Below are positions 1 to 64,000 of a stretch of 64,000 nucleotides of DNA, one piece after another. Origin of the DNA: a virus. Lineage: Duplodnaviria; Caudoviricetes. The stretch lies in the IMG/VR virus record IMGVR_UViG_3300014204_000189, positions 409 through 64,408 of that record, one strand, 5' to 3'. The notes beneath the pieces are model-generated. The model did no database searches. It had not been told where the DNA came from and saw only the letters and a list, made by a program, of their open reading frames with translations. Every line of letters begins with the position of its first letter. Position 1 is the stretch's first letter. A program made the translations under genes and the position numbers.

Positions 1-1130
1 ACTGGGTCGACGTGCTCGACCTGATCGACGGTCGCGACGACGTCTACGGGCTGGTGCCGCTGACGCGGGACAAGACCGTGCTCGACCTGTTCCAGGCCCA
101 CGTGGGCAGCCAGTCCAGCCCGGAGATGGGCCGCTGGCGCGTCGCCTGGTTCAACATGGAGGGCAAGACGGAGTCCGTGGTCCTCAACGCGACCAACAGC
201 ACCGATGGGGAAGAGGTGTTGGCGACGCTGGAGGACGATCCGTTCACCAGTGGGACGCAGTACACCTGGCTGCGGACCACCACCGGCAACGGCCGGTTCG
301 TCACCCGCAACGTCCGCGCGGGTGACATCGTGCGGTTCATGTACGACACGGACGGCTTCGACAACGTGACGTACCTGGAGTTCGTGGTGGACGCGGTGAT
401 CAACCAGGACACGATCCGGCTACTGACTGGCCATTCCGTGGCGGTCACCACGCCGCGGAAGATCGAGATCTGGCGGAACCTGAACGCCTACGAGCAGGCC
501 GAGTACGTCGCCCTGACCGAAGGCTACACCGACCGCCGCGTGCGGATGGTATGGCCGGACACCGTGGGCAGCGGCGGAATCCTCTTCGAGGGCTTCCACC
601 TGTGCGCGGCCTTGGCCGGTCTCTCCAGCGGCGTCGTGTCCCACCAGGGGCTCACGCGGCTGGCGATCAACGGCTTCGACGACCTGACGCGGACCACGCA
701 AGCCTTCAACCGCACGCAGCTCAACACGATGGCGGGCGGGGGCACGTGGATCGTCACGCAGGACGACACGGGCGCCGTGTTCACGCGGCACGCCGTGACC
801 ACCGGCGCGTACGACGACATCAACCAGCGTGAGGAGATGATCACGCGGAACGTGGATGCGATCAGCTACTACTTCTTCGACACCTACGATCCGTACATCG
901 GCATCTCCAACGTCACGCCGAGCTTGATCGCCTTGCTGCGGGCGGAAACCAAGGCAGCGATCATGTTCCTCAAGTCGAACAACTACGTGGCCCGCCTGGG
1001 CTCGCAGCTGATCGACGGTGTGATCACGGACCTGCGTCCGCACATCACGCTCCGCGACCGCGTCGTCATCGCGTTGTCCCTGACGGTGCCCTATGCCTTG
1101 AACAACATCGAGGTCCACTTGGTGATCTAG
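1..1130 (+). CDS. Contractile tail sheath protein (C-terminal part; gene starts before the window)
   Basis: Frame open from window start. C-terminus resembles the sheath C-domain (RHAVTTG...REEMITRNVDAISYYF...LSLTVPYALNNIEVHLVI). Followed by a tube-sized gene. Confidence 0.85.
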   Translation, partial: WVDVLDLIDGRDDVYGLVPLTRDKTVLDLFQAHVGSQSSPEMGRWRVAWFNMEGKTESVVLNATNSTDGEEVLATLEDDPFTSGTQYTWLRTTTGNGRFVTRNVRAGDIVRFMYDTDGFDNVTYLEFVVDAVINQDTIRLLTGHSVAVTTPRKIEIWRNLNAYEQAEYVALTEGYTDRRVRMVWPDTVGSGGILFEGFHLCAALAGLSSGVVSHQGLTRLAINGFDDLTRTTQAFNRTQLNTMAGGGTWIVTQDDTGAVFTRHAVTTGAYDDINQREEMITRNVDAISYYFFDTYDPYIGISNVTPSLIALLRAETKAAIMFLKSNNYVARLGSQLIDGVITDLRPHITLRDRVVIALSLTVPYALNNIEVHLVI

Positions 1131-1150
1131 TGCCACCCGGTCGTTACGCT

Positions 1151-1182
1151 ACCCTGGTCCCGGGTCACTCCGGGACCAGGGT
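1151..1182 (+). other. 13-bp perfect hairpin between sheath and tube genes
   Basis: ACCCTGGTCCCGG-gtcact-CCGGGACCAGGGT; no U-tract, so more likely a stability/processing element than a terminator. Confidence 0.6.
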
Positions 1183-1249
1183 CGACCGGCTTCAACCGAA
1201 CCGGCGTGGGGCTGGCAAGCCACGCCTTTGACATGGAGGTCTTTCACTA

Positions 1250-1777
1250 ATGTCTCTCGACACCTTCTCGCGTAAAACGGACGTTTATGGCGGCGGTTTC
1301 GCCGCCGACCAGTGCACCATCGCCTTTCCCCGCATCGGGGACGAGGGCGGTGAGATCGGCCTGCTGATCCAACGCCTCGGCGTGACGTACCAGCAGCAGA
1401 TCACCCGGCTGTACGAAGTCGGGCACGAGGCGATCTACTACGTCGGCGGCCGCACCAGCGGTGAGATCGCCGTGGACCGCGTCATCGGCCCGAAGGTCAT
1501 CTCGGCCGAGTTCTACATGACCTACGGCGACCTCTGCAACGCTCGCACCAACACGCTGGACCTCAACATCCAGACACAGTGCAGCGGGTCGGAGGGTTAC
1601 TACCAGCAGGGCGTGACCTACACCGCCCACATGTGCGTGATCACCAGCCTGGGTATCACCATCGCGGCCCAGGACATGTTGATCAACGAGTCGCTGCGAA
1701 TCATGACGAGCAACCTGCAGTACGAAGAGTACGGCATGGGCACGGGCGGCGAAGTCAGCGGCGGCGTGCTCGGCTAA
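1250..1777 (+). CDS. Tail tube protein
   Basis: 175 aa directly after sheath, GGAGG RBS; tube-like motif LLIQRLGVTYQQQITRLYEVGHEAIYYVGGRTSG. Confidence 0.75.
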   Translation: MSLDTFSRKTDVYGGGFAADQCTIAFPRIGDEGGEIGLLIQRLGVTYQQQITRLYEVGHEAIYYVGGRTSGEIAVDRVIGPKVISAEFYMTYGDLCNARTNTLDLNIQTQCSGSEGYYQQGVTYTAHMCVITSLGITIAAQDMLINESLRIMTSNLQYEEYGMGTGGEVSGGVLG

Positions 1778-1800
1778 TCGCCTGGCACACCTGAGTTTTG

Positions 1801-1836
1801 TCGTGGCGGCCTGGGCAGCTCACCAGGCCGCCACGA
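1801..1836 (+). other. 14-bp perfect hairpin after tube gene
   Basis: TCGTGGCGGCCTGG-gcagctca-CCAGGCCGCCACGA. Confidence 0.6.
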
Positions 1837-1840
1837 TGGC

Positions 1841-4717
1841 TTGGGACACGGATACCGTGCCCCGAGGGCGATAAGCCCAGACCTTGAACCAGCAGGTGTA
1901 AGAATGCAACAGGACCTTCCTGGTGCCGCTACCCCCAAGGGGATGAATGTTCGTCCCCAGTTCCAGCACGAGCGTGCTCGCCAGCTGGAAATCCTCGCCG
2001 GACAGCAGGACGGTCGCGAGCGTGCGCAGTTCGAGCCTGCGTGCGACGAACGCCTCTCTTCGATCCTGCACAATCGCTCCTTCGGCTCGCAGGGTCACAT
2101 CGCCTTCGGCAAGGTGATCTATTCCACGCCCTACACCCACTGGTACCGGGTGCAGCTGGCGGATGCTGACGCGGACTTTCCGTGCTGCATGGGTACAGAC
2201 TGCGCGCCGTTGCCGATGTCCGTGCGATCCACGGGCGTAATTCCGCCCCAGAGCAAGGTGCTGGTCTTCAAGCACCCCGATCTGTTCTACGGTGTGATCC
2301 TGTGCGTGCTGCCCGAGATCGTCAACGATGGCACGTACGTCCACCCCGACTGGATCTCCCAGGGATCCAACGCAGGATTCCTTCGCGAGGGTTACTACTG
2401 GGAAGCGTTCAACCTGCTCAAGCGCCGCGGCAACATCATCGACTTCTCCGATGACCGCCCGAACGACGGCACGTGCATCGGGGAGTGGGGCCGTCTGTCC
2501 CACCTGGGCAACGGAATTCACATCGACCAGTTCATGCAGTTCTTCCGCATGGACGAGAGTTGCGGACTGTGGCTGTTCTACATGGATCGCCTGGCTCGCC
2601 TGGCCGCCTACAACTTCGATCTGCGCACGGCGATGAGTGAGCTGGTGGTTCGCAACGACCAGGGCGAGGGTGTGTGGATCCACGGCTACAACCCCTATCC
2701 GTGGCAAGTGATGGGGATGTGGCAGCCCAAGATCACAGCACACCAGGAACACGAACCGAAGGACGTTCTGTACGAGAAGCCCTTCGCCACCTACGAACCG
2801 AAGGAGCTGGATCAGCAGTCGTTCTACCGCTGCGAAGAGCACTATGGCTACCTGGGCCAGGCCTACATGCGACAGGTGATGCTTCCGCCGAAGATGGCTC
2901 GCGGCATCAATCGCTACCAGGACCAAGGCGATGGTCACTCCCGCATCGGCGTCTTCCGCGAGCAGATCGGTCTGGACGGTAGCTACGGGATCACCAGCGC
3001 CCAGAGCGTCCACATCTGCAAGCGCATCCTGATCCCAATCCCCAAGCGGATTGCCTTGATCGAGGACGAGAAGGACGGCGACGGTGGTTTGAAGTGGGAG
3101 GACGAGCAGAACTACAAACACGCCAGCACGTATGGGCAGGGTCCCGACCACAAAGTCGCAGACGCCTATGCCCCCGGAGACAAGGCAGGCGGCGAGGAAG
3201 AGGAGGGCGGCGGAGAGGCACCCAAAGGCGAAGAAGAGTGTCACCTCCTGGGCTGCGCGGCACTGAGCGACATCCTGGCCAATGCCTTCAACTGGAAGAG
3301 CCTGCACCCATTTGTCTATCACGAGAAGGATTACTGGACGCCGCAGGAAGACGAGATCCCGCCGTTCGAGACGTTGCTCAATCCGCCTCAGTTCTCGCAG
3401 TTGGGCGAGTCCCAGTACCTTTCGCGGCCGGGTCCTCGCAAAGCGTGGGTCGACAGCAGGTACGGCAACCAGAACTATTGGGAGACCACGTCGGGTGTGC
3501 ATTTGCTGCCGGACGGATCCGTCGTGATCCGCGACGGTTACGGCTCCGAGATCCGCATGAGTGGTGGGCATATCTACGAGAACGCCTCTGGCGACATTCA
3601 TCGCTGCGCCGGTCGTGACACGGTGGACTATGCGGGTCACGACGCCATCATCCGTGCACGTGAGTCAGTGGACGTCACGGCGGCCAACCATGACGTGCAC
3701 ATCAAGGCCGAGTTCAATGTGGACATTCTTGCCGGAAACAACGGGCAAATGGGTCGCATGTTGCTGGAGAACCAGGCGGCCGGGCCTGCTTACGACTTTG
3801 GTGGGAAGCAGGGCGAAGATGTCAGCGGTTCCGGGATCATCATGAAAGCTCGCCACAGCGAAGTGGTCGCGCTGGCGAGGAACATCTACCTACGGACAGG
3901 GAGTCGTCGAGGTGGTATCGACCAAGGGGACATCGTTCTCGACGCAGCGCAGGGCAAGCAGGACATTCGCACCATCTCGCGCGCGATGAACAACCACTGC
4001 AACATCTGGGTCAATGACTCGTTCCCGGCGAGTGCCAACAAGAAAGTGACTCACATGCGGTCAGCGATCTTGGCCTGCACTCCCACACCGCACGAGATCC
4101 TGGGAGGTGTGATCATCTGCCAGAACGGCGTGATGCAAAAGTATTGGACGTTGATCTCGCAAGGACACATCGCGACCGAATTCGCACCGCTCTACAACTA
4201 CCTAGTTTGCCCGCTGAGCGACGGCCCGTTGGACAAGGTGAATGAAGCTATCGCCGAGGCCCTGTCCACGTTTGAGTACTGCAACGAGAAGATGAGCGAT
4301 GATTTTCTACAGGGCGTCGTTGAGATGTTCTGGGAATACCCTCGCATCGGCAGCGACGCCCAGGAGTGGTACTGCGAGTACGCTCCTCGAACCGAGAAGC
4401 AGATGATCACCGAGGACTGGAAGTTCCCCGAAGCTTATTGGCAGCAGCTGGGACGTCTCTCGGGACAGAACCTGGATGTCTGGAAGGAACCCTTCATCAA
4501 GTATCAGGGTGCTCGCATGATGCCGCACCCTGGCTTCGGCAAGTGGGCACAAGAGTCCAGCTACTGGACGATGGACCTGCGGATGCACGAAGCCAACAAG
4601 GGCCTGGACATTCCACACGATATGGACTCGATCTACACAGACCCCGCGCTCAACTACTGGGGGCGAGAGAAGCCGCAAGAAAATTACCTCGTTTCTGTTC
4701 AACCCGTGCCCGAGTGA
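1841..4717 (+). CDS. VgrG/gp5-like baseplate spike protein (true start may be 1904)
   Basis: N-terminal OB-fold-like segment (GKVIYSTPYTHWYRVQL); beta-helix-like segment (GVHLLPDGSVVIRDGYGSEIRMSGGHIYENASGDIH); tail-module position. Confidence 0.55.
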   Translation: MGHGYRAPRAISPDLEPAGVRMQQDLPGAATPKGMNVRPQFQHERARQLEILAGQQDGRERAQFEPACDERLSSILHNRSFGSQGHIAFGKVIYSTPYTHWYRVQLADADADFPCCMGTDCAPLPMSVRSTGVIPPQSKVLVFKHPDLFYGVILCVLPEIVNDGTYVHPDWISQGSNAGFLREGYYWEAFNLLKRRGNIIDFSDDRPNDGTCIGEWGRLSHLGNGIHIDQFMQFFRMDESCGLWLFYMDRLARLAAYNFDLRTAMSELVVRNDQGEGVWIHGYNPYPWQVMGMWQPKITAHQEHEPKDVLYEKPFATYEPKELDQQSFYRCEEHYGYLGQAYMRQVMLPPKMARGINRYQDQGDGHSRIGVFREQIGLDGSYGITSAQSVHICKRILIPIPKRIALIEDEKDGDGGLKWEDEQNYKHASTYGQGPDHKVADAYAPGDKAGGEEEEGGGEAPKGEEECHLLGCAALSDILANAFNWKSLHPFVYHEKDYWTPQEDEIPPFETLLNPPQFSQLGESQYLSRPGPRKAWVDSRYGNQNYWETTSGVHLLPDGSVVIRDGYGSEIRMSGGHIYENASGDIHRCAGRDTVDYAGHDAIIRARESVDVTAANHDVHIKAEFNVDILAGNNGQMGRMLLENQAAGPAYDFGGKQGEDVSGSGIIMKARHSEVVALARNIYLRTGSRRGGIDQGDIVLDAAQGKQDIRTISRAMNNHCNIWVNDSFPASANKKVTHMRSAILACTPTPHEILGGVIICQNGVMQKYWTLISQGHIATEFAPLYNYLVCPLSDGPLDKVNEAIAEALSTFEYCNEKMSDDFLQGVVEMFWEYPRIGSDAQEWYCEYAPRTEKQMITEDWKFPEAYWQQLGRLSGQNLDVWKEPFIKYQGARMMPHPGFGKWAQESSYWTMDLRMHEANKGLDIPHDMDSIYTDPALNYWGREKPQENYLVSVQPVPE

Positions 4718-4724
4718 GGAAGCT

Positions 4725-5876
4725 ATGGACAAACCCCAACAACCGCAACAGCGTACACGTCACACAGTCGGCCCTGCACAGCCGTCATTCAGTGTTCCTC
4801 CGCCTGCCCAGCCGATTCCCGGCATTCGCGGGACACCACCGCTGCCGGGCGGTGTCCCGGTGTCGGTCTCCCGGCCCACCGCGGCCGAGGCAGCCGTGCT
4901 CAAGCAGGTCGGCTGGAGACCCGGACAGGCCGTGCCCTCGAACATGGCTTCATTGTTGCAGAAGACGTCTGCGGACGCACAACACGAGATCTCCGACCTG
5001 GACCACACGCCGCTCCCGGTGCCGCCGGACACTCCGCCGGTCACTATTCCGCCGGAGACGTCCATCGATGCGCTCCCGCCGGACAAGCAAGCGGAGATCC
5101 GTGCTTACCTGGCGGAGGCGGAGTCCCAGATGCAGCAGATGCGTGGTCCGAAGATGAAGCCTTCGGCGCCTGGCATCGAAGAGGCAATTCGTGTGGCCAA
5201 CCAGCAGATGCCCGTGATGCGGCACGTGGTGGACGACCGACAGGATCCGACTTACGCGGACACGAACGTCCCCAAGTCGCAGCCGATCCCTCCGCCGGAG
5301 CCGCAAACGATGACAGAGCCTGCCCCGGCTGGGCCGACGCACTGTCCGCACTGTGCCTGGGATTTGTCGGTGATTGACCCGGTGATTCCCACGAACCGCG
5401 ACAAGCAAGTGTTCCTCCAGGCGACGTTGGGCAACATCCCGTTCGAGCGTGCGTACGAGCTGCTGGGCGGGAAGCTGCAGATCACCGTGCGGTCGTTGCG
5501 GCCGGAGGAGATCGACGCGTGCTACAAGCAAGCCTACCTCTGGCGGGCCCAGCAAGAGACGGTGAACGATCGCACGTTCTGGGAGCAACTCAACCGTTAT
5601 CGGCTGTGCTTGCAGCTGGTGGATGTGCGTAGCCCGGACATGGTGCACGAATTCCCCAAGACGATGCAGGAGTGGGGCACTGTACCGGACAACATCCCGA
5701 ACGGACCCACGCTGCTCCACTACATTCACGAGGAGGTCTACAAGACGGTCCTGCGGACGGAGACGCTGGTCCGTCTGGCAGGTGCAGTCACGGCACAGTT
5801 CAACCGCCTGGTCAGCAAGCTAGAGGCAAACGCTGCAAACCCGGATTTTTGGGAAGCGACGCCGTCGGACACCTAA
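4725..5876 (+). CDS. Putative tail assembly chaperone with Pro-rich N-terminus and CPHC motif
   Basis: Upstream of tape measure; ends NPDFW over an in-phase slippery heptamer. Confidence 0.55.
   Translation: MDKPQQPQQRTRHTVGPAQPSFSVPPPAQPIPGIRGTPPLPGGVPVSVSRPTAAEAAVLKQVGWRPGQAVPSNMASLLQKTSADAQHEISDLDHTPLPVPPDTPPVTIPPETSIDALPPDKQAEIRAYLAEAESQMQQMRGPKMKPSAPGIEEAIRVANQQMPVMRHVVDDRQDPTYADTNVPKSQPIPPPEPQTMTEPAPAGPTHCPHCAWDLSVIDPVIPTNRDKQVFLQATLGNIPFERAYELLGGKLQITVRSLRPEEIDACYKQAYLWRAQQETVNDRTFWEQLNRYRLCLQLVDVRSPDMVHEFPKTMQEWGTVPDNIPNGPTLLHYIHEEVYKTVLRTETLVRLAGAVTAQFNRLVSKLEANAANPDFWEATPSDT
5843..5849 (+). other. Candidate -1 programmed ribosomal frameshift site G GAT TTT
   Basis: In-phase X XXY YYZ heptamer; the -1 frame is the open downstream ORF. 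Confidence 0.6.
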
Positions 5877-6418
5877 TGGTAGAGGCCGCGGTAAAAGGGA
5901 TCGTCGACTTCAGCCAAGCAAAGTTCTTCGATCCCGGTTGGCGACGTCGCATACAACTGTTGATCAACGGCTTGGAGAATTTGAACTACCGTCGCGAACT
6001 GGAGAACGACCAGCACTACTTGCTCAGCCAGATGAGCATCCCGGGACTGAAGGATGAGAGCTTTGCAGCACTACAAAAGCAGCTTGCGGCGACTCGTGAC
6101 AAACTCCAAGTTGCGTACCGCCCGTGGAGTACGGTCGAAGGTCAAGAAGCTGCGGTCAGCCGTGAAGCAGCTAAGGCGACACAGGCCTGGGAGAGCAAGT
6201 ACGGGAAGCTAGACGATCCTGAAACACAGGCGAAGATTGCGCGGACTGCCCAAGCACTACGGAAACAACGTGCTGCGGCCGCGACCGGCAACTTGTCGGA
6301 CGAAGCCCTGACCGATCATCGCAAGCGTGCGGCCGCCCGAGCTGCCGCGGGCCGACCGGCCAGACAAACCCGACGGGAGGACGCTGTTGGACGAAACATA
6401 CATGCCACAACTTGGTGA
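5876..6418 (+). CDS. Second tail chaperone ORF / frameshift extension (GT-like)
   Basis: TAATG overlap with upstream gene; -1 frame relative to it; directly precedes tape measure. Confidence 0.55.
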   Translation: MVEAAVKGIVDFSQAKFFDPGWRRRIQLLINGLENLNYRRELENDQHYLLSQMSIPGLKDESFAALQKQLAATRDKLQVAYRPWSTVEGQEAAVSREAAKATQAWESKYGKLDDPETQAKIARTAQALRKQRAAAATGNLSDEALTDHRKRAAARAAAGRPARQTRREDAVGRNIHATTW

Positions 6419-9400
6419 CAACGATTGGGACTACCAACCGTTCTTCGGTACCGAAGGGATGCCGCAAATGGGAGGCGGTCTGGGGTTCGCTGTCTCCACG
6501 GGTCTGGGTATCGGCGGGCAGATGGCCATGGCCCCGTTGGGCATGATGCCGATGGGGATGAACGATACCAACCTCTATGACCGCATACAGCGTCGAGAGC
6601 TGACGCAGATGCACGACTCGCTGATGCGTGAAGCGGCAAAGCAAGGGAAAGAGAGCACTATTGAGGTCATCAAGGGTGGCTTCGCTTTGCACGGCACACC
6701 TTACGGAGCCGACCAGCAGAAAGCTGCCGAGGCGAGTGCTGACCAGTTGTCCGCGTTCGCACCAATGCTGGCGATGATGGCTCCCAAGCTGATGGACGAG
6801 TTGGGCGGTGATCGCGGCCGTGTCGAAGCGATGCAGGAGCAGATGTTTCGCGGAGCCCAGTTTCGCATCGACCCCGTCTCCGGGCAGATGGGGATGAGCG
6901 AAGACTCGATGAAGGGCGTGTTCAAGCAGGTCTACCAGAACATGTATGCGGGGGACAAGTATCTGGAGCGAGAAGGCATCAAGGCCGGAGAGATGGGCGA
7001 CCTGTTCACGTCGCTCCAGCGTCGCGGCATGATGGCACCTCCGGGGCAAGTTGCCGACCTGGCCGAAGAAGAGTCACCGGATGGACTCATCCAGGGCATG
7101 CGGACCAACAACATTGATCTGCCCGACTCCGTGAAGAACTACGCCAAGGGGGACAAACTCAACGAGGCACAGCGCAAGGAACTCAAGGAGAGCGTGCGTA
7201 AACTGTCCCCCGACCAGACACAGGCTCTCGGGCAGGACCTGGACGTTGCCCCCGCACTGGAACGCTTCGACGCCAAGAAGATCGAAGTCACGTTGAAGAA
7301 GTACCAAGGGGCCGTCTCCGCGATGCGGGACATCTTCGGTGGAGCCGGTCGCCCCAACGCACCGATGAGCGAGTTGATCGAGGGGCTGCAGCAGCTCACG
7401 GGCGGAGCGATGCAACAGATGGATCCAGCCGCCGTGGAGAACATGGTGCGGACCACGCAGGCCACGGCCATGCGTACAGGGATCGGCATCGAAGGTGCGA
7501 TGATGATCCAACAAAAGTACATGGCCCAGGCTGAAGCGATGGGCATCAACCCAATCATGGCGACCCAGGCCACGCAGCACGAGATGTCCATGCGGGGCAC
7601 GTACGGGGCCATGGGCTACGGTGCTGCACCAGCCTGGGGCGCCTGGGACGATCGCAAGTTTGCTTCCGAGAGCGGCAAGGCGATGCTTCGCTCCACACAG
7701 GCCATGAGCACGCAGCAGATGGCGACAGCGGTGCGGATGCAAGAGACCTACAACATGGGGGACGAGTTCTTCAAGCAGGACGCCGCCGGGAAGAAGCTCA
7801 AAGCCTACACCGAGGCGATCAAGACCGGGCAGACCTCGTTCGTCGATCCGACCACGGGCAAGCAGCAAAGCGTGTTGATGAGCAACGCAGACTTCATGGG
7901 ACTGATGCAGCAAGGCTCTGCGGCTCCCATCAATCAAGGCCAGATCACTCGCTACATGTCCGAGAGGGACGCCAACCAGGAGGTCATTGCACGCAAGCCT
8001 GGCCTGTCCCAGATCAACCGGCGGTTGCAGGGTGAAGAGCTGTTACAGCGAGGCTCGCGAGCCACTTCACTGGTCCTGGGCGAACAGTTCTACGGTCTCA
8101 CTGAGGGCAAAACGGACGCGGAGAGAGAGCGACTCGGGTTGGGCTCGCGACGAGCGATGATGGATCAAGGTGCCGCGGCCAGTCGAGCTGCTCTCGATGC
8201 CTACATGAGCATGGACGAGGCAGACAAAGGGGACAACGACAAGCGACGAGCGGCGATGGGCAAAGCCCTACGCGTGCAGCTGGAAAGTACCGAGGCTGGC
8301 CGGGCTTTGCTGGCAAAGCAAGGTGACGCCAAAGGGCAAGACGCGTGGCTGCGTGGCCAGAGCGAGCAGATCTTCCAGGAGGCCAATGAGGACCCCGTGC
8401 TCAAGCGAGCAGGGGGGATGATCAACGTCAGCCGCGAGCATAGTGCCAAAGCACTTGACCGCGATGTTCGCGACCGTGCAGCCGACGCTGCAATGGCCAA
8501 CGTCCGCAAGTCGTTCGGGGGACTGGGTCGCGGTGGCTTGGTCCAGAAGGCAATGCAGGCCCTGCAAGACGTAGATCCCAGTGATCCCGACTCAGTGCGT
8601 CGCGCCGTGGCACAGACACTAGGAGGCGAGAACTCGGAGCGTATCGCTTCGGTGTTGAAGGACGACCTGGTACAGATGAAGCAGTACAGCACCAGAGCCA
8701 AGGACCTGGAGGACATGGCGAAGGCAGCCGAGGGCACCGACCCCGCGAAAGCGAAGTCGTTGCGTGCCGAGGCCGCGGCCATGCGGCAAGGGATCGACGA
8801 CGCCCGGGCCAAGGTCCAAAAGAACCTGCAAAGCACGGAGGCGGTCAAAGCCGACGACGCGAAGCGCAAGGACACCATTGAGAAGATCCAAAAGGGTGAC
8901 CTGAAAGGCCTCAACAAGGGCCTGCAGGCCGAGATCCACCAAGTGGCCGTCGACCGTGAGTTCAAAACGGACGAAGAAGCGGCGAAATGGGTGCTGAGTC
9001 ACGTCTTGCCCAACGAGAAAGGCGAGCTGAAGCCACTGGAGGCTCCCGCACCAAAGGCAGGCAGCGACGAAGCCAAGGCGCAGCGAAAGAGTGACGAAGC
9101 CATTTTACAGCGAGCCGCTCAGCGAATTGGCGAGGGTCGGCCGCACATGGAGGGCGGCCGCGAGATGAACGCCGAGGACGTGCGCAAGGGCGTTGAGTCC
9201 GGCGAGTTCGGCGGGCCGACAGAAGACGAGGGGACGATCCACCGAATCTTCGACACGCACACTGCCCACCTCAGCAAAGAAGAGATGGCGGCCGCCAAGA
9301 GGCTCTCCTCTCCCGTTACCGTTGACCGCGAGAGCACCAAGAAGGAACGCGAAGACAGTGGACCCGCCGACGGCTCTGCGAAGGGTACCGGCGGCGGCCG

Positions 9401-9506
9401 GATGGTGTTCCAGGTGATGGAGTTCCGCGTGAACGGCGAGAACTGGGGCAAGGGCGAGGGCCACGGGGAACCTGCACCGACAAGCGACGGGAGAAACAAG
9501 CCATGA
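6387..9506 (+). CDS. Tape measure protein
   Basis: ~1040 aa, Ala/Gln/Met-rich and helical, after chaperones; TTG start 6 nt after GGGAGG (ORF open from 6327). Confidence 0.7.
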   Translation: MDETYMPQLGDNDWDYQPFFGTEGMPQMGGGLGFAVSTGLGIGGQMAMAPLGMMPMGMNDTNLYDRIQRRELTQMHDSLMREAAKQGKESTIEVIKGGFALHGTPYGADQQKAAEASADQLSAFAPMLAMMAPKLMDELGGDRGRVEAMQEQMFRGAQFRIDPVSGQMGMSEDSMKGVFKQVYQNMYAGDKYLEREGIKAGEMGDLFTSLQRRGMMAPPGQVADLAEEESPDGLIQGMRTNNIDLPDSVKNYAKGDKLNEAQRKELKESVRKLSPDQTQALGQDLDVAPALERFDAKKIEVTLKKYQGAVSAMRDIFGGAGRPNAPMSELIEGLQQLTGGAMQQMDPAAVENMVRTTQATAMRTGIGIEGAMMIQQKYMAQAEAMGINPIMATQATQHEMSMRGTYGAMGYGAAPAWGAWDDRKFASESGKAMLRSTQAMSTQQMATAVRMQETYNMGDEFFKQDAAGKKLKAYTEAIKTGQTSFVDPTTGKQQSVLMSNADFMGLMQQGSAAPINQGQITRYMSERDANQEVIARKPGLSQINRRLQGEELLQRGSRATSLVLGEQFYGLTEGKTDAERERLGLGSRRAMMDQGAAASRAALDAYMSMDEADKGDNDKRRAAMGKALRVQLESTEAGRALLAKQGDAKGQDAWLRGQSEQIFQEANEDPVLKRAGGMINVSREHSAKALDRDVRDRAADAAMANVRKSFGGLGRGGLVQKAMQALQDVDPSDPDSVRRAVAQTLGGENSERIASVLKDDLVQMKQYSTRAKDLEDMAKAAEGTDPAKAKSLRAEAAAMRQGIDDARAKVQKNLQSTEAVKADDAKRKDTIEKIQKGDLKGLNKGLQAEIHQVAVDREFKTDEEAAKWVLSHVLPNEKGELKPLEAPAPKAGSDEAKAQRKSDEAILQRAAQRIGEGRPHMEGGREMNAEDVRKGVESGEFGGPTEDEGTIHRIFDTHTAHLSKEEMAAAKRLSSPVTVDRESTKKEREDSGPADGSAKGTGGGRMVFQVMEFRVNGENWGKGEGHGEPAPTSDGRNKP

Positions 9507-10006
9507 GCACCACACTGTTCACCATGGAGGGCGCGGGACAGTTCCAGAACCGCGGCCGCGCTGTGGCAGTCAACAAGTGGAACCCGTTCATCAAGATCAA
9601 CCTGCAGGAGTGGGATTGGTTCGAGTCACTGTCGGCAATCATCACCCGCATCAGTACCACGGAGCAGTGCAACTATCAGTTCCTGCACACTCTTGGTGAT
9701 CACATCTACCTGTACGTCTTTGGAGATCGCATCGGGCAGCTGGGCATCGGTGGGCTGACGTTCAACGACAACTGCCAGGACCCGCTACAAGAAGACGGGA
9801 TCTCCAAGGTCATCCGTTGGTTCCGTCAGCGACGCGTAGCCGTACGCAAGGAGCCGATCATCTTCCAGTTCCTGCCCGACGAAGGCCTGGGACCGTTGAA
9901 AGGTTACCTGGTTGACATGCGCGGCGACACAGTGGACGCTTGTCAGCGATTGTCGCAGTTCTACTTGACCATCGCGCTTATTCCTCAGCGACTGGAGTCC
10001 CAGTAG
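9503..10006 (+). CDS. Tail/baseplate protein (tube-initiator-like)
   Basis: ATGA overlap after tape measure; YQFLHTLGDHIYLYVFGDRIGQLGIGG motif. Confidence 0.5.
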   Translation: MSTTLFTMEGAGQFQNRGRAVAVNKWNPFIKINLQEWDWFESLSAIITRISTTEQCNYQFLHTLGDHIYLYVFGDRIGQLGIGGLTFNDNCQDPLQEDGISKVIRWFRQRRVAVRKEPIIFQFLPDEGLGPLKGYLVDMRGDTVDACQRLSQFYLTIALIPQRLESQ

Positions 10007-11514
10007 TGATCAATCACGCTCGCACATTGCTGATGAACATCGACGGCGACGGCTACGGCGGTTTTCCGGGCGACGAGTACATTCCGCCCGCCTACCACAG
10101 CCTCAACCTGCCTGGCTACGTGGACCAGATCCGCAAGTACCTGTTTGGACCCAGCCCCGACCGGATGCTGCTCAACTATCGCACGCGGCAGTACATGTCG
10201 CTGTTGCACTCCACGGAGTTGCTGGAGTTTCTCACGGACCTCGATCCTCGAATCACGTACCGGGTCAACCAACAGGATCTCTTCGCCGACCAGTTGTACG
10301 CTCCTGTCTATTTGCCGATCAATTGCGGGAACCAGCAACTGTTTTTCGTGGGCGAAGTGGGACCGCCGGATGTCTTTGGCAAGATGTACCACCAGTGGCG
10401 AGTCCGTGTGCTGACGGAGGAGCAAGACATCATTGAGCCTCCGTTACCCACGGGCGGGTCTTGGACACTGTCGATTGTTGGACGAACCACTGCACCGATT
10501 CTGTTACGTGCAACCGCGGACGACGTGCGCAGTGCCATCGTCGCGATAATGTCCCCTCTTTTGGACGAGAATCCGGGTTGGTTGACCGTCACCAACAGTC
10601 CCGTGTGGCCGAATCATGGTGTTAAATTTACTCTCGGCTTCGCCCCTGAGATGCAGCGGTGGCTCGGTGACTACACGCAAGGTACCGTAAGCAATCAGCT
10701 GGTCGGCGACAGTCACCCGACGGTCACCTTCCGCAACACAGACCCCGGCGAGGCGTTTTTTTACGGCGACCGCCAGGTAATCGCTTTCAACAACAACGGG
10801 GCAACCTCCGGCGAGTTCACGCTGGAAGGCGCCCCCGGTTTTCCGTTGTCCTGGGACGCAAGCTGGGAAGAGCTGTGCGAAGCTGCGGAGGTCGCAACGG
10901 GTGCGGCGTGGGGCATACAAACAAACGAGACTCTGGCTGAGGGCTATGTTGAAATCGCGAGGCTAGCCATTGGGGGGCCGAACATCGACGTCGCTATCGC
11001 CACGGACACCACCAATGGCCCGACGACTGTCGTGACGAGCCGCGACGGTGAAGACTCTCGTCCCGGTTCCTGGTGCTACGACGAAGTGGTAATCGACTGG
11101 GACGCGGCCCTGGAATCCACGACAAAGCACGGAACGGTGGAGATCGTTCGACAGACGCCTCCAGCCAGCGAGACCATCGTCGACTATCAGATCACCGATG
11201 GAGTGAGCAGCCTGTTTCCGTTTCCTGGTTCAGGGCTGCAAGGACGGTTCGAGGCAGGGCTGGGAGCCGAGTGGCGTGTCGAAGCACTCGCGCGACCCAG
11301 CCTGCAGCTGGGACAAATCGAGGCGGCGTTGCGACAGATCGGAGAGCCGCTCATGTTGTCGCTGTTCGGCATCGGGCAGCAACGTGGCAGCCTGGAGCCG
11401 TTCAAGACCTTCTACAACCTCTGGAACGGCCATCACTTGTTACCGTACTCGCTCGGCGGTCTATTGCTGGGCGTGATTTACGTGAGCGATTTGGTACGAC
11501 GAGGAGCGTTGTAA
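10006..11514 (+). CDS. Baseplate-region structural protein with inserted GGxW/FTL adhesin-like domains
   Basis: GTG start overlapping previous stop; internal PTGGSWTLSIVGRTTAPI and SGEFTL...LSWDASWEEL segments. Confidence 0.5.
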   Translation: MINHARTLLMNIDGDGYGGFPGDEYIPPAYHSLNLPGYVDQIRKYLFGPSPDRMLLNYRTRQYMSLLHSTELLEFLTDLDPRITYRVNQQDLFADQLYAPVYLPINCGNQQLFFVGEVGPPDVFGKMYHQWRVRVLTEEQDIIEPPLPTGGSWTLSIVGRTTAPILLRATADDVRSAIVAIMSPLLDENPGWLTVTNSPVWPNHGVKFTLGFAPEMQRWLGDYTQGTVSNQLVGDSHPTVTFRNTDPGEAFFYGDRQVIAFNNNGATSGEFTLEGAPGFPLSWDASWEELCEAAEVATGAAWGIQTNETLAEGYVEIARLAIGGPNIDVAIATDTTNGPTTVVTSRDGEDSRPGSWCYDEVVIDWDAALESTTKHGTVEIVRQTPPASETIVDYQITDGVSSLFPFPGSGLQGRFEAGLGAEWRVEALARPSLQLGQIEAALRQIGEPLMLSLFGIGQQRGSLEPFKTFYNLWNGHHLLPYSLGGLLLGVIYVSDLVRRGAL

Positions 11515-13217
11515 TGGTGGACATTGAACGTGTTGCACGGACAGAGATGGAGGTGCTGCTCTTCATTGACGGCGAAGAGTACCACGTCGCGCAGTTCAGC
11601 ATGGACTTCTCGATCAACACCATCCCCACAGCCACGGCACTGCTTGCCGTGGGTGTCGACGTGCACACGGGCAAGCCCGCCACGATCCATCGCACGGCGT
11701 CCAAGCTCAAATCGATGCTCGTTGCCGAGGTGTTCTTCGAGCCCAAGAACGATTCCGAGTGGCGGCCGCAGGGGCCCTTGTGGCCCGCGGGGCGTACCCG
11801 GATCTTCAAAGGCTACGTGACCGGGTTCGGCACGGCCAAAATTCGCGGGTCGATGCGGGCCGTGGTCAACTTGACCCATTGGCTGGTGGATCTCAACTTC
11901 TCTTCGTGCCTCAGCAACCAGTCTCATCCCTGCAATCCCAACCAGTTCAGCTGGCGAGCTTGTTTTCCCGGCCAGGGTGCGATGACGGGCGCTGACGAGA
12001 TGCCGCACTACAACGTGGAGTCGATGTCCCGAGACATCTTTCTCGCGGAGCAAGTGTCCACAGACCTCTGGGCATGTATCCACAAGTTCTTCAACGCGCT
12101 GGCAGAACAAGATTTGTTCAAGTTCACTCCAGCCAATTGGGCACTGCAGGGCATAGGCAAGAGCAATCCTCGCGCAAAACGGGCGCTGGCCTTGATTGAG
12201 ACCGAGGCGGGAGTCACGGCGCAGTTCAAGCCTTCACGATGGTGGAAGCCACTCTCGTTGAAGATGGGCGATGGCGCGACGAAGCAAATCGCAGAAGCAA
12301 TCGCATACTGGATCCAGCGGGAAAGCCTGCAGTCCTACGCGGCGACGACGTTCTGGGACAAGCTGATCACCGAAATCTCGCCGGTCTTTATGTTCTCCGT
12401 GATCCCGCTGGTGGAGACGGCGATCATTGCTCCGCTCATTCCCGGGCTGCAGCAGCCGTACATCAAGAAGCTGCGGGCAGACGAGACCTCCTACCTGCAG
12501 ATCGACTCGCACATCCCCAAACCGTTGCGCGGCGTGTCTGTCACAGCAGGTTATGAGTCCTACACCAACTGCACGGATCGCGAAGGGGGCGACGTCCATT
12601 CCGAACTCGGGGCCGGTGGCTGCTTCAGCCCTGCGGGTGCTGAAGACGACGGGCTGGTGCTCACCAAGCCCGCGCCTGCCTGGTTGACCAACGTCCCGGT
12701 GCTCACCCACGATCCCGCGAACACGGTGATCAGCGCGGACCGTTCAGAACGCACGGCAGCCACGGTCATGCCCAAGGCCAAGTGCGTCAAGGGCGACCAG
12801 GAGAACAAGACTCCCTGCGAAACGGCCAAATCGTGCAAGGACATCCTCACGCGGCTGGCCGAGGCGATCTATGTCCAAGAGACGTTGCGAGGCCGCATCG
12901 GTGTTGTCCATGGCAAGCTGCGGTTTGACATCGCGCCGGGGTCCACCGTCTACGTGGAGAACACGCGGGAGATCCACCTGGGTGCGGCCGACTTGCTCGG
13001 GAGCGAGGACTTCGTGGCGGACGTGGTCCGGGTCTCTGTCATGCTGGACTCCGAGGGAGCCCAGGCGGGCACCAGCTTCCAGCTTGCCCATGTGCGATCC
13101 AACACCGAGAATAAAGACGTCCGCTTCTCCATCAAGTCGCACCCCCTTTACGATCAGCAGTACACAGGTGCGCCGCTGATCGAGAAGTACTTGTTCGAGG
13201 AGGTTGCCGATGCCTAA
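11514..13217 (+). CDS. Baseplate hub protein (gp27/gp44-like)
   Basis: TAATG overlap; beta-rich N-terminus (LLFIDGEEYHVAQFSMDFSINTIPTATA); C-terminal GKLRFDIAPGSTVYVE typical of hub proteins. Confidence 0.55.
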   Translation: MVDIERVARTEMEVLLFIDGEEYHVAQFSMDFSINTIPTATALLAVGVDVHTGKPATIHRTASKLKSMLVAEVFFEPKNDSEWRPQGPLWPAGRTRIFKGYVTGFGTAKIRGSMRAVVNLTHWLVDLNFSSCLSNQSHPCNPNQFSWRACFPGQGAMTGADEMPHYNVESMSRDIFLAEQVSTDLWACIHKFFNALAEQDLFKFTPANWALQGIGKSNPRAKRALALIETEAGVTAQFKPSRWWKPLSLKMGDGATKQIAEAIAYWIQRESLQSYAATTFWDKLITEISPVFMFSVIPLVETAIIAPLIPGLQQPYIKKLRADETSYLQIDSHIPKPLRGVSVTAGYESYTNCTDREGGDVHSELGAGGCFSPAGAEDDGLVLTKPAPAWLTNVPVLTHDPANTVISADRSERTAATVMPKAKCVKGDQENKTPCETAKSCKDILTRLAEAIYVQETLRGRIGVVHGKLRFDIAPGSTVYVENTREIHLGAADLLGSEDFVADVVRVSVMLDSEGAQAGTSFQLAHVRSNTENKDVRFSIKSHPLYDQQYTGAPLIEKYLFEEVADA

Positions 13218-13944
13218 GTCGTACCTAGAGCCCAATTACAGCGAAAGTTTCCAGCAGTGGCAAGCGAAGCCCACGCCGATGGCTACGGATCAGCTGTTGC
13301 AGCAAGTCGAGCCGGTGATCCAGAAGAGCCTGGTGGCCACGGCGGGACCGAGCTACAGTCCGCTGCTTCGCAGCCACGCAAGACGCATTGCCTTGCAGGC
13401 GTTTCAAAGTTACGACCCCTCGCAGGCCAAGCTGGGTACGCACCTCACCAATCATTTGCAAGGTTTGCGTCGCGTCTACCGACAACAGTCGCAGGTGATG
13501 GCTACACCTGAGCGTGTAAGCATGGACGCGGCCTACGTGAACGAGCAGTCGCAACGGCTGGAGGACGAGTTGGGCAGACCGCCCAGCGCGCAGGAGCTGG
13601 CAAATACGACGGGCCTTTCTCCTCGCAGACTGGCCCATTTGTCAAAGTTTCGCCAGCCGATGGCCGAAGGGACCTTCTCCGACACAGCCATGGGCGAGGA
13701 CCAGAGCAACTCTCCTGGTGTCATGGCCGACTCGCCCTACCACTTGGCGCAGGAGGTCATCTACCAGGATCTGGAGCCCAAGAACCAGCTCATCATGGAG
13801 CACACGCTAGGCCTCCATGGTCGCCCGGTGCTGTCCAACCAGCAACTGGCCGCACGCTTGCGGCTGTCTCCCGGAGCCATCAGCCAGCGCAAGCTAAGCA
13901 TCCAGCAGAAGCTGGACGAAGCCATGGACATGGGGATTTTGTAA
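13210..13944 (+). CDS. Sigma-70-family (FliA/SigB-like) RNA polymerase sigma factor
   Basis: Region 2-like AFQSYDPSQAKLGTHLTNHLQGLRR; region 3 LEDELGRPPSAQELANTTGLS; region 4 HTH LSNQQLAARLRLSPGAISQRK. Confidence 0.8.
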   Translation: MPKSYLEPNYSESFQQWQAKPTPMATDQLLQQVEPVIQKSLVATAGPSYSPLLRSHARRIALQAFQSYDPSQAKLGTHLTNHLQGLRRVYRQQSQVMATPERVSMDAAYVNEQSQRLEDELGRPPSAQELANTTGLSPRRLAHLSKFRQPMAEGTFSDTAMGEDQSNSPGVMADSPYHLAQEVIYQDLEPKNQLIMEHTLGLHGRPVLSNQQLAARLRLSPGAISQRKLSIQQKLDEAMDMGIL

Positions 13945-14495
13945 TGGGCGCCAACCCTCCAGACCCAACACAGAAAGCGTACCTCAGTGAGGCTTGGCAG
14001 ACCCAGTTCAATCGCTTTGAGGACTACGCGATTGCCGACTGGAAAGGACTCAAGCTGGAAGAGGGCCTGTATTGGTACATGCCTCAGCGCGACGCCGGAC
14101 AAGGAGAGTGGTCGGGGCGCCTGTTCGACATCGAAGGCATCTCCCAGTGCTACTCTCGCAAGGAGCATCGGGAAACCTTTGTGGACTGCGTCAAGGGCGG
14201 CAAGGCGTCGGGTCGCGTAGGCGACCTGATGGTCACGGAGCTGCAGGGAGACTGGCTCGCGGCGGCAGAGCGTGCCTTCCGCGCTCGACACCACACGCTG
14301 ATCCGTGCGATGACCCACGCCAACGCGAGACGGTTCGGCCACCAGCACGGCAGCGGCGTGCTGCTTGGCGGCCAGAAAAGCTACCTGGATTGGATCATTC
14401 GCCAAACAGGTTCCGACATGCCGGATGCCGTGCCGACCAACTCGGAGTCAGTGCCTCCGTGGGCACCTCCGGACGAGACGTGGCGAACTGCGTGA
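13944..14495 (+). CDS. Hypothetical protein
   Basis: Translationally coupled 183-aa ORF. Confidence 0.7.
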   Translation: MGANPPDPTQKAYLSEAWQTQFNRFEDYAIADWKGLKLEEGLYWYMPQRDAGQGEWSGRLFDIEGISQCYSRKEHRETFVDCVKGGKASGRVGDLMVTELQGDWLAAAERAFRARHHTLIRAMTHANARRFGHQHGSGVLLGGQKSYLDWIIRQTGSDMPDAVPTNSESVPPWAPPDETWRTA

Positions 14496-14527
14496 TTTTC
14501 CGCACGTAAGTAATATCGGAGGCAAGG

Positions 14528-14998
14528 ATGCCAGACACCTTCTCCTACGCCGGGTATTTCGTGGATACGCTAGCCTTTGACGGGGCCACGGCGAAAGGCG
14601 AGGTACTGCTGCAACAGACGCTGTGCCAACCCGGCGAAGGCGGCAAGATGACTGCGGGCATCCAGTTGCTCGCGCAACGCGTGTACATCGAGTGGTTCAC
14701 CGAAAAGGGCAGCGTGCTCTACAACAAGAAGCGGGGAACCACGTTTATGACCGAAGCGCGGCTAGGCTACTTTCGCACACAGCTCGATGTTTATGGATCG
14801 TTCTCCCGTGCCAAGTCGGACATCGCGTTGGCCATGGCCGAAGACGAGACACTGGACATGAAGCCCGACGAACGCTACGGCGGCATGGAGATTGCGCAGC
14901 TGGCGATGCAGCCGGGGATTGTGAAGATGTACGTTTCTCTGTGGAGCAAGGCGGGCAAAGACCGGGCCGTCCTACTCCCTGTCACCTGGACCGTGTGA
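14528..14998 (+). CDS. Baseplate wedge gp25-like protein
   Basis: TAGIQLLAQRVYIEWFTEKGSVLYNKKRGTTF motif; precedes J-like gene. Confidence 0.65.
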   Translation: MPDTFSYAGYFVDTLAFDGATAKGEVLLQQTLCQPGEGGKMTAGIQLLAQRVYIEWFTEKGSVLYNKKRGTTFMTEARLGYFRTQLDVYGSFSRAKSDIALAMAEDETLDMKPDERYGGMEIAQLAMQPGIVKMYVSLWSKAGKDRAVLLPVTWTV

Positions 14999-15005
14999 GG
15001 TGCGT

Positions 15006-16667
15006 ATGGGCGTCGAAGTCACCACTCTGTTCGACCTGGACGAAAATTCCGTGGCCGCTCGTCGCAGCGTGCTGTCGCAATTGCTCCAGGAGTTGCATCC
15101 TACGTACTGGCTCAAGCGTGGCGTGATCCATGACCTGAACATCAACACGGCGGCGGCCTACAACGAAATGCACCGCTTGTACTGGGACCGGGCTCGTCGC
15201 GCCAGCAGCCTCAAGGCGATCAATGAGGATCCTGCGCTGGCCGACACGGATATTGTTGACGCCACGCTCTCCAACCTTCGCATTGTGCGGCTGGCTGGGG
15301 AACAGGCCCACGGTCAAGTGACCATCGTCGTTCGGCAACTCTCCTCCGTGACCATCCCCGCGCAGAGCGGGTTTTCCGCCAACGGCTTGCGCTTCGTGAC
15401 ACGCACCGCGTTCTCTGCGAGAGAACGCGCGACACAGGTCATCACGGCCACGGATCGGCTGCTCTCGCCGTTGTCTGACGGCACGTATGCGTTCGTGATC
15501 GAGCTGTGGGCGGAGGATGAAGGCGAGGCGGGTCGCCTGAAGAAAAACACCGTGGTCGTCCCGGAAGCACCGCCGGTCAACTTCGTGAAAGCCTATACCG
15601 AGGCAGACTTCGCCGGGGGCTTCAGTGCCGAGAGCAATCTCTCCCTGGTCTCGAAGGCTCTGTCGGGTGTGGCAGCCAAGGCTTTCTCGGGACGCCTGAA
15701 TATGTCCGCGTCGCTGCGGGAACAGACCGGTTTCGATCGTATCGTGGCGGACTCCCTGATCGGATTGGGTGACCCTGAGATGCAACGAGACCAGCACACT
15801 ATCTGGCCGGGATCGCTGGGCGGCCGTGCCGATTGGTACGTACGCACGCAGGAACAGCCGCACACGGCCAGCTTGACCAAAACGGCGACATTGGTGGAAC
15901 GCACCAGCGACGGCTACGGGATCTGGCAGTTCTCTATTGGTCGGGACGAGCTGCCCGGCTTCTACGATGTCACGCAGATCCGCCCCAACGACAGCGCAGA
16001 CTACACGGGAACTTACGCGATCACCGAAGACGTGCGCGGCCGGGACATGACCGAGCTGGATAACGATGGATTTCTCCCTGACATCGCCAGCGATGCGGAG
16101 GCAGCCTACACGCGGTTCCAGACGGCCACCATCCGCTTCAAGGACACGACCACGCTAACAACCTTGCTGACGCCGTACACCAGCACACAGGAGTACGCCG
16201 TGGCGATTCGCGGTATGCCGTTGATCGCGGAGATCCAGGACTACGCCAGTTCCCGCTCCGTTCGCAACGCGATGGGCGATGTGTTGGTCCGCGCGGCGGT
16301 ACCGTGTTTCCTGAAACTCTCCCTCACTTTGCAGCTGATGCCGGGGCAGTCTTCCCCGGACGTGGCCGCGATCAAGAACGCACTTTCGCTCCGTGTCAAC
16401 CAGACAGGTTTTCCAGGTCGCATGCCTGCGGCCTGGCTCACGGATATTGTGCAGTCGGCAATCGCGGGCGACTCCTATGTCGACTCCATCGACGTGCTGG
16501 GACGTGTGTTGCGGCCCGACGGCACATTCCGGCTGTGGCGAACCACGGAGACACTGACGGTGCACCACGAACCTGCGCAGCTGACAACTGCACGGACGGT
16601 GGTGTTCGTCCTGGACCCCGCGGACATCTCGATCTCGGTGGTTACGGCGGACATGCCGCAAATCTAA
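15006..16667 (+). CDS. Baseplate J-like (gp6-like) wedge protein
   Basis: RLAGEQAHGQVTIVV...VTIPAQSGFSANGLRF...AEDEGEAGRL...FAGGFSAESN pattern typical of baseplate J. Confidence 0.75.
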   Translation: MGVEVTTLFDLDENSVAARRSVLSQLLQELHPTYWLKRGVIHDLNINTAAAYNEMHRLYWDRARRASSLKAINEDPALADTDIVDATLSNLRIVRLAGEQAHGQVTIVVRQLSSVTIPAQSGFSANGLRFVTRTAFSARERATQVITATDRLLSPLSDGTYAFVIELWAEDEGEAGRLKKNTVVVPEAPPVNFVKAYTEADFAGGFSAESNLSLVSKALSGVAAKAFSGRLNMSASLREQTGFDRIVADSLIGLGDPEMQRDQHTIWPGSLGGRADWYVRTQEQPHTASLTKTATLVERTSDGYGIWQFSIGRDELPGFYDVTQIRPNDSADYTGTYAITEDVRGRDMTELDNDGFLPDIASDAEAAYTRFQTATIRFKDTTTLTTLLTPYTSTQEYAVAIRGMPLIAEIQDYASSRSVRNAMGDVLVRAAVPCFLKLSLTLQLMPGQSSPDVAAIKNALSLRVNQTGFPGRMPAAWLTDIVQSAIAGDSYVDSIDVLGRVLRPDGTFRLWRTTETLTVHHEPAQLTTARTVVFVLDPADISISVVTADMPQI

Positions 16668-16673
16668 ACGACC

Positions 16674-16703
16674 TTGTCGGCTACAAAAGTTTGTAGTTAC
16701 AAT
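16674..16703 (+). promoter_or_regulatory. Sigma70-like promoter with palindrome in the spacer
   Basis: TTGTCG(16674)-18 nt-TACAAT(16698); CTACAAA-ag-TTTGTAG inverted repeat at 16681-16696. Confidence 0.5.
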
Positions 16704-16763
16704 GCCGCTTTGCATTTGCTTTCGACGCACTGCGTCTCGAAGCCCCACTTGAAAGGAGTTCCG

Positions 16764-17141
16764 ATGAGAACACTGCTACTGATCTTGATGACCTTGGTCA
16801 TCGCCATGCTGCTCTGCCCGTGTACGGCTTCCGCCGCCTCGCCCGCGGTTCCGGTCATCTCCGCGGAGATCCAGCCGATCCCGGCGAACCAGATGCAGCT
16901 CCAGTTCGACGCTGTCCCCTGCGCCCGGGCCGTGGTCAAGACCGCGGTCGTCAGTCCGCCCATAGTGACCGTGCCGCTCCTGGTTCCGCAGTACCAGCAG
17001 GTTGATGTGGCTTTCGCCCTCTTCGATAAGCGATACAGAACCCCCGTACGCACGCATTTGTTCGGCCGGTGTAAGGCGATTCCGGTTACGTCAGCGCCCG
17101 CCCCGAAGGCCGCCGCCGTCGTCCCCGTACCGCGTAAGTAA
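16764..17141 (+). CDS. Secreted small protein with signal peptide
   Basis: AAGGAG RBS; MRTLLLILMTLVIAMLLCPCTASA signal peptide; Pro/Val/Ala-rich. Confidence 0.7.
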   Translation: MRTLLLILMTLVIAMLLCPCTASAASPAVPVISAEIQPIPANQMQLQFDAVPCARAVVKTAVVSPPIVTVPLLVPQYQQVDVAFALFDKRYRTPVRTHLFGRCKAIPVTSAPAPKAAAVVPVPRK

Positions 17142-17269
17142 TTCTCTGGGTCGGCCCGAGGGCCTCGGGCGTCGGGGGGCGTCCGGGGCCTGTCGGGCTA
17201 GACACCAAAAGGCGGTGATAGCTAGAATACAGGCATTGCTATCACGCCATTGGCATGGAGGCACTGGCC

Positions 17270-18760
17270 ATGAAAGGATTCTGCGGCGCGACTGTTCTGC
17301 TCCTGCTCGGGTCTGTCGCTTCGGCTCAGTGGTCGCCCTATACGAGCGGCAACTGTACCGGGGGCCAGTGCACCGTCCCTGGGGCCACCTGGGCCTACCA
17401 GAAGCCCGTAGCCCGTAGCCCGTCTCCTGCGGCCGCCGTCACGCCGCCCGCCCTCCCCGGCCCTGCTGCGACGCCCAGCACGGTCCCGTTCTATGCCAGC
17501 ACGGAATTGCTGGCGTATGTGCGGCGCACCGTTTGCCGCATCTGCAACGACGTGCCGGGGGACAAGAATTACAACTTCGGCACGACAATCATCGTGGGCA
17601 TCAAGGAAGAGCCCAAGGCTGTCTACGACATCGCGCTGTGCTACACGGCCAACCACCTGTTTTTCAACGGGGTGGGGAAGATCGCTATCGAGCACTCCGA
17701 CGGTTACTCCGTCGAGGGCAAGTTGGTCGAGCAGGACGTCGAGAACGACCTGGCCGCCGTGGTGTTCTCCATCAACAAGAACTCGCCGCTGGCGATCATT
17801 GCGGAGAACCCGCCCGTACGCCCGGCTACTGGATCGCTCTACCTGGCAACGCACGGTTACGCATTCACCAACTACTACGCGAGAGCAGGCAAGTTGGATG
17901 GCTACCAAAAGGGGTTGCCCAACGCGCCTCCCGAGGCGATGTGCGTGATGGGCGTAGCTTACCAGGGTGACAGCGGCGGTGGTGTGTTTGATGACAGCGG
18001 TTCACTGGTGGGCGTTGTGACCAGCTCCGATCTGACCACCGGCCGCGTGGTGGCCAACACCTGTCTGACGTTGCACAAGTTCACACGAAAAGTGCAGCAG
18101 AAGCTTCCATGGGCTGGCGATTCGTACTACATGAACCCGTCGCCGAAGGCCGCCGTGGCTGGCCTTCGTTGCACGCGGCCGCGAGGTCCGCTGGTTGCGG
18201 TCAATCCGCCTGCCGTAGTTACACCGCCTGTTGCCTCGACCGCTGTCACCCCTCCGGCATTGCCGGGCAAGGTGACAGCCAAGCCCGCCGATCCGCCTGC
18301 AGCCAAAGACACGGCACATGATGACATCTTGGCGCAGCTCGGCAAGATGGACAAGAAGCTGGACAAGTTGCAGCAGGGCCAGGATGCGACGACCTCGCAA
18401 CTGCAGAAGCTGACAGAGAAATCCGGCGAGCTGACACTGGTTGTTGACGCACCCCGTTTCATCGAGCCGACCTATGTGGACGTCTCAGTGATCTGGGCAA
18501 TGCAACAGAAATACGGTATCGAACATGCTGTGCTGGTGGTCGACAGCCGTCTGGCTTCGTGGAAGTCACTGCAGGTCACCTACCAGAACGCCAAGGCCAA
18601 GTTCCCCTTAGTGACCTTGGTGGACGTGGCCTCGAAGAACGTGAAGATCAGTCCGTTGCCGCAGATGGTACTGTACGGGACGGACAAGAAGAGTGCCCCC
18701 TTTGTGATGCACGAGGGGGCCAAGATTGCAGCGAAACTTCAAGAGCTTGCAAGCCCTTGA
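17270..18760 (+). CDS. Secreted trypsin-like serine protease with Pro-rich linker and coiled coil
   Basis: Signal peptide MKGF...ASA; triad contexts TANH, NDLA, QGDSGGG; PAVVTPP linker; heptads LGKMDKKLDKLQQGQ. Confidence 0.85.
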   Translation: MKGFCGATVLLLLGSVASAQWSPYTSGNCTGGQCTVPGATWAYQKPVARSPSPAAAVTPPALPGPAATPSTVPFYASTELLAYVRRTVCRICNDVPGDKNYNFGTTIIVGIKEEPKAVYDIALCYTANHLFFNGVGKIAIEHSDGYSVEGKLVEQDVENDLAAVVFSINKNSPLAIIAENPPVRPATGSLYLATHGYAFTNYYARAGKLDGYQKGLPNAPPEAMCVMGVAYQGDSGGGVFDDSGSLVGVVTSSDLTTGRVVANTCLTLHKFTRKVQQKLPWAGDSYYMNPSPKAAVAGLRCTRPRGPLVAVNPPAVVTPPVASTAVTPPALPGKVTAKPADPPAAKDTAHDDILAQLGKMDKKLDKLQQGQDATTSQLQKLTEKSGELTLVVDAPRFIEPTYVDVSVIWAMQQKYGIEHAVLVVDSRLASWKSLQVTYQNAKAKFPLVTLVDVASKNVKISPLPQMVLYGTDKKSAPFVMHEGAKIAAKLQELASP

Positions 18761-18823
18761 TTTATGTGTTGGTGCGGGGGCGGTCCCCGCCGTTCGACCC
18801 TACCTTTGACAAGGAGGTCTCTC

Positions 18824-19117
18824 ATGACTCTCGATCCGGCGGTTGCGGAACAACTGACCCAGCTGACCCTTACCGGGGCCCAGCAAGGTCAACTGTTGAC
18901 CGGTGCCCTGGACCGCAACCTGGTGGCCAATGCTTCGGCCGTGCTGACGCTGGGTGTCCAGCAAATCAACATGGCCAGCCTGAACCTCCAGACCTCCATC
19001 GATCCGATGGAAGGTGCGGCTGCGGCCAATCTCCGTGCGTCCCAGGACCCGAGCACGTTCGCGGGCCTGAACACGGCGGCGGGGATCCCGCGTTCCGGGA
19101 TGGCCGACAAGGCCTGA
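18824..19117 (+). CDS. Small Gln/Ala/Leu-rich helical protein, paralog 1
   Basis: AAGGAGG RBS; 37/53 aa identical to next gene over the shared core. Confidence 0.8.
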   Translation: MTLDPAVAEQLTQLTLTGAQQGQLLTGALDRNLVANASAVLTLGVQQINMASLNLQTSIDPMEGAAAANLRASQDPSTFAGLNTAAGIPRSGMADKA

Positions 19118-19133
19118 CCCTGAGTACGTCAAG

Positions 19134-19180
19134 CCCCTGCGCGGCCGGGAGTAGCTCCCGGCCGCCAGGGCGTCTTTTCT
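19134..19180 (+). terminator. Intrinsic terminator-like hairpin
   Basis: GCGGCCGGGAG-tag-CTCCCGGCCGC core, extended stem, followed by TCTTTTCT. Confidence 0.6.
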
Positions 19181-19196
19181 CCAAGGAAGCATCACT

Positions 19197-19550
19197 ATGG
19201 CACGGGTTACACGCAAAGTGCGCGACCATCGCGAGAGCACCAAGGCGAGTGCTGAGAGCGATTTTCAGTGCACGACCGAGCGGACTGGCCTCGACGATGC
19301 CACAGCCGACCAGCTGACGTTGCTGACCTTGACCCAGGCCCAACAGCAACAGGCCCTCACCCTGGCCATGGATCGCAACCTGGTGGCCAACGCCGCCGCG
19401 ATTCTCACGATGGGTGTGGCCCAGATCAACGCAGCCATGCTGCACCAACAGACCTCGCTGGGCGTGGTCGCAGCTACGGCCCTCAACGAAATCATGAAAG
19501 TTCAGCAGGCCGCACTGGCAGCAAGCCTCAATGCGGCTACGAAGAAGTAG
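19197..19550 (+). CDS. Small Gln/Ala/Leu-rich helical protein, paralog 2
   Basis: Shares QLTxLTLTxAQQxQxLTxAxDRNLVANAxAxLTxGVxQIN with 18824. Confidence 0.8.
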   Translation: MARVTRKVRDHRESTKASAESDFQCTTERTGLDDATADQLTLLTLTQAQQQQALTLAMDRNLVANAAAILTMGVAQINAAMLHQQTSLGVVAATALNEIMKVQQAALAASLNAATKK

Positions 19551-19572
19551 TCCCCCTGTAAGGCACTAGACA

Positions 19573-19803
19573 ATGTCAGGAACAAGCGAGTCAGGAACAA
19601 GCGAGTTCTGGGCCGATCTCAAGCAAGCCAATGAGGTCGCCCGCGAACAGAATCAACGAGTGCTGGACGGCCACATCGGCGCGTCCGCCGCCGCGGGACT
19701 GATGTTTACCAACCAGATGATTGCGATGAGCTTGCTCCATCCGGGCAACGACATCGAAGATACGGCCGAGGTTGGAGACAACACCACAAACCCTTCGCAA
19801 TGA
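19573..19803 (+). CDS. Small helical protein, distant paralog 3
   Basis: LDGHIGASAAAGLMFTNQMIAMSLL aligns with LDRNLVANASAVLTLGVQQINMASL (10/25 identical); N-terminal SGTSE x2 from a 15-nt tandem repeat. Confidence 0.65.
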   Translation: MSGTSESGTSEFWADLKQANEVAREQNQRVLDGHIGASAAAGLMFTNQMIAMSLLHPGNDIEDTAEVGDNTTNPSQ

Positions 19804-19832
19804 GCAGCTCTTGGCTGCGAGGAAGTGCTCCC

Positions 19833-20429
19833 ATGGCCGACACCCAACAGACGCCGACAGCCCAGCGATCGTACAAGCAGACCCGCGTACGTCGTCGCGT
19901 CCCCTTCCTCGAAAACCTCTCGTCCGAGGCTCGCAAGGCCTTCGAGCAAGAGCTGCTCGACCAAGCGTGCATGTTCCGTCAAATCGCCGCAGCCCGCAAT
20001 GGTGTCCCGGGCGTGGTGGAGCGGAACTATGTGGAAGAGAGCGTCACGGACCAGCAGGACTCCACGGAGACCCAGACAATGACCAGCGCGCAGACCACTG
20101 CTGTTCCTGCCGCCGCGGCCACCACGGCGTCCGGCTTGGTCAAAAAGGTACTGCCCTGGATCGCAGCCGCAGCCATCGGCTCCGGCGGTACGTGGGGCTA
20201 TTGGCTCAGCCAACAACCCAAGGCAGCTGCCGACGCAGCCGGGCAGGTAACGGCTGCGACCATCGACAACGACGCGGCCCTGACACAGTGGCTGAAGACA
20301 CAGAACATCAGCGGTGCCGAGCAGACCGATCTCGGAGCCGCCATGCGCCAGGCGATGACCATTGACCCTAGTCTGCGGACCAAGTTTCTGCAGATGACCA
20401 AGGAAACACTCAGCACGGCCCCCAAATGA
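19833..20429 (+). CDS. Single-pass membrane protein
   Basis: Hydrophobic stretch VLPWIAAAAIGSGGTWGYWL. Confidence 0.65.
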   Translation: MADTQQTPTAQRSYKQTRVRRRVPFLENLSSEARKAFEQELLDQACMFRQIAAARNGVPGVVERNYVEESVTDQQDSTETQTMTSAQTTAVPAAAATTASGLVKKVLPWIAAAAIGSGGTWGYWLSQQPKAAADAAGQVTAATIDNDAALTQWLKTQNISGAEQTDLGAAMRQAMTIDPSLRTKFLQMTKETLSTAPK

Positions 20430-20806
20430 CGCAGAACGCCACCGTAGCCGCGACAGTCCGCGTGCAGCAAGCCGCCTCGCGCACCGGCCAGGCGCTCAAG
20501 GACGCCATTCTCCGGATGCAGCAGACGCAGCAGGAAGGCATCACCAAGATGGAAGCCACCCTGGGCGCGCTGCGGTCCAAGACGGAGGCCATGATCACCG
20601 CGTCCGTCCCTGTAGCCACACCAGCCAATCCGCTGGCGGTGAAGCAGATGGAGCTGGAGCAGTCGGGGTGGACGCAGTTGGTGACCATCGCTGCCGCGGT
20701 CGACGATACGTTTCGGGAGCAGGCCATGACCCTGGCCAAAGAGACGCTGATCCGCCGCGGTGTGATCCAGGCTCCGACCCCTGCCCCTGAGCAGCCTGCA
20801 GGCTAA
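20426..20806 (+). CDS. Gln/Ala-rich coiled-coil protein
   Basis: ATGA overlap; helical composition. Confidence 0.65.
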   Translation: MTQNATVAATVRVQQAASRTGQALKDAILRMQQTQQEGITKMEATLGALRSKTEAMITASVPVATPANPLAVKQMELEQSGWTQLVTIAAAVDDTFREQAMTLAKETLIRRGVIQAPTPAPEQPAG

Positions 20807-20846
20807 CGGCGTTCCGTCAGGCAATTTTCCAGGGTAGAATGGGGCC

Positions 20847-22484
20847 ATGGTCGCTTCATTTCGCTATCCCGCCGATGACTTAGACAATACGCGCGCCCTG
20901 CTCGGCGCGATGGGGACGTTCTGGTCGCAGACCTATGAGGGCCTGGACCTGATTGAGAGCTGGGTGTACAGCACCGCCCAACTGGAACGGCAAGCCATCC
21001 AGGACATGCAGGAGACCTATGACTGCATCTCGCGGCTCACCTCGCCGGTTTTTCACACGGAACTGGTCGCGGAACTGGTGCTGAAGCAGTCGGAATTGAA
21101 CCAAACCGCGTTCCGCTACGGGGACGGTCGCCCCTACGGAAACCGCGACACGTACGGGCAGCGACTCGATTACCCTCTGTTTACTTTTCCGCTGCCGCCG
21201 ACGGTGGCCGGAATCCCGTTGCTGGCCAATCGGCTGACTTCCCCATCCTTGCTGCTGTTCGACGGAATCGACTACTATCTGGATCTGTCGCGGCAGTTGT
21301 TGGTGCTCCGCAGTGATCCTTTCACCGATGACCGGATTGCCCGTCGCGAGGTCTACAACACGGAAGGGGCCGTCGTCGATTACGAAGTCTCGCTGTGGGC
21401 TCTTCGCGAGCAACAAGACAGGCGATTTCTTTCCGAGCAGTACGGGTATCAGTGGGGTTTCGATCTTCCGTCGTCAGGGCCTTACCGCGACTTCCTCAAT
21501 GCCCTTTGGGATGCGGCAGTTGAGGGCAGTAGCGCTCGCGCGGTGCAGGAGGCCATTTCAGCGGCTCTGGATATTCCCTTGGCGAAAGGGGACGAGATCG
21601 TCGAAGTGGTCACCACGGACCGGGACTCGCTGTTGGTGATCACCGACGCCAACGTCTACCGTTTCGTGTCGACTGCGACACCCCTGGTCTATGTGGGCGA
21701 TCACGTGCACGCGGGTATGCCGTTGACCGACGGTCTCCGGTTCTACGAGTTCAATCGCGGTCAGGTCGACCCCGCGTTGCTGGCCGTCCACCTGGAATCG
21801 GCCTACCTGCTGGAGGGCTACCACAGCGGCCTGACCTTTGAGAACAAGAGCGTCCCGCTGGTAGTGGGCACTGATGGGATGTTCACCACGGTGAGTTTCG
21901 AGATCGGCGGCTGGCCGCTGGACGTGGAGAAGTTCTGGGACGATCTACACGCCCGTGGCGTCGATGCCGGGCTGACTCTGGCCCAGTGCCTGGACCAGCG
22001 CACCAACAAAGTGGGCGAACCGACCGCTGCCAACTTGCCCACCACGATCAATCCACTGGAGTTCCTCGTCCAGAACGTGTTGCGGAACAATTTCTTCGCA
22101 GCCCAGATTCGCTTCTCCAGTTGCGGCCCGAACGCGATGGGTATCGAGCACCTCCGGGCGATCCGCCGCATCGTCCCGCCGCACACAGCCTTACTGCTGA
22201 TTGTGGAATTGGAGGCCGATGAAGAATTCATTAGCATGGAGAGCGAAACGCCCCAGGCGTTGCTGTGGCGGCGTCTGCTCTCCGCGGACTGGGAGGACTT
22301 GTCGCCGTCCGAGTGGCAGCTACTGGGCTCAAAAGTCGCCGTGTCCGTGGCAGAGTCTGTGGCCGGACACGAAGAAGATCTGGACAGTTATTGCGCGGGT
22401 GAACCGCTTGAGGAAACCCTGGATTCCGGCGCGTACATCACCGAGGACGTGGAAGCGGTCTACGTGGATGGTGTGTGCGTCTAG
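20847..22484 (+). CDS. Baseplate wedge/tail protein (gp7 or P2 gpI-like)
   Basis: FLNALWDAAVEGSSARAVQEAISAALDIP motif; module position. Confidence 0.5.
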   Translation: MVASFRYPADDLDNTRALLGAMGTFWSQTYEGLDLIESWVYSTAQLERQAIQDMQETYDCISRLTSPVFHTELVAELVLKQSELNQTAFRYGDGRPYGNRDTYGQRLDYPLFTFPLPPTVAGIPLLANRLTSPSLLLFDGIDYYLDLSRQLLVLRSDPFTDDRIARREVYNTEGAVVDYEVSLWALREQQDRRFLSEQYGYQWGFDLPSSGPYRDFLNALWDAAVEGSSARAVQEAISAALDIPLAKGDEIVEVVTTDRDSLLVITDANVYRFVSTATPLVYVGDHVHAGMPLTDGLRFYEFNRGQVDPALLAVHLESAYLLEGYHSGLTFENKSVPLVVGTDGMFTTVSFEIGGWPLDVEKFWDDLHARGVDAGLTLAQCLDQRTNKVGEPTAANLPTTINPLEFLVQNVLRNNFFAAQIRFSSCGPNAMGIEHLRAIRRIVPPHTALLLIVELEADEEFISMESETPQALLWRRLLSADWEDLSPSEWQLLGSKVAVSVAESVAGHEEDLDSYCAGEPLEETLDSGAYITEDVEAVYVDGVCV

Positions 22485-22498
22485 GCAAGGAGTGCTGT

Positions 22499-23200
22499 AT
22501 GTCTACAAAGGTCATGCGTCGTCGTCTTGGTCGTTTGTACGCGAAGGACAAGAACGACAAGAAGTTCCCGCTGAAAGCGTTGCTGCCGCGACGCAAGTCG
22601 CAACGGACCAGCCGCAGCTGGTACGACGCGTACTGGAACGGCAACCAAGGCAACACGCCCAAGTGCGTGGGCTACGGCTGGACCCACTGGCTGGAAGACG
22701 CCCCCGTGATCCCGGGAAGCAAGACGCATCCGGCCGTCGACCCCAACAAGGTCTACAAGCTGGCCCAGCAGCTCGACGAGTGGCCGGGTACCAACTACGA
22801 CGGTAGCTCCGTCCGTGGTGGTGCCAAGGCGATCCGAAAGCTGGGCTTCATCAGTGCCTACCACTGGGCGGCCAACCTGGACGAAATCATCCAGTGGATC
22901 CTGGAGAAAGGTCCTGTGGTTGTCGGCACCATCTGGACCGAGGACATGTTCACACCCAACGCCAGCGGGCTCATCGTGCCCACGGGCGAAGTCGTTGGCG
23001 GGCACTGCTACGATCTCAACGGCGTGAGCACGATCACGCGCAAGTTCCGCGCCAAGAACAGCTGGGGAACCAGTTGGGGCAAGGGCGGGCACGCGTACAT
23101 CAAGTTCGAGGACATGAACACGCTGCTCTTCCCGTCCTCGGGCGAGCCGGGGGAGGCCTGCGTGGCCACGGAAAAGGGCGTCGTTTCGCCCAAGCAGTAG
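22499..23200 (+). CDS. Papain-family (C1) cysteine peptidase
   Basis: NQGNTPKCVGY (Gln, catalytic Cys), GGHCY (His), KNSWGTSWGKGG (Asn). Confidence 0.9.
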   Translation: MSTKVMRRRLGRLYAKDKNDKKFPLKALLPRRKSQRTSRSWYDAYWNGNQGNTPKCVGYGWTHWLEDAPVIPGSKTHPAVDPNKVYKLAQQLDEWPGTNYDGSSVRGGAKAIRKLGFISAYHWAANLDEIIQWILEKGPVVVGTIWTEDMFTPNASGLIVPTGEVVGGHCYDLNGVSTITRKFRAKNSWGTSWGKGGHAYIKFEDMNTLLFPSSGEPGEACVATEKGVVSPKQ

Positions 23201-23217
23201 TCCGCAAGGAGACGACA

Positions 23218-23877
23218 ATGGATGGCGACAGGGTTCCGCCGCAGGCTCTCTTCGGCCGTGTGCGAGGTCACTATGTGTATCCGGGCAACCAAGACACGGT
23301 CTACCTCTTCCGTTTGAAGAAGGAGAATCGGCGTCTGCTGCTTCCCGGAGACTGGCTCAGCCAGGGTGAGGACAGCTGCAACTTGATCATGTATCAGTGG
23401 GCGGCTATCACAGGCGAGCTGCTTCGTGGTGCGCCGGATCGTCGGCTGTACAACCTCTCCGCGATGTACATCGAGTTCGAGAACAACGGCGGCGCTGCCG
23501 TCAGTCCTCCGACCAATGATGATCGCGGCAACGGTCGTGCTTACTACGATTCGCTGCTGAACGATGCGACTCGGGATTACCTGCGGGTACCCATGACTGC
23601 GGTCACGCTGGAAAGCACGGACGATGAGCTGTACCCCGATGGCAACAAAGTGACCTGCTTCGCGCAGACCACCGGTGCCGTCGGTGTGCACGGCAAACCG
23701 TTCAACGACTCGGCACCGAGCCGTGTCTACGGCGGAGCCCTGGTCGCTGCTCCGAAGTTCTCCGACGCGACGCAAGACATGGTCTTCTCGCGGTTTTACT
23801 TCTCCACTGCGGCAAAGCAGTTGGTCAAGTTGGCAAATTCGCAGGTGGGTCTGAAGTGGCCCATCACGTTGCTGTAG
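23218..23877 (+). CDS. Putative virion structural protein
   Basis: AAGGAG RBS; beta-rich; starts the distal tail cluster. Confidence 0.55.
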   Translation: MDGDRVPPQALFGRVRGHYVYPGNQDTVYLFRLKKENRRLLLPGDWLSQGEDSCNLIMYQWAAITGELLRGAPDRRLYNLSAMYIEFENNGGAAVSPPTNDDRGNGRAYYDSLLNDATRDYLRVPMTAVTLESTDDELYPDGNKVTCFAQTTGAVGVHGKPFNDSAPSRVYGGALVAAPKFSDATQDMVFSRFYFSTAAKQLVKLANSQVGLKWPITLL

Positions 23878-23905
23878 TCGGGCAAGGACGCCCAGGAGGC
23901 CAAGG

Positions 23906-25741
23906 ATGGCAGGGTTCCAGGAACTCATTCGGCTGATTGTCGATGGCGAGCTGGTCAACGCGGGTGTGACCAACCGCGCCGCCCGCGACCTCGACGGCAA
24001 CGTGCGGTACGTCCGCGACGTGGTCGAAGCGGCCTTGATGGGCCAGACGCTGTTCTTCCGCAACCAGACCGTGGACACGGAGGTGAACGAAGGGCAGGCT
24101 GTCTTCTACAACGCGGAGACGCAGCAGTTCGAGCAGGCGCTGGCGTCCGTACTGACCGATGCCTTGACCGGCCAGCTCTATACGGCCCCCTCCACCCATT
24201 GCTGGGGCATCGTGTCGCGGAAGTTGTCGGCGGACAAAGCCGACATCCTTCTGATGGGTGTTGCCGACATCAACCTCGACGACGCCGTAGAGGGCACCGT
24301 GGTGCCCGGCATGTATTTCCTGTCTGGGAGCACCCCCGGGCACTTGGAGAGGCAGCAGCCGCCTGTCACGGTCCCTGTGTGCCTCATCGCAGGCGAAGGG
24401 ACCACCGAGGGCACATACCAGGTCTACGTGAACACCAACTTGAGGGACCTGCTCGACGCGCACAAGCACTACCGCTTTGAACTCAAGGCCACGCCGTCGG
24501 GAAACACCACCCCGCCGGAGGTAGGCGACAGACACACCGTCACCGATGCGGACCCCGAGATCGAGGGCTGGCTGCCCGCCGACCATGCCGTGTTCGAGGG
24601 CAAGGCTCCGGCCGGGGCGGCCTTCGGTTACAACCTGTCGGTGAGCGCGTTGAAGGATCTGTGGCCGCCGGTTCCCGTCCAGAGCAGCTACCTGGAATGG
24701 AACAAGGGCGAAGACAAAGAGCTGTTGGGCATGGGCGTCCCACTGGGCCGTGACGACCTGTGCATCATCGACGCCCACGGGATCTGGTGGATGAGTGACT
24801 GCTACGACGACGTGCCGTGGCCCACCGATCTCGACACGCTCACCGAGACTTCGGAGAGCTGGTCCGCACTGGAATGCCCGCGGATCCTGAACATGCGGCT
24901 GATCCTCTGGTTCACGCGGATGGTGTTCTACACCAACCAGACGTGCGTGCTCAGCCTGACTCCGGTCGCAGGCAGCGGTCTCTCGATTACGTGCCTGGGT
25001 ACGGACGATCCGGCAACCACGGGCCACCTGCAAATCGACCACGACCTGGCCCTGATGATCAACCGTACGGACTACCCCGGTTACCTGGTCTTCAAGGCGA
25101 TCAACGACAAACGATTCGACTTGGGCCCTGTGGTGGAGGGCATCAAGCCGGGGTCGGACTTCGTGCGAATCACACCGCTGGAAGGTCGCGGCATTGTCGA
25201 CGAAGATGGCTACTGCCGCGGCATGTTTGAGATCGACCTGGGCGAGCCTCTCAACGGGATGGAGTTCCCCGTGGAGACTGTGCGACTGGCAGGGGCACGC
25301 GAAGCGTTCGTGAACAATGTGATCGCGCTGGGCTTCGACGCTGCCAAGCTTGCCACGTTCTATGGCCGGATCTCGATCCGTGGCAATCTCGAACTGCCGA
25401 CCGGGACACAGATGCGACTGCGACTGATGGTCTTGGCGCGGTACAAGACGGGCACGAGCACGGATGTCCCGGAAGACGTGTTCACGGTGACCGTTCGTCG
25501 TCTGCCCAAGCCCGAGACCTTGAACACTCCCGTGGCGCTGCCATTGGTGGACACCACGTTGCCTGTTGACTGCTCCGCCACGATCACTGAGGCCAACCAG
25601 TACTACGAGATCCAGACTGATCCCTTCGACGTCGTGTCCGGAGATGTGATCATGTTTTCGGTGACGCGGCAAGCCACGGACGACTACGCAGGCGAGCTGG
25701 ACATCGTGCGCAAGTACGGCATGCTGGTCGTAGCCGAATAA
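23906..25741 (+). CDS. Putative tail fibre/baseplate attachment protein
   Basis: 611 aa; N-terminal GVTNRAARDLDGNVRY and GMYFLSGSTPGHL motifs resemble fibre-base domains. Confidence 0.5.
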   Translation: MAGFQELIRLIVDGELVNAGVTNRAARDLDGNVRYVRDVVEAALMGQTLFFRNQTVDTEVNEGQAVFYNAETQQFEQALASVLTDALTGQLYTAPSTHCWGIVSRKLSADKADILLMGVADINLDDAVEGTVVPGMYFLSGSTPGHLERQQPPVTVPVCLIAGEGTTEGTYQVYVNTNLRDLLDAHKHYRFELKATPSGNTTPPEVGDRHTVTDADPEIEGWLPADHAVFEGKAPAGAAFGYNLSVSALKDLWPPVPVQSSYLEWNKGEDKELLGMGVPLGRDDLCIIDAHGIWWMSDCYDDVPWPTDLDTLTETSESWSALECPRILNMRLILWFTRMVFYTNQTCVLSLTPVAGSGLSITCLGTDDPATTGHLQIDHDLALMINRTDYPGYLVFKAINDKRFDLGPVVEGIKPGSDFVRITPLEGRGIVDEDGYCRGMFEIDLGEPLNGMEFPVETVRLAGAREAFVNNVIALGFDAAKLATFYGRISIRGNLELPTGTQMRLRLMVLARYKTGTSTDVPEDVFTVTVRRLPKPETLNTPVALPLVDTTLPVDCSATITEANQYYEIQTDPFDVVSGDVIMFSVTRQATDDYAGELDIVRKYGMLVVAE

Positions 25742-25756
25742 GCGGGAGGGCCAGGG

Positions 25757-26719
25757 ATGGCTATCGAAGTCAGGAACCAGGAATGGCTCGATCACAACAG
25801 TAATCGATCCTATCCCCTTTGCGACGACACCGCGCAGCGCGACAGCACGGCGGGGTTTTCGTTGCCCAAGGACTTCCTCGTCTCGCTCTACCTGGCCGTG
25901 CACGCGGGGCACAACGTCAACCCGGCCAAGTTCTTCATCAAGACTATCGGCGCCTATGCTTCCGGGTACAGCGTGGTGGTCGGCTACTGGAACGGGACCA
26001 CGGCGATCCCTGTTGCTTCCGCCCTCATCGCCCGAGCGGCGCACACGCGGCGGAACGTCGAATATCGCCTGAGTGGCCTGGGTGACTTTGTCGATGCGGC
26101 CGGACATCTGGTGATCGGCACGCTGGACTCGATCGATCAGCAGCCCGCAGGGCAGTGGGAGTTTGACTTCGATGATGCGCGGTTGGAGGTGGACTGCTTG
26201 CGGCCGCAGATTCGCAATGTCACCGCGTTGCGCGTGCGGACGGGGACCCAGCTCTCGGAACGCATCTACGGCGACGTGATCCTGCGCGCGGGGAAGAACA
26301 TTCGCATCACGCCGATCCTGGTCGAGGACGAGGACCCGGTGCTGGTGTTCGACGCGATTGCGGACGATGGTCTGAACGAGCCCTGCATTTGTGTCGACGA
26401 GACGCTCGACGACTGCATCCGCACGATCAATCGCATCGGTCCGACCGCCGAAGGCGATTTCAGTGTGCTGGGCAGCGACTGTCTAGAGGTGCAGAGCATC
26501 ACGCACGGCATTCGACTGGTGGACACGTGTTCCGAGCCGTGCTGCGGCTGTGCTGAGTTAGAGACTGTCACATCGGCGCTGATGATGTTCGGATCCCAGG
26601 CGACGACGCTGGAGAATTTCCTGGTCAACTTGGAAGCACGAGTCACCGAGATGGACCAGGTGGTGCTGGGAAGCATGTTCGGCGACCGAGGCTGCTTGAC
26701 GTGTAACACGGAGTTCTAG
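25757..26719 (+). CDS. Cys-rich tail-associated protein (paralog family)
   Basis: [13 protein letters not shown]-motif; [15 protein letters not shown]; EPCCGC. Confidence 0.6.
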
Positions 26720-26730
26720 GAGGACCAAGG

Positions 26731-27696
26731 ATGGGTCTCACCGTATACAAAGGACTGCAAATCTGCTCGCCCGAGCCGACCGAAGATGGCGGGCGAGCAC
26801 TCAACGACAACTTTCGCACCCTGGGCGACTTCATGGAGACCGGGGGCGGCGGCGGGCCCGGTTCGCAAGGTGTGCAAGGGCCGCAAGGACCGATCGGTGG
26901 AGACGGTGCGCAAGGTCCACAAGGTCCGACCGGGGGCGACGGTGGAGCCGGAGCGCAAGGGCCGCAAGGTCCGAGCATCGCGGGTGCGCAAGGTCCACAA
27001 GGTCCGACCGGGGGCGACGGTGGAGCCGGAGCGCAAGGGCCGCAAGGTCCGCAAGGGCCTGCGACGGGTGTCCAAGGCGCGCAAGGACCGCAAGGTCCAA
27101 CCGGAAGCACCGGCGACACAGGAAGCCCCGGAAGCTCCGGCGCGCAAGGTTCGCAAGGTCCGCAAGGTCCAACCGGAAGCACCGGCGACACAGGAAGCCC
27201 CGGAAGCTCCGGAAGCCCCGGCGCGCAAGGTCCGCAAGGTCCGCAAGGTCCGACTGGAAGTACCGGCGGAGCGGGAGCGCAAGGCCCACAAGGTCCGAAC
27301 ATCACGGGATCGCAAGGCCCACAAGGACCGACCGGAAGCACCGGTGGAGTCGGATCGCAAGGCCCACAGGGTCCACAAGGACCGACCGGAAGCGCCGGTG
27401 GAGTCGGCGCGCAAGGTCCGCAAGGCCCGAACAGCGCAGGCGCGCAAGGCTCGCAAGGGCCACAAGGTTCGCAAGGAACGACCAACACCTTCTTCACCGC
27501 CACCATTGCCAAACCTGCGGCCGGGTGGGACAGCCTGGTAATCCCGCTGTGGCATGCACCGAGCGACGGTGGCTGCGCAGTCACCAAGATCGCGGCCACT
27601 GTGATGGGGCGAAACACCCCGACGCTGACATTCAACATTGAGGAACGGGCCTATGGTTCGCTGGGCAGCGCAGGCTTCGTCACCTATAGCTTCTGA
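26731..27696 (+). CDS. Collagen-like fibre protein
   Basis: Long Gly-X-Y run (GPQGP/GAQGP), about residues 43-250. Confidence 0.9.
26860..27475 (+). repeat. Gly-X-Y tandem repeat DNA with internal block duplications
   Basis: Recurrent GGTCCGCAAGG units; duplicated blocks encoding [20 protein letters not shown] and [16 protein letters not shown]. Confidence 0.85.
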
Positions 27697-27715
27697 TTCG
27701 TGAAGAGGCACAGCC

Positions 27716-29125
27716 ATGAGCGCACCCACTGGTGGAACCTGGACGATCACGTACAACGGTGAAACCACCTCCGGTTTGTCTTACAGTGCCTCAGCGTCGG
27801 AGGTGCATGACGCGTTGGAAGCTCTTACCGGGCTGTCTGGCAAGATCACTGTCGAGGTCAACGCTACGGGAGCGTTTCCGGCCAAGGGCGGTGGTTACCG
27901 GATCACGTTCGACGAGAGCATGGGTGATCCCGCTGGGGAGATTACGCTCAACGATTACCTGCTAGGAGCCGACACGCCGACGCTCACACCAAGCACATAC
28001 ACGCCCTGGGCAGCGGGCGAGAGCGGCCGCAACGAAATCATCGGGATCGAGGTGTCTTACCCCATTGATCCCGGCGGTAATTACACCATCATCACCCCCA
28101 GTGGAGAAACCGGTCCCTACGACCAGCCTGCACCGAGTCTGCAATACTTCGCGGACATGATTGCCGCAGTGACGGGATGGACAGTTGTCGGTTCTGACGG
28201 CAGCCCCGTCGTAAAGTGCGAGGTTACCAGCCCGGCCAAGACCGACCTTGGCAACTGCTCGCTGGGGTCCAACACAACCAACGGCACCATCTGGGTCACC
28301 AACGTCCAGGATGGTGCACCGGACGGTCCGGGTACGTCGGAAGTGCAAGACATTGTCCTGGACTTCGCCGAGGGCGGTGGCGCGCCTGGCGCCAACACGC
28401 AGCCCACGGGCGGCACGTGGACGATCACCGTCTCGAACTACGGCACAACGGCCCCGCTGGACTTTGACGCCTCCACGGCCGAAGTGCAAGCGGCGCTCCA
28501 GGACATCTCCGGGCTTTACGGATTGGTCAGCGTCGACAACTGGTACGGCTACACCTTCCCCACGCAGGGCGGTGGCTACGCCATCTATTTCTCGGGCGCA
28601 GCGGGCGAGCTGGGCAGTGTGACAGTGGACCAGTACCTGGAAGGCGTCGAGGACATCGCAATCGACGTCACGATGCACCTGGACTACGTCGAGCACGTCC
28701 CGGAAGGGTCACCCTTCGAGATCTCGATCGACACCCACTGGGCCTATGAAGGGTATTGGTCGTTTCCCGAGGGGGGCAGCGGTTGGAGCGGTGGTTCCAT
28801 CTACTACGATTCCACTGCTGATGGCTGCATTTCCGCACTGAGCAATTCACACACCAGTTGGGAATCCGTCGGCGCAGGGAGCGTGGCAGAGGGTGTTGTC
28901 GTGCTTCGCTCTAGCGTACGCGGCACGCCAGCAACAATTTGGGGCGGAACCTACTACGGTCCGGGCGACTGGGGATCAAGCTCCACGATGATGCCGTCGT
29001 TTCCCAGCATATCCCTCAGCAACGGCGGCGAGGACCCCGGACCTCCGCAAGGCGAAACCTGGTACTTCGTCTTGTCGTTCACTTCCGGGGTGCTCGACAC
29101 GTTCCAGATCATCATAGCGGGCTAA
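27716..29125 (+). CDS. Fibre/adhesin-like protein with two GGTWTIT domains
   Basis: PTGGTWTITYNGETTSGLSYSASASEVHDAL and PTGGTWTITVSNYGTTAPLDFDASTAEVQAAL; Gly/Ser/Thr-rich. Confidence 0.7.
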   Translation: MSAPTGGTWTITYNGETTSGLSYSASASEVHDALEALTGLSGKITVEVNATGAFPAKGGGYRITFDESMGDPAGEITLNDYLLGADTPTLTPSTYTPWAAGESGRNEIIGIEVSYPIDPGGNYTIITPSGETGPYDQPAPSLQYFADMIAAVTGWTVVGSDGSPVVKCEVTSPAKTDLGNCSLGSNTTNGTIWVTNVQDGAPDGPGTSEVQDIVLDFAEGGGAPGANTQPTGGTWTITVSNYGTTAPLDFDASTAEVQAALQDISGLYGLVSVDNWYGYTFPTQGGGYAIYFSGAAGELGSVTVDQYLEGVEDIAIDVTMHLDYVEHVPEGSPFEISIDTHWAYEGYWSFPEGGSGWSGGSIYYDSTADGCISALSNSHTSWESVGAGSVAEGVVVLRSSVRGTPATIWGGTYYGPGDWGSSSTMMPSFPSISLSNGGEDPGPPQGETWYFVLSFTSGVLDTFQIIIAG

Positions 29126-29127
29126 GC

Positions 29128-30750
29128 ATGACCAGTCCCTACGGAACTTCCAACACCGACGACTGGGGCCGCACGCCTATCGGGGTCAACCAGCACCAGG
29201 GTGGAGAGCTGTTTCCGTTCTTGGCCGAGGACCACCACGTCCACAAGCTGATCGCGGATATGGAGCTGACGTACCGCGACGATGACGATACCCACCCACG
29301 GCCGTTTCGTTTGGTGTGGCTATCCGGCTTCGGTGAAGACGAAGTCTCTCTGTCGTTGTCGCTTTCCGAGTCCGAGTCTGTCTCCGATTGTGTGTTGCAC
29401 GACCGGGATGCGCTGATCGTCGATGCCAACAACGTCACCGTGTTCGACTCTCGGTATTGCGAGGAGTACACTGCGAACGATTGGGGGCCGCGATTCGTGC
29501 TTCATGAATGGTGCACCGACGACGATGTCCTGCGAATTGCCGAGTTCACGGCCTGGAAAGAGACCGAAGAGGAGATCGAGTTCCCGGCCTATTTGGAACT
29601 GGACAACGGAACGCTCGATGATCGCGTGCTGTACCAGTTGCCGCTACAGCTGCGGTCGTTGCGTGTCGGCTTGACTATGATCCGTGGCACCGGGGTGGAG
29701 TTTCGCGAGGGGTACAATTTTTCCTTACGTACGGAAAATCCGACCCAGCCGATTCGTAGTCTCGGTGGAGACCCGGCCGGACGGCCCGACGGCGGTCGCT
29801 ACGAGACGCTGGTCGACTTCGCGGCTATTCCGGGGGAAGGGGAAGGCCGCTACCCTGCCACAATCACTGGTCCGACAGGGATCCGCACCTTCAACGGTAT
29901 CAAGCCGGACGGACGACTGAATTTCATTTACGACGCATTGCAGTGCTACCGCTGGGAACGCCCGATCCAGGAAGTGCTGTCCGTGGATCCTCGCGAAGTA
30001 CGTATCTTGGACCACGCTCTTCAAGCGTTCAACGACTGTGGCCCGTGCTGCGACTGCGACGACTTCATCGCCGTGTATGAGGCAATCCGTCGCTTACGTG
30101 ACAGGTATGCCGACCTACTCGCCAGGGCACAGACTGTCCGCGATGTGTTCTCCCATAACCGCGACCGTTTCCTCGCCCAGCAGGCATGTCGGCAGCAAGA
30201 TTCGTTGCGCGTTCTGTTGCGAGCGGATTGTGGCAACTACGTGGACGTGGTGGTTGGACTTTGCAACAACCGCGATGAGTGTCTGCGGAACCCCGTCGTG
30301 CTGCTCAACTTCGCAGGAGCTACGACAGGGGTCGGCGTGATCCGCTGCACCGACATCTATCGGACTGGCAATGTCCTCGGCGGCATGAACAGCGGTCAGC
30401 ACTGGCAAGCCATTCCCTCCAGCATGGAGCACTACACGCTCGGAGGCGAGTGGCCGCACTACTGGGCCACGTGGGACGCGATTGAGCCAGGATCTCTCGG
30501 CTCCATTGTTTTTCGGATGTCGATGCCCGACGCGCAGTCTTCAGGCAGTCTCGTGTTGAAAGCGGACGCCTATCGTCGTGAAGGTGTCCTGGCGACGCCG
30601 CCCGACGAGCCACCTATTCCCGACGTTGACTGGGAGGTAGGACCGCTCACTGAGGCTGCCCAAGCGCTGCGGCTGGTTCCCGACTTTGTAACGGTTACCG
30701 TCAGCGTGGCGTCGGGTTGCTGCACGGACACAACACCTCCGTCTGGTTAG
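29128..30750 (+). CDS. Cys-rich tail-associated protein (paralog family)
   Basis: IRTFNGIKPDGRLNF; GPCCDCDDF. Confidence 0.6.
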   Translation: MTSPYGTSNTDDWGRTPIGVNQHQGGELFPFLAEDHHVHKLIADMELTYRDDDDTHPRPFRLVWLSGFGEDEVSLSLSLSESESVSDCVLHDRDALIVDANNVTVFDSRYCEEYTANDWGPRFVLHEWCTDDDVLRIAEFTAWKETEEEIEFPAYLELDNGTLDDRVLYQLPLQLRSLRVGLTMIRGTGVEFREGYNFSLRTENPTQPIRSLGGDPAGRPDGGRYETLVDFAAIPGEGEGRYPATITGPTGIRTFNGIKPDGRLNFIYDALQCYRWERPIQEVLSVDPREVRILDHALQAFNDCGPCCDCDDFIAVYEAIRRLRDRYADLLARAQTVRDVFSHNRDRFLAQQACRQQDSLRVLLRADCGNYVDVVVGLCNNRDECLRNPVVLLNFAGATTGVGVIRCTDIYRTGNVLGGMNSGQHWQAIPSSMEHYTLGGEWPHYWATWDAIEPGSLGSIVFRMSMPDAQSSGSLVLKADAYRREGVLATPPDEPPIPDVDWEVGPLTEAAQALRLVPDFVTVTVSVASGCCTDTTPPSG

Positions 30751-30752
30751 TC

Positions 30753-32504
30753 ATGGCCATTCGCACGCAATCCTGGTACGACTTGAACTGTTCGCGAGCC
30801 TACCCGCTCGACGATGCGGCGTCGGCCGTTGACGACCAAGGCATCCGTCTCCCCAGCCACTTCATCGCAGATCTTAACCTCAAGTTTCCGTCGACAGCCG
30901 GACAGTACGTCTATCTCAGCGGGATCACAGTCACTGAGCGGCTCGTGACGCTGGTGTTCTTGGCGACGAACGATCTCGATGACGCCTCTGCGTGCGTGCC
31001 GCTGGCGGCTGTGACCGTAGAGAAACCTGTCACGTGCTTTCGGCAGTACGCCGTTGACGCGTTGTACCCCGGCGTAGGTGGCTGGGTCGTTTTCGGGCAC
31101 GGCGTGGACGACGAACCGCAGTATTCTGCCCGGTTCTCGACGTCGCAGCAGTCCCTGTTCACACGACGGGCAGTGCACATTTACACGCCCCTGCCAATTC
31201 CGAGCATGGGTCGGCTCAACAACGCGACGGCGCTCACGGGTCTGATCTACCTGCTGGGCGGTGACGACATTGAAATCGTGAAAGAGTGCCGCACGATCCC
31301 CGACGCTCCTGCCAGAGTGGGCGACGAATGTGATGACGCAACGGAAGAGTCCGTTGGCCGCGAGTGTATCGTCATCCGGCTGATCGCCGGAGCCTCCAGC
31401 GAGATCGTCAACCCTGTCGCGAATCTCAACGTGTACGGCAAGTACGCGGGTGACTGCGACAATGTGGCAGAGAGCCACGCATGCGGAGAGGACGAGCCCA
31501 TCCAGTTCATCGGCCCTGTGCAGCCAGACTGCTGCGGGAACATCACCATCAAGTTTCGTGGGTGCGCTTCGATCAGTGAGATTGTTGAGGCGGCGACATT
31601 GGACGAGCACGGCTCGCTGTCCGAGGTGGCCTCCGCAACGGGTGTGATTGTGGACTGCGGGCTAAGCCTGGTTGACGCCTGCGTCTCCAAGGACCAACTA
31701 CCGTCACCGGACGGAGAATTGCCCAACGAGTACTACGACCTTTGCGAAAGTGCGTCGTTTTCCGACTCGCTCAGCATCACATTCCCACTCGACGAAAGCT
31801 TCAGCTTCACGTACCCTGCCGAGTTTCCCGAGGAAAGCGAGGCCTGGTACACGTTCGAGGATGAGTTCGAGACCTACGATGCGCTGTGGCAGGTCAAAGC
31901 GGGTTGCTTCGGGTACGTGGAAGGTCACCGCGGCGCGGACAGTCTCTCCTTGAGCGACATGGAGGGTGAGCTGGAGTGGGCCATGTCCACGGTGTTCACC
32001 AACAGCGCCCTGGGCACCAACCTCGTGCGATGCGCGCATCCCAACGTGCTGCACGTGTTCCGTCGCAAGGTCTCGGCAATTCTGGAGATCTATCAAGGCG
32101 GCCCGGGTTGCTGGCACAACGCCTCGGTAGCGGCGGCGATCCGGCCGGTACATGAGGACGTGTTCACCTGCCTGATTGCCGAACTGGACTGGGACGGGTT
32201 CAACCTGGGATACAAGTCGTTTCGGATCGCCTACTGGAACGGCGCAGCGTGGAGTACACTGGCAAGTGCGGCCGTACCAACGATGGGGTTGGACAAGGCG
32301 TATTACGTCTCGCTGTCTCTTTACCCCTGCACGGACACGACTGCGTGGGTTATTGCAACACTTACAGGAATGGACGACGGGATCAGCGTGAGCCTTGGCC
32401 CGACGCTGATTACGGATTTCTCAAACACGGATTTCGGGTATCCTGGTCTGTACACCAAGCGAAGTAAGGCAAACTTCTACTGGTTTGGATACAGGCCTGT
32501 CTAG
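30753..32504 (+). CDS. Cys-rich tail-associated protein (paralog family)
   Basis: WYDLNCSRAYPLDD; IQFIGPVQPDCCGNI; C-terminal lectin-like beta domain. Confidence 0.6.
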   Translation: MAIRTQSWYDLNCSRAYPLDDAASAVDDQGIRLPSHFIADLNLKFPSTAGQYVYLSGITVTERLVTLVFLATNDLDDASACVPLAAVTVEKPVTCFRQYAVDALYPGVGGWVVFGHGVDDEPQYSARFSTSQQSLFTRRAVHIYTPLPIPSMGRLNNATALTGLIYLLGGDDIEIVKECRTIPDAPARVGDECDDATEESVGRECIVIRLIAGASSEIVNPVANLNVYGKYAGDCDNVAESHACGEDEPIQFIGPVQPDCCGNITIKFRGCASISEIVEAATLDEHGSLSEVASATGVIVDCGLSLVDACVSKDQLPSPDGELPNEYYDLCESASFSDSLSITFPLDESFSFTYPAEFPEESEAWYTFEDEFETYDALWQVKAGCFGYVEGHRGADSLSLSDMEGELEWAMSTVFTNSALGTNLVRCAHPNVLHVFRRKVSAILEIYQGGPGCWHNASVAAAIRPVHEDVFTCLIAELDWDGFNLGYKSFRIAYWNGAAWSTLASAAVPTMGLDKAYYVSLSLYPCTDTTAWVIATLTGMDDGISVSLGPTLITDFSNTDFGYPGLYTKRSKANFYWFGYRPV

Positions 32505-32519
32505 CACGGAGGAGCGACG

Positions 32520-33098
32520 ATGACCGAGGAGCTGGAACAATTCCCTGTTGGCGAAAAGCGCGCCAAAAAGAAGAAGGGCGTGGCGAAGAAGACCGAGACG
32601 CTTGCGGAGAGTCAGGAGCTGGCGACACCCATCGAGCTGAAGGTCGCACCCAAGGCGGCGCCTGCCTTCGTCGAGGCTGTCGAGGTTCCTGTCGTCGAAG
32701 AGCCGGAGGAGGAAGAGATTCTTTCGCCCGTGGTGGCTCTGGAACCGCCGCCCGCCGCGGAAGTTCTAGCGGACCCTGCCTGGGAAGCTCTACTCTCAGG
32801 ACTCAATCCGGCAGTCATGTCTGCGGTATACGAGTCGGGGATCTTCGACCTGCCGACGCTGCTGGGAAAGACCCCACGAGATCTGCGGCAGCCGAACGGT
32901 CGCCTCACCAGCCTGCAACTCACTTTGCTGATCCAGGCGTTGGCCAAGCAGGGCCTGCAGCTCATGCCGTCGCCTCTGCCTCCGCCCGACCCGGTTGCGG
33001 AACCGCGGGCAGTGTCGACGGGACACGCCCAATCGAAGTACGTGCGACATGTTGTGCGCACCTCGCCTCCGATGACGCCCAAGAAGCGTTGCATGTAA
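32520..33098 (+). CDS. Protein with degenerate RNAP alpha-CTD-like domain
   Basis: LNPAVMSAVYESGIFDLPTLLGKTPRDL...LIQALAKQGLQL resembles the alpha-CTD pattern. Confidence 0.45.
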   Translation: MTEELEQFPVGEKRAKKKKGVAKKTETLAESQELATPIELKVAPKAAPAFVEAVEVPVVEEPEEEEILSPVVALEPPPAAEVLADPAWEALLSGLNPAVMSAVYESGIFDLPTLLGKTPRDLRQPNGRLTSLQLTLLIQALAKQGLQLMPSPLPPPDPVAEPRAVSTGHAQSKYVRHVVRTSPPMTPKKRCM

Positions 33099-33114
33099 GC
33101 AAGGGAGGCCAAGG

Positions 33115-33945
33115 ATGGCCACAGAGCGGGTCCTGCATCCTGAATGGCGCGACGAAGGGGAGCCCACCAAGTACCCTTTCGCGGACGAGGCCACGCTTCG
33201 CGCCGCCGACGGTGCGTTCATTCCGGAATCGCTCTTTCTGGACGCCGTCTTCTATCCGATTGGCGGCGGGACTCAGCTCTACTTGTCGCAGGTAGAGCTG
33301 AGTCACCAAGAGGCCGTCCTTACCATCGGCGATGAGGTCAACTCCGCGATTGCCTACGGCACGGTCGATATTCTCAACCCTGCGGACAGCATCCGGTTTG
33401 TGGACCTCTATGGTCGACCGGCCGGACTGATTGTCAGTGAAGCAGGGCGATTGGCCCTCTTCCAGGCGTGGCAGACGGGTATCCATCACTTTACGGCCGA
33501 CGCGACCGGGTTTGCTGCAACCTGTTGCATTCCTACGCCCGAAATCGGCGTTCGCGGAATCCTGCTCGCGGATGGCAGTCTGTTCGTAGGGGATATTTGG
33601 ATCGTTGGAGAGACTGGCGTGGTGTTGACGGCCGAGGCAGCAACTTACGCTGCGACAGGGTCCCCTCGCGAATCGGCGGCTTACAACTACATTCGTGTGG
33701 ATATTGTCGGAGATCCGCTGTTCCGTCGCTCGCGTTGTGAGCAGATCTTCACGACACCGCGATTTCTGGAGCAGATCACAGTACAGGACGGCTGTCGCCA
33801 GATCATTGCGAGACCCGACCAGTACGGTGATTTCAAGATCACCGTAGGCCACCAGGACGCTGTCGATACGGTGCTACGCATTCGTACAACGCCGGAGGGC
33901 CTAGTATTCGAGGCCGTTGGCGAACCGCTCAAGAGCATCAGGTGA
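33115..33945 (+). CDS. Tail-associated protein (paralog family)
   Basis: HPEWRDEGEPTKYPFAD; RPDQYGDFKITV. Confidence 0.6.
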   Translation: MATERVLHPEWRDEGEPTKYPFADEATLRAADGAFIPESLFLDAVFYPIGGGTQLYLSQVELSHQEAVLTIGDEVNSAIAYGTVDILNPADSIRFVDLYGRPAGLIVSEAGRLALFQAWQTGIHHFTADATGFAATCCIPTPEIGVRGILLADGSLFVGDIWIVGETGVVLTAEAATYAATGSPRESAAYNYIRVDIVGDPLFRRSRCEQIFTTPRFLEQITVQDGCRQIIARPDQYGDFKITVGHQDAVDTVLRIRTTPEGLVFEAVGEPLKSIR

Positions 33946-33948
33946 GCT

Positions 33949-35001
33949 ATGGCGAAGACGACTTGGTTCAACGACAACGAGAATCGTGCGTTCCCTTTTG
34001 TTGCAGGTACTGCGGGCCAAGTCTACACGACAGGGTCTCGACGGATCTACCACATCCCTAATGCCACCTTTGTGGATATGGGCTTCGTCATGGGCGTCAA
34101 CTCGGGGTTCGTCGAAGGTGAACACATCGTCTATCTCTCAAGCGTGACGTACAGCCGCAGTTCACACACATCTGTGTTCACTTTCAAGTGCACGGCGCCT
34201 CGGTTGATTACCAGGTACTTGCAACTCTATGTTTCCGGTAGTTTGGGAGAACTCCCGAAATACTCGACTTGGGACTTTGCACACGCGGGACCAAAAATCC
34301 CGCACTACCTTGAAGACGACTGTCTCGACGATGAAATGTGGTCAGGCTATGCCGTGTTCGGAGATTTGACTCCGCTCAAGACACTCATCGGCTACTACAA
34401 CTCACTCTCTTATTCGCCGACGGTACGGACGATCGTCGAGCCCGCACTGATCCACAACCTGGCCAACAGCTATGCGCGCACGCTCAACTTGGCCTGCGCC
34501 GACCGGACACGAGCTACGCGGCCGGACGGCTGTCGCGACCTGTGCTGGCCGGTGCCTCCGCAACCGATCTGGATTCGCGACACGTGCCTCACCGGTCACG
34601 TGCGGTGGCAAGAGGGTAAGAACTGCCAGATTCGGCAGGACGACGCGCAGAACGCAATCATCATCGGAGCAATGAAAGGCGGCGGAGAACCTCCTTACGG
34701 CGGTGAGACGTGTGAAGAGATCCCGCTGTACGATGGCGAAGAACCGCCGCCGGGTCGCTCGCGACTGGACGGCGCGCTGCGATGTTCCGAGGTGATGCGC
34801 ACGATCAATGGCGTAGGTGGTCGCGTTGTGATGTTGCAGGCAGGTGCCGGTGTGAACATTTCGCCCGATCCCGACAATTCGGAGATCGTCATCGACGTGA
34901 ACATGCACTCCATGGCCGCCTGTGGCGAGACCGAACCCGACGAGTCGGAAAACTGTTCGTGGTCGGAGTCCTACGACCCCTGCGCTTGCGGACCGGAATA
35001 A
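33949..35001 (+). CDS. Cys-rich tail-associated protein (paralog family)
   Basis: [12 protein letters not shown]; MRTINGVGG. Confidence 0.6.
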
Positions 35002-36011
35002 TGACAGACGATCCCTTGGATTTTGCGCCAGTCTTTCAGCCGACGCGCTGCGAAGTGCGTCCGGTACGTCCGATCCCCGAAATCCCGCGGATCAGTGACT
35101 GCTATATTCCTGATGTTCCGACTCCCATTCAGGACTGTCAAAATCCGAGCGTTCCGTACATTCCTCCACCGGACACGCCGCCGCCTGGACCGCCTGGACC
35201 GCAAGGACCGCAAGGCCCGCCAGGTATCGGCACTCCGGGCCCGGGAGGTCCGGCTGGCCCTGCCGGACCTCCCGGGCCTCCAGGTGGAGTAGGGCCGACA
35301 GGGCCCGTAGGCCCGGCAGGACCGGCCGGGCCTGTCGGCCCGGCAGGACCACCAGGACCGCCAGGACCGCCTACGCCAGGACCGGCTGGCCCGCAGGGAC
35401 CTCCGGGAACGCCAGGAGGCCCAGGCCCCCAAGGCCCTGTAGGGCCGACAGGCCCCACCGGTCCTGCCGGTCCGACAGGCCCAACGGGTCCACAAGGTCC
35501 AGCCAATGGTCCCTCAGGTCCCGCAGGTCCGCAGGGGCCTGAGGGACCGGAAGGTCCACGGGGACCCGGCGGTCCGCAAGGTCCGAAGGGCGACAGCGGC
35601 ATGGGCAGTGGTAGCGGAAAGTCCGCCATCGTGGCCTACACGCCGGAAAATGGCGAAGAGCAGTACGTTGGGATGATGTGCGTGGAAATGCCCGAGACAC
35701 GGTTCGAGGACACGGTGCACGCGTTCATCTGTCACCGCGGTACTGTGGCACTGGATGCGTGCTTCGTGGCCATTTGCGAGCCGGACTCGTTCGAGGTCGT
35801 GGGCCGCAACACGTCGCACCCGATTCCGCTGGGCGTATCGCTGCGAGGGACCGACGTGCAATTGGAACTGGCGTACCGTGCCGAGACAGTGGTGCACGTG
35901 ACCGTGCGTGTGAGCGGCATCCGTAAGGGATCTGCTGGTCGGTTCCGCCAGTTCACCAAGGAGCAGATGGAACGCAACGAGGCGTTCTGGAGACAGGCGC
36001 GTGAAGACTGA
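35001..36011 (+). CDS. Collagen-like protein
   Basis: Gly-Pro-X run ([13 protein letters not shown]) followed by KSAIV...[11 protein letters not shown]-domain. Confidence 0.9.
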
Positions 36012-37014
36012 GAAGCGGTTCTACCTGGCATTCAGAGTGCCCGTGGCACCCGGCGACATGACCATGGTCACCGCTCTCGTTCGCGACCTCAAGCTCACCT
36101 ACGGTGACCGCTACGCCATCGACGTGCAACAGAAGTTTCCGGCGGTCTGGCGGAACAACCCGCATCTGACACCACTCAACCGCCGCGATCCTCAAGTACG
36201 CACGATCTACCTCGACTACCGCAGCTCGCTCAAGCTGCCGCAAGAGGGAAAGCTGGTGCACTATGTCTCCGCGTTCCATCGCATCTTCGAGGCGGAGACC
36301 AAGATCCATGTCCCGTTGCTGTTCCCCAAGCCGGACTTGCACCTGAGCGAGGAGGAGAAGAGCACGCCGCTGATCTCTGGTCGCTACTGGATCGTGGTTC
36401 CCGGCGGCAAGTTGGACATGACCAACAAGTGGTGGCCGACGGAGTACTGGGAGGAAGTGATCCAGAAGCTACGGCCATGGGGTCTGCGATTCGTACAGGA
36501 AGGGGCCGCCAAGAAGCTTCACGAGCATGCTCCCGTACACAACGTGCTGAACATGGTGGGGCTCACAGGGCAGCGCGACCTGATGCGCAACGTCTACCAC
36601 GCAGAGGGTGTGATCTGTGGCGTCAGCTTCCCGATGCACCTGGCAGGAGCCTTTGACCGTCCTTGCGTCGTGATCGCGGGCGGTCGAGAAGAGCCCTGGT
36701 GGGAAGCATACTGCAACGACTTTCGGGCTTTCGGCCCGCAGTGTGCCCCGGTTAAGATGCCGCATCAGTTCTTGCACACGCTCGGGCAGCTGCCCTGCTG
36801 CGAACACAAAGGGTGCTGGCGACGTCGCGTAGTTCCCCTGGGCGACGACCGGCCCAAGTACGATGAGGACCTCTGCTACCGTCCGTTGCTTGAATTCACA
36901 CCACCCCGGCCGACGTGCATGGAGATGATCAAGCCAGGACACGTCATGAACGCCGTGATGCGGTACTATGAGGAAAAGTTCCTGCCGCCTCCCCTAGCCC
37001 ACGCACAACCATGA
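36001..37014 (+). CDS. Glycosyltransferase family 9 (heptosyltransferase-like)
   Basis: [15 protein letters not shown]; [12 protein letters not shown]; [12 protein letters not shown]...[28 protein letters not shown]. Confidence 0.85.
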
Positions 37015-38048
37015 AGCCCATTGGATCCGCCGACTCTCCTTACGACCTGCCGCCCACGGGCAAGTTCCCAGCGATCTGCCCACGTTGCGGTACCAGCCTG
37101 GCCCAGTTCATCGCGGGCGAGCCCTTGCCGCCGTCTTTGCCTGCGTCAACACTGCAGACGTTACCGCATCCGCCGGAGCCCGGCGACCTGTACGTACCCC
37201 CGGAGCCTCGGCTAGTGAATCCGACGGAGCTGATGCGAATAGGTGCGGTCACAGCTCCGCCTGCACCTGTGGCGCATCCAACCGCGAGCACGTTGTCGGT
37301 GCTGGACGATCCCAAGATCGGTGGCAAGGTGACGATCTGTGTGCTGTTGTTCGGGGCACACCACAATCTGCACCGGCGATGCTTGAACTCGATCATGACC
37401 ACGGTGCCGCCTTCGCGGATGGACCTGCGCGTGGCCACAAACCAGGTAGCCCCAGAAACTGTCACGTATCTGCAGACACTGCCCATCACCAAGGTGTACG
37501 CAGACACGCGGGCACGCCGCAAGTACCCTGCGATGCGGGAGATGTTCTGGGACCCGGTGTTGCCTATCAACACGCAGTGGTTGATATGGTTCGACGATGA
37601 CACATGGGTGCGGCCCGAGTGCAGTCGCTGGCTCTCCCTGCTCGGTGACGCCATCGTGAGCGACCCGGACCCCTTGCTGGGTATGCTGGGCATGCGACGG
37701 CAGCACCCTCTGATTCATGCGAGTCCTCGTCGCGACCCGCGTCAGTGGTTTCGGTCCGCGACCTGGTGGCGCAACCGCTCGATGCGCGACGCAAAGGGCA
37801 ATCCGATACCCAACGGCTCGCGAATTCATTTCTGCCCCGGCGGGTTCTTTGCCTTGCGCGTGGACGCGATGAAAGCCTGCGACATCCCCGACACGCGGCT
37901 CTGTCATAACGGCGGCGACATCGTGATCGGGGAGCAGCTGTGGCAGGGCGGGTTCACGTTGCGCAGCTTCAACGAGGAGAAGAGCGTGGTGGCCCAGAAC
38001 GACTCACCTCGCCGCGGTTTCCGCGAACGGTTCCCCTTCTATGTCTGA
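37011..38048 (+). CDS. Glycosyltransferase, GT-A fold (GT2-like)
   Basis: VTICVLLFG; WLIWFDDDTWV (DXD); FCPGGFFAL; GGDIVIGEQL. Confidence 0.75.
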   Translation: MKPIGSADSPYDLPPTGKFPAICPRCGTSLAQFIAGEPLPPSLPASTLQTLPHPPEPGDLYVPPEPRLVNPTELMRIGAVTAPPAPVAHPTASTLSVLDDPKIGGKVTICVLLFGAHHNLHRRCLNSIMTTVPPSRMDLRVATNQVAPETVTYLQTLPITKVYADTRARRKYPAMREMFWDPVLPINTQWLIWFDDDTWVRPECSRWLSLLGDAIVSDPDPLLGMLGMRRQHPLIHASPRRDPRQWFRSATWWRNRSMRDAKGNPIPNGSRIHFCPGGFFALRVDAMKACDIPDTRLCHNGGDIVIGEQLWQGGFTLRSFNEEKSVVAQNDSPRRGFRERFPFYV

Positions 38049-38418
38049 GCCCAGATCCGACAAGGTGTTTCGTCTGGACGTGCCCGGGATCGTGCAGCTC
38101 CTGGGCTGTCCTGATTTCTATGTGGCCTGCCCGGCCTACTTCTATCTGCGCGCCCAGGGCCTGGAGACGTATCGGCGGCACATGCGAGCCATCGCGACTC
38201 GGGGCACCCCGGACCACGTTCCTGAGTGGGACAACCTGCGGATGTTCGGGCCGTTGCTGGGGTCGTTCGTCAAGCACACGATTGCGATGCACGAGACAGA
38301 CCCGGCGATGCTGGAACCGTTCTACGCGTACCTGACGAAGAAGCTGGGCTACCGGCCCACGGCGGTTCTGCTAACATACAGAGACGGCAAGGAGAGTAAC
38401 GAGCTTCTGCTGTACTGA
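38041..38418 (+). CDS. Hypothetical protein
   Basis: Coupled 125-aa ORF. Confidence 0.7.
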   Translation: MSEPRSDKVFRLDVPGIVQLLGCPDFYVACPAYFYLRAQGLETYRRHMRAIATRGTPDHVPEWDNLRMFGPLLGSFVKHTIAMHETDPAMLEPFYAYLTKKLGYRPTAVLLTYRDGKESNELLLY

Positions 38419-38434
38419 GTGCAAGGAGGCACGC

Positions 38435-38881
38435 ATGTCCAGTCGGGGAATCACGCTGCTGCTGCAGCCCCAGGAACGCGTCTACGTCCCCAATCGCGGC
38501 GAGGGTTTCCGGCTCCGCGTCACAGCCACAGACGCTGTGGACATGCCCGCGGAGATCTTCCTCCATCAGACGCGACTGGTCGATCCAGTGGAAGCAGTGA
38601 GCGGCGATGAGTTCATGTGCATCTGCTCGCCCTTCGACCTCACCATCTACCCGGCCCAGGAGCCCGACCTGCTCCAATTCCCGCAGTTCTTTCGCAAGAG
38701 CGTGCTGGACGTCATCCTGCCCTCGCAGGCGGTGGCCGAGGAGAGCTGGCTGGCGATCTACGGCGAGGTCAATGGGCTGATCGAAGCGCTTAACAAGCTG
38801 GAGTATCTGTTGCCCGGTGAGTCTGTACGCTGTGGCGAGCCGTTGGCTGTTGACGATTCCGAGTCTGTCACTGAGGACTGA
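38435..38881 (+). CDS. Hypothetical protein
   Basis: AAGGAGG RBS, 148 aa. Confidence 0.75.
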   Translation: MSSRGITLLLQPQERVYVPNRGEGFRLRVTATDAVDMPAEIFLHQTRLVDPVEAVSGDEFMCICSPFDLTIYPAQEPDLLQFPQFFRKSVLDVILPSQAVAEESWLAIYGEVNGLIEALNKLEYLLPGESVRCGEPLAVDDSESVTED

Positions 38882-38883
38882 GC

Positions 38884-39198
38884 ATGCCGCTGCCCAAAAC
38901 ACCCAACGTCGACTTGACGGACGACAACTTGGTCCGCATTATGCGCGATCCGAACTTCACCATCGCCTTTCCGTTCCTGGCCACGGCGATGGCAAGGGCC
39001 CAGGGCACCACGAAGAAGTGCGGCGGGTGCGGACGGAAGAAAAGGGCCAACCGCCACATCGATTTCAACCTCATCCGGCGACAAATTGTGGAGCTGCCGG
39101 TGGCCGAAAAGGGTCGCATGAAGGCCCTGCTGAACACGAATCAGGTGATTATTCACTACCTGAAGACCAACGGGCAGAAGCACAAAATTCGCTTCTGA
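38884..39198 (+). CDS. Small basic hypothetical protein (CGGCGRKK)
   Basis: 104-aa ORF ending the structural operon. Confidence 0.7.
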   Translation: MPLPKTPNVDLTDDNLVRIMRDPNFTIAFPFLATAMARAQGTTKKCGGCGRKKRANRHIDFNLIRRQIVELPVAEKGRMKALLNTNQVIIHYLKTNGQKHKIRF

Positions 39199-39240
39199 TT
39201 TTGGGCTAAATTCGGGGTCAAAACGGGGCATAATACCTTG

Positions 39241-39885
39241 GTCCCAGAGCTTATGTTCTGCGGGCCACTTCTAGGGGTGCTGGCAAAGGCTCTTCTCGCA
39301 CCTCGCGCTGTCTACCGCGGCCTGCCAAGGCCAATGACGGCGCTTCTCGGCATCGGACAAGTCCGATGACCAAATATCCGGGGACCTCTGTGACAAGAGG
39401 CGGCCTGCTCAACGCAGGACGAACGGTTGCACACCGCCCCAATCGAGCTGTGACTCAGCTCGTTCGGCCATTGTTTACGGGTCGGAACCCGCGAACAACT
39501 GGCAAGCCACGGACCGCAAGGACCCTGGCCCATCGAACGACAGAGTACGAACCTCTTCGCGGGGGTCTCGATACAAACGTGCCATTCTGTGTGGTAGATC
39601 CGTCGGAAGCCCTCCATGTCCGCAAGGCTGGAGTATTGGCAACATGAACTTCCGACGTTGTAAGAGCCAATCTACTGCACACACGTGATCAAAATGGGCC
39701 TCGGGAGGCCTCCCCGCGTTTATCTGGGGAGGACGTGGCGCCTGCGGAACCTTCGGACCGCTCCGACAAGAGGGGCGGTTGGAGGGGATGCTGCATGGAA
39801 CACCCGCTCATGCCGGACAACCGGCTATGCGAGGAGCCAGGTAAGTGTGCTCACCGGGCCGCGTAAGGGCCCGGGCTTTGTTTTT
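39241..39885 (+). ncRNA. Candidate large structured noncoding RNA (~640 nt)
   Basis: No credible ORF; CATAAT at 39229-39234; many nested helices, tetraloop-like loops and a possible pseudoknot; terminator-like hairpin plus T-run at 39852-39883. Strand inferred from promoter/terminator orientation. Confidence 0.65.
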
Positions 39886-39913
39886 CTGTTGTCCCCCTAC
39901 TACAAGGAGCCAA

Positions 39914-40194
39914 TCATGGCTAAGAAGCAAGCTACCATCGTTGACGACATCAATGAAACCTGCTGTGCCGGGTTCGCCAAGGGCCGCGAGACGGCCGACG
40001 CGTACCCGATGCTGCCGTCATCGCTGTTCATCGGAGCAGCGGTGGTGGGCTACGTGACCGAGTCCGTGTGCCAGGTGGCCAACTGCGTGGCCGCGTTGTT
40101 CGAGAGCGAGGAGGAGCCGGTGCCCGTTGTGGTCGCTGCCGGTCCGATTCGCCGCGGCCGCGGCCCCGCCAAGAAGCGGACCAGCAAGGAATAA
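39914..40194 (+). CDS. Hypothetical protein
   Basis: AAGGAG RBS before ATG 39914; the longer ORF call from 39685 is probably spurious. Confidence 0.7.
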
Positions 40195-40429
40195 GTCGGG
40201 GGACTTAGGCGGTAGAGCCCGCCGAGGTTCCCCACCAGGCCCTCGGCGGGCCACCCGCTTTCCCCTGCGGTCTTCGGACCGATGAAAACAACCCCCATGG
40301 GTTGACGTTTGTTCGCACCGCTCCTCCCCCGCCGGGCCAAGGAGCTGGTGCAGCAGACGTCGCCTGTGGGGGCTTGTTACACTGACTACTCTTCCTCATA
40401 GCTATGGACCTTTTTCTTTAGGTATCAAG

Positions 40430-41005
40430 ATGCGAAGACGCCGCAAGGGGGGCAAAGACCCCGAACCACGGAAGCCTGCAAAGAAGTCGATCGAGCACCC
40501 GATGATTCTGGCCAGCGGTCCTTGTGGCATCGATCCGCCCGCGCACGCCACGCCCAGGTATCGGCACAAGGATCTCCTCCCCTACCCGTTGATGCGAGCC
40601 AGTGTGAACACAGAGGACGAGTCCACCACGGGCTGCCCGTGGGTCGACGAGAAGTACGGGCTGGAGTACATCCGCTACTGGGAGAACGCCAAAGTCCCGC
40701 CGACGTGGATGGACCCCGAGCGGTTCGTGCGGATGTGCCAGGCCGACCCAGCGATCAAAGCGATCCTGGCTCGGTGCATCAAACGGAACACGCAGCTGCC
40801 CGGCCGTAGAGAACTGCCCGCCGAGCTGGACCGGATCATGGAGGAGGTCTACTTGCCCCATGTGTTGCGGCTGTTCGAGCGGCACAAGTGGCTGCTGGCC
40901 CAGTGGCTGCTGGCCAATCATGCGGACAAGGTGCACCACCGGGCCGAGCTGGAGAAGGAGCGCAAGTACCGAAGAACCCTTGGTACGAGCGAGCCGGACG
41001 AGTAG
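40430..41005 (+). CDS. Hypothetical protein
   Basis: 191-aa ORF. Confidence 0.7.
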   Translation: MRRRRKGGKDPEPRKPAKKSIEHPMILASGPCGIDPPAHATPRYRHKDLLPYPLMRASVNTEDESTTGCPWVDEKYGLEYIRYWENAKVPPTWMDPERFVRMCQADPAIKAILARCIKRNTQLPGRRELPAELDRIMEEVYLPHVLRLFERHKWLLAQWLLANHADKVHHRAELEKERKYRRTLGTSEPDE

Positions 41006-41074
41006 AATAACGCCGTTATGACCGTCGCCCCAGGATCGGGGCGGAAAAGGATTTCCATGTGAAAGGAGTCACCT

Positions 41075-41404
41075 GTGGGACTGCAAGTCGTAGACGCATT
41101 TCAAGGAACGGACGGCGAGCTGCAAGGCACTGTGATCAAGGGGCAGGCCGGAACGGTCTGTTTGAAGAGCACGATGGTCAAGCAGGCAGAATTCCCCCGC
41201 GCGATCGACGAGCTGCGAAGCTCGGCGGCCAAACAGGAAGCGCTCGTGATCGCCGCCCAGCGGGGCGTGGCCGACCCGCGGATCAACGGCATGTCGTTGG
41301 CCCCGTATCCGGTTGACGCGCAAGGCAACAGCATCACCAACCCACTCGTCCAGAAGACGGCCGAGTACCGAGTGGACATCCCCGTCACAGGACGCTTGGT
41401 GTGA
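41075..41404 (+). CDS. Hypothetical protein
   Basis: AAAGGAG RBS, GTG start. Confidence 0.7.
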   Translation: MGLQVVDAFQGTDGELQGTVIKGQAGTVCLKSTMVKQAEFPRAIDELRSSAAKQEALVIAAQRGVADPRINGMSLAPYPVDAQGNSITNPLVQKTAEYRVDIPVTGRLV

Positions 41405-41964
41405 TCGTCGAACTGCCCACCATCAGCGAACTGCAGCACCTGCTCCACGCTCTACCACGGGACCAGTTCAATCGCACCGCGCGTTCCGTGTGCCGACTGG
41501 ATCCCGACAAGGTCGCGGAGCAGGTGAGCAGTTGGGCGCTGTTGGCCTTGGAGCTTGCTGATGTGATGGCCGTGGTCACACCGCTGGGCGAGATGGAGCA
41601 GACGCTGCTGCTTCAGCAGATGGAGCCTTGCCTTACTCGGCAGCTGGAGCAGCTGTTGAAGGTCCAGGACGAGCCCGTCTTCACCGTGAGGCCGTGCTTA
41701 CTCTCGCTGGCCGAGCTGCGATACGCGGCATGGCCGGACGTGGAGCAAGACAGCTTGTGGGACACCAAGGAAGCCAAGTGGATTCCCCGGCTGCCGCGGC
41801 CTCCTTTGTATTTCTCAGCAATCGACGTCAACGCGGTGTTTCTGTTCAACCGCACCCAACTGCTCTGTTCGCGACAGGCAGGCGCAATGGTAAAGGCACG
41901 GAGGCCTGACTATGCCGATAGGGATGGACGCCCGGAAGAACATCCGCCAGCTGCTGACGGATGA
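41401..41964 (+). CDS. Hypothetical protein
   Basis: GTGA overlap. Confidence 0.6.
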   Translation: MIVELPTISELQHLLHALPRDQFNRTARSVCRLDPDKVAEQVSSWALLALELADVMAVVTPLGEMEQTLLLQQMEPCLTRQLEQLLKVQDEPVFTVRPCLLSLAELRYAAWPDVEQDSLWDTKEAKWIPRLPRPPLYFSAIDVNAVFLFNRTQLLCSRQAGAMVKARRPDYADRDGRPEEHPPAADG

Positions 41965-42610
41965 GACTACGTTTGCCACGACGCTTCTCGTGCTGCTGCT
42001 GGACATGTATGGTCCCGATGCACTGGAATGGGACCCCCAGACAGTGGTGCTAGAGTTCGCGGACGACTTCGGCGTCGAGCTTTCCCGTGAGAACCTCGAC
42101 AAGCTGATGACGGCCCGGGAGATCTTCACCAGCGACGATTTCTTCCGCCGCTTGCCGATCTTCGTCCAGTTCTGTAACATCCTGGCTGGCGACGACGTCC
42201 GCCCGGACATGTTCAACCCGGCCGACGCGGCCGAGTGCGCCTGGGGAATCGTGGAGGGGCTGCTGATCTGCCCGCCGGAAGATGACGAGCCTTTTTGTGA
42301 TGAAATCCGGTACTACGTCGGCAAGGCTCTGGACGATGAGGGCATCAAGAACCCGCCCGACGTCCTCCGCATTGCTCTGTACGCGTCCGACGGGGAGCCC
42401 AGCAGCGAAGCGGATTTCGGCAGCATGTCGCTCACTGATCCAGCAATGTTCGGCGGCGAGTTCCAGATACAGCAGTCTAAGGCCGATGAAATCTCTCGGA
42501 TGATCAAGGAGAACCTGAACGACCTGATCCGACAACTGCACTCCCTGCCCTTACAAACCGGACGCACGGAGGCGTTGCTGGAGAAGATCCAGGCTCAAGG
42601 CTGGCGGTAG
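41912..42610 (+). CDS. Hypothetical acidic protein
   Basis: GGAGG RBS, 232 aa. Confidence 0.75.
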   Translation: MPIGMDARKNIRQLLTDETTFATTLLVLLLDMYGPDALEWDPQTVVLEFADDFGVELSRENLDKLMTAREIFTSDDFFRRLPIFVQFCNILAGDDVRPDMFNPADAAECAWGIVEGLLICPPEDDEPFCDEIRYYVGKALDDEGIKNPPDVLRIALYASDGEPSSEADFGSMSLTDPAMFGGEFQIQQSKADEISRMIKENLNDLIRQLHSLPLQTGRTEALLEKIQAQGWR

Positions 42611-42679
42611 ATATTCCGCACGTAAGTAATTTCGCAGGGCCCCTTCACCGGGGCCCTTTCCATGCGCAAGGAGCACGCG

Positions 42680-42787
42680 ATGAGTAGTGACGAGGGTGGC
42701 GGCTGCTGTGGCTGCCTGCTGTACGTGATCGGGATCTTGGCGGCCCTGGCCGTGATCAAGCTCCTGGTGAAGTTCCTGCTCTGGTGA
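42680..42787 (+). CDS. 35-aa membrane peptide (not in ORF track)
   Basis: AAGGAG RBS; MSSDEGGGCCGCLLYVIGILAALAVIKLLVKFLLW. Confidence 0.65.
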   Translation: MSSDEGGGCCGCLLYVIGILAALAVIKLLVKFLLW

Positions 42788-42790
42788 ACC

Positions 42791-42961
42791 ATGATCGTGA
42801 CGTTGTCCCTGAAAGAGCTGGCGACGGTCCTGGCTGCTCTTCGGTACTGGCAACAGGACCTGGCTGCGAACCCCGAGGGCCCTATCTCGGAGCACTTCGA
42901 GCGATTCAGACCGTTGACTGTCGAACAGATCGACAGGCTGTGTGAGCGATTGAACAACTGA
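42791..42961 (+). CDS. 56-aa hypothetical protein (not in ORF track)
   Basis: MIVTLSLKELATVLAALRYWQQDL...LTVEQIDRLCERLNN. Confidence 0.7.
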   Translation: MIVTLSLKELATVLAALRYWQQDLAANPEGPISEHFERFRPLTVEQIDRLCERLNN

Positions 42962-42997
42962 ACACGTAACCTGTTTCATTCTCCCAAGGAGGCCACA

Positions 42998-43324
42998 ATG
43001 GCCGTGACGAAAGCCCCCAAGAAGCGCGAGACCAAAGAAGCTGCCATGAGCCAGGACATTCCCGCGGAAGTCCTCGCCGAAATCGCCACCAAGGTCGGCC
43101 AGCTGGATGGGCTGCAGAAGTCCGTAAAGCTGATGTATGAACAAATGGACCCCTTGGAAGCTCGACTCATCGAGCTGCTCAAGGACAAGCCGGACGGTGT
43201 GACGCTGGCCGACGGTCGTACGGCGAAGCTCAAGGACAACTTCATCGATCCCAAGACCGGGCTGCCCCGCAACAAGGCCTTCAAGGCCGCCGGAGTCAAC
43301 CACTACGAGGTCGAACTCAAGTAG
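42998..43324 (+). CDS. Hypothetical protein
   Basis: AAGGAGG RBS, 108 aa. Confidence 0.8.
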   Translation: MAVTKAPKKRETKEAAMSQDIPAEVLAEIATKVGQLDGLQKSVKLMYEQMDPLEARLIELLKDKPDGVTLADGRTAKLKDNFIDPKTGLPRNKAFKAAGVNHYEVELK

Positions 43325-43494
43325 TGGACGCTCAGATCATTCAAGCAGGTGTCGGACCGGGACACCCCAAGTCCACGTGCGACGGCTGCGGTCGCCCTGT
43401 TACCAGGGAGGAAGCCGTCGCAACTTGTACCGACACTCGGTACGTGACCCTCTGTCCCGCTTGCTATCGTCGAGCAGGCAACACCGTGAGGTGA
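43324..43494 (+). CDS. Small Zn-finger protein (not in ORF track)
   Basis: GTG start overlapping previous stop; CDGC...CPAC. Confidence 0.5.
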   Translation: MDAQIIQAGVGPGHPKSTCDGCGRPVTREEAVATCTDTRYVTLCPACYRRAGNTVR

Positions 43495-43496
43495 CC

Positions 43497-43685
43497 ATGG
43501 CTGAATACCGTTGTCGCGTTGAGATCGACGTCGACGCAAAGAGCCCCCAGGAAGCAGCGAGAACAGCCTACGAGCTGCTGACAAATCCTGAAGCGATCCC
43601 TTGGATCGTGGAGGTCTTTTCCGATGACCAGGGGCCGCCGGTTGAAGTCGACCTCGACCCGCTGTTGAACAAGGAGCCGGGCTGA
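43497..43685 (+). CDS. Small hypothetical protein
   Basis: GAGG RBS; MAEYRCRVEIDVDAKSPQEAA. Confidence 0.7.
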   Translation: MAEYRCRVEIDVDAKSPQEAARTAYELLTNPEAIPWIVEVFSDDQGPPVEVDLDPLLNKEPG

Positions 43686-44062
43686 TGACCAAAAAGCCAC
43701 CCAAGGCAGGCGACGCGGCAAAGGAACTGGTGGCGTTGATTCAGTCGGACTTGGAACAGCAACCTGCCCTGGGCAAACGTATCATCGTCAACGAGCTTCT
43801 GCGATTGCTCGCTCCGCCTGACCCGCCGACCGACAAGCCCGACCCGTTAGCGCCGATGACCGACGTCGAAGCCAAGTACTTCGGCGAGAAGGAGATGCAG
43901 TACGGGAAGCACGCGGGGGCCAAATACCGAGACATCCCGTTGCACTATCTGGCCTGGCTGGCCGACGAAAGCAAGCGAACCTGGCAAACGCTGACACGCT
44001 ACTTGAACAGTAGCCAAGTCCAACGCGAGTGGGACGCAGAAGTGACTGAGGAGCGACCATGA
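43685..44062 (+). CDS. DUF3820/exonuclease X C-terminal-like protein
   Basis: MQYGKHAGAKYRDIPLHYLAWL matches the (M)xFGKxxGxxxxDIPxxYLxW motif. Confidence 0.65.
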   Translation: MTKKPPKAGDAAKELVALIQSDLEQQPALGKRIIVNELLRLLAPPDPPTDKPDPLAPMTDVEAKYFGEKEMQYGKHAGAKYRDIPLHYLAWLADESKRTWQTLTRYLNSSQVQREWDAEVTEERP

Positions 44063-44655
44063 AGTACGAGATTCGCGAGAACGCAGACCACACCCACACG
44101 CTGTACCGCAACGGGGAAGTAGCGATTCCCCGTGGCGGTCGGCCGAACAACGCCGAGCTGGAGTTCTGGCTGGAGATCGAAGAGCTTCGCGAGAAGCTGC
44201 AGAAGGCCGAAGAGACCCAGCTACGGCTTCAAAATCTGTGCCGGGATGTCCGCAACGCGGTCAACCAGTACCACCGCAGTCATCTTCAAAACGATCTGGA
44301 TACGCTGGAGACCCTGGTGGCTCAGTGCAACCAGCCCTGGTTGATCGAGCTGCCTCCTGGGATCTTGCACCGCTTGGCAGAAATTGCCGAGCTGGGCAAA
44401 GATACCGAAGCTCGCCGGATCGTGGCCGCGATCAACGAGATCCGCAACTCGGACGAAGGCATGGAGATCCATATCCCTAACGACAAAGTGGACTTCGGCC
44501 CCGGACCCAACACGGTGATCAGCGTAAGCACCGATTTCAACCTCAGGCCCGAGGACGACCACGGCTTTCAGGGCGAGAACCTGGGTGAGTGTCTGCAGAA
44601 GGCCCTGACCTGGTTGAAAGGAAACACTGATGGCGAAGAAAAAGAAGGCGGGTGA
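44059..44655 (+). CDS. Hypothetical protein
   Basis: ATGA overlap; GAGGAG RBS. Confidence 0.7.
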   Translation: MKYEIRENADHTHTLYRNGEVAIPRGGRPNNAELEFWLEIEELREKLQKAEETQLRLQNLCRDVRNAVNQYHRSHLQNDLDTLETLVAQCNQPWLIELPPGILHRLAEIAELGKDTEARRIVAAINEIRNSDEGMEIHIPNDKVDFGPGPNTVISVSTDFNLRPEDDHGFQGENLGECLQKALTWLKGNTDGEEKEGG

Positions 44656-44926
44656 GAACAAGATCACCTCCCACGACTACCACGACCTGGAGGCGTACAT
44701 AGAGGAGATCGCGCAGGTCCAGATCGAGTGTGTCGTGTGCGGCGACGTCGAGACGGAGACCCTGCCCGAGATGTCCCTGGTACAACTTCGCCGCGCACTC
44801 CAAGGACTAGCTAAGGCCGGGTGGAAAGTGGCCAACCTGCCCGAGATGCAGACGGAGGGCACGGTCTGTCCGGCCTGCGTGCTGAGAATCACTGCTGGAG
44901 AATCTTTTGTAGACGAGGGAGGCTAG
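44630..44926 (+). CDS. Zn-finger hypothetical protein
   Basis: CVVC...CPAC. Confidence 0.65.
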   Translation: MAKKKKAGENKITSHDYHDLEAYIEEIAQVQIECVVCGDVETETLPEMSLVQLRRALQGLAKAGWKVANLPEMQTEGTVCPACVLRITAGESFVDEGG

Positions 44927-44927
44927 C

Positions 44928-45263
44928 ATGGTGGTTGCGACTGACAACAAAGTCCCGGAACCCGGGCCACTGTCTGAAGAGGACTGCGCCAACTTCGAGA
45001 CACTCAGACGAGCGCACAGATCTGGCGATCTGGCCTTGGTGTCCGCGATCCGCAAAGCAGACGGCAAGCAAGTAGCACTCGTCTGCGCAATGGGCAGAGA
45101 CGAGAAGGGCAATTACTGTCCCGTTCCGTTGGCAGTAATGGTCGAAGGCAACCCGTACGAACTGTTTCACGATCCAACGAGCACAGGAGACGACGATGGC
45201 GAGAGCCATTCACGTGAAGAAGGCCCGCAAGGACAATCCCGCGGCGGGCATCAAGAAGGGTGA
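44928..45263 (+). CDS. DUF6117-like protein
   Basis: NFETLRRAHRSGDLALV...VCAMGRD...EGNPYE recalled as the DUF6117 pattern. Confidence 0.55.
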   Translation: MVVATDNKVPEPGPLSEEDCANFETLRRAHRSGDLALVSAIRKADGKQVALVCAMGRDEKGNYCPVPLAVMVEGNPYELFHDPTSTGDDDGESHSREEGPQGQSRGGHQEG

Positions 45264-45750
45264 TGAGTATTGGCACGTCTCCTTTCGCAGCGGACGCTCC
45301 AGCTACACGCGGTACTTCACCAGCCCGCCTCGGCCCAGTCAGCTCACCCAGTCCGAGTTCCTGAGCAACATCTACGCTGCCCAGGAAGTCATCCAGGATG
45401 AGCTGCAGGAGCTGAAACAGGGCAAGCTCACTTTTCAGGAGCTGGCCGACATCATCGACGAGCAGAAGGAAGCTGTGGAGGAGCAGGGGCAGGAATGCGA
45501 CGACAAGTTTGGCAACATGCCTGACAGCTTACAGGAAGGCCCCACGGGCGCGCTGCTGCAGTCCCGTGTTGACGAGTGCAACAACACGGCGCAGGAGCTG
45601 GACGAGGCGGCGGACACAATCCGCGATCTGGTGGAGAACGACGAGATCCCTGAAGAGGCCACCGACGCGACCGCCAGACTGGCTACGGTGAAGGACAAGA
45701 TCGAAGAAGCCGAGCGCGTCCTGGAGGACATCGGCTGGAACATGGAGTAA
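45196..45750 (+). CDS. Hypothetical phage protein, acidic coiled coil
   Basis: HVKKARKD...IKKGDEYW...PPRPSQLTQSEF. Confidence 0.75.
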   Translation: MARAIHVKKARKDNPAAGIKKGDEYWHVSFRSGRSSYTRYFTSPPRPSQLTQSEFLSNIYAAQEVIQDELQELKQGKLTFQELADIIDEQKEAVEEQGQECDDKFGNMPDSLQEGPTGALLQSRVDECNNTAQELDEAADTIRDLVENDEIPEEATDATARLATVKDKIEEAERVLEDIGWNME

Positions 45751-45753
45751 CCC

Positions 45754-45978
45754 GTGCCCCGCATCTACGACTCATCCAACGACCCCATTGACTTCTGCCG
45801 AGAGGACTACCCGGAGGAGGCCGACGCCGAAGAACAGTACGGTGACGTGGCCAAAACCGGCGCGGGGCCGGATGGTCGCGGCAACTGCTTCAGCTACGAC
45901 GCCGAGCATCCGGCCTACGAGGGCGAGTGCTATCACTGCGTGACGTGCGGCAAACTTCTGGACTCCGATGACGACTAG
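45754..45978 (+). CDS. Small acidic hypothetical protein
   Basis: GGAG RBS, 74 aa. Confidence 0.65.
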   Translation: MPRIYDSSNDPIDFCREDYPEEADAEEQYGDVAKTGAGPDGRGNCFSYDAEHPAYEGECYHCVTCGKLLDSDDD

Positions 45979-45987
45979 GGAGATGAC

Positions 45988-46284
45988 GTGCTGTACACGA
46001 AATTCGGCGACGACAAAGGATCAACCGCACTGGTGCAAAAGGCCATGTACGTGGCCGACCGGCTGCAAGATTGGATCGACGAGAATTCCAGTTCCGTGAC
46101 GCCCTCAGTCAGCGTCACTGTGAGGCGATTTATGATTCACGTGAAGGTGGGCAACCTCTGTGTCTGGAACACGGAGGACTACACGGAGGCGGAGCTGACC
46201 TTCCAGAAGCTCCAGAGCTATTACCGCGAAGAGATCGAGGCCCTGTCCGTGTTTCTCGCGGACCGGCCCGAGGAGGATGCCTGA
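45988..46284 (+). CDS. Hypothetical protein
   Basis: GGGAG RBS. Confidence 0.65.
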   Translation: MLYTKFGDDKGSTALVQKAMYVADRLQDWIDENSSSVTPSVSVTVRRFMIHVKVGNLCVWNTEDYTEAELTFQKLQSYYREEIEALSVFLADRPEEDA

Positions 46285-46892
46285 TGGCGTTACGTGCATT
46301 CAGAACCACGTTTCTGTGCGCCCTCGACAAGGACGAGATCCCCAACGAGGACCCGATCACCGGAGCAGAGTGCGAGATTGCCGAACCGACGTTGGAGGCC
46401 GTGAAGACCTTCTTGCGGGAAGTGCTCCACTTGCAAATCGACGACGAAGACGCCGAGGCGGACCCGGTGGGCTTGCTCAGCGTGGAAGTTGCCATCGAAG
46501 ACCTGGTCGAGCTTCCCGCAGAGGAAGTGGCGAAGCTATACCGCCGCACTGTCGACGCCCTGACGGTGTCGAATGAGCCCTTCGGTGGCGCGCACGCCCC
46601 GGACTGCCCGTACCGTATGAAGGGCGAGTGCAACTGCTGGCGGTCTGACCCCGTGCAAAATCGAGAACTGGCCGAAGAACTGGACTCGGTGGAGAAGGCC
46701 GACCAGGCTGAACAGATCCGCAAGTTCAGCCCGCCATCAATCGACCCGTTGGCAGACTCTCCGCAGAGTTTTCGGGAGGCCTTGCGGTGGTGCCAACGAG
46801 TTTTCGGAGCCACGGCGGACACGCGGCTGGCGATCATTGAGCGGGCTGAGCAAATGCTCGCGGAGGCCCGCAAAGACCTGCAACATCCGTGA
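46284..46892 (+). CDS. Hypothetical protein
   Basis: TGATG overlap, GAGGAGG RBS. Confidence 0.7.
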   Translation: MALRAFRTTFLCALDKDEIPNEDPITGAECEIAEPTLEAVKTFLREVLHLQIDDEDAEADPVGLLSVEVAIEDLVELPAEEVAKLYRRTVDALTVSNEPFGGAHAPDCPYRMKGECNCWRSDPVQNRELAEELDSVEKADQAEQIRKFSPPSIDPLADSPQSFREALRWCQRVFGATADTRLAIIERAEQMLAEARKDLQHP

Positions 46893-46908
46893 ACTATAGG
46901 AGTTTTGC

Positions 46909-47478
46909 ATGAGATACCGAGTAGTGTTCTACGCGTCCGAGTCTGGCATGTACACGTGCCAAGTCACCGCCAGAAGTGCCTGGGACGCGGTCGTACTCTC
47001 CCAGCTCTGCGACTGGAATAAGGGGGTGATAGAGAGACAGCCCGAGCAGGTCTACACCTACAAGGGCGTCGAGAAGACGCTGGACGACCCCAACGGGGAC
47101 TTCCCCTGGGAAGCCGTGGTCTTCGATGACCAGGGACAGCAGGTTCCGTACGAGCAACCCGAGAACGAGAAGATCCAGGCCACCAAGGAACTGAAGAAGA
47201 TTGACGCTGCCTTGGACGTGCTCAACACGTTGACGAAGGCCATTCCCTCCAACGACATCCCGGTGGTCGTGCTACCCGCGATCGAGCAGATCGAAGCGCT
47301 CAAGCGCTGGCTGGAGAGCTGCCAGCTCGACGCCCAGGCCAGGGAGGAAGCCGCCGAGAAGTGGCTGACAGAGTTGCGCGCGTTCAAGTTCATCCGGCTC
47401 AAGGACATCATGGAGGAAACCCGGCCGCAGTGGCTGGCGGAAGTCCGTAAGCAGATGGAGGCGGCGAACTACGCATGA
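46909..47478 (+). CDS. Hypothetical protein
   Basis: AGGAG RBS. Confidence 0.7.
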   Translation: MRYRVVFYASESGMYTCQVTARSAWDAVVLSQLCDWNKGVIERQPEQVYTYKGVEKTLDDPNGDFPWEAVVFDDQGQQVPYEQPENEKIQATKELKKIDAALDVLNTLTKAIPSNDIPVVVLPAIEQIEALKRWLESCQLDAQAREEAAEKWLTELRAFKFIRLKDIMEETRPQWLAEVRKQMEAANYA

Positions 47479-47717
47479 TCACGATTCAAGAAGACGTGTC
47501 GCGAGGGCTGTGGGTCGCTGACTGGCAACAGTTGACCGGCCCACGGCCTGCAGGAGAAGGGACCAACCCGCGAGCTGCGTTGGGCGACCTGTTCCATAAG
47601 CTGCTCGCACAACAATCCGTCACGAACTACCTGTCCCTGAACCTGGCAAACATCACCAGCCCGGCAGACCTGTCCGTGGTGGTCCTGCGACGGGGCAAGT
47701 GGCGACGACTGGAGTAA
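47475..47717 (+). CDS. Hypothetical protein
   Basis: ATGA overlap. Confidence 0.6.
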   Translation: MITIQEDVSRGLWVADWQQLTGPRPAGEGTNPRAALGDLFHKLLAQQSVTNYLSLNLANITSPADLSVVVLRRGKWRRLE

Positions 47718-47719
47718 CC

Positions 47720-47965
47720 ATGCCGAAATATCGGATCGAGGCCCGTGAACGGTTCACCGTGATCACGGTCTACAACGAAGTCGAAGCCGAGGACGTCGAG
47801 CACGCGATCTCCAAGTGCAAGCACGGCACCGCGGCCTACGACAGCAGCCAGCCGGATGACGACGGAGATGACGAGTACCTGGAAACCCTATCCGTAGAAA
47901 AGATCAACGACGACGGAAGGTCCGTGTCACAACAGGACACAGGACCTGATGCTAAGCCGGGGTAA
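47720..47965 (+). CDS. Hypothetical protein
   Basis: GGAG RBS; MPKYRIEARERFTVITVYNEVEAED. Confidence 0.65.
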   Translation: MPKYRIEARERFTVITVYNEVEAEDVEHAISKCKHGTAAYDSSQPDDDGDDEYLETLSVEKINDDGRSVSQQDTGPDAKPG

Positions 47966-48668
47966 CACCAAGCTTGGCCGCGAGATCTGGGCGTTCAACT
48001 TGCCGCGACGCAAAACCTGTCCCGTGACCTCTGCACTGTGTCGTGAACTGTGCTACGCAGACCGAGGCCACTTCATCTTGGACAGCGTCCAAGTCGCCCA
48101 CGAAGCCAACTGGAGCGAAGCCAAGCGCTCCGACTTCGTGGCACGCGTCAACGCCCAGATCCTTTTGGAGTACATCCACACCGTACGGTTGCACGCCTCG
48201 GGCGATTTCTACAGCGTGGCCTACTTGAACAAGTGGATCGCTATCGCACGCAAGAACCGCCACGTGCGGTTCTTCGTGTACGCCCGCTGCTGGACTCGCA
48301 AGGACTACCTTGCGGCTCTTCGCATTCTGTCTCGCCTGCCGAACGTGCAGGTGTGGCTGAGCACCGACCGAACGATGGACCGACCGCCGAGAATCAAGGG
48401 AATGCGCATCGCCTGGATGGCGGAGAACGACACCGACGTGCCGCTCTACCCCGTGGACCTGGTCTTCCGCAATCGGCCGCGAACACCGATGAAGCGGATG
48501 GGCCCGCAGCGCGCTCTCGTTTGTCCTTACGAACAACTCATTTCCCAGCGGCGTTTTCGCATCACTTGTTCGCGTTGCGGAATCTGCTACAACCCCCCAA
48601 GGAAGCGTACCCATGGCACGCCAACTCGATCCCCGTGTCCGTCCCGCCCTCGCCACGTTGCTCGCTGA
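47949..48668 (+). CDS. Phage gp88-like (radical-SAM-related Fe-S) protein
   Basis: GNTKLG...FNLP...TCP...CRELCYA; VRLHASGDFYS...W..IARK. Confidence 0.8.
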   Translation: MLSRGNTKLGREIWAFNLPRRKTCPVTSALCRELCYADRGHFILDSVQVAHEANWSEAKRSDFVARVNAQILLEYIHTVRLHASGDFYSVAYLNKWIAIARKNRHVRFFVYARCWTRKDYLAALRILSRLPNVQVWLSTDRTMDRPPRIKGMRIAWMAENDTDVPLYPVDLVFRNRPRTPMKRMGPQRALVCPYEQLISQRRFRITCSRCGICYNPPRKRTHGTPTRSPCPSRPRHVAR

Positions 48669-49008
48669 AGAGCCGCTCGCGTCGGTGCCCTTTTTGCACA
48701 AGTCGCTGAAGACGAAGGGCATCAAGGTCTCGGACTCCACTGTCGCACGGCTCAAGAAGACCATCGTGGAGGAGCTGTCCCGGCCCAGCAAGAAGGATCC
48801 TAACCCGCCGAAGCCTGGCAAGCAGACGCTGCAACCGAAGTACGGCAAGAAGGCCGTTGCGGGGAAGCGGAAGCATCGCAAGAACGGCGGGACGGGCAGC
48901 AAGGCTCCGCAGGTGTGGTCGCTCGCCATCGGCGACGTGAACGCCGAGATCGACATGCTGCGGAAGGAGAACGACAAGCTGCGGGCGGTGATCGCTGTTC
49001 TCCTCTAA
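48613..49008 (+). CDS. Basic DNA-binding-like protein with C-terminal coiled coil
   Basis: HTH-like LHKSLKTKGIKVSDSTVARLK; true start probably near 48612-48625. Confidence 0.55.
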   Translation: MARQLDPRVRPALATLLAEEPLASVPFLHKSLKTKGIKVSDSTVARLKKTIVEELSRPSKKDPNPPKPGKQTLQPKYGKKAVAGKRKHRKNGGTGSKAPQVWSLAIGDVNAEIDMLRKENDKLRAVIAVLL

Positions 49009-49057
49009 TCCGCCCAGGACCACGTATCCGTAACCCTGTTTCGTGTGAGCAAGACCA

Positions 49058-49399
49058 ATGGCAAAGAAGAAACCCGTTCTGGACACCCTCAACACGTGGA
49101 AGGTGTGTGCTCTGGGTCAGCGCGGCGGGTTCGCCCACCGCTACATCGCCAGCCGCATCTTCGAGCTGGTCCCCGAGAAGCTGGAGAAGTGGCAGATCGC
49201 GGCGATCAGCAATGCGCTGCACCGCAACGAGATTCGTGTCACCGACTGGCGGATGGGCCGCACCAGCCTGGCCACGACCTACGCCGAGAAAGTCTCGACG
49301 CCGGTCAAGGGCGTGAAGGCGGAGAAAGCCATGGAGGGACTCCGGCTCTACGTCCCGGCCAAGCCCAAAAAGGCCAAGCTGCGTCGCAAGACGGGCTAG
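49058..49399 (+). CDS. Basic hypothetical protein
   Basis: 113-aa ORF convergent with the next gene. Confidence 0.7.
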   Translation: MAKKKPVLDTLNTWKVCALGQRGGFAHRYIASRIFELVPEKLEKWQIAAISNALHRNEIRVTDWRMGRTSLATTYAEKVSTPVKGVKAEKAMEGLRLYVPAKPKKAKLRRKTG

Positions 49400-50589
49400 G
49401 CCACCGCGGGCTCGGGAAGCTTCTGGATGAATCGGTTGAGCATGGCCAGGTCGGTCAGCTCCTTGGTGGTGAACTGCTCGTGACTCGCGCGCTTCACGAC
49501 CGGGTGCTGACCGGCCTCGGCCATCAACTGCTCAAAGGAGCGGGCCGCACCGCGGTCCAACGTCCCGGCCACTTCGGCCATCTTGTCGCCATCGACACCG
49601 ATGCCGTTGCTGACCTCGTCCGCGATGGCATCACCCAGCAGCGCCCGCACCTCTTCCAGTGCCAGCTTGGTGAGCTGATCCTTGGAGAAGACGGCGCCCG
49701 TGATCAGCTCACAAGCGTCCTTCACGAACTCGCCCGCCAGGTAGTACGGGGCGGCGAACACGATGTCCTCCGGCCGGGCCAGTCCCTCGGCGTATTTCGT
49801 GGTCAGCCCGGCCATGTGATCGAACAAGTCGATCGTCTTGCACAGGTTGGCCGTGGCCGCCGGGTCCATGGCCAGTGACGGCTGGCTGGCAACGGTGGCG
49901 GCCAGCTTGCGCATCCCGTCGGCCGTCTCCTGGCGAATCTCCGCCCGCACCATGTTCACCCGGTCGTACATCGCCTGGGCACACTCGCGGGGGTCGTACA
50001 CGCCGTGACCCGCTTGCTTCTCCAGCAGCTCCCGGTGCTCCTCGACGTTCGCCCCGAACTCGGCAGCCTTCTCCAGGATCTTGCTGGCGATGGTCTGGCG
50101 GTCGTCGAAGTCGTACGTGTCGCGGTTGGCGTCGAACCACTCCGCGGCGACTTTCACCTCGCCGGGGTTGGTCAGCTGGTAGTGCCGCTCTTTACGGCCG
50201 TCCGTGGTCGCCCATACAATGGCGAACGAATCGTCCGGAAGCTGACTCTCCAGGTTTGCGTGCAGGGAGGCATGCTTTGCTTTCAGTGCTTCCATGTCGC
50301 CCTCCGCGCCCCAGTAGGTGGCAGCTTTGGCGAATCGCCGCTCGATCGGATGACGGAACTTGGCTGCGAGCTGGGACTGCTTGTTGAGGTAGTACACCCA
50401 GGAGAGCACCGTGGCGGCCTTCGTGTGCACGGGAAAGCTTCGCGTGCGGACGTCGGCATACGCTGTGACGGGAAGCCCCTCCGGGTTGCACGTCTCGGGC
50501 ATCGAAGCTTGCTTGACGTACTCCGGGAGCGGATAGAGCCGCGAGTAACGATGAAGCTCACGATAGTTTCTATCCTTGGTCTGATCCAT
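49396..50589 (-). CDS. K-x-A-motif-rich protein, candidate head/scaffold-type substrate
   Basis: GGAGG RBS 7 nt before ATG at 50589; 13 of 23 Lys are in K-x-A. Confidence 0.8.
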   Translation of the reverse strand: MDQTKDRNYRELHRYSRLYPLPEYVKQASMPETCNPEGLPVTAYADVRTRSFPVHTKAATVLSWVYYLNKQSQLAAKFRHPIERRFAKAATYWGAEGDMEALKAKHASLHANLESQLPDDSFAIVWATTDGRKERHYQLTNPGEVKVAAEWFDANRDTYDFDDRQTIASKILEKAAEFGANVEEHRELLEKQAGHGVYDPRECAQAMYDRVNMVRAEIRQETADGMRKLAATVASQPSLAMDPAATANLCKTIDLFDHMAGLTTKYAEGLARPEDIVFAAPYYLAGEFVKDACELITGAVFSKDQLTKLALEEVRALLGDAIADEVSNGIGVDGDKMAEVAGTLDRGAARSFEQLMAEAGQHPVVKRASHEQFTTKELTDLAMLNRFIQKLPEPAVA

Positions 50590-50593
50590 CACC

Positions 50594-53380
50594 ATGCCTC
50601 CTTGCTTGGTCTCGTTGAATAGCCACGTAAAGTGGATCACGTTGCTGAAGTTGCTGGGCTCCGAAGTGCGGACGCCTGCGATCCCCGCCGTTGTCCGCTG
50701 TCCGATCTGTTCCCACCTTCAGCTGGAAATCCTGCAGGATTACATTTCCCACGGCGCATGGGGTGCCTGTCGTCACTGTCATTTCGCGGGGGACATGATC
50801 GAGCTGGCCGCAGCCACCTGGAAATTGAGCATCCCCGCGACGATCCACAAGCTACAACAGAACGGCGTCGACATCCCCCCGGAAGCCTCACCAGCCGAGA
50901 CCTACCGGCAGCAATACGTGGAGTACCGTCACCGTTTCCGTGAATTGTGGACGGAGGCCCAGGCTGGACTTCTCCATAATACCACACACCTCAAAGGCCT
51001 AGTATACGAGCTTGGGTGGCGGTGCGAGGTGCCTGCGGACCGCTGGACGGAGGGGCCCGCCCGAATTCTGGGAGCTGCCAGCACGCGGGATGTCGAGCGC
51101 TGTTTCATGCCCGGCACGTTTCGCACCACCGGCCGCAACACCAGCAACTCGCGGTTGTTCAAGGGGGGTAAGTGGGACGGGGTCCTGATGATCCCCTTCT
51201 ACGACCTGCCCGACCGCATGTGCGCCGCGATGTTCATCGGCCGCCGCGGCGACCCCGAACGCGACCAGGTCTTCCGCAGACTGCGACTGCGACAGACAGG
51301 GATCACACTGGCAGAGGGCCGACAGACTGCCGAACCCGCACAAGAGGCTGGGCTGGCGTTCCACCCTGACACGTGGGTGGCAGCTGCCGACTGGGACCAG
51401 ACGCTGTTCGCTTCCGACGATTTGTCGCTGGCGTGGCGGCTGCAGATGCGGCAGTTCGAGCATTCCGTCCTCCCCTTGCCGCTGGTCGTGTGGCGAGACG
51501 GACCCGACACCAAAGGAATCGCAACCCTCTCCCGCTTCGCCTGGCAAATGTTTGCCAACCAGTCCATCGTCTTCTGGGCACCCCGTCTGCAACCGGCCGC
51601 TGTGCGACAGGCCGTGGCCACGGACGGCCGGATCTCTACGGCAGGCTCCAAGTGCGAAGACGCGCGGCATCTGATCGAGTACACCGCCAAGTTCACGCCC
51701 GAAGGGCTCTTGCAGCACGTGCGCAAGACGGCACGGCCGTGGCCGGAGGTTATCGCCAAGCACCTCGCCGGGATGCCTGCCGAAGCCGCCGAGGACTTCA
51801 TGCTGCAGCTGCAGCTGGAGACCATCCAGGTCAACCGGGTGGTGCGTTGCCTGGACGAGAAGATGCGGGAGCGTTGCCGCGACTGGCTCCGGCCGAAGTC
51901 ACGACCACGCACTGTCATCGTGCGGCAAAAGCGGGTTCTCGAACAGGAGGACGGCTGGATCCTCCAGCACCAGGTTCGCCGGGCTGAGTTTGTTGCTGAG
52001 CTGCTGTGCGACGCTAAGCTGCGAATCGAAGAGGTGATCCACTACAAGAAGCTCGATCAGACCTACTACCGCGGACACCTGGAGTACCGTGGCGAGCTGA
52101 TCCCCTTCTGCGATCTGCGAAGCGAGGTGGAGGCTTCCCCGTTGTCCTGGATGCGTGGCCTGTTGCTGGCGAAGGGCAAGGGCCTGGTTCGTGGCCTGAC
52201 GCTGTGGGACAAGTATCTGGTCAACATCGCGTTGCAGTTTCATGAGCCGAAGATCCTCTACGGCACGGACACCGTGGGCTGGGACAAGCAGAAGCTGCAG
52301 TTCGTGCTGCCGCGATACATTGTGGGGCTCAAGAGCACGCGGCGCAACGAGGCCGCCGTGATGTCCGACGCGTTGCCTGCCGTCAACCTGATCCCGTTGC
52401 GCAATGACGAAACACTGGCCTGGGCTGGTCTCCCTCGCGAAGCTGAAGCCAGCGACGTCTACTGGGGTGCTACGGTCAACCTGCTGGCAAACGTGCTGGC
52501 CCCTGTGTTCAATCAGCCTACGGTGGCGTTGGGCCTTGTGGGAGACGGTGCGTACGCTGGGCTCGATGTGGCGGCTTGGCTGGGCTGTCTGAACTTGCCG
52601 TTGGAGACGGTCGCAGACTCACGCAAGCTGGCCGGGGAAGAGTTCAAGCACGACTGGCCCGTGGCCGTCGTACCGTCTCGCAGCGTGACGCCAGCGATCT
52701 GGCACAACTGGCTCAACCGCCGGGATCGTCCGCACAACTGCATCACTCCGCTCGATCCACTGACGGCGGCCGTGCACCATCTGGACGGTGGCTGGCGACT
52801 GCTGTCCTGCAAGACGATCCCTGCGTTCGCTCCTCGCTTGAAGGAGTTCACTCGGCACTTCGTGGTGGTGTACCTGCAGGACCTGTGCAAGCGCAAGCTG
52901 CGGCTCAGCAACGATGACGGCGATTGGTTCTTGCGCGTGTGGGCCGATTGCGCAGACTTCGTGACCCGATCCCACGGCAAGCCTCTGCTGCCCGCCAAGA
53001 TCCCCGAGAACATCCGCCCGGAGAACGTCGACGCCGAGTTGTCCTTCGTGGAAATGCTGGCTGAGCTGGTTGCCAAGGGTCAGCTGCGCCTGAGCCTGGG
53101 CGGCTACCAGGGGCCGCGAGACGCCAGCGCCCTGCTTCGCGTAGAGAAAGGCTTCCAGGACAACGAGGGGCTGTACGTGCCCCAGGAGGCCCTCTCCCGC
53201 GTGCTGACACGCAAGCGACTGCCAGTGCCCGAGACGGACCGGATCACCGCCGCGCTGGCGGAGGCGAACGTGCTGGGCGAATGCCGGGACGAAGGCTGGG
53301 TCCTCGACAGCCAGTGGTGGTCTCGCCACTTCCGTCGGCTGGCCACCGTGCAGCAGCGAGCGTTCAAGGTGGTGGGCTAG
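50594..53380 (+). CDS. Primase/helicase-like protein with CHC2-like Zn finger (start uncertain)
   Basis: RCPIC...WGACRHCHFAGDMIEL resembles the primase zinc-binding domain; later TDTVGW segment like DUF927-type helicase N-regions; no intact Walker A seen. Confidence 0.55.
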   Translation: MPPCLVSLNSHVKWITLLKLLGSEVRTPAIPAVVRCPICSHLQLEILQDYISHGAWGACRHCHFAGDMIELAAATWKLSIPATIHKLQQNGVDIPPEASPAETYRQQYVEYRHRFRELWTEAQAGLLHNTTHLKGLVYELGWRCEVPADRWTEGPARILGAASTRDVERCFMPGTFRTTGRNTSNSRLFKGGKWDGVLMIPFYDLPDRMCAAMFIGRRGDPERDQVFRRLRLRQTGITLAEGRQTAEPAQEAGLAFHPDTWVAAADWDQTLFASDDLSLAWRLQMRQFEHSVLPLPLVVWRDGPDTKGIATLSRFAWQMFANQSIVFWAPRLQPAAVRQAVATDGRISTAGSKCEDARHLIEYTAKFTPEGLLQHVRKTARPWPEVIAKHLAGMPAEAAEDFMLQLQLETIQVNRVVRCLDEKMRERCRDWLRPKSRPRTVIVRQKRVLEQEDGWILQHQVRRAEFVAELLCDAKLRIEEVIHYKKLDQTYYRGHLEYRGELIPFCDLRSEVEASPLSWMRGLLLAKGKGLVRGLTLWDKYLVNIALQFHEPKILYGTDTVGWDKQKLQFVLPRYIVGLKSTRRNEAAVMSDALPAVNLIPLRNDETLAWAGLPREAEASDVYWGATVNLLANVLAPVFNQPTVALGLVGDGAYAGLDVAAWLGCLNLPLETVADSRKLAGEEFKHDWPVAVVPSRSVTPAIWHNWLNRRDRPHNCITPLDPLTAAVHHLDGGWRLLSCKTIPAFAPRLKEFTRHFVVVYLQDLCKRKLRLSNDDGDWFLRVWADCADFVTRSHGKPLLPAKIPENIRPENVDAELSFVEMLAELVAKGQLRLSLGGYQGPRDASALLRVEKGFQDNEGLYVPQEALSRVLTRKRLPVPETDRITAALAEANVLGECRDEGWVLDSQWWSRHFRRLATVQQRAFKVVG

Positions 53381-55240
53381 GCCCGGTCCGACCAGTCCAC
53401 GCCTCGCAGCGGGTGTACGGCCTTCAAAGCCTCCGGGTCCGCCGCCAGCCGAGACACCTCGGCCAGGTTGGGCCAGCGGCGCGCACGATAGAACAACGCG
53501 CAGGTGCCGATGTTCACGGCCTGGGCAAAGTCGTCCGGGCCGACCTGTTCGCTCTGAATCACCGTGTGGATCGGCGTGCCGGTGGCACTCTGGACCTCGT
53601 CTTCCATCAGCGACAGGAAGTCGTGCAGCAGTCCTCGCTGCTCCACGCCCTTGTAGTCGTACTGGAAGAACTTCAACCGGCCGAACTTGATCAGGAAGCA
53701 CGTCTGCAGTAGCGAACGGGACTTGTCCAAGCGGTAGTGCTCCCGCTGCAACGTGCGGCGGTTCTGTGGAATGCGTCGCATGATCGGACCGGCGGCCGCA
53801 CGGAACAGGGCCACGGGGATGATCCGCTTGATCGGGTAGCCCGAGTTGACGAACAGCGTTTCGCGGATCGCACCGGCACCCGTGTAGTCGTGGGCGATGT
53901 GGGAGCAGTGGAACTCGGCACACAGCTTGAGGATCACGCTCGCTTCCAGGTTGTGATCGTGCGGCGTGAGGGATCGCCAGCCAAACGGAACATGGATCGT
54001 GCCGTCCGGGAGCATGCAACACAGAGCGGCCACGGTGAAGCTGATCTCTTTCTCGCCGCCTCCGCCCCAGTCCACCGCCAGGATCCGGTGGATGTAGTCG
54101 TTGCGGTTCTTGCGAATCCGCTCAACCTCGCCGTTGGGTCCCAGGATGGCAGCTCGTTTGAGATCCGTGATCGTGACCAGCTTGGCCCCGATGTCGTACG
54201 ACTCGCCACACACCTCGTTGTAGAAGACGTTGGTGGGTGTGTTGCCGAAGCCTTGCCGCTTGCCTTGCAGAATGGCCCACTTGTCGTGGCTCGCATAGTG
54301 CATCGGCAGCAGCAACTGGGGCACGTGGTAGCCCGAGTACTCGAACCGCAGCTCGGGGTGCGCGTGAACCCAGCGGCCGCGACGGGGGAAGATGACGCGT
54401 TCGCACTTGGCACAGCACGTGCCCGGCCGCTCCTCGCTGATGTCGTCGGGAACCGTGATCGGCCCCATCATCTTGTCCAGGTCGTGCGACATGCACGGGA
54501 TGTTCCAGTAGCCGCACGCTTCGCAGCGGATGCACCACTCGGCCTGGCTCGACATCTGCCACTGTGTTTCGAGCGTGTTGTCCAGCGTCTTCGGAGTTCC
54601 ACTGAACTCTTGAATGCCCCAGTTCTTCGATCCCGACATCGTCTCGCGGATGATGGGGATGAACGCCGGGTCGAGATCCTGGACCTCATCGTAGTGAATG
54701 CAGTCGCAGTTCAACCCACGCGTCCGGTCCGCATCGAGAAAAGCAAAGCTGAAATGGATCGTGGAGTGGGTCTTGAACGACCGCTGCAGCACGTTGTTGT
54801 AGCAGGCCTGATCCACAAACAGACTTCGCACAGGAGATTCTTCAATGAAGCCGCGCACGTAGTTCGATGAGAACCGTCGCGTCATTTCGTACAGCGGCGT
54901 CACGTACAGCGTGTTGAAGTACGCGATACTGCTCGACCGCAGCACGTGCTTGGCTGCACCACTGGTGGACTTGCTGGTCTGCCGCCCACACTTCAAGCAC
55001 AAGTTTCGGGGAGTGTGGGTCGAGAAGAAGGGCTCGAAGGGGAAATGATCGAGGAGCTTGTAGGGCTCCCCTTTGAGGTTCAGCATGATCGGTAGGACCG
55101 GCTTCAAATTGGCGAGCCGCCCTTCCAACAGTACCCGGCGAGCCGCCTGGAGTTCTTCAGACAGTTCGCTAGCGGAGAGGCCCGCCAAGCCGCTACCGAA
55201 GCCCAGGTCGACGAGGCCACTCTTGTTGCACTGGCACATG
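53377..55240 (-). CDS. terL: Terminase large subunit (GpA-like; start uncertain)
   Basis: LKCGRQTSKST (Walker A-like), CIHYDEVQD (Walker B), FSGTPKT, CEAC/CAKC Zn site, ILAVDWGG and DDFAQA nuclease motifs. Confidence 0.88.
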
Positions 55241-55360
55241 GGTACTGCATCCTTGCAGGCGACGTAGTGGGTCGCCGAAAACTCTGCTATGCTGAGGTCA
55301 GGAGGACCTAGCATTCTCCGCGGACATGATGTCCACACCGCAATATAGGAGGAGACTGAA

Positions 55361-55642
55361 GTGGGCCACAATAGCGCTTGCTGTCCTGCCGTTGGTGTTC
55401 CCGTGCCCTTGGGAATGACCCTCAACAGCGCCAAGAACTTCTTGGAACGCCAGGGCATCCTCCGCGCGGATCGCTGTCCGATGCCGCGCACTTCACCGGG
55501 ATGGTGGAAGGTCCACACGATCCCTTTGGCGCCCCCGCTTCCGCTACCTCCTCTGCAGTTCTACCTCCTGGGCGACCCGCCGCCAGACCGCGGGGTGACC
55601 CGCGACTGGCCGCATCCGAAGTCCGTGGAGGACGAGACCTGA
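55361..55642 (+). CDS. Hypothetical protein
   Basis: AGGAGGAG RBS, GTG start. Confidence 0.55.
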   Translation: MGHNSACCPAVGVPVPLGMTLNSAKNFLERQGILRADRCPMPRTSPGWWKVHTIPLAPPLPLPPLQFYLLGDPPPDRGVTRDWPHPKSVEDET

Positions 55643-55805
55643 AGGAGCGCATCTTGGACAAAGTCCCGATGCCGGTGGCGGCTACCATGCTCGGTAGCGC
55701 CATCTTGGCCATTCCCGTCCTGGGATGGTGGCCACTTGTGGGAATCGTGGCGGCCGTAGGTGCGGCCGCTGTGGTTGTTCGCAAGTTCTAGCACGGAGGC
55801 AACTC

Positions 55806-56198
55806 ATGCAAACGGTTGTTGAATTGGTGCTGTGTGTTTTCGCTTCGGCTGGGCTGGTGGAGGTTTTCCACCACGGCAGCATATTCCTTCGATTCCGGCG
55901 ATGGGGGTACGACCACATCAAGCACGACAAATGGGCGGTCGCTGTGGCTGCCAAGTTCGTGACCTGTGCTTTTTGTGAGTCGCATTGGACCTCCGCCCTT
56001 GCCGTGTTCGGGGTGTTTTACACCTCCAAGCTGCTGCCCTGCATTGGACCGTGGGCGTGGTTCTTCGTTGCCGCGTTCGCGGTCACCCGAGGCGCCAACC
56101 TGCTCAATGACTTGACGCATGCCCACTGTCGGTCCCCTCGGGATGAAGACGAAGACGAGGAAGACCAAACAGCGGAGGTCGACAAGTTCGTCGACTAG
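55806..56198 (+). CDS. DUF1360-like membrane protein
   Basis: GGAGG RBS; FVTCAFCESHWTS motif with hydrophobic helices. Confidence 0.65.
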   Translation: MQTVVELVLCVFASAGLVEVFHHGSIFLRFRRWGYDHIKHDKWAVAVAAKFVTCAFCESHWTSALAVFGVFYTSKLLPCIGPWAWFFVAAFAVTRGANLLNDLTHAHCRSPRDEDEDEEDQTAEVDKFVD

Positions 56199-56213
56199 CC
56201 GACTGATCTCACC

Positions 56214-56260
56214 TACCCCGGCGCCTCTTGTGGTTTGAGGGGCGCCGGGGTATCTTTTCT
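56214..56260 (+). terminator. Intrinsic terminator
   Basis: TACCCCGGCGCC/GGCGCCGGGGTA 12-bp stem followed by TCTTTTCT. Confidence 0.7.
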
Positions 56261-56277
56261 GCACTAGGAGACTCTCT

Positions 56278-56769
56278 ATGGCCGACGAATCTGCTCCGCT
56301 CACGTTCCAGGACAAAGTCGCCCTCTTCTTTCGCGACGGGATCGTCAAAGCCTGTAAGGAGATCCCCGAGCTGCGATCGGTCGCCGTTATCTTCGACTGG
56401 AAGAACGAGCTGAACGAGGGTGCCCTGCCGTTCTTGTGGGGCAACGAACGAGAATCGATCACCGCCGACCAAGTGCAGGCAATTGTCGGGATGATGGAGC
56501 AAACCCAGAAGTTCGTTCAAGCCCAGGCGAAGGTCATGCTCCAGACCATCGCCCTGTGCCAGCACACAGTGGAACAGTTACATGAAAAAGCGGAAGCTGC
56601 CCAGCCGCGAGGGCCCTCGGCCCCGTTGTCCGTTCCCGGCATCCCGGAGCCTCCCCCTGGACCTTTCCGACAGCTCCGACATCCCCTTGAAGCGTACTCC
56701 TCGCCCGCTGCGGCAAAAGCTTTTGAAGGCCCGGACGCTGGAGGACATTCTGCGGGCCCTTCACATTAA
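56278..56769 (+). CDS. Hypothetical protein
   Basis: AGGAG RBS; Pro-rich tail overlaps next ORF. Confidence 0.7.
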   Translation: MADESAPLTFQDKVALFFRDGIVKACKEIPELRSVAVIFDWKNELNEGALPFLWGNERESITADQVQAIVGMMEQTQKFVQAQAKVMLQTIALCQHTVEQLHEKAEAAQPRGPSAPLSVPGIPEPPPGPFRQLRHPLEAYSSPAAAKAFEGPDAGGHSAGPSH

Positions 56770-57259
56770 GGAGTGGGACTACTTGATCGTAGGCGATGGT
56801 TCGGCCACCACCTGGGATCACGAGATGGGCTGGGGCTCGACCGTCATCGCTCGTGCAGGTTTCCTGCGCCCGCCGCCGTTCCACGGCTCGTTCTCCCGTG
56901 GCACGAACATCATGGCGGAGATGATGGCCTTTGTGCATCCACTGCTCTGGCTGGCCTCACAGAAACTGGGCCGGGCTGTGGTGCATGTGCTCACCGATTG
57001 CGAGATCGTCCGCAACTGCGGCAAGGGCGTGGCCACGCGAAAGGCCAACTCCGAGCTGTGGTTCATGGTCTCTGCCTTCTCGCGCAAAGGCATCCATGTG
57101 CACTACCACTGGATCCCGCGCGACACGATTGCCCTGAACAAGCTCGCCCACGACCTGGCCAACAAGGCTCGACTCGATGCCAAGGCACTCGCCACCAATC
57201 TGGGGGCCGTGATGGGGAAGCACGGGGCCACGATCTACGACGTCAATCCAAGCGTCTAG
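56582..57259 (+). CDS. rnhA: Ribonuclease H (type I-like)
   Basis: YLIVGDGS (D), TNIMAEMMA (E), VLTDCE (D), HWIPR, NKLAHDLA. Confidence 0.8.
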   Translation: MKKRKLPSREGPRPRCPFPASRSLPLDLSDSSDIPLKRTPRPLRQKLLKARTLEDILRALHIKEWDYLIVGDGSATTWDHEMGWGSTVIARAGFLRPPPFHGSFSRGTNIMAEMMAFVHPLLWLASQKLGRAVVHVLTDCEIVRNCGKGVATRKANSELWFMVSAFSRKGIHVHYHWIPRDTIALNKLAHDLANKARLDAKALATNLGAVMGKHGATIYDVNPSV

Positions 57260-57396
57260 GCAGGCAGGCTCCAACCACCCACCCTTGACCGACCAGGCCC
57301 GCCACGGGCCTGTGGTGAGTTCCTGGGGCCTATTCCGGCCACGTTCTCGGGCTTCGGTTCCTTCCCTGTCCTGTTTACCCCCCACAAAGGACCAAT

Positions 57397-58359
57397 ATGC
57401 CATTCTCAATCCCCACCATAGAGGACCAACACAAACTGGCCGCTGGTGCTACCGTCCGGGGTCTGCGGTTGAAGGTTTTCAACGACCGGCTCCACTGGCA
57501 GCTTCGCGACGAGAAGAACGACGTGATCGTCAACTGGTGGCCCACGACAGGTCGGACGGAGTTTTGTGCTCCGCACGCGGCCAAGGGGCCCTACCCGACG
57601 ATCAACAGCGCGGACGACATGCTTGCATTCCTGGACGCCTACCGTGTGCGAGGCAACAAAGAGGAACAAGCCAGGGTCATCGTCAGCCCCTACGACATGC
57701 AGTCGCTGGGCGAGGTACATCCGAAAGGCAACCCTCACTGCCTTACTTGTTGCGGCCGCGGCTGGTACGTGGGCGTGATGAACGACGACGCCATGGCACC
57801 GGACGGGACGCGGGCCGTGTTTGCTTGCGAAGACTGCAACGTGTACTCCACGAACATGGACGCAGCGAGGGCTGCTTGCGAGGCGGGCCTGCTCGTCAAC
57901 AATGCCTACCATCCCTGCTTCATCGCGGACGACCCCACCAACAAAATACTGTTCAGCCGCTATGGGTGCCCCAACGGCACAACGACCGGCTGGCAGTTTC
58001 AGTTCCAGGCCAAGCTGCGTGTCGAGCTGATTCGGTACGGCATCCTGGTGATCGGCCGAGTGTTGTACATGGACGATTCACTGCGACGCGACGAGGACAC
58101 TACGGAGCCCAAGATCTTGCTCACCGTGCTCGACGACAACTTCTCGCTATGCTCGGACGCCCATCCGCAGCTGACAGCAAGCAAGCTGTTCGTGCGGGGC
58201 GCCAATCGCAAGAAGGACAATCAGCCGTTCGTCGCACGATGCGAAAGCGAAGTAGAGGCAACGAAGCTCTGTGAACGGATTGCCCGGGCTGTGCGACTGC
58301 TCAACCGGCCACAGCCAGTACGAGTCACAAGGTCACTAGACGTTCAAGTTCTGGAGTAA
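57397..58359 (+). CDS. Hypothetical multi-domain protein with Zn-ribbon
   Basis: AAAGGA RBS; CLTCCG...CEDC. Confidence 0.7.
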   Translation: MPFSIPTIEDQHKLAAGATVRGLRLKVFNDRLHWQLRDEKNDVIVNWWPTTGRTEFCAPHAAKGPYPTINSADDMLAFLDAYRVRGNKEEQARVIVSPYDMQSLGEVHPKGNPHCLTCCGRGWYVGVMNDDAMAPDGTRAVFACEDCNVYSTNMDAARAACEAGLLVNNAYHPCFIADDPTNKILFSRYGCPNGTTTGWQFQFQAKLRVELIRYGILVIGRVLYMDDSLRRDEDTTEPKILLTVLDDNFSLCSDAHPQLTASKLFVRGANRKKDNQPFVARCESEVEATKLCERIARAVRLLNRPQPVRVTRSLDVQVLE

Positions 58360-58361
58360 CC

Positions 58362-58970
58362 ATGTCCGACGGATACCGACACCGGTACCCGACGAAGTGC
58401 CCGGGCTGTGGCACAGACCTGACCCGAGAAGAAATTATCTCGGTGGAGTTTACTGCGGCGGACCACGAGTTTGCGCGACGGTCTCGTGTGGACGAAGAGG
58501 GCTGGCTGATCGACGTGGACCGGCTAGTCGAGAACGGCTACCACTCCGGCAGCGAGTGCGTGCGATGCAACGAGGATCTGACTGAACACGAGATTCACGA
58601 GGGGCAGACGTTCTACAAGACCCAGGGCGAAGAAGACAACAGCGACATGGAGAACCCCTGGTACGTGCGACGGGTCAAGGGCGAATGTATCGCAGTCCTG
58701 GACTCGGAGCACCTGGCCGACATGTTGCTGGAGTCGTTGAACGGCGACCGGCCGTTGTTGACGCAGCAGGAGGTGTGCACCATCGCTGCCGCGTTGTCCC
58801 ACTTCGTGGCGTGCTTTCCGGACACAGCGACCGCCCGTGATGGTTTCGCGGCCTTCTCGCACGTCACGCCGTTGTTACAGGCGAGCGAGATCGACGCCCT
58901 GCGGTTGCGACTGACGGGCGACCCGGACGACGACGGTGTTGACGAACCCGAGGAAAAGGAGGACCCATGA
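58362..58970 (+). CDS. Zn-finger hypothetical protein
   Basis: CPGC...CVRC; C-terminal domain paralogous to 42791. Confidence 0.7.
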   Translation: MSDGYRHRYPTKCPGCGTDLTREEIISVEFTAADHEFARRSRVDEEGWLIDVDRLVENGYHSGSECVRCNEDLTEHEIHEGQTFYKTQGEEDNSDMENPWYVRRVKGECIAVLDSEHLADMLLESLNGDRPLLTQQEVCTIAAALSHFVACFPDTATARDGFAAFSHVTPLLQASEIDALRLRLTGDPDDDGVDEPEEKEDP

Positions 58971-59320
58971 AGTTCAGCGATCTGGTCACTGCGTTTGTAA
59001 TCAAGAAGGATTCCGAGAAGGTCAGGCGGAACACCCACGACGACTTCAACCTGGGCCCAGGCTGGTACTACCTTGGCGGCCACTGGCCTGACGGCAAGCC
59101 CGGCCGAGACGACTGGACCAGTGTATGGGGCGAGGTTCAGCACGCCCAGTGCGTCGCAGCCGCCCCAGCCATGTGTGTTGGATTGGGCTGCATCGAGTTC
59201 ACCCGCGTGGGCACCAAGATCCACGCCATCGCTCGGGACCGACGGTTTCTGAGCCAACACGATTTCGGGGAGATCGAGGATCTCCCGGCGGAACTTCAGT
59301 TCATTATTCGCGAAAGGTAG
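58967..59320 (+). CDS. Hypothetical protein
   Basis: AGGAGG RBS. Confidence 0.7.
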   Translation: MKFSDLVTAFVIKKDSEKVRRNTHDDFNLGPGWYYLGGHWPDGKPGRDDWTSVWGEVQHAQCVAAAPAMCVGLGCIEFTRVGTKIHAIARDRRFLSQHDFGEIEDLPAELQFIIRER

Positions 59321-59322
59321 TC

Positions 59323-59682
59323 ATGCAGACCAAGACGATCCACGTTCCCGAGACGTTCGAGGACCTCCAGGCGCTGATGATCATGGCACAGAAGCCAGCG
59401 CCCGCCGGACAGCTCAAGATTCGCATCGCGATGCCCAGCTACCTGTCGTCCCGTGTGATGATCACCGGGGAGGATCGAGAGCTGGTCGAATTGGACAAAA
59501 ACCAGCGGTGGGATGCTGGCGAGTTCGTGCGATGGCTGGGCAAGCAAGCCGGGCTGGAGCTGCAGCTGCCCGGCGAAGAAGAGGAGGAGCAGGAGGAAGA
59601 GGATGCGGACGACGAGGGGGAGGAAGAGGAAACTCCGCCGCGCAAGAAGCCACCGTTCCCACCGTCCAAGGGCCGCCGGTAG
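59323..59682 (+). CDS. Hypothetical protein with acidic tail
   Basis: AAAGG RBS. Confidence 0.7.
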   Translation: MQTKTIHVPETFEDLQALMIMAQKPAPAGQLKIRIAMPSYLSSRVMITGEDRELVELDKNQRWDAGEFVRWLGKQAGLELQLPGEEEEEQEEEDADDEGEEEETPPRKKPPFPPSKGRR

Positions 59683-59698
59683 TCCCCAATCAGTGCAA

Positions 59699-59730
59699 GG
59701 GTTGGTGCAGTACATGTACTGCACCAACCC
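59699..59730. repeat. Perfect 32-bp palindrome
   Basis: GGGTTGGTGCAGTACA|TGTACTGCACCAACCC. Confidence 0.95.
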
Positions 59731-59996
59731 GGACGGGGTCTGACTGATTCAGGCGGACCATCCACCTTTCACTGAGAACCCCAAAGGCGTCAGGCCGAGC
59801 TGAGCGAAGCGAAGCGCAGGCCAACAGGAAGCGAGGAGGGTACCGACGAGATTCCAGGGATGGAGTCACGAAGTGACGTAATCCCTTAGCTTATAGAGTG
59901 TATGCTAACTGGGGACTAATTATTCTTACGGCGGGCCCTCTGGTAGAATTATTTGACTGAGGGTATAACTTACCCTGTTTAGAGAAAGGAGCCTAT

Positions 59997-61007
59997 GTGA
60001 CTGAGGTGCAACAGTACCCCTGGCACGACTACAAAATCACCAAGGTCTTCGGCTGTGAAGTGGACAAGGCGGAGCGGTTTGCGATCTCCAATTTGTTCCC
60101 CAAACCCGCCGAGGCTGAGGCTGTCGACGACATGCCCGACAAGTTGGTGGTGATGCAGGCCGCAATGCGGCACATTCAGGATCGCTGGCGGGGTCGGATG
60201 AACGCTTTGCGGGCGTCCGGCTGGAAGCGGTTCTCCAAGGGCAAGGAGTGGCTCTTTGCGCAGACCTGCCCGCCGGTCACGGTGAAGACCAACAAGCCGT
60301 TGCGGGTGTGCCACGAGTACCTGATCTGCCCCTTCTGTTGGACACGCTACTACGCTCGGGAGCTGTTCGGCCGGGTGGAGTTCGCGATGTACGGTTCCAA
60401 CCGGGTGAGCTATCTGGACGCCGCGTCGCGGCAGCTCCAGGAGTACCAGCCGGTGTTCGTGGACTTGGTGACCGTCGTCACGAAGTGGTGGTACCCCGTC
60501 GCCAAGTACACCGTGGAAGATCGCTTCCGGGAGATCCAGAAGCACCGTTCGCGGTTTCTGGACCAGAGTCTGCCCAACGAGGGTGCCTTTGCGCTGTGGA
60601 CGATTGAGCCCGACCAGATCAACGAGGGTCGCGAGTGGGCCTGGCTGGTGACCCAGCGTGTGTTGGCCCTGATCAACCCCGGTCAGGAGGATCCGCCGCG
60701 GAATGTGGTGGATGACGACGTGCACTGCACGCGAAACGTGTCGCGGTACGCTGGGGCGACACGCAAGAACTCGGTTCCGGCCGTGGGGCAGGTGTGCCTA
60801 TATCCGGCGGGATTGCTGCGAGGTCCGGCGGAAATGGTTCTTCAAATTCTCAAGGCACGCTACACTGACGCCGACTGGGCTGGCGTGGCCGAGGGGAAAT
60901 ATCCACAGCGGGGCGGTGTGCGGATGTCCTCCTACTATGGTGCACTGCGTAACCGGGAGAAGCGGTTGCGTGGGGTTGCGTCAGCGTTGCCCCGAGAAGA
61001 ACCATGA
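59997..61007 (+). CDS. Hypothetical protein, possibly a degenerate rolling-circle Rep-like fold
   Basis: AAAGGAG RBS; CHEYLICPFCW; C-terminal RMSSYYGALR; no intact HUH. Confidence 0.6.
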   Translation: MTEVQQYPWHDYKITKVFGCEVDKAERFAISNLFPKPAEAEAVDDMPDKLVVMQAAMRHIQDRWRGRMNALRASGWKRFSKGKEWLFAQTCPPVTVKTNKPLRVCHEYLICPFCWTRYYARELFGRVEFAMYGSNRVSYLDAASRQLQEYQPVFVDLVTVVTKWWYPVAKYTVEDRFREIQKHRSRFLDQSLPNEGAFALWTIEPDQINEGREWAWLVTQRVLALINPGQEDPPRNVVDDDVHCTRNVSRYAGATRKNSVPAVGQVCLYPAGLLRGPAEMVLQILKARYTDADWAGVAEGKYPQRGGVRMSSYYGALRNREKRLRGVASALPREEP

Positions 61008-61034
61008 TTTTACGCACGTACGGAGAATTGGACC

Positions 61035-61307
61035 GTGACCGAGTTGACCGCATCGCAGACCGAGCTGTTGTCGAGCCCCTTGAGTGTGTTGGAAAAGCTG
61101 ACGGTGCGTACCATCAACACGTTGGAGAAAAACCAGATCCTCACGGTGCGGGATCTACTGATGACTCGTCCCGAAACGATCCTCTGTTTCGCCAACGTCG
61201 GCGAAAAGACTTTGGAGGAGATTTACGCGGCACTGGCTGAGCACGGCTTCGTCCGTGCAAAGAAAGGAAGATCCCATGGCAGCGGACGAGAAGCCCCGCT
61301 TTCGTGA
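61035..61307 (+). CDS. Stand-alone RNA polymerase alpha-subunit CTD-like protein
   Basis: LTVRTINTLEKNQILTVRDLL...FANVGEKTLEEI matches RpoA CTD pattern LTVRSANCL...NLGKKSLTEI. Confidence 0.85.
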   Translation: MTELTASQTELLSSPLSVLEKLTVRTINTLEKNQILTVRDLLMTRPETILCFANVGEKTLEEIYAALAEHGFVRAKKGRSHGSGREAPLS

Positions 61308-61833
61308 AACCTCTCGCCAGGCATTCCTGGCCGTCATCAACAGCTTGACGTTTGCTCGATGCTGTCAAGCATGTGCGGCGGGTGCGTTCCAGGTTGTCCT
61401 GTCGCACCCCGAGGATGCTCGGTTCACGCGGCAGGAGATTGCCAAGTTCACCAACGACACCAACGATAGCATCAGTCGTCGCTGCATCGACTTGGTCGAG
61501 ATGGGTGTGTTTCGCGAGAACGGCACGCGGTTCAACAAGCAGGCGGACGGGACGGACGGCCACGAGGCCACCGCCTATGAGTTCACCGGGGAGTGGGGAG
61601 CCAAGGGCCAGCGGCCCTACAAGCGGGCGGTCACCAAGATCGCGCCGAGCGAAGCGCTCTCTCGTCTCATTGTCGAGGTTCGCAAGGTCGCCACGGAAGC
61701 TGGCGAGGTGTCGGTCCAGGATGGCCTGGGCGTAGCGGTAGTCGCTTTGGCCGGGCTCGTGCAGAACCTGGAATACTATGCCAAGGAGGCGGAGGAGCGG
61801 CGTCCCCGCACTCCGGAAGAAACGCATGGCTGA
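61276..61833 (+). CDS. Winged-helix-like protein
   Basis: FTRQEIAKFTNDTNDSISRRCIDLVEMGVFRENGTR. Confidence 0.6.
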   Translation: MAADEKPRFRETSRQAFLAVINSLTFARCCQACAAGAFQVVLSHPEDARFTRQEIAKFTNDTNDSISRRCIDLVEMGVFRENGTRFNKQADGTDGHEATAYEFTGEWGAKGQRPYKRAVTKIAPSEALSRLIVEVRKVATEAGEVSVQDGLGVAVVALAGLVQNLEYYAKEAEERRPRTPEETHG

Positions 61834-62329
61834 CCGATCCCGGCCTGAACATCCTCTCATGTGTGCTCACGACGATGGCACGTTCAGTGTGAGCATGCGT
61901 CTCACACGGGGGGAACTCAACAGGATCACGCAAGGCTCTGTACTGATCACGGGGCTGGCGACACTGCCCGACGATGACGCGGCGCCCATCGACGTGTTTG
62001 TTGGGTCTTTGCTGGTCGCGTACTTCGATCCCAAACACAATTCGCCTTCCGAGGTGGCCAATCGCATCGGGCGGTTTGCCGTCGACAACGAGATCATCCA
62101 GGGTTCCTACCTCATGGTGGAGTTGGACTGGAACGCCCGTCGCTTGCTCTACGACGATCAGATCGCCACCTTCTCGCCGTCGACTGCGGCCGCCATGATT
62201 CTGGGTCCGTACTGGGCCAGGCTTCGCGACTACATTCTCGTGTACGCGGAAGACGTGGCCGATCAGGTGGCGGCGATGCGGCGGCGTTACCCCGGAATAC
62301 CCGCGCAGCTGGAGGAGAAAAGACAGTGA
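61826..62329 (+). CDS. Hypothetical protein
   Basis: Coupled ORF from ATG 61826. Confidence 0.6.
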   Translation: MADRSRPEHPLMCAHDDGTFSVSMRLTRGELNRITQGSVLITGLATLPDDDAAPIDVFVGSLLVAYFDPKHNSPSEVANRIGRFAVDNEIIQGSYLMVELDWNARRLLYDDQIATFSPSTAAAMILGPYWARLRDYILVYAEDVADQVAAMRRRYPGIPAQLEEKRQ

Positions 62330-62523
62330 AGTTTCACGTGTACTCGCCCGTTTTGGAAGCGTACGTCGCCATGGACCTCGCCAGCCGCACGGAGGCCGCG
62401 AAGTTCATCGGCAATTACCCCGACAGGCAGGAAGCCAAGCAAATGACAGTAGTTCTCGCATCTGAGGCACCTCATGTCCCGTCGTCAAACCCAGCAGGGT
62501 TTCCCCGCCTGGCCCGGTTCTAA
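62326..62523 (+). CDS. Small hypothetical protein
   Basis: GTGA overlap, GGAGGAG RBS. Confidence 0.5.
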   Translation: MKFHVYSPVLEAYVAMDLASRTEAAKFIGNYPDRQEAKQMTVVLASEAPHVPSSNPAGFPRLARF

Positions 62524-62851
62524 ATCGGGCATCGGCTTCTCTCAACGCGTCGGCCCTTACACAGGGGTCGACTTCGATCGAACGATCGAGTTCTCCAACG
62601 GGCGGAAGTTCCGCATCATCACGTACCAGGCCTACAACGCGTGTGGGCTCATTGGTTCCGAGTACAACGGAGTGGCGATCCTGGACGAGGATCAGCACCG
62701 GGTACTGTGTGACAACATCGCAGCGGAGAGCACGGGGTACAACGGCGTGTCCCGGCGGCAGTGGAAAGAAGCCATCCGCATCTGTCGCATGCCTTGGGAG
62801 CATTTCGAGGCCTTCGTCGACACCAACCCGCGGAAAAGATATTCGCTATGA
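62474..62851 (+). CDS. Hypothetical protein
   Basis: GAGG RBS, 125 aa. Confidence 0.65.
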   Translation: MSRRQTQQGFPAWPGSKSGIGFSQRVGPYTGVDFDRTIEFSNGRKFRIITYQAYNACGLIGSEYNGVAILDEDQHRVLCDNIAAESTGYNGVSRRQWKEAIRICRMPWEHFEAFVDTNPRKRYSL

Positions 62852-64000
62852 GTGAAACACGGCAGCTCCAGATGCACCCCCAAACTGCTGCTGGATGTGA
62901 TCCAGCGGCAGGCGGGGACGCTGGCCAAGGCGATGCTGGAAGGCGCGATGAACGCCGACGACGCACGGGCCAAGCACTGCACGATGACGCTTAACGAGAC
63001 GGTCCTCACGATTGAGGACGACGGCACCGGCTTTCGCAGCCGCGAGGAGATCGAGACCTTCTTCGAGGTTTTTGGCCAGCCCCACAACGAGAAGGAGGAG
63101 AAGAAGTACGGCACGTTCCGCATGGGACGCGGCCAACTCTTCGCCTTCGGCAAGAATGTGTGGCGGTCGGGCGACTGGAAGATGACCGTGGATGTGAAGA
63201 CCACGGGGCTGAACTACGTCCTGGCCAAGCTCAAGCAACCCGTCAAGGGCTGCCGGATTGAGGTCACGCTCTACCAGCCTCTGTTGCTGGTCCAGCATGC
63301 CGAGACAGTTCGCGAGGTAGAGAACCTGGTCAAGTGGATGACCCTGCCGATTACGTTGAATGGCAAGCCGATCTCCAAGGACCCAGCCAAGTCCAAGTGG
63401 GATCACGAGAGCGACAACTGTTATCTGAAGCTGACGGCGACGGGCGACTTCCGGGCCTACAACCTGGGTGCGTTCATTCGTTCCTATAGCGGGTTCCACT
63501 TCGGTTGCGGGGGCGAAGTCGTCTCCAAGAAGCAGCTCAAGGTGAACTTCGCTCGAAACGATGTGATGGCCGACTGCCCAATTTGGCAGGAGGTCAAGGC
63601 GCATGTCCGCCGTCAGTCGGGGCAGCTCGTGCGGAGCAAGCCCCTCAACGACAGCGGCCGCAAGCACCTGGCTGACCAGTTTCGCTTTGGCGAGGTCGAC
63701 TACGAGGCTATTGCCAGCAAGAAGTTGCTCACCGACGTCAGTGGGCGTCACTGGACGCCGCACGAGTTTGGCAACTGTTACCGGCGGTACAACAAGCGGC
63801 TGAGCGTGACCAAGGACGGCAACCGGCTGGGCGACAAGCTGCACCAAGCCAGGATGGCTTTCATTCTGGGGCAGTCCACATTGGATCGGTGGGAGATGGG
63901 CACAGTCGAGGATCTGTTGAAGCTTTTCACAGGCGTCGATGTGCAGCGGTGGAGGTACAAGTTTAACTCGGTGTGGACTGTGACGCCGTTCGCTGACCTC
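62848..64000 (+). CDS. GHKL (HSP90/MutL-like) ATPase-domain protein, runs past window end (not in ORF track)
   Basis: Manual translation: MSETRQLQMHPKLLLDVIQRQAGTLAKAMLEGAMNADDA...IEDDGTGF...KKYGTFRMG (Bergerat-fold N, G1, G2 boxes). Confidence 0.8.

What the first reader, a model, noticed from the sequence alone, without database searches (positions are those of the whole stretch)
39229..39885. Candidate novel ~640-nt highly structured phage ncRNA with recurring GACAA-loop hairpins
Seen: after the last structural-operon gene there is a CATAAT -10 box (39229), ~640 nt without a credible ORF, then a GC hairpin plus T-run (CCGGGCC 39852-58 / GGCCCGG 39866-72). Nearly the whole interval pairs. 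Local and mid-range helices: GGGGTGC 39274/GCACCTC 39298; GCGCTGTC 39305/GACGGCGC 39336; CATCGGA-caag-TCCGATG 39351-68; CGAGCTG 39442/CAGCTCG 39454; a 39469-96 hairpin; GTGTGGTAGAT 39587/ATCTACTGCAC 39668; CGTCGGAAG 39599/CTTCCGACG 39647. A long-range helix GGGCCA 39262/TGGCCC 39524 closes a ~260-nt domain, and ATTGGC 39633/GCCAAT 39664 could form a pseudoknot. Several helices use G-U pairs, and GCAA/UUCG-type loops occur, which favours RNA-level function. GACAA occurs four times at hairpin apices (39356, 39391, 39763, 39814). Established: large phage-associated ncRNAs of this size exist (GOLLD, ROOL); I see no landmark matching them. Inference: a new large ncRNA class, a protein-sponge RNA with repeated loops, or a very large regulatory leader for the 39914 gene.
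Basis: partly seen in the sequence, partly recalled or inferred. Interest (0 to 1): 0.88.

Follow-up and report, generated by a model that had tools for sequence, protein, structure and literature searches.

The report
Orphan structured RNA behind conserved promoter
A 640-base non-coding, strongly folded stretch in an uncultivated jumbo phage lies between a promoter conserved across the phage family and a terminator, but its body has no relatives, so it looks like a lineage-specific leader or cargo RNA rather than a new widespread RNA class.

Summary
Window 39199-39915 has no gene-like ORF, folds far better than shuffles (z -5.9) and ends in a clean intrinsic terminator.

New here: the 'CATAAT box' belongs to a bipartite promoter-like motif, P1 (CTAAAT-N13-GNGN-CATAAT, 39206-39234). 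P1 sits right after the same 104-aa gene in six related phage lineages. It occurs once in this 64-kb window and once in a 107-kb relative. In Planctomycetota genomes P1-like sites precede a family of divergent ECF-like sigma factor genes. That points to the host phylum and to an alternative-sigma promoter.

What follows P1 differs in every lineage:
- a 45-290 nt hairpin RNA;
- small orphan genes;
- in one relative a tRNA-Met;
- here a ~645-nt RNA plus an orphan 92-aa gene.

The RNA body has no Rfam match and no detectable homolog, so covariation cannot be tested. The GACAA-loop motif is not significant.

Best reading (about 0.5): a promoter-to-terminator non-coding unit in a hyperplastic slot, acting mainly in cis as a terminated leader or attenuator. 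A trans-acting large ncRNA is not excluded (about 0.2). Expression data could not be obtained.

The parts
38884..39198 (+). 104-aa gene, last gene of the tail/glycosyltransferase operon. It is the conserved upstream anchor of the slot.
   Evidence: GC3 0.81. Homologs lie directly upstream of P1 in L005, L008, L009, L031 and L032. The exact protein is also on a 228,799-bp contig.
39206..39234 (+). P1, a conserved bipartite promoter-like motif: CTAAAT (-35-like), 17-nt spacer with G at -14 and -16, CATAAT (-10).
   Evidence: Same motif and spacing at the syntenic place in L005 6788, L008 4720, L009 7079 and 7336, L031rc 11649 and L032 5189. Unique in the window at up to 2 mismatches and unique in the 107-kb relative. 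L031 and L032 were found through the motif alone.
39238..39267 (+). 5' stem-loop that starts at the predicted transcription start (about 39241).
   Evidence: All 7 phage P1 sites have a hairpin opening 0-3 nt from the TTG/GTG that follows the -10. The sequences differ; mean z is -1.7.
39241..39885 (+). Predicted non-coding RNA of about 645 nt, with some 20 predicted helices of which about 13 are local hairpins.
   Evidence: MFE -293.7, z -5.9. Helix list with pair probabilities. No gene-like ORF. No Rfam hit. The transcript ends are inferred from sequence, not observed.
39854..39885 (+). Intrinsic terminator: CCGGGCC / GGCCCGG stem, GCGTAAG loop, TTTGTTTTT tail.
   Evidence: Terminator scan. 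Pair probability 0.96.
39916..40194 (+). Orphan 92-aa gene with an AAGGAG RBS and no room for its own promoter. It is cargo of the slot.
   Evidence: GC3 0.83. Its only database match is itself, on 2 contigs. No Pfam, PHROG or Atlas hit.
40195..40398 (+). Second structured non-coding stretch with a long hairpin (about 40287-40376) just before the P2 box.
   Evidence: z -7.5 for 40195-40429. A long hairpin in the same position before the TAGCTAT box occurs in L005, L008 and L009.
40399..40405 (+). TAGCTAT box (P2), the conserved downstream boundary of the slot.
   Evidence: Found once on the + strand of the 64-kb window and once each in L005, L008 and L009, always 6-24 nt before the start codon of the 191-aa gene homolog. 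Also present further upstream of the 94-aa gene in L031 and L032.
40430..41005 (+). 191-aa gene, the conserved downstream anchor.
   Evidence: 39% identical homolog P0003. Syntenic tblastx matches in L005, L008 and L009.

Best explanation
The interval is a discrete non-coding transcription unit that sits in a hyperplastic 'cargo slot' of a jumbo-phage family.

How it is built. A conserved alternative-sigma-type promoter (P1, 39206-39234) lies directly after the last gene of the tail operon. Transcription would start near 39241. The RNA begins with a 5' stem-loop, runs about 645 nt as a chain of stable hairpins, and mostly stops at the intrinsic terminator at 39854-39885.

How it most likely works. 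The orphan 92-aa gene at 39916 has no room for its own promoter, so it can only be expressed by read-through of that terminator. The RNA therefore most likely acts in cis in three ways:
- as a long terminated leader, or attenuator, that gates the downstream cargo gene;
- as a shared 3' end for the upstream operon;
- as a barrier in front of the next operon, which has its own conserved TAGCTAT box.

The RNA body is specific to this lineage. It is not a conserved ornate RNA.

Shown: the interval is non-coding, has excess structure, has a conserved promoter motif and a terminator, and the slot content varies between relatives. Inferred: that P1 fires, where the transcript ends lie, and the attenuator role.
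For: Non-coding.

Excess + strand structure confined to the gap.

P1 conservation: the motif is conserved in position, spacing and sequence in six lineages whose neighbouring 148-aa protein is only 33-57% identical (tblastx segments). These include two 44-45% GC phages recovered from 2.9 million viral contigs by the motif alone.

P1 is locus-specific: one copy in 64 kb and one in 107 kb.

P1-like sites in Planctomycetota:
- 28 of the 80 listed hits in a 185,579-species scan are Planctomycetota.
- There is extra conservation at positions the search left free.
- Sites precede one protein family, 39-43% identical to its first member. It matches the sigma70-ECF superfamily model below cut-off, at E 9e-7 to 5e-4.
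- ECF sigma genes are commonly autoregulated from a promoter just upstream (established knowledge).

The same design in compact form in relatives:
- L005: P1, a hairpin with T-run within about 65 nt, an RBS, then a gene.
- L031: P1 and two hairpins with a T-run in about 85 nt.
- L009: P1, a roughly 185-nt giant hairpin and a T-run.

Other points:
- No terminator-like site lies between the 104-aa stop codon and 39854.
- Only about 30 nt separate the T-run from the ATG at 39916, which has an AAGGAG RBS.
- All five gap RNAs and a short leader at this locus fold better on the gene strand.
Against: - There is no expression data.
- The consensus sigma-70 scan does not call P1, and its -35 half matches TTGACA poorly. 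That P1 fires rests on conservation and on the host sigma-gene association.
- Nothing explains why 645 nt are needed when relatives manage with 45-290 nt. That excess is what a trans-acting RNA or decayed cargo would also produce.
- The attenuator role is inferred from layout only. I found no antiterminator structure or factor.
- Structure excess measured against real genomic tiles is modest (z -2.8, one other tile equal).
- No homolog of the host sigma family was found in the phage records, which are 31% and 51% complete.
Confidence: 0.5

Rival explanations
1. It is an autonomous, trans-acting large ncRNA carried as RNA cargo, for example a protein sponge, a decoy or an anti-defence RNA. It would be made from P1 and released at the terminator, and its function would depend on its fold.
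For: - It is a discrete promoter-to-terminator unit of 645 nt with z -5.9.
- Predicted long-range helices close multi-stem domains: 39255-39263/39742-39750 and 39381-39392/39558-39569, with pair probability 0.6-0.7.
- The same slot in relative L032 carries an RNA gene, tRNA-Met at 5406-5478.
- In L008, L009 and L031 the slot, or its P1b-to-P2 part in L009, holds only non-coding RNA.
- A 19-nt hairpin motif, GGACCNCTNNGACAAGAGG, occurs twice in the RNA.
- GOLLD and ROOL are of similar size and are often near tRNAs and in prophages (PMC5737381).
Against: - No homolog of the body was found anywhere, so no covariation is available.
- The slot RNAs of relatives are unrelated in sequence and length. 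That argues against a conserved fold-dependent function.
- GACAA enrichment is not significant.
- The three viral-contig hits to the 19-mer are chance matches.
- Long-range helices predicted for a single 645-nt sequence are unreliable.
Confidence: 0.2
2. It is evolutionary debris in an insertion hot spot: remains of decayed cargo genes, or accreted hairpin modules. It would be transcribed only passively and have no function of its own.
For: - The P1-P2 interval differs in every lineage, from 85 nt to 2.7 kb.
- L009 has two P1 copies flanking a 66-aa ORF. That is the footprint expected from recombination between repeated regulatory cassettes, as described for PeSLs (PMC2839356).
- The neighbouring 92-aa gene is an orphan.
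- Each frame has somewhat fewer stop codons than composition predicts: I counted 3-6 per frame against about 7.7 expected (translations).
Against: - There is no residual protein similarity to the cargo genes of relatives, even at E 5, and no Pfam or PHROG hits.
- Decayed coding sequence should fold like the coding tiles. This is the most structured of the 97 + strand tiles, and local z-scores switch exactly at the gene borders.
- All non-coding gaps at this locus in four lineages are strongly structured, z -5 to -12. That looks selected.
Confidence: 0.17
3. It is a DNA-level element, such as a transcription-primed replication origin, a packaging site or a recombination site. The hairpins would then act as DNA, or the transcript would act as a primer.
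For: - The - strand also folds well above shuffles (z -6).
- A unique conserved promoter followed by a structured region recalls R-loop-primed origins such as ColE1 RNA II and T4 oriF/ori34 (established knowledge).
Against: - There is no GC-skew turning point at 39 kb over the whole window.
- There are no iterons, direct repeats or tandem repeats, and no AT-rich unwinding stretch.
- Local structure favours the + strand.
- The T-run terminator works only on the + strand.
Confidence: 0.08
4. It hides a protein-coding gene, or it is a self-splicing intron that interrupts a gene.
For: ORFs of 93 aa (+ strand, 39366-39647) and 101 aa (- strand, 39312-39617) exist. The frame of the 39916 gene is open from 39685, and a gene caller chose GTG 39847, giving a 115-aa form.
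Against: - None of the ORFs has the strong GC3/GC2 signature of this genome's genes.
- There are no family hits.
- No group I or II intron match appears even at E 10.
- The 104-aa protein is full length compared with its homologs of 97-115 aa, so no exon is split.
- The 115-aa form would have to contain the terminator hairpin.
Confidence: 0.03

Closest known systems
PeSL cassettes (promoter-early stem-loop) of T4-type phages (PMC2839356, PMC4122927)
   Same: - A composite of a promoter plus an adjacent stem-loop terminator or attenuator, then an SD and a start codon.
- It sits in a hyperplastic region next to orphan genes.
- Duplicated copies flank a small ORF (L009 P1a-ORF66-P1b), as expected for cassette-mediated shuffling.
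- L005 has the compact, roughly 100-bp form.
   Different: - PeSLs are many-copy sigma-70-consensus early promoters spread through the hyperplastic regions. P1 occurs once per 64-107 kb and resembles an ECF-type promoter, not the sigma-70 consensus.
- In this window the promoter and its terminator are about 620 nt apart and enclose a large structured RNA.
Lambda PR'-tR' unit, the constitutive terminated '6S' leader read through under Q antitermination (established knowledge)
   Same: A single special promoter is followed by a non-coding leader and a strong intrinsic terminator placed in front of the genes it controls. The short terminated RNA is the default product.
   Different: - The lambda leader is about 194 nt; this one is about 645 nt.
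- No Q-like gene or Q-binding element was identified.
- The downstream operon here has its own conserved box (P2).
3'UTR-derived sRNAs with their own promoter that share the terminator of the upstream mRNA, such as DapZ and MicL (established knowledge)
   Same: The promoter lies at the end of the upstream gene. There is no terminator between that gene's stop codon and the RNA's terminator, so the two share a 3' end.
   Different: Those sRNAs are 50-300 nt, depend on Hfq and have defined seed regions. Here the RNA is 645 nt and has no supported target: the best antisense match, 16 nt, is within chance.
GOLLD / ROOL large ornate RNAs (PMC5737381, PMC12286853)
   Same: Similar size (ROOL averages 581 nt), an association with phages, and proximity to tRNA genes in at least one relative's slot (L032).
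   Different: - No match to either covariance model.
- GOLLD and ROOL are defined by conserved multistem junctions and pseudoknots across phyla. This RNA has no homolog at all.
Autoregulated ECF sigma factor promoters (established knowledge)
   Same: In Planctomycetota, P1-like sites lie 70-170 nt upstream of, and co-oriented with, a family of ECF-like sigma genes. The motif contains a GCGTC/GCGGC element next to the AT-rich -10.
   Different: In the phage the motif drives a non-coding RNA, not a sigma gene. The cognate sigma factor is not identified, and the phage's own sigma-like protein shares only region 4 with the host family.

Membership tests
GOLLD, ROOL, OLE, HEARO, raiA and every other Rfam 15 family | Match to the family's covariance model | tested here: not met
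   No hit at gathering score in the whole window. At E up to 10 over 39100-40000 the only hit is a chance Glutamine-II match on the - strand (11 bits against a gathering score of 33).
ROOL/GOLLD-like ornate RNA (as a kind) | Multistem junctions and pseudoknots supported by covariation among homologs | not testable with these tools
   No homolog of the body in phages, viral contigs, metagenome loci or genomes.
PeSL regulatory cassette | Promoter immediately followed by a stem-loop terminator or attenuator, then an SD and a start codon | tested here: inconclusive
   Met in relatives L005 and L031. In the window a stem-loop follows the promoter, but the terminator is 620 nt away.
PeSL regulatory cassette | Sigma-70-consensus early promoter present in many copies across hyperplastic regions | tested here: not met
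   P1 is not called by the sigma-70 consensus scan. There is one copy in 64 kb and one in 107 kb. Only L009 has two.
Q-type antitermination leader (lambda PR'-tR') | Promoter, then a non-coding leader, then an intrinsic terminator upstream of the controlled genes | tested here: met
   P1 at 39206-39234, terminator at 39854-39885, gene at 39916 with no promoter room.
Q-type antitermination leader (lambda PR'-tR') | Q-like antiterminator protein and its binding element in the promoter | not tested
   No Q-family hit among the proteins scanned with Pfam or PHROGs. Most proteins of this phage match nothing and the record is 31% complete.
3'UTR-derived sRNA with own promoter | Internal promoter at the end of the upstream gene and a terminator shared with that mRNA | tested here: met
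   P1 starts 8 nt after the stop codon. The scan of 38500-40700 finds no terminator-like site between 39198 and 39854.
3'UTR-derived sRNA with own promoter | Defined seed pairing with target mRNAs | tested here: inconclusive
   The best antisense match is 16 nt, to gene 33949-34998. 1.4% of shuffles and 4 of 99 tiles reach 16.
ECF-type sigma-dependent promoter | The motif class is found upstream of ECF sigma genes (autoregulation) | tested here: met
   Five independent host loci have a co-oriented downstream protein that hits TIGR02937 (sigma70-ECF) at E 9e-7 to 5e-4, below the curated cut-off. The loci are L077, L125/126, L127/128, L056 and L084. The proteins are 39-43% identical to L077, the first row of the alignment.
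ECF-type sigma-dependent promoter | Transcription from the motif depends on that sigma factor | not testable with these tools
   This needs in vitro transcription or a reporter assay. No homolog of the host sigma family was found in the two incomplete phage records.
Group I / group II intron | Intron core structure, and a host gene split into two exons | tested here: not met
   No Rfam intron hit at E up to 10. The 104-aa protein is full length compared with its homologs. The 92-aa gene has no homolog in the relatives.
tRNA / tmRNA | Cloverleaf detected by ARAGORN or the Rfam tRNA model | tested here: not met
   None in the window. A tRNA-Met is present in the same slot of relative L032.

The most novel reading that the evidence does not exclude
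The slot behind P1 is a dedicated 'RNA cargo' site of a jumbo-phage family that infects Planctomycetota. It would be switched on through a host ECF-like sigma factor. In this phage it holds a new fold-dependent ncRNA of about 645 nt that acts in trans, for example as a decoy or sponge against a host factor. In a relative the same slot holds a tRNA.
Probability: 0.15. Interest if true: 0.75.

Novelty: new variant of a known kind. Interest (0 to 1): 0.45.

Why it matters
If P1 fires as inferred, this is a phage regulatory cassette of the promoter-plus-terminator kind that has grown to enclose one of the longest non-coding leaders seen in a phage. It would be driven by a promoter type that the likely host phylum uses for ECF-like sigma genes.

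That would give three things that can be tested:
- a host assignment (Planctomycetota) for an uncultivated family of jumbo phages of roughly 230 kb that has almost no annotated proteins;
- a candidate promoter consensus for a divergent planctomycete sigma family;
- a defined hyperplastic slot in which RNA genes and orphan genes are exchanged.

The RNA itself stays an orphan. Its importance depends on expression data and on closer relatives.

Tried and rejected
Searches for homologs of the RNA body (all negative):
- blastn against 50,697 phage records.
- blastn against the related loci and the 107-kb relative.
- blastn against the 80 genome loci.
- Earlier findings of this scan, searched by sequence.

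Other ideas tested and dropped:
- The internal 19-mer GGACCNCTNNGACAAGAGG as a family signature. It gave 3 viral-contig hits with no further similarity, so these are chance.
- DGR template or another repeat elsewhere in the window: none.
- Tandem repeats of the ToxI type: none.
- Replication origin judged by GC skew: no inflection.
- Pseudogene remnants of the relatives' cargo genes: no tblastx signal at E 5.
- Antisense target at gene 33949: a 16-nt match that is within chance.
- P1 as the housekeeping promoter of Planctomycetota: with 2 mismatches there is no consistent excess over the reversed control (85 vs 49, 51 vs 56, 64 vs 76).
- The phage sigma-like protein 13204-13941 as a member of the host sigma family: only region 4 aligns (hhalign probability 5.8%).

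Searches that led nowhere:
- Close relatives through the 104-aa, 92-aa and 191-aa proteins. They found only self-hits or P0003, whose contig was not in the searchable collections.
- One viral scan was wasted on an 18-nt instead of a 17-nt spacer.
- Literature searches on planctomycete promoters and phages found nothing useful.

Full report
CONTEXT

The window is nearly all of a 64,408-bp IMG/VR virus record that CheckV rates 31% complete. The exact 104-aa protein encoded at 38884-39195 is also on a 228,799-bp contig, so this is a fragment of a jumbo phage with about 61% GC. Almost none of its proteins match Pfam or PHROGs. Upstream of the finding lie a collagen-like gene, a GT9 and a second glycosyltransferase-like gene, then 125-, 148- and 104-aa genes, all on the + strand.

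THE OBSERVATION

Coordinates run 1-2 nt low from about 39390 onward; the observation check gives the true positions.

The interval 39199-39915 is non-coding by this genome's own standard:
- Flanking genes show GC3 of 0.73-0.83 and GC2 of 0.37-0.51.
- The ten ORFs of 40 aa or more inside the interval show GC3 of 0.49-0.73 and GC2 of 0.50-0.66.
- None of the ten hits Pfam or PHROGs.

The terminator at 39854-39874 plus its T-run is called by the scan.

Structure is well above chance:
- z is -4.3 for 39229-39885 with 20 shuffles.
- z is -5.9 for 39241-39885 with 150 dinucleotide shuffles, none as low.
- Against real sequence, it is the most stable of 97 tiled 657-nt windows on the + strand after GC correction (z -2.8). 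One coding tile, at 49276, is almost equal.
- Local 120-nt z-scores turn negative at the gene border, stay negative to about 39900 and are near 0 in the coding flanks. The + strand beats the - strand in 9 of 11 windows.

The whole-region strand difference alone is not unusual.

GACAA (4 copies where about 0.95 is expected) is not significant once the choice of 5-mer is allowed for. The four copies sit in loops of 4, 6, 7 and 4 nt in different registers.

WHAT IT IS NOT

- A known RNA family: no Rfam 15 family matches at gathering score or at E up to 10.
- A tRNA or tmRNA: none found.
- A repeat-based element: no repeats elsewhere in the window, so no DGR template, and no tandem repeats.
- A replication origin judged by GC skew: no turning point.
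- An intron: the 104-aa protein is full length relative to its homologs, and the 92-aa gene has no homolog.

RELATIVES AND THE KEY RESULT

The 148-aa protein (38435-38878) has 628 relatives in the representative library. Using the closest ones I recovered these syntenic loci:
- L005, from a 107-kb IMG/VR contig.
- L006, L007/L008 and L009, from metagenomes.

All keep the order GT9, GT-A, 148-aa, 104-aa ... 191-aa, 232-aa. None has any nucleotide similarity to the 645-nt body.

Directly after the 104-aa homolog, however, every one of them has the same bipartite motif, CTAAA[AT]-N13-GNGN-CA[AT]AA[AT]. That reads as a -35-like CTAAAT, a 17-nt spacer with G at -14, and a -10 CATAAT.

- The motif is unique in the window even at 2 mismatches and unique in the 107-kb relative.
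- Scanning 2.9 million viral contigs for the motif returned 7 loci. One is the positive control, L005's contig.
- Two of the others, L031 and L032, are new syntenic relatives with only 44-45% GC.

That is a strong phylogenetic footprint. I call the motif P1.

A second conserved box, TAGCTAT (P2), lies 6-24 nt before the start codon of the 191-aa gene homolog in four lineages. It occurs once on the + strand of the whole window.

THE P1-P2 INTERVAL IS A VARIABLE SLOT

| Lineage | Content between P1 and P2 |
|---|---|
| Window | about 645-nt RNA with terminator, orphan 92-aa gene, 200-nt structured gap |
| L008 | about 290-nt structured leader (z -5.4) |
| L009 | P1a, 66-aa ORF, P1b, about 185-nt giant hairpin with T-run (z -11.8) |
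| L031 | about 85 nt: two hairpins and a T-run |
| L005 | a hairpin with T-run within about 65 nt of P1, RBS, about 2 kb of genes, then a 558-nt structured gap (z -11.6) |
| L032 | about 180-nt leader, tRNA-Met(CAT) at 5406-5478, 158-aa gene |

All seven phage P1 sites are followed by a hairpin that opens within 0-3 nt of the TTG/GTG after the -10. The hairpin sequences differ. All six non-coding pieces fold better on the gene strand.

WHAT P1 IS

The same pattern was scanned over one genome for each of 185,579 species and gave 91 stretches.
- Of the 80 listed, 28 are Planctomycetota.
- These show further conservation at positions the search left free: CGCGTCATAA, TTGAGGG, and a TTAGC about 10 nt later.
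- Three planctomycete genomes each carry 3 exact copies, against 0 for the reversed control.
- With 2 mismatches there is no consistent excess, so P1 is not the housekeeping promoter.

The co-oriented genes 70-170 nt downstream belong, at five independent loci, to one protein family. Its members are 39-43% identical to L077, the first row of the alignment. They match the sigma70-ECF superfamily model over nearly its full length, but below the curated cut-off (E 9e-7 to 5e-4). Some copies lie in multi-copy repeats of 1-2 kb. Another site precedes a GP88-family gene that is homologous to window gene 47949.

ECF sigma genes are typically autoregulated from a promoter just upstream (established knowledge). 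P1 is therefore most simply the promoter class of this sigma family.
- The likely host is Planctomycetota.
- The phage's own sigma-like protein (13204-13941) shares only region 4 with the host family.
- No homolog of the family is present in the two incomplete phage records. The sigma factor that reads P1 is therefore probably the host's, or is encoded in the missing part of the phage genome.

HOW IT MOST LIKELY WORKS

Shown:
- The interval is non-coding and has excess + strand structure.
- A conserved promoter-like motif stands at its 5' edge and a terminator at its 3' edge.
- No terminator lies between the upstream stop codon and 39854.
- No room exists for a promoter before the 39916 gene.
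- The slot content varies between lineages.

Inferred:
- P1 fires near 39241.
- Most transcripts, and read-through from the tail operon, end at 39885.
- A regulated or leaky fraction reads through to express the 92-aa gene.

This makes the RNA a long terminated leader or attenuator that also serves as a shared 3' end and an insulator before P2. The compact P1-hairpin-T-run-RBS form in L005 and the P1-hairpin-terminator form in L031 look like the basic cassette. That cassette resembles the PeSL cassettes of T4-type phages (PMC2839356, PMC4122927) and the lambda PR'-tR' leader. The two P1 copies that flank a small ORF in L009 are what cassette-mediated shuffling would leave behind. I put this reading at about 0.5.

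WHAT REMAINS OPEN

Nothing explains why this phage needs 645 nt. A trans-acting, fold-dependent RNA (about 0.2) fits three facts: the unit is discrete, helices are predicted to close multi-stem domains, and a tRNA occupies the same slot in L032. It has no comparative support. Debris in a hot spot (about 0.17) fits the turnover, but not the consistent, border-sharp structure excess in four lineages. DNA-level roles and coding are unlikely.

LIMITS

- The ECF assignment of the host family rests on sub-threshold hits, although they are consistent and nearly full length.

VERDICT

The feature is real and non-coding, and it is more interesting for its conserved promoter and its slot than for the claimed RNA class. 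'A new large ncRNA class with GACAA loops' is not shown. 'A very large structured leader or cargo RNA behind a conserved alternative-sigma promoter' is the best-supported description.

Noticed in passing
window 39206-39234; L034-L113 (genome loci); L125-L130: The P1 motif is strongly over-represented in Planctomycetota: 28 of the 80 listed hits in a scan of 185,579 species. There it precedes a family of divergent ECF-like sigma genes, some of them in multi-copy repeats of 1-2 kb. This suggests both the host phylum of this phage family and a promoter consensus for that sigma family.
   Followed up: partly
window 40399-40405; L005 9508; L008 5028; L009 7584; L031rc 11758; L032 6046: A TAGCTAT box occurs once on the + strand of the 64-kb window. 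In four lineages it lies 6-24 nt before the start codon of the 191-aa gene homolog; in L008 it is only 6 nt before the ATG, which hints at a leaderless mRNA. It may be the -10 element of the next operon's promoter.
   Followed up: partly
L032 5406-5478: A tRNA-Met (anticodon CAT) lies about 180 nt downstream of P1, in the same slot of a 45% GC relative (ARAGORN; Rfam 63.5 bits).
   Followed up: yes
window 40195-40429; L005 8963-9520; L009 7355-7600; L008 4745-5040: Every non-coding gap between P1 and the 191-aa gene is extremely structured: z -7.5, -11.6, -11.8 and -5.4. In the window, L005, L008 and L009 a long near-perfect hairpin sits just before the TAGCTAT box, although the sequences are unrelated. 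The L005 gap is 558 nt and more extreme than the finding itself.
   Followed up: partly
window 39587-39603 versus 34040-34056: A 16-nt exact antisense match, 35 nt at 83%, links the 5' arm of the long hairpin to codons of about 31-36 of the tail-fibre-like gene 33949-34998. 1.4% of shuffles and 4 of 99 tiles do as well, so it is not significant on its own.
   Followed up: yes
window 39382-39400 and 39755-39773: Two hairpins inside the RNA share 16 of 19 nt (GGACCNCTNNGACAAGAGG). This may be an internal duplication. It accounts for two of the four GACAA loops.
   Followed up: partly
window 39847-40194: The public gene call for the 92-aa gene is a 115-aa form that starts at GTG 39847, inside the terminator hairpin. 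The ATG at 39916, with AAGGAG 6 nt upstream, is the more plausible start.
   Followed up: no
window 38435-38878: The 148-aa protein has no Pfam or PHROG match, yet it has 628 relatives (E up to 0.001) in the 1.84-billion representative library, some as tandem or fused forms. It is a widespread uncharacterised phage protein family.
   Followed up: no
window 36001-38048; L005 3909-5903; L031rc 8872-10800; L032 2445-4379: The GT9 gene and the second glycosyltransferase-like gene are separate but overlapping in the window. In three relatives they are fused into one ORF of 642-664 aa.
   Followed up: no
window 47949-48665; L093 2050-2970: The window gene belongs to the GP88 family (PF17338, E 5e-32). 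A homolog in a planctomycete genome sits downstream of a P1-like site.
   Followed up: partly
window 49276-49932: This coding tile has a GC-adjusted + strand folding energy almost as extreme as the finding (residual -39.8 against -40.1 kcal/mol).
   Followed up: no
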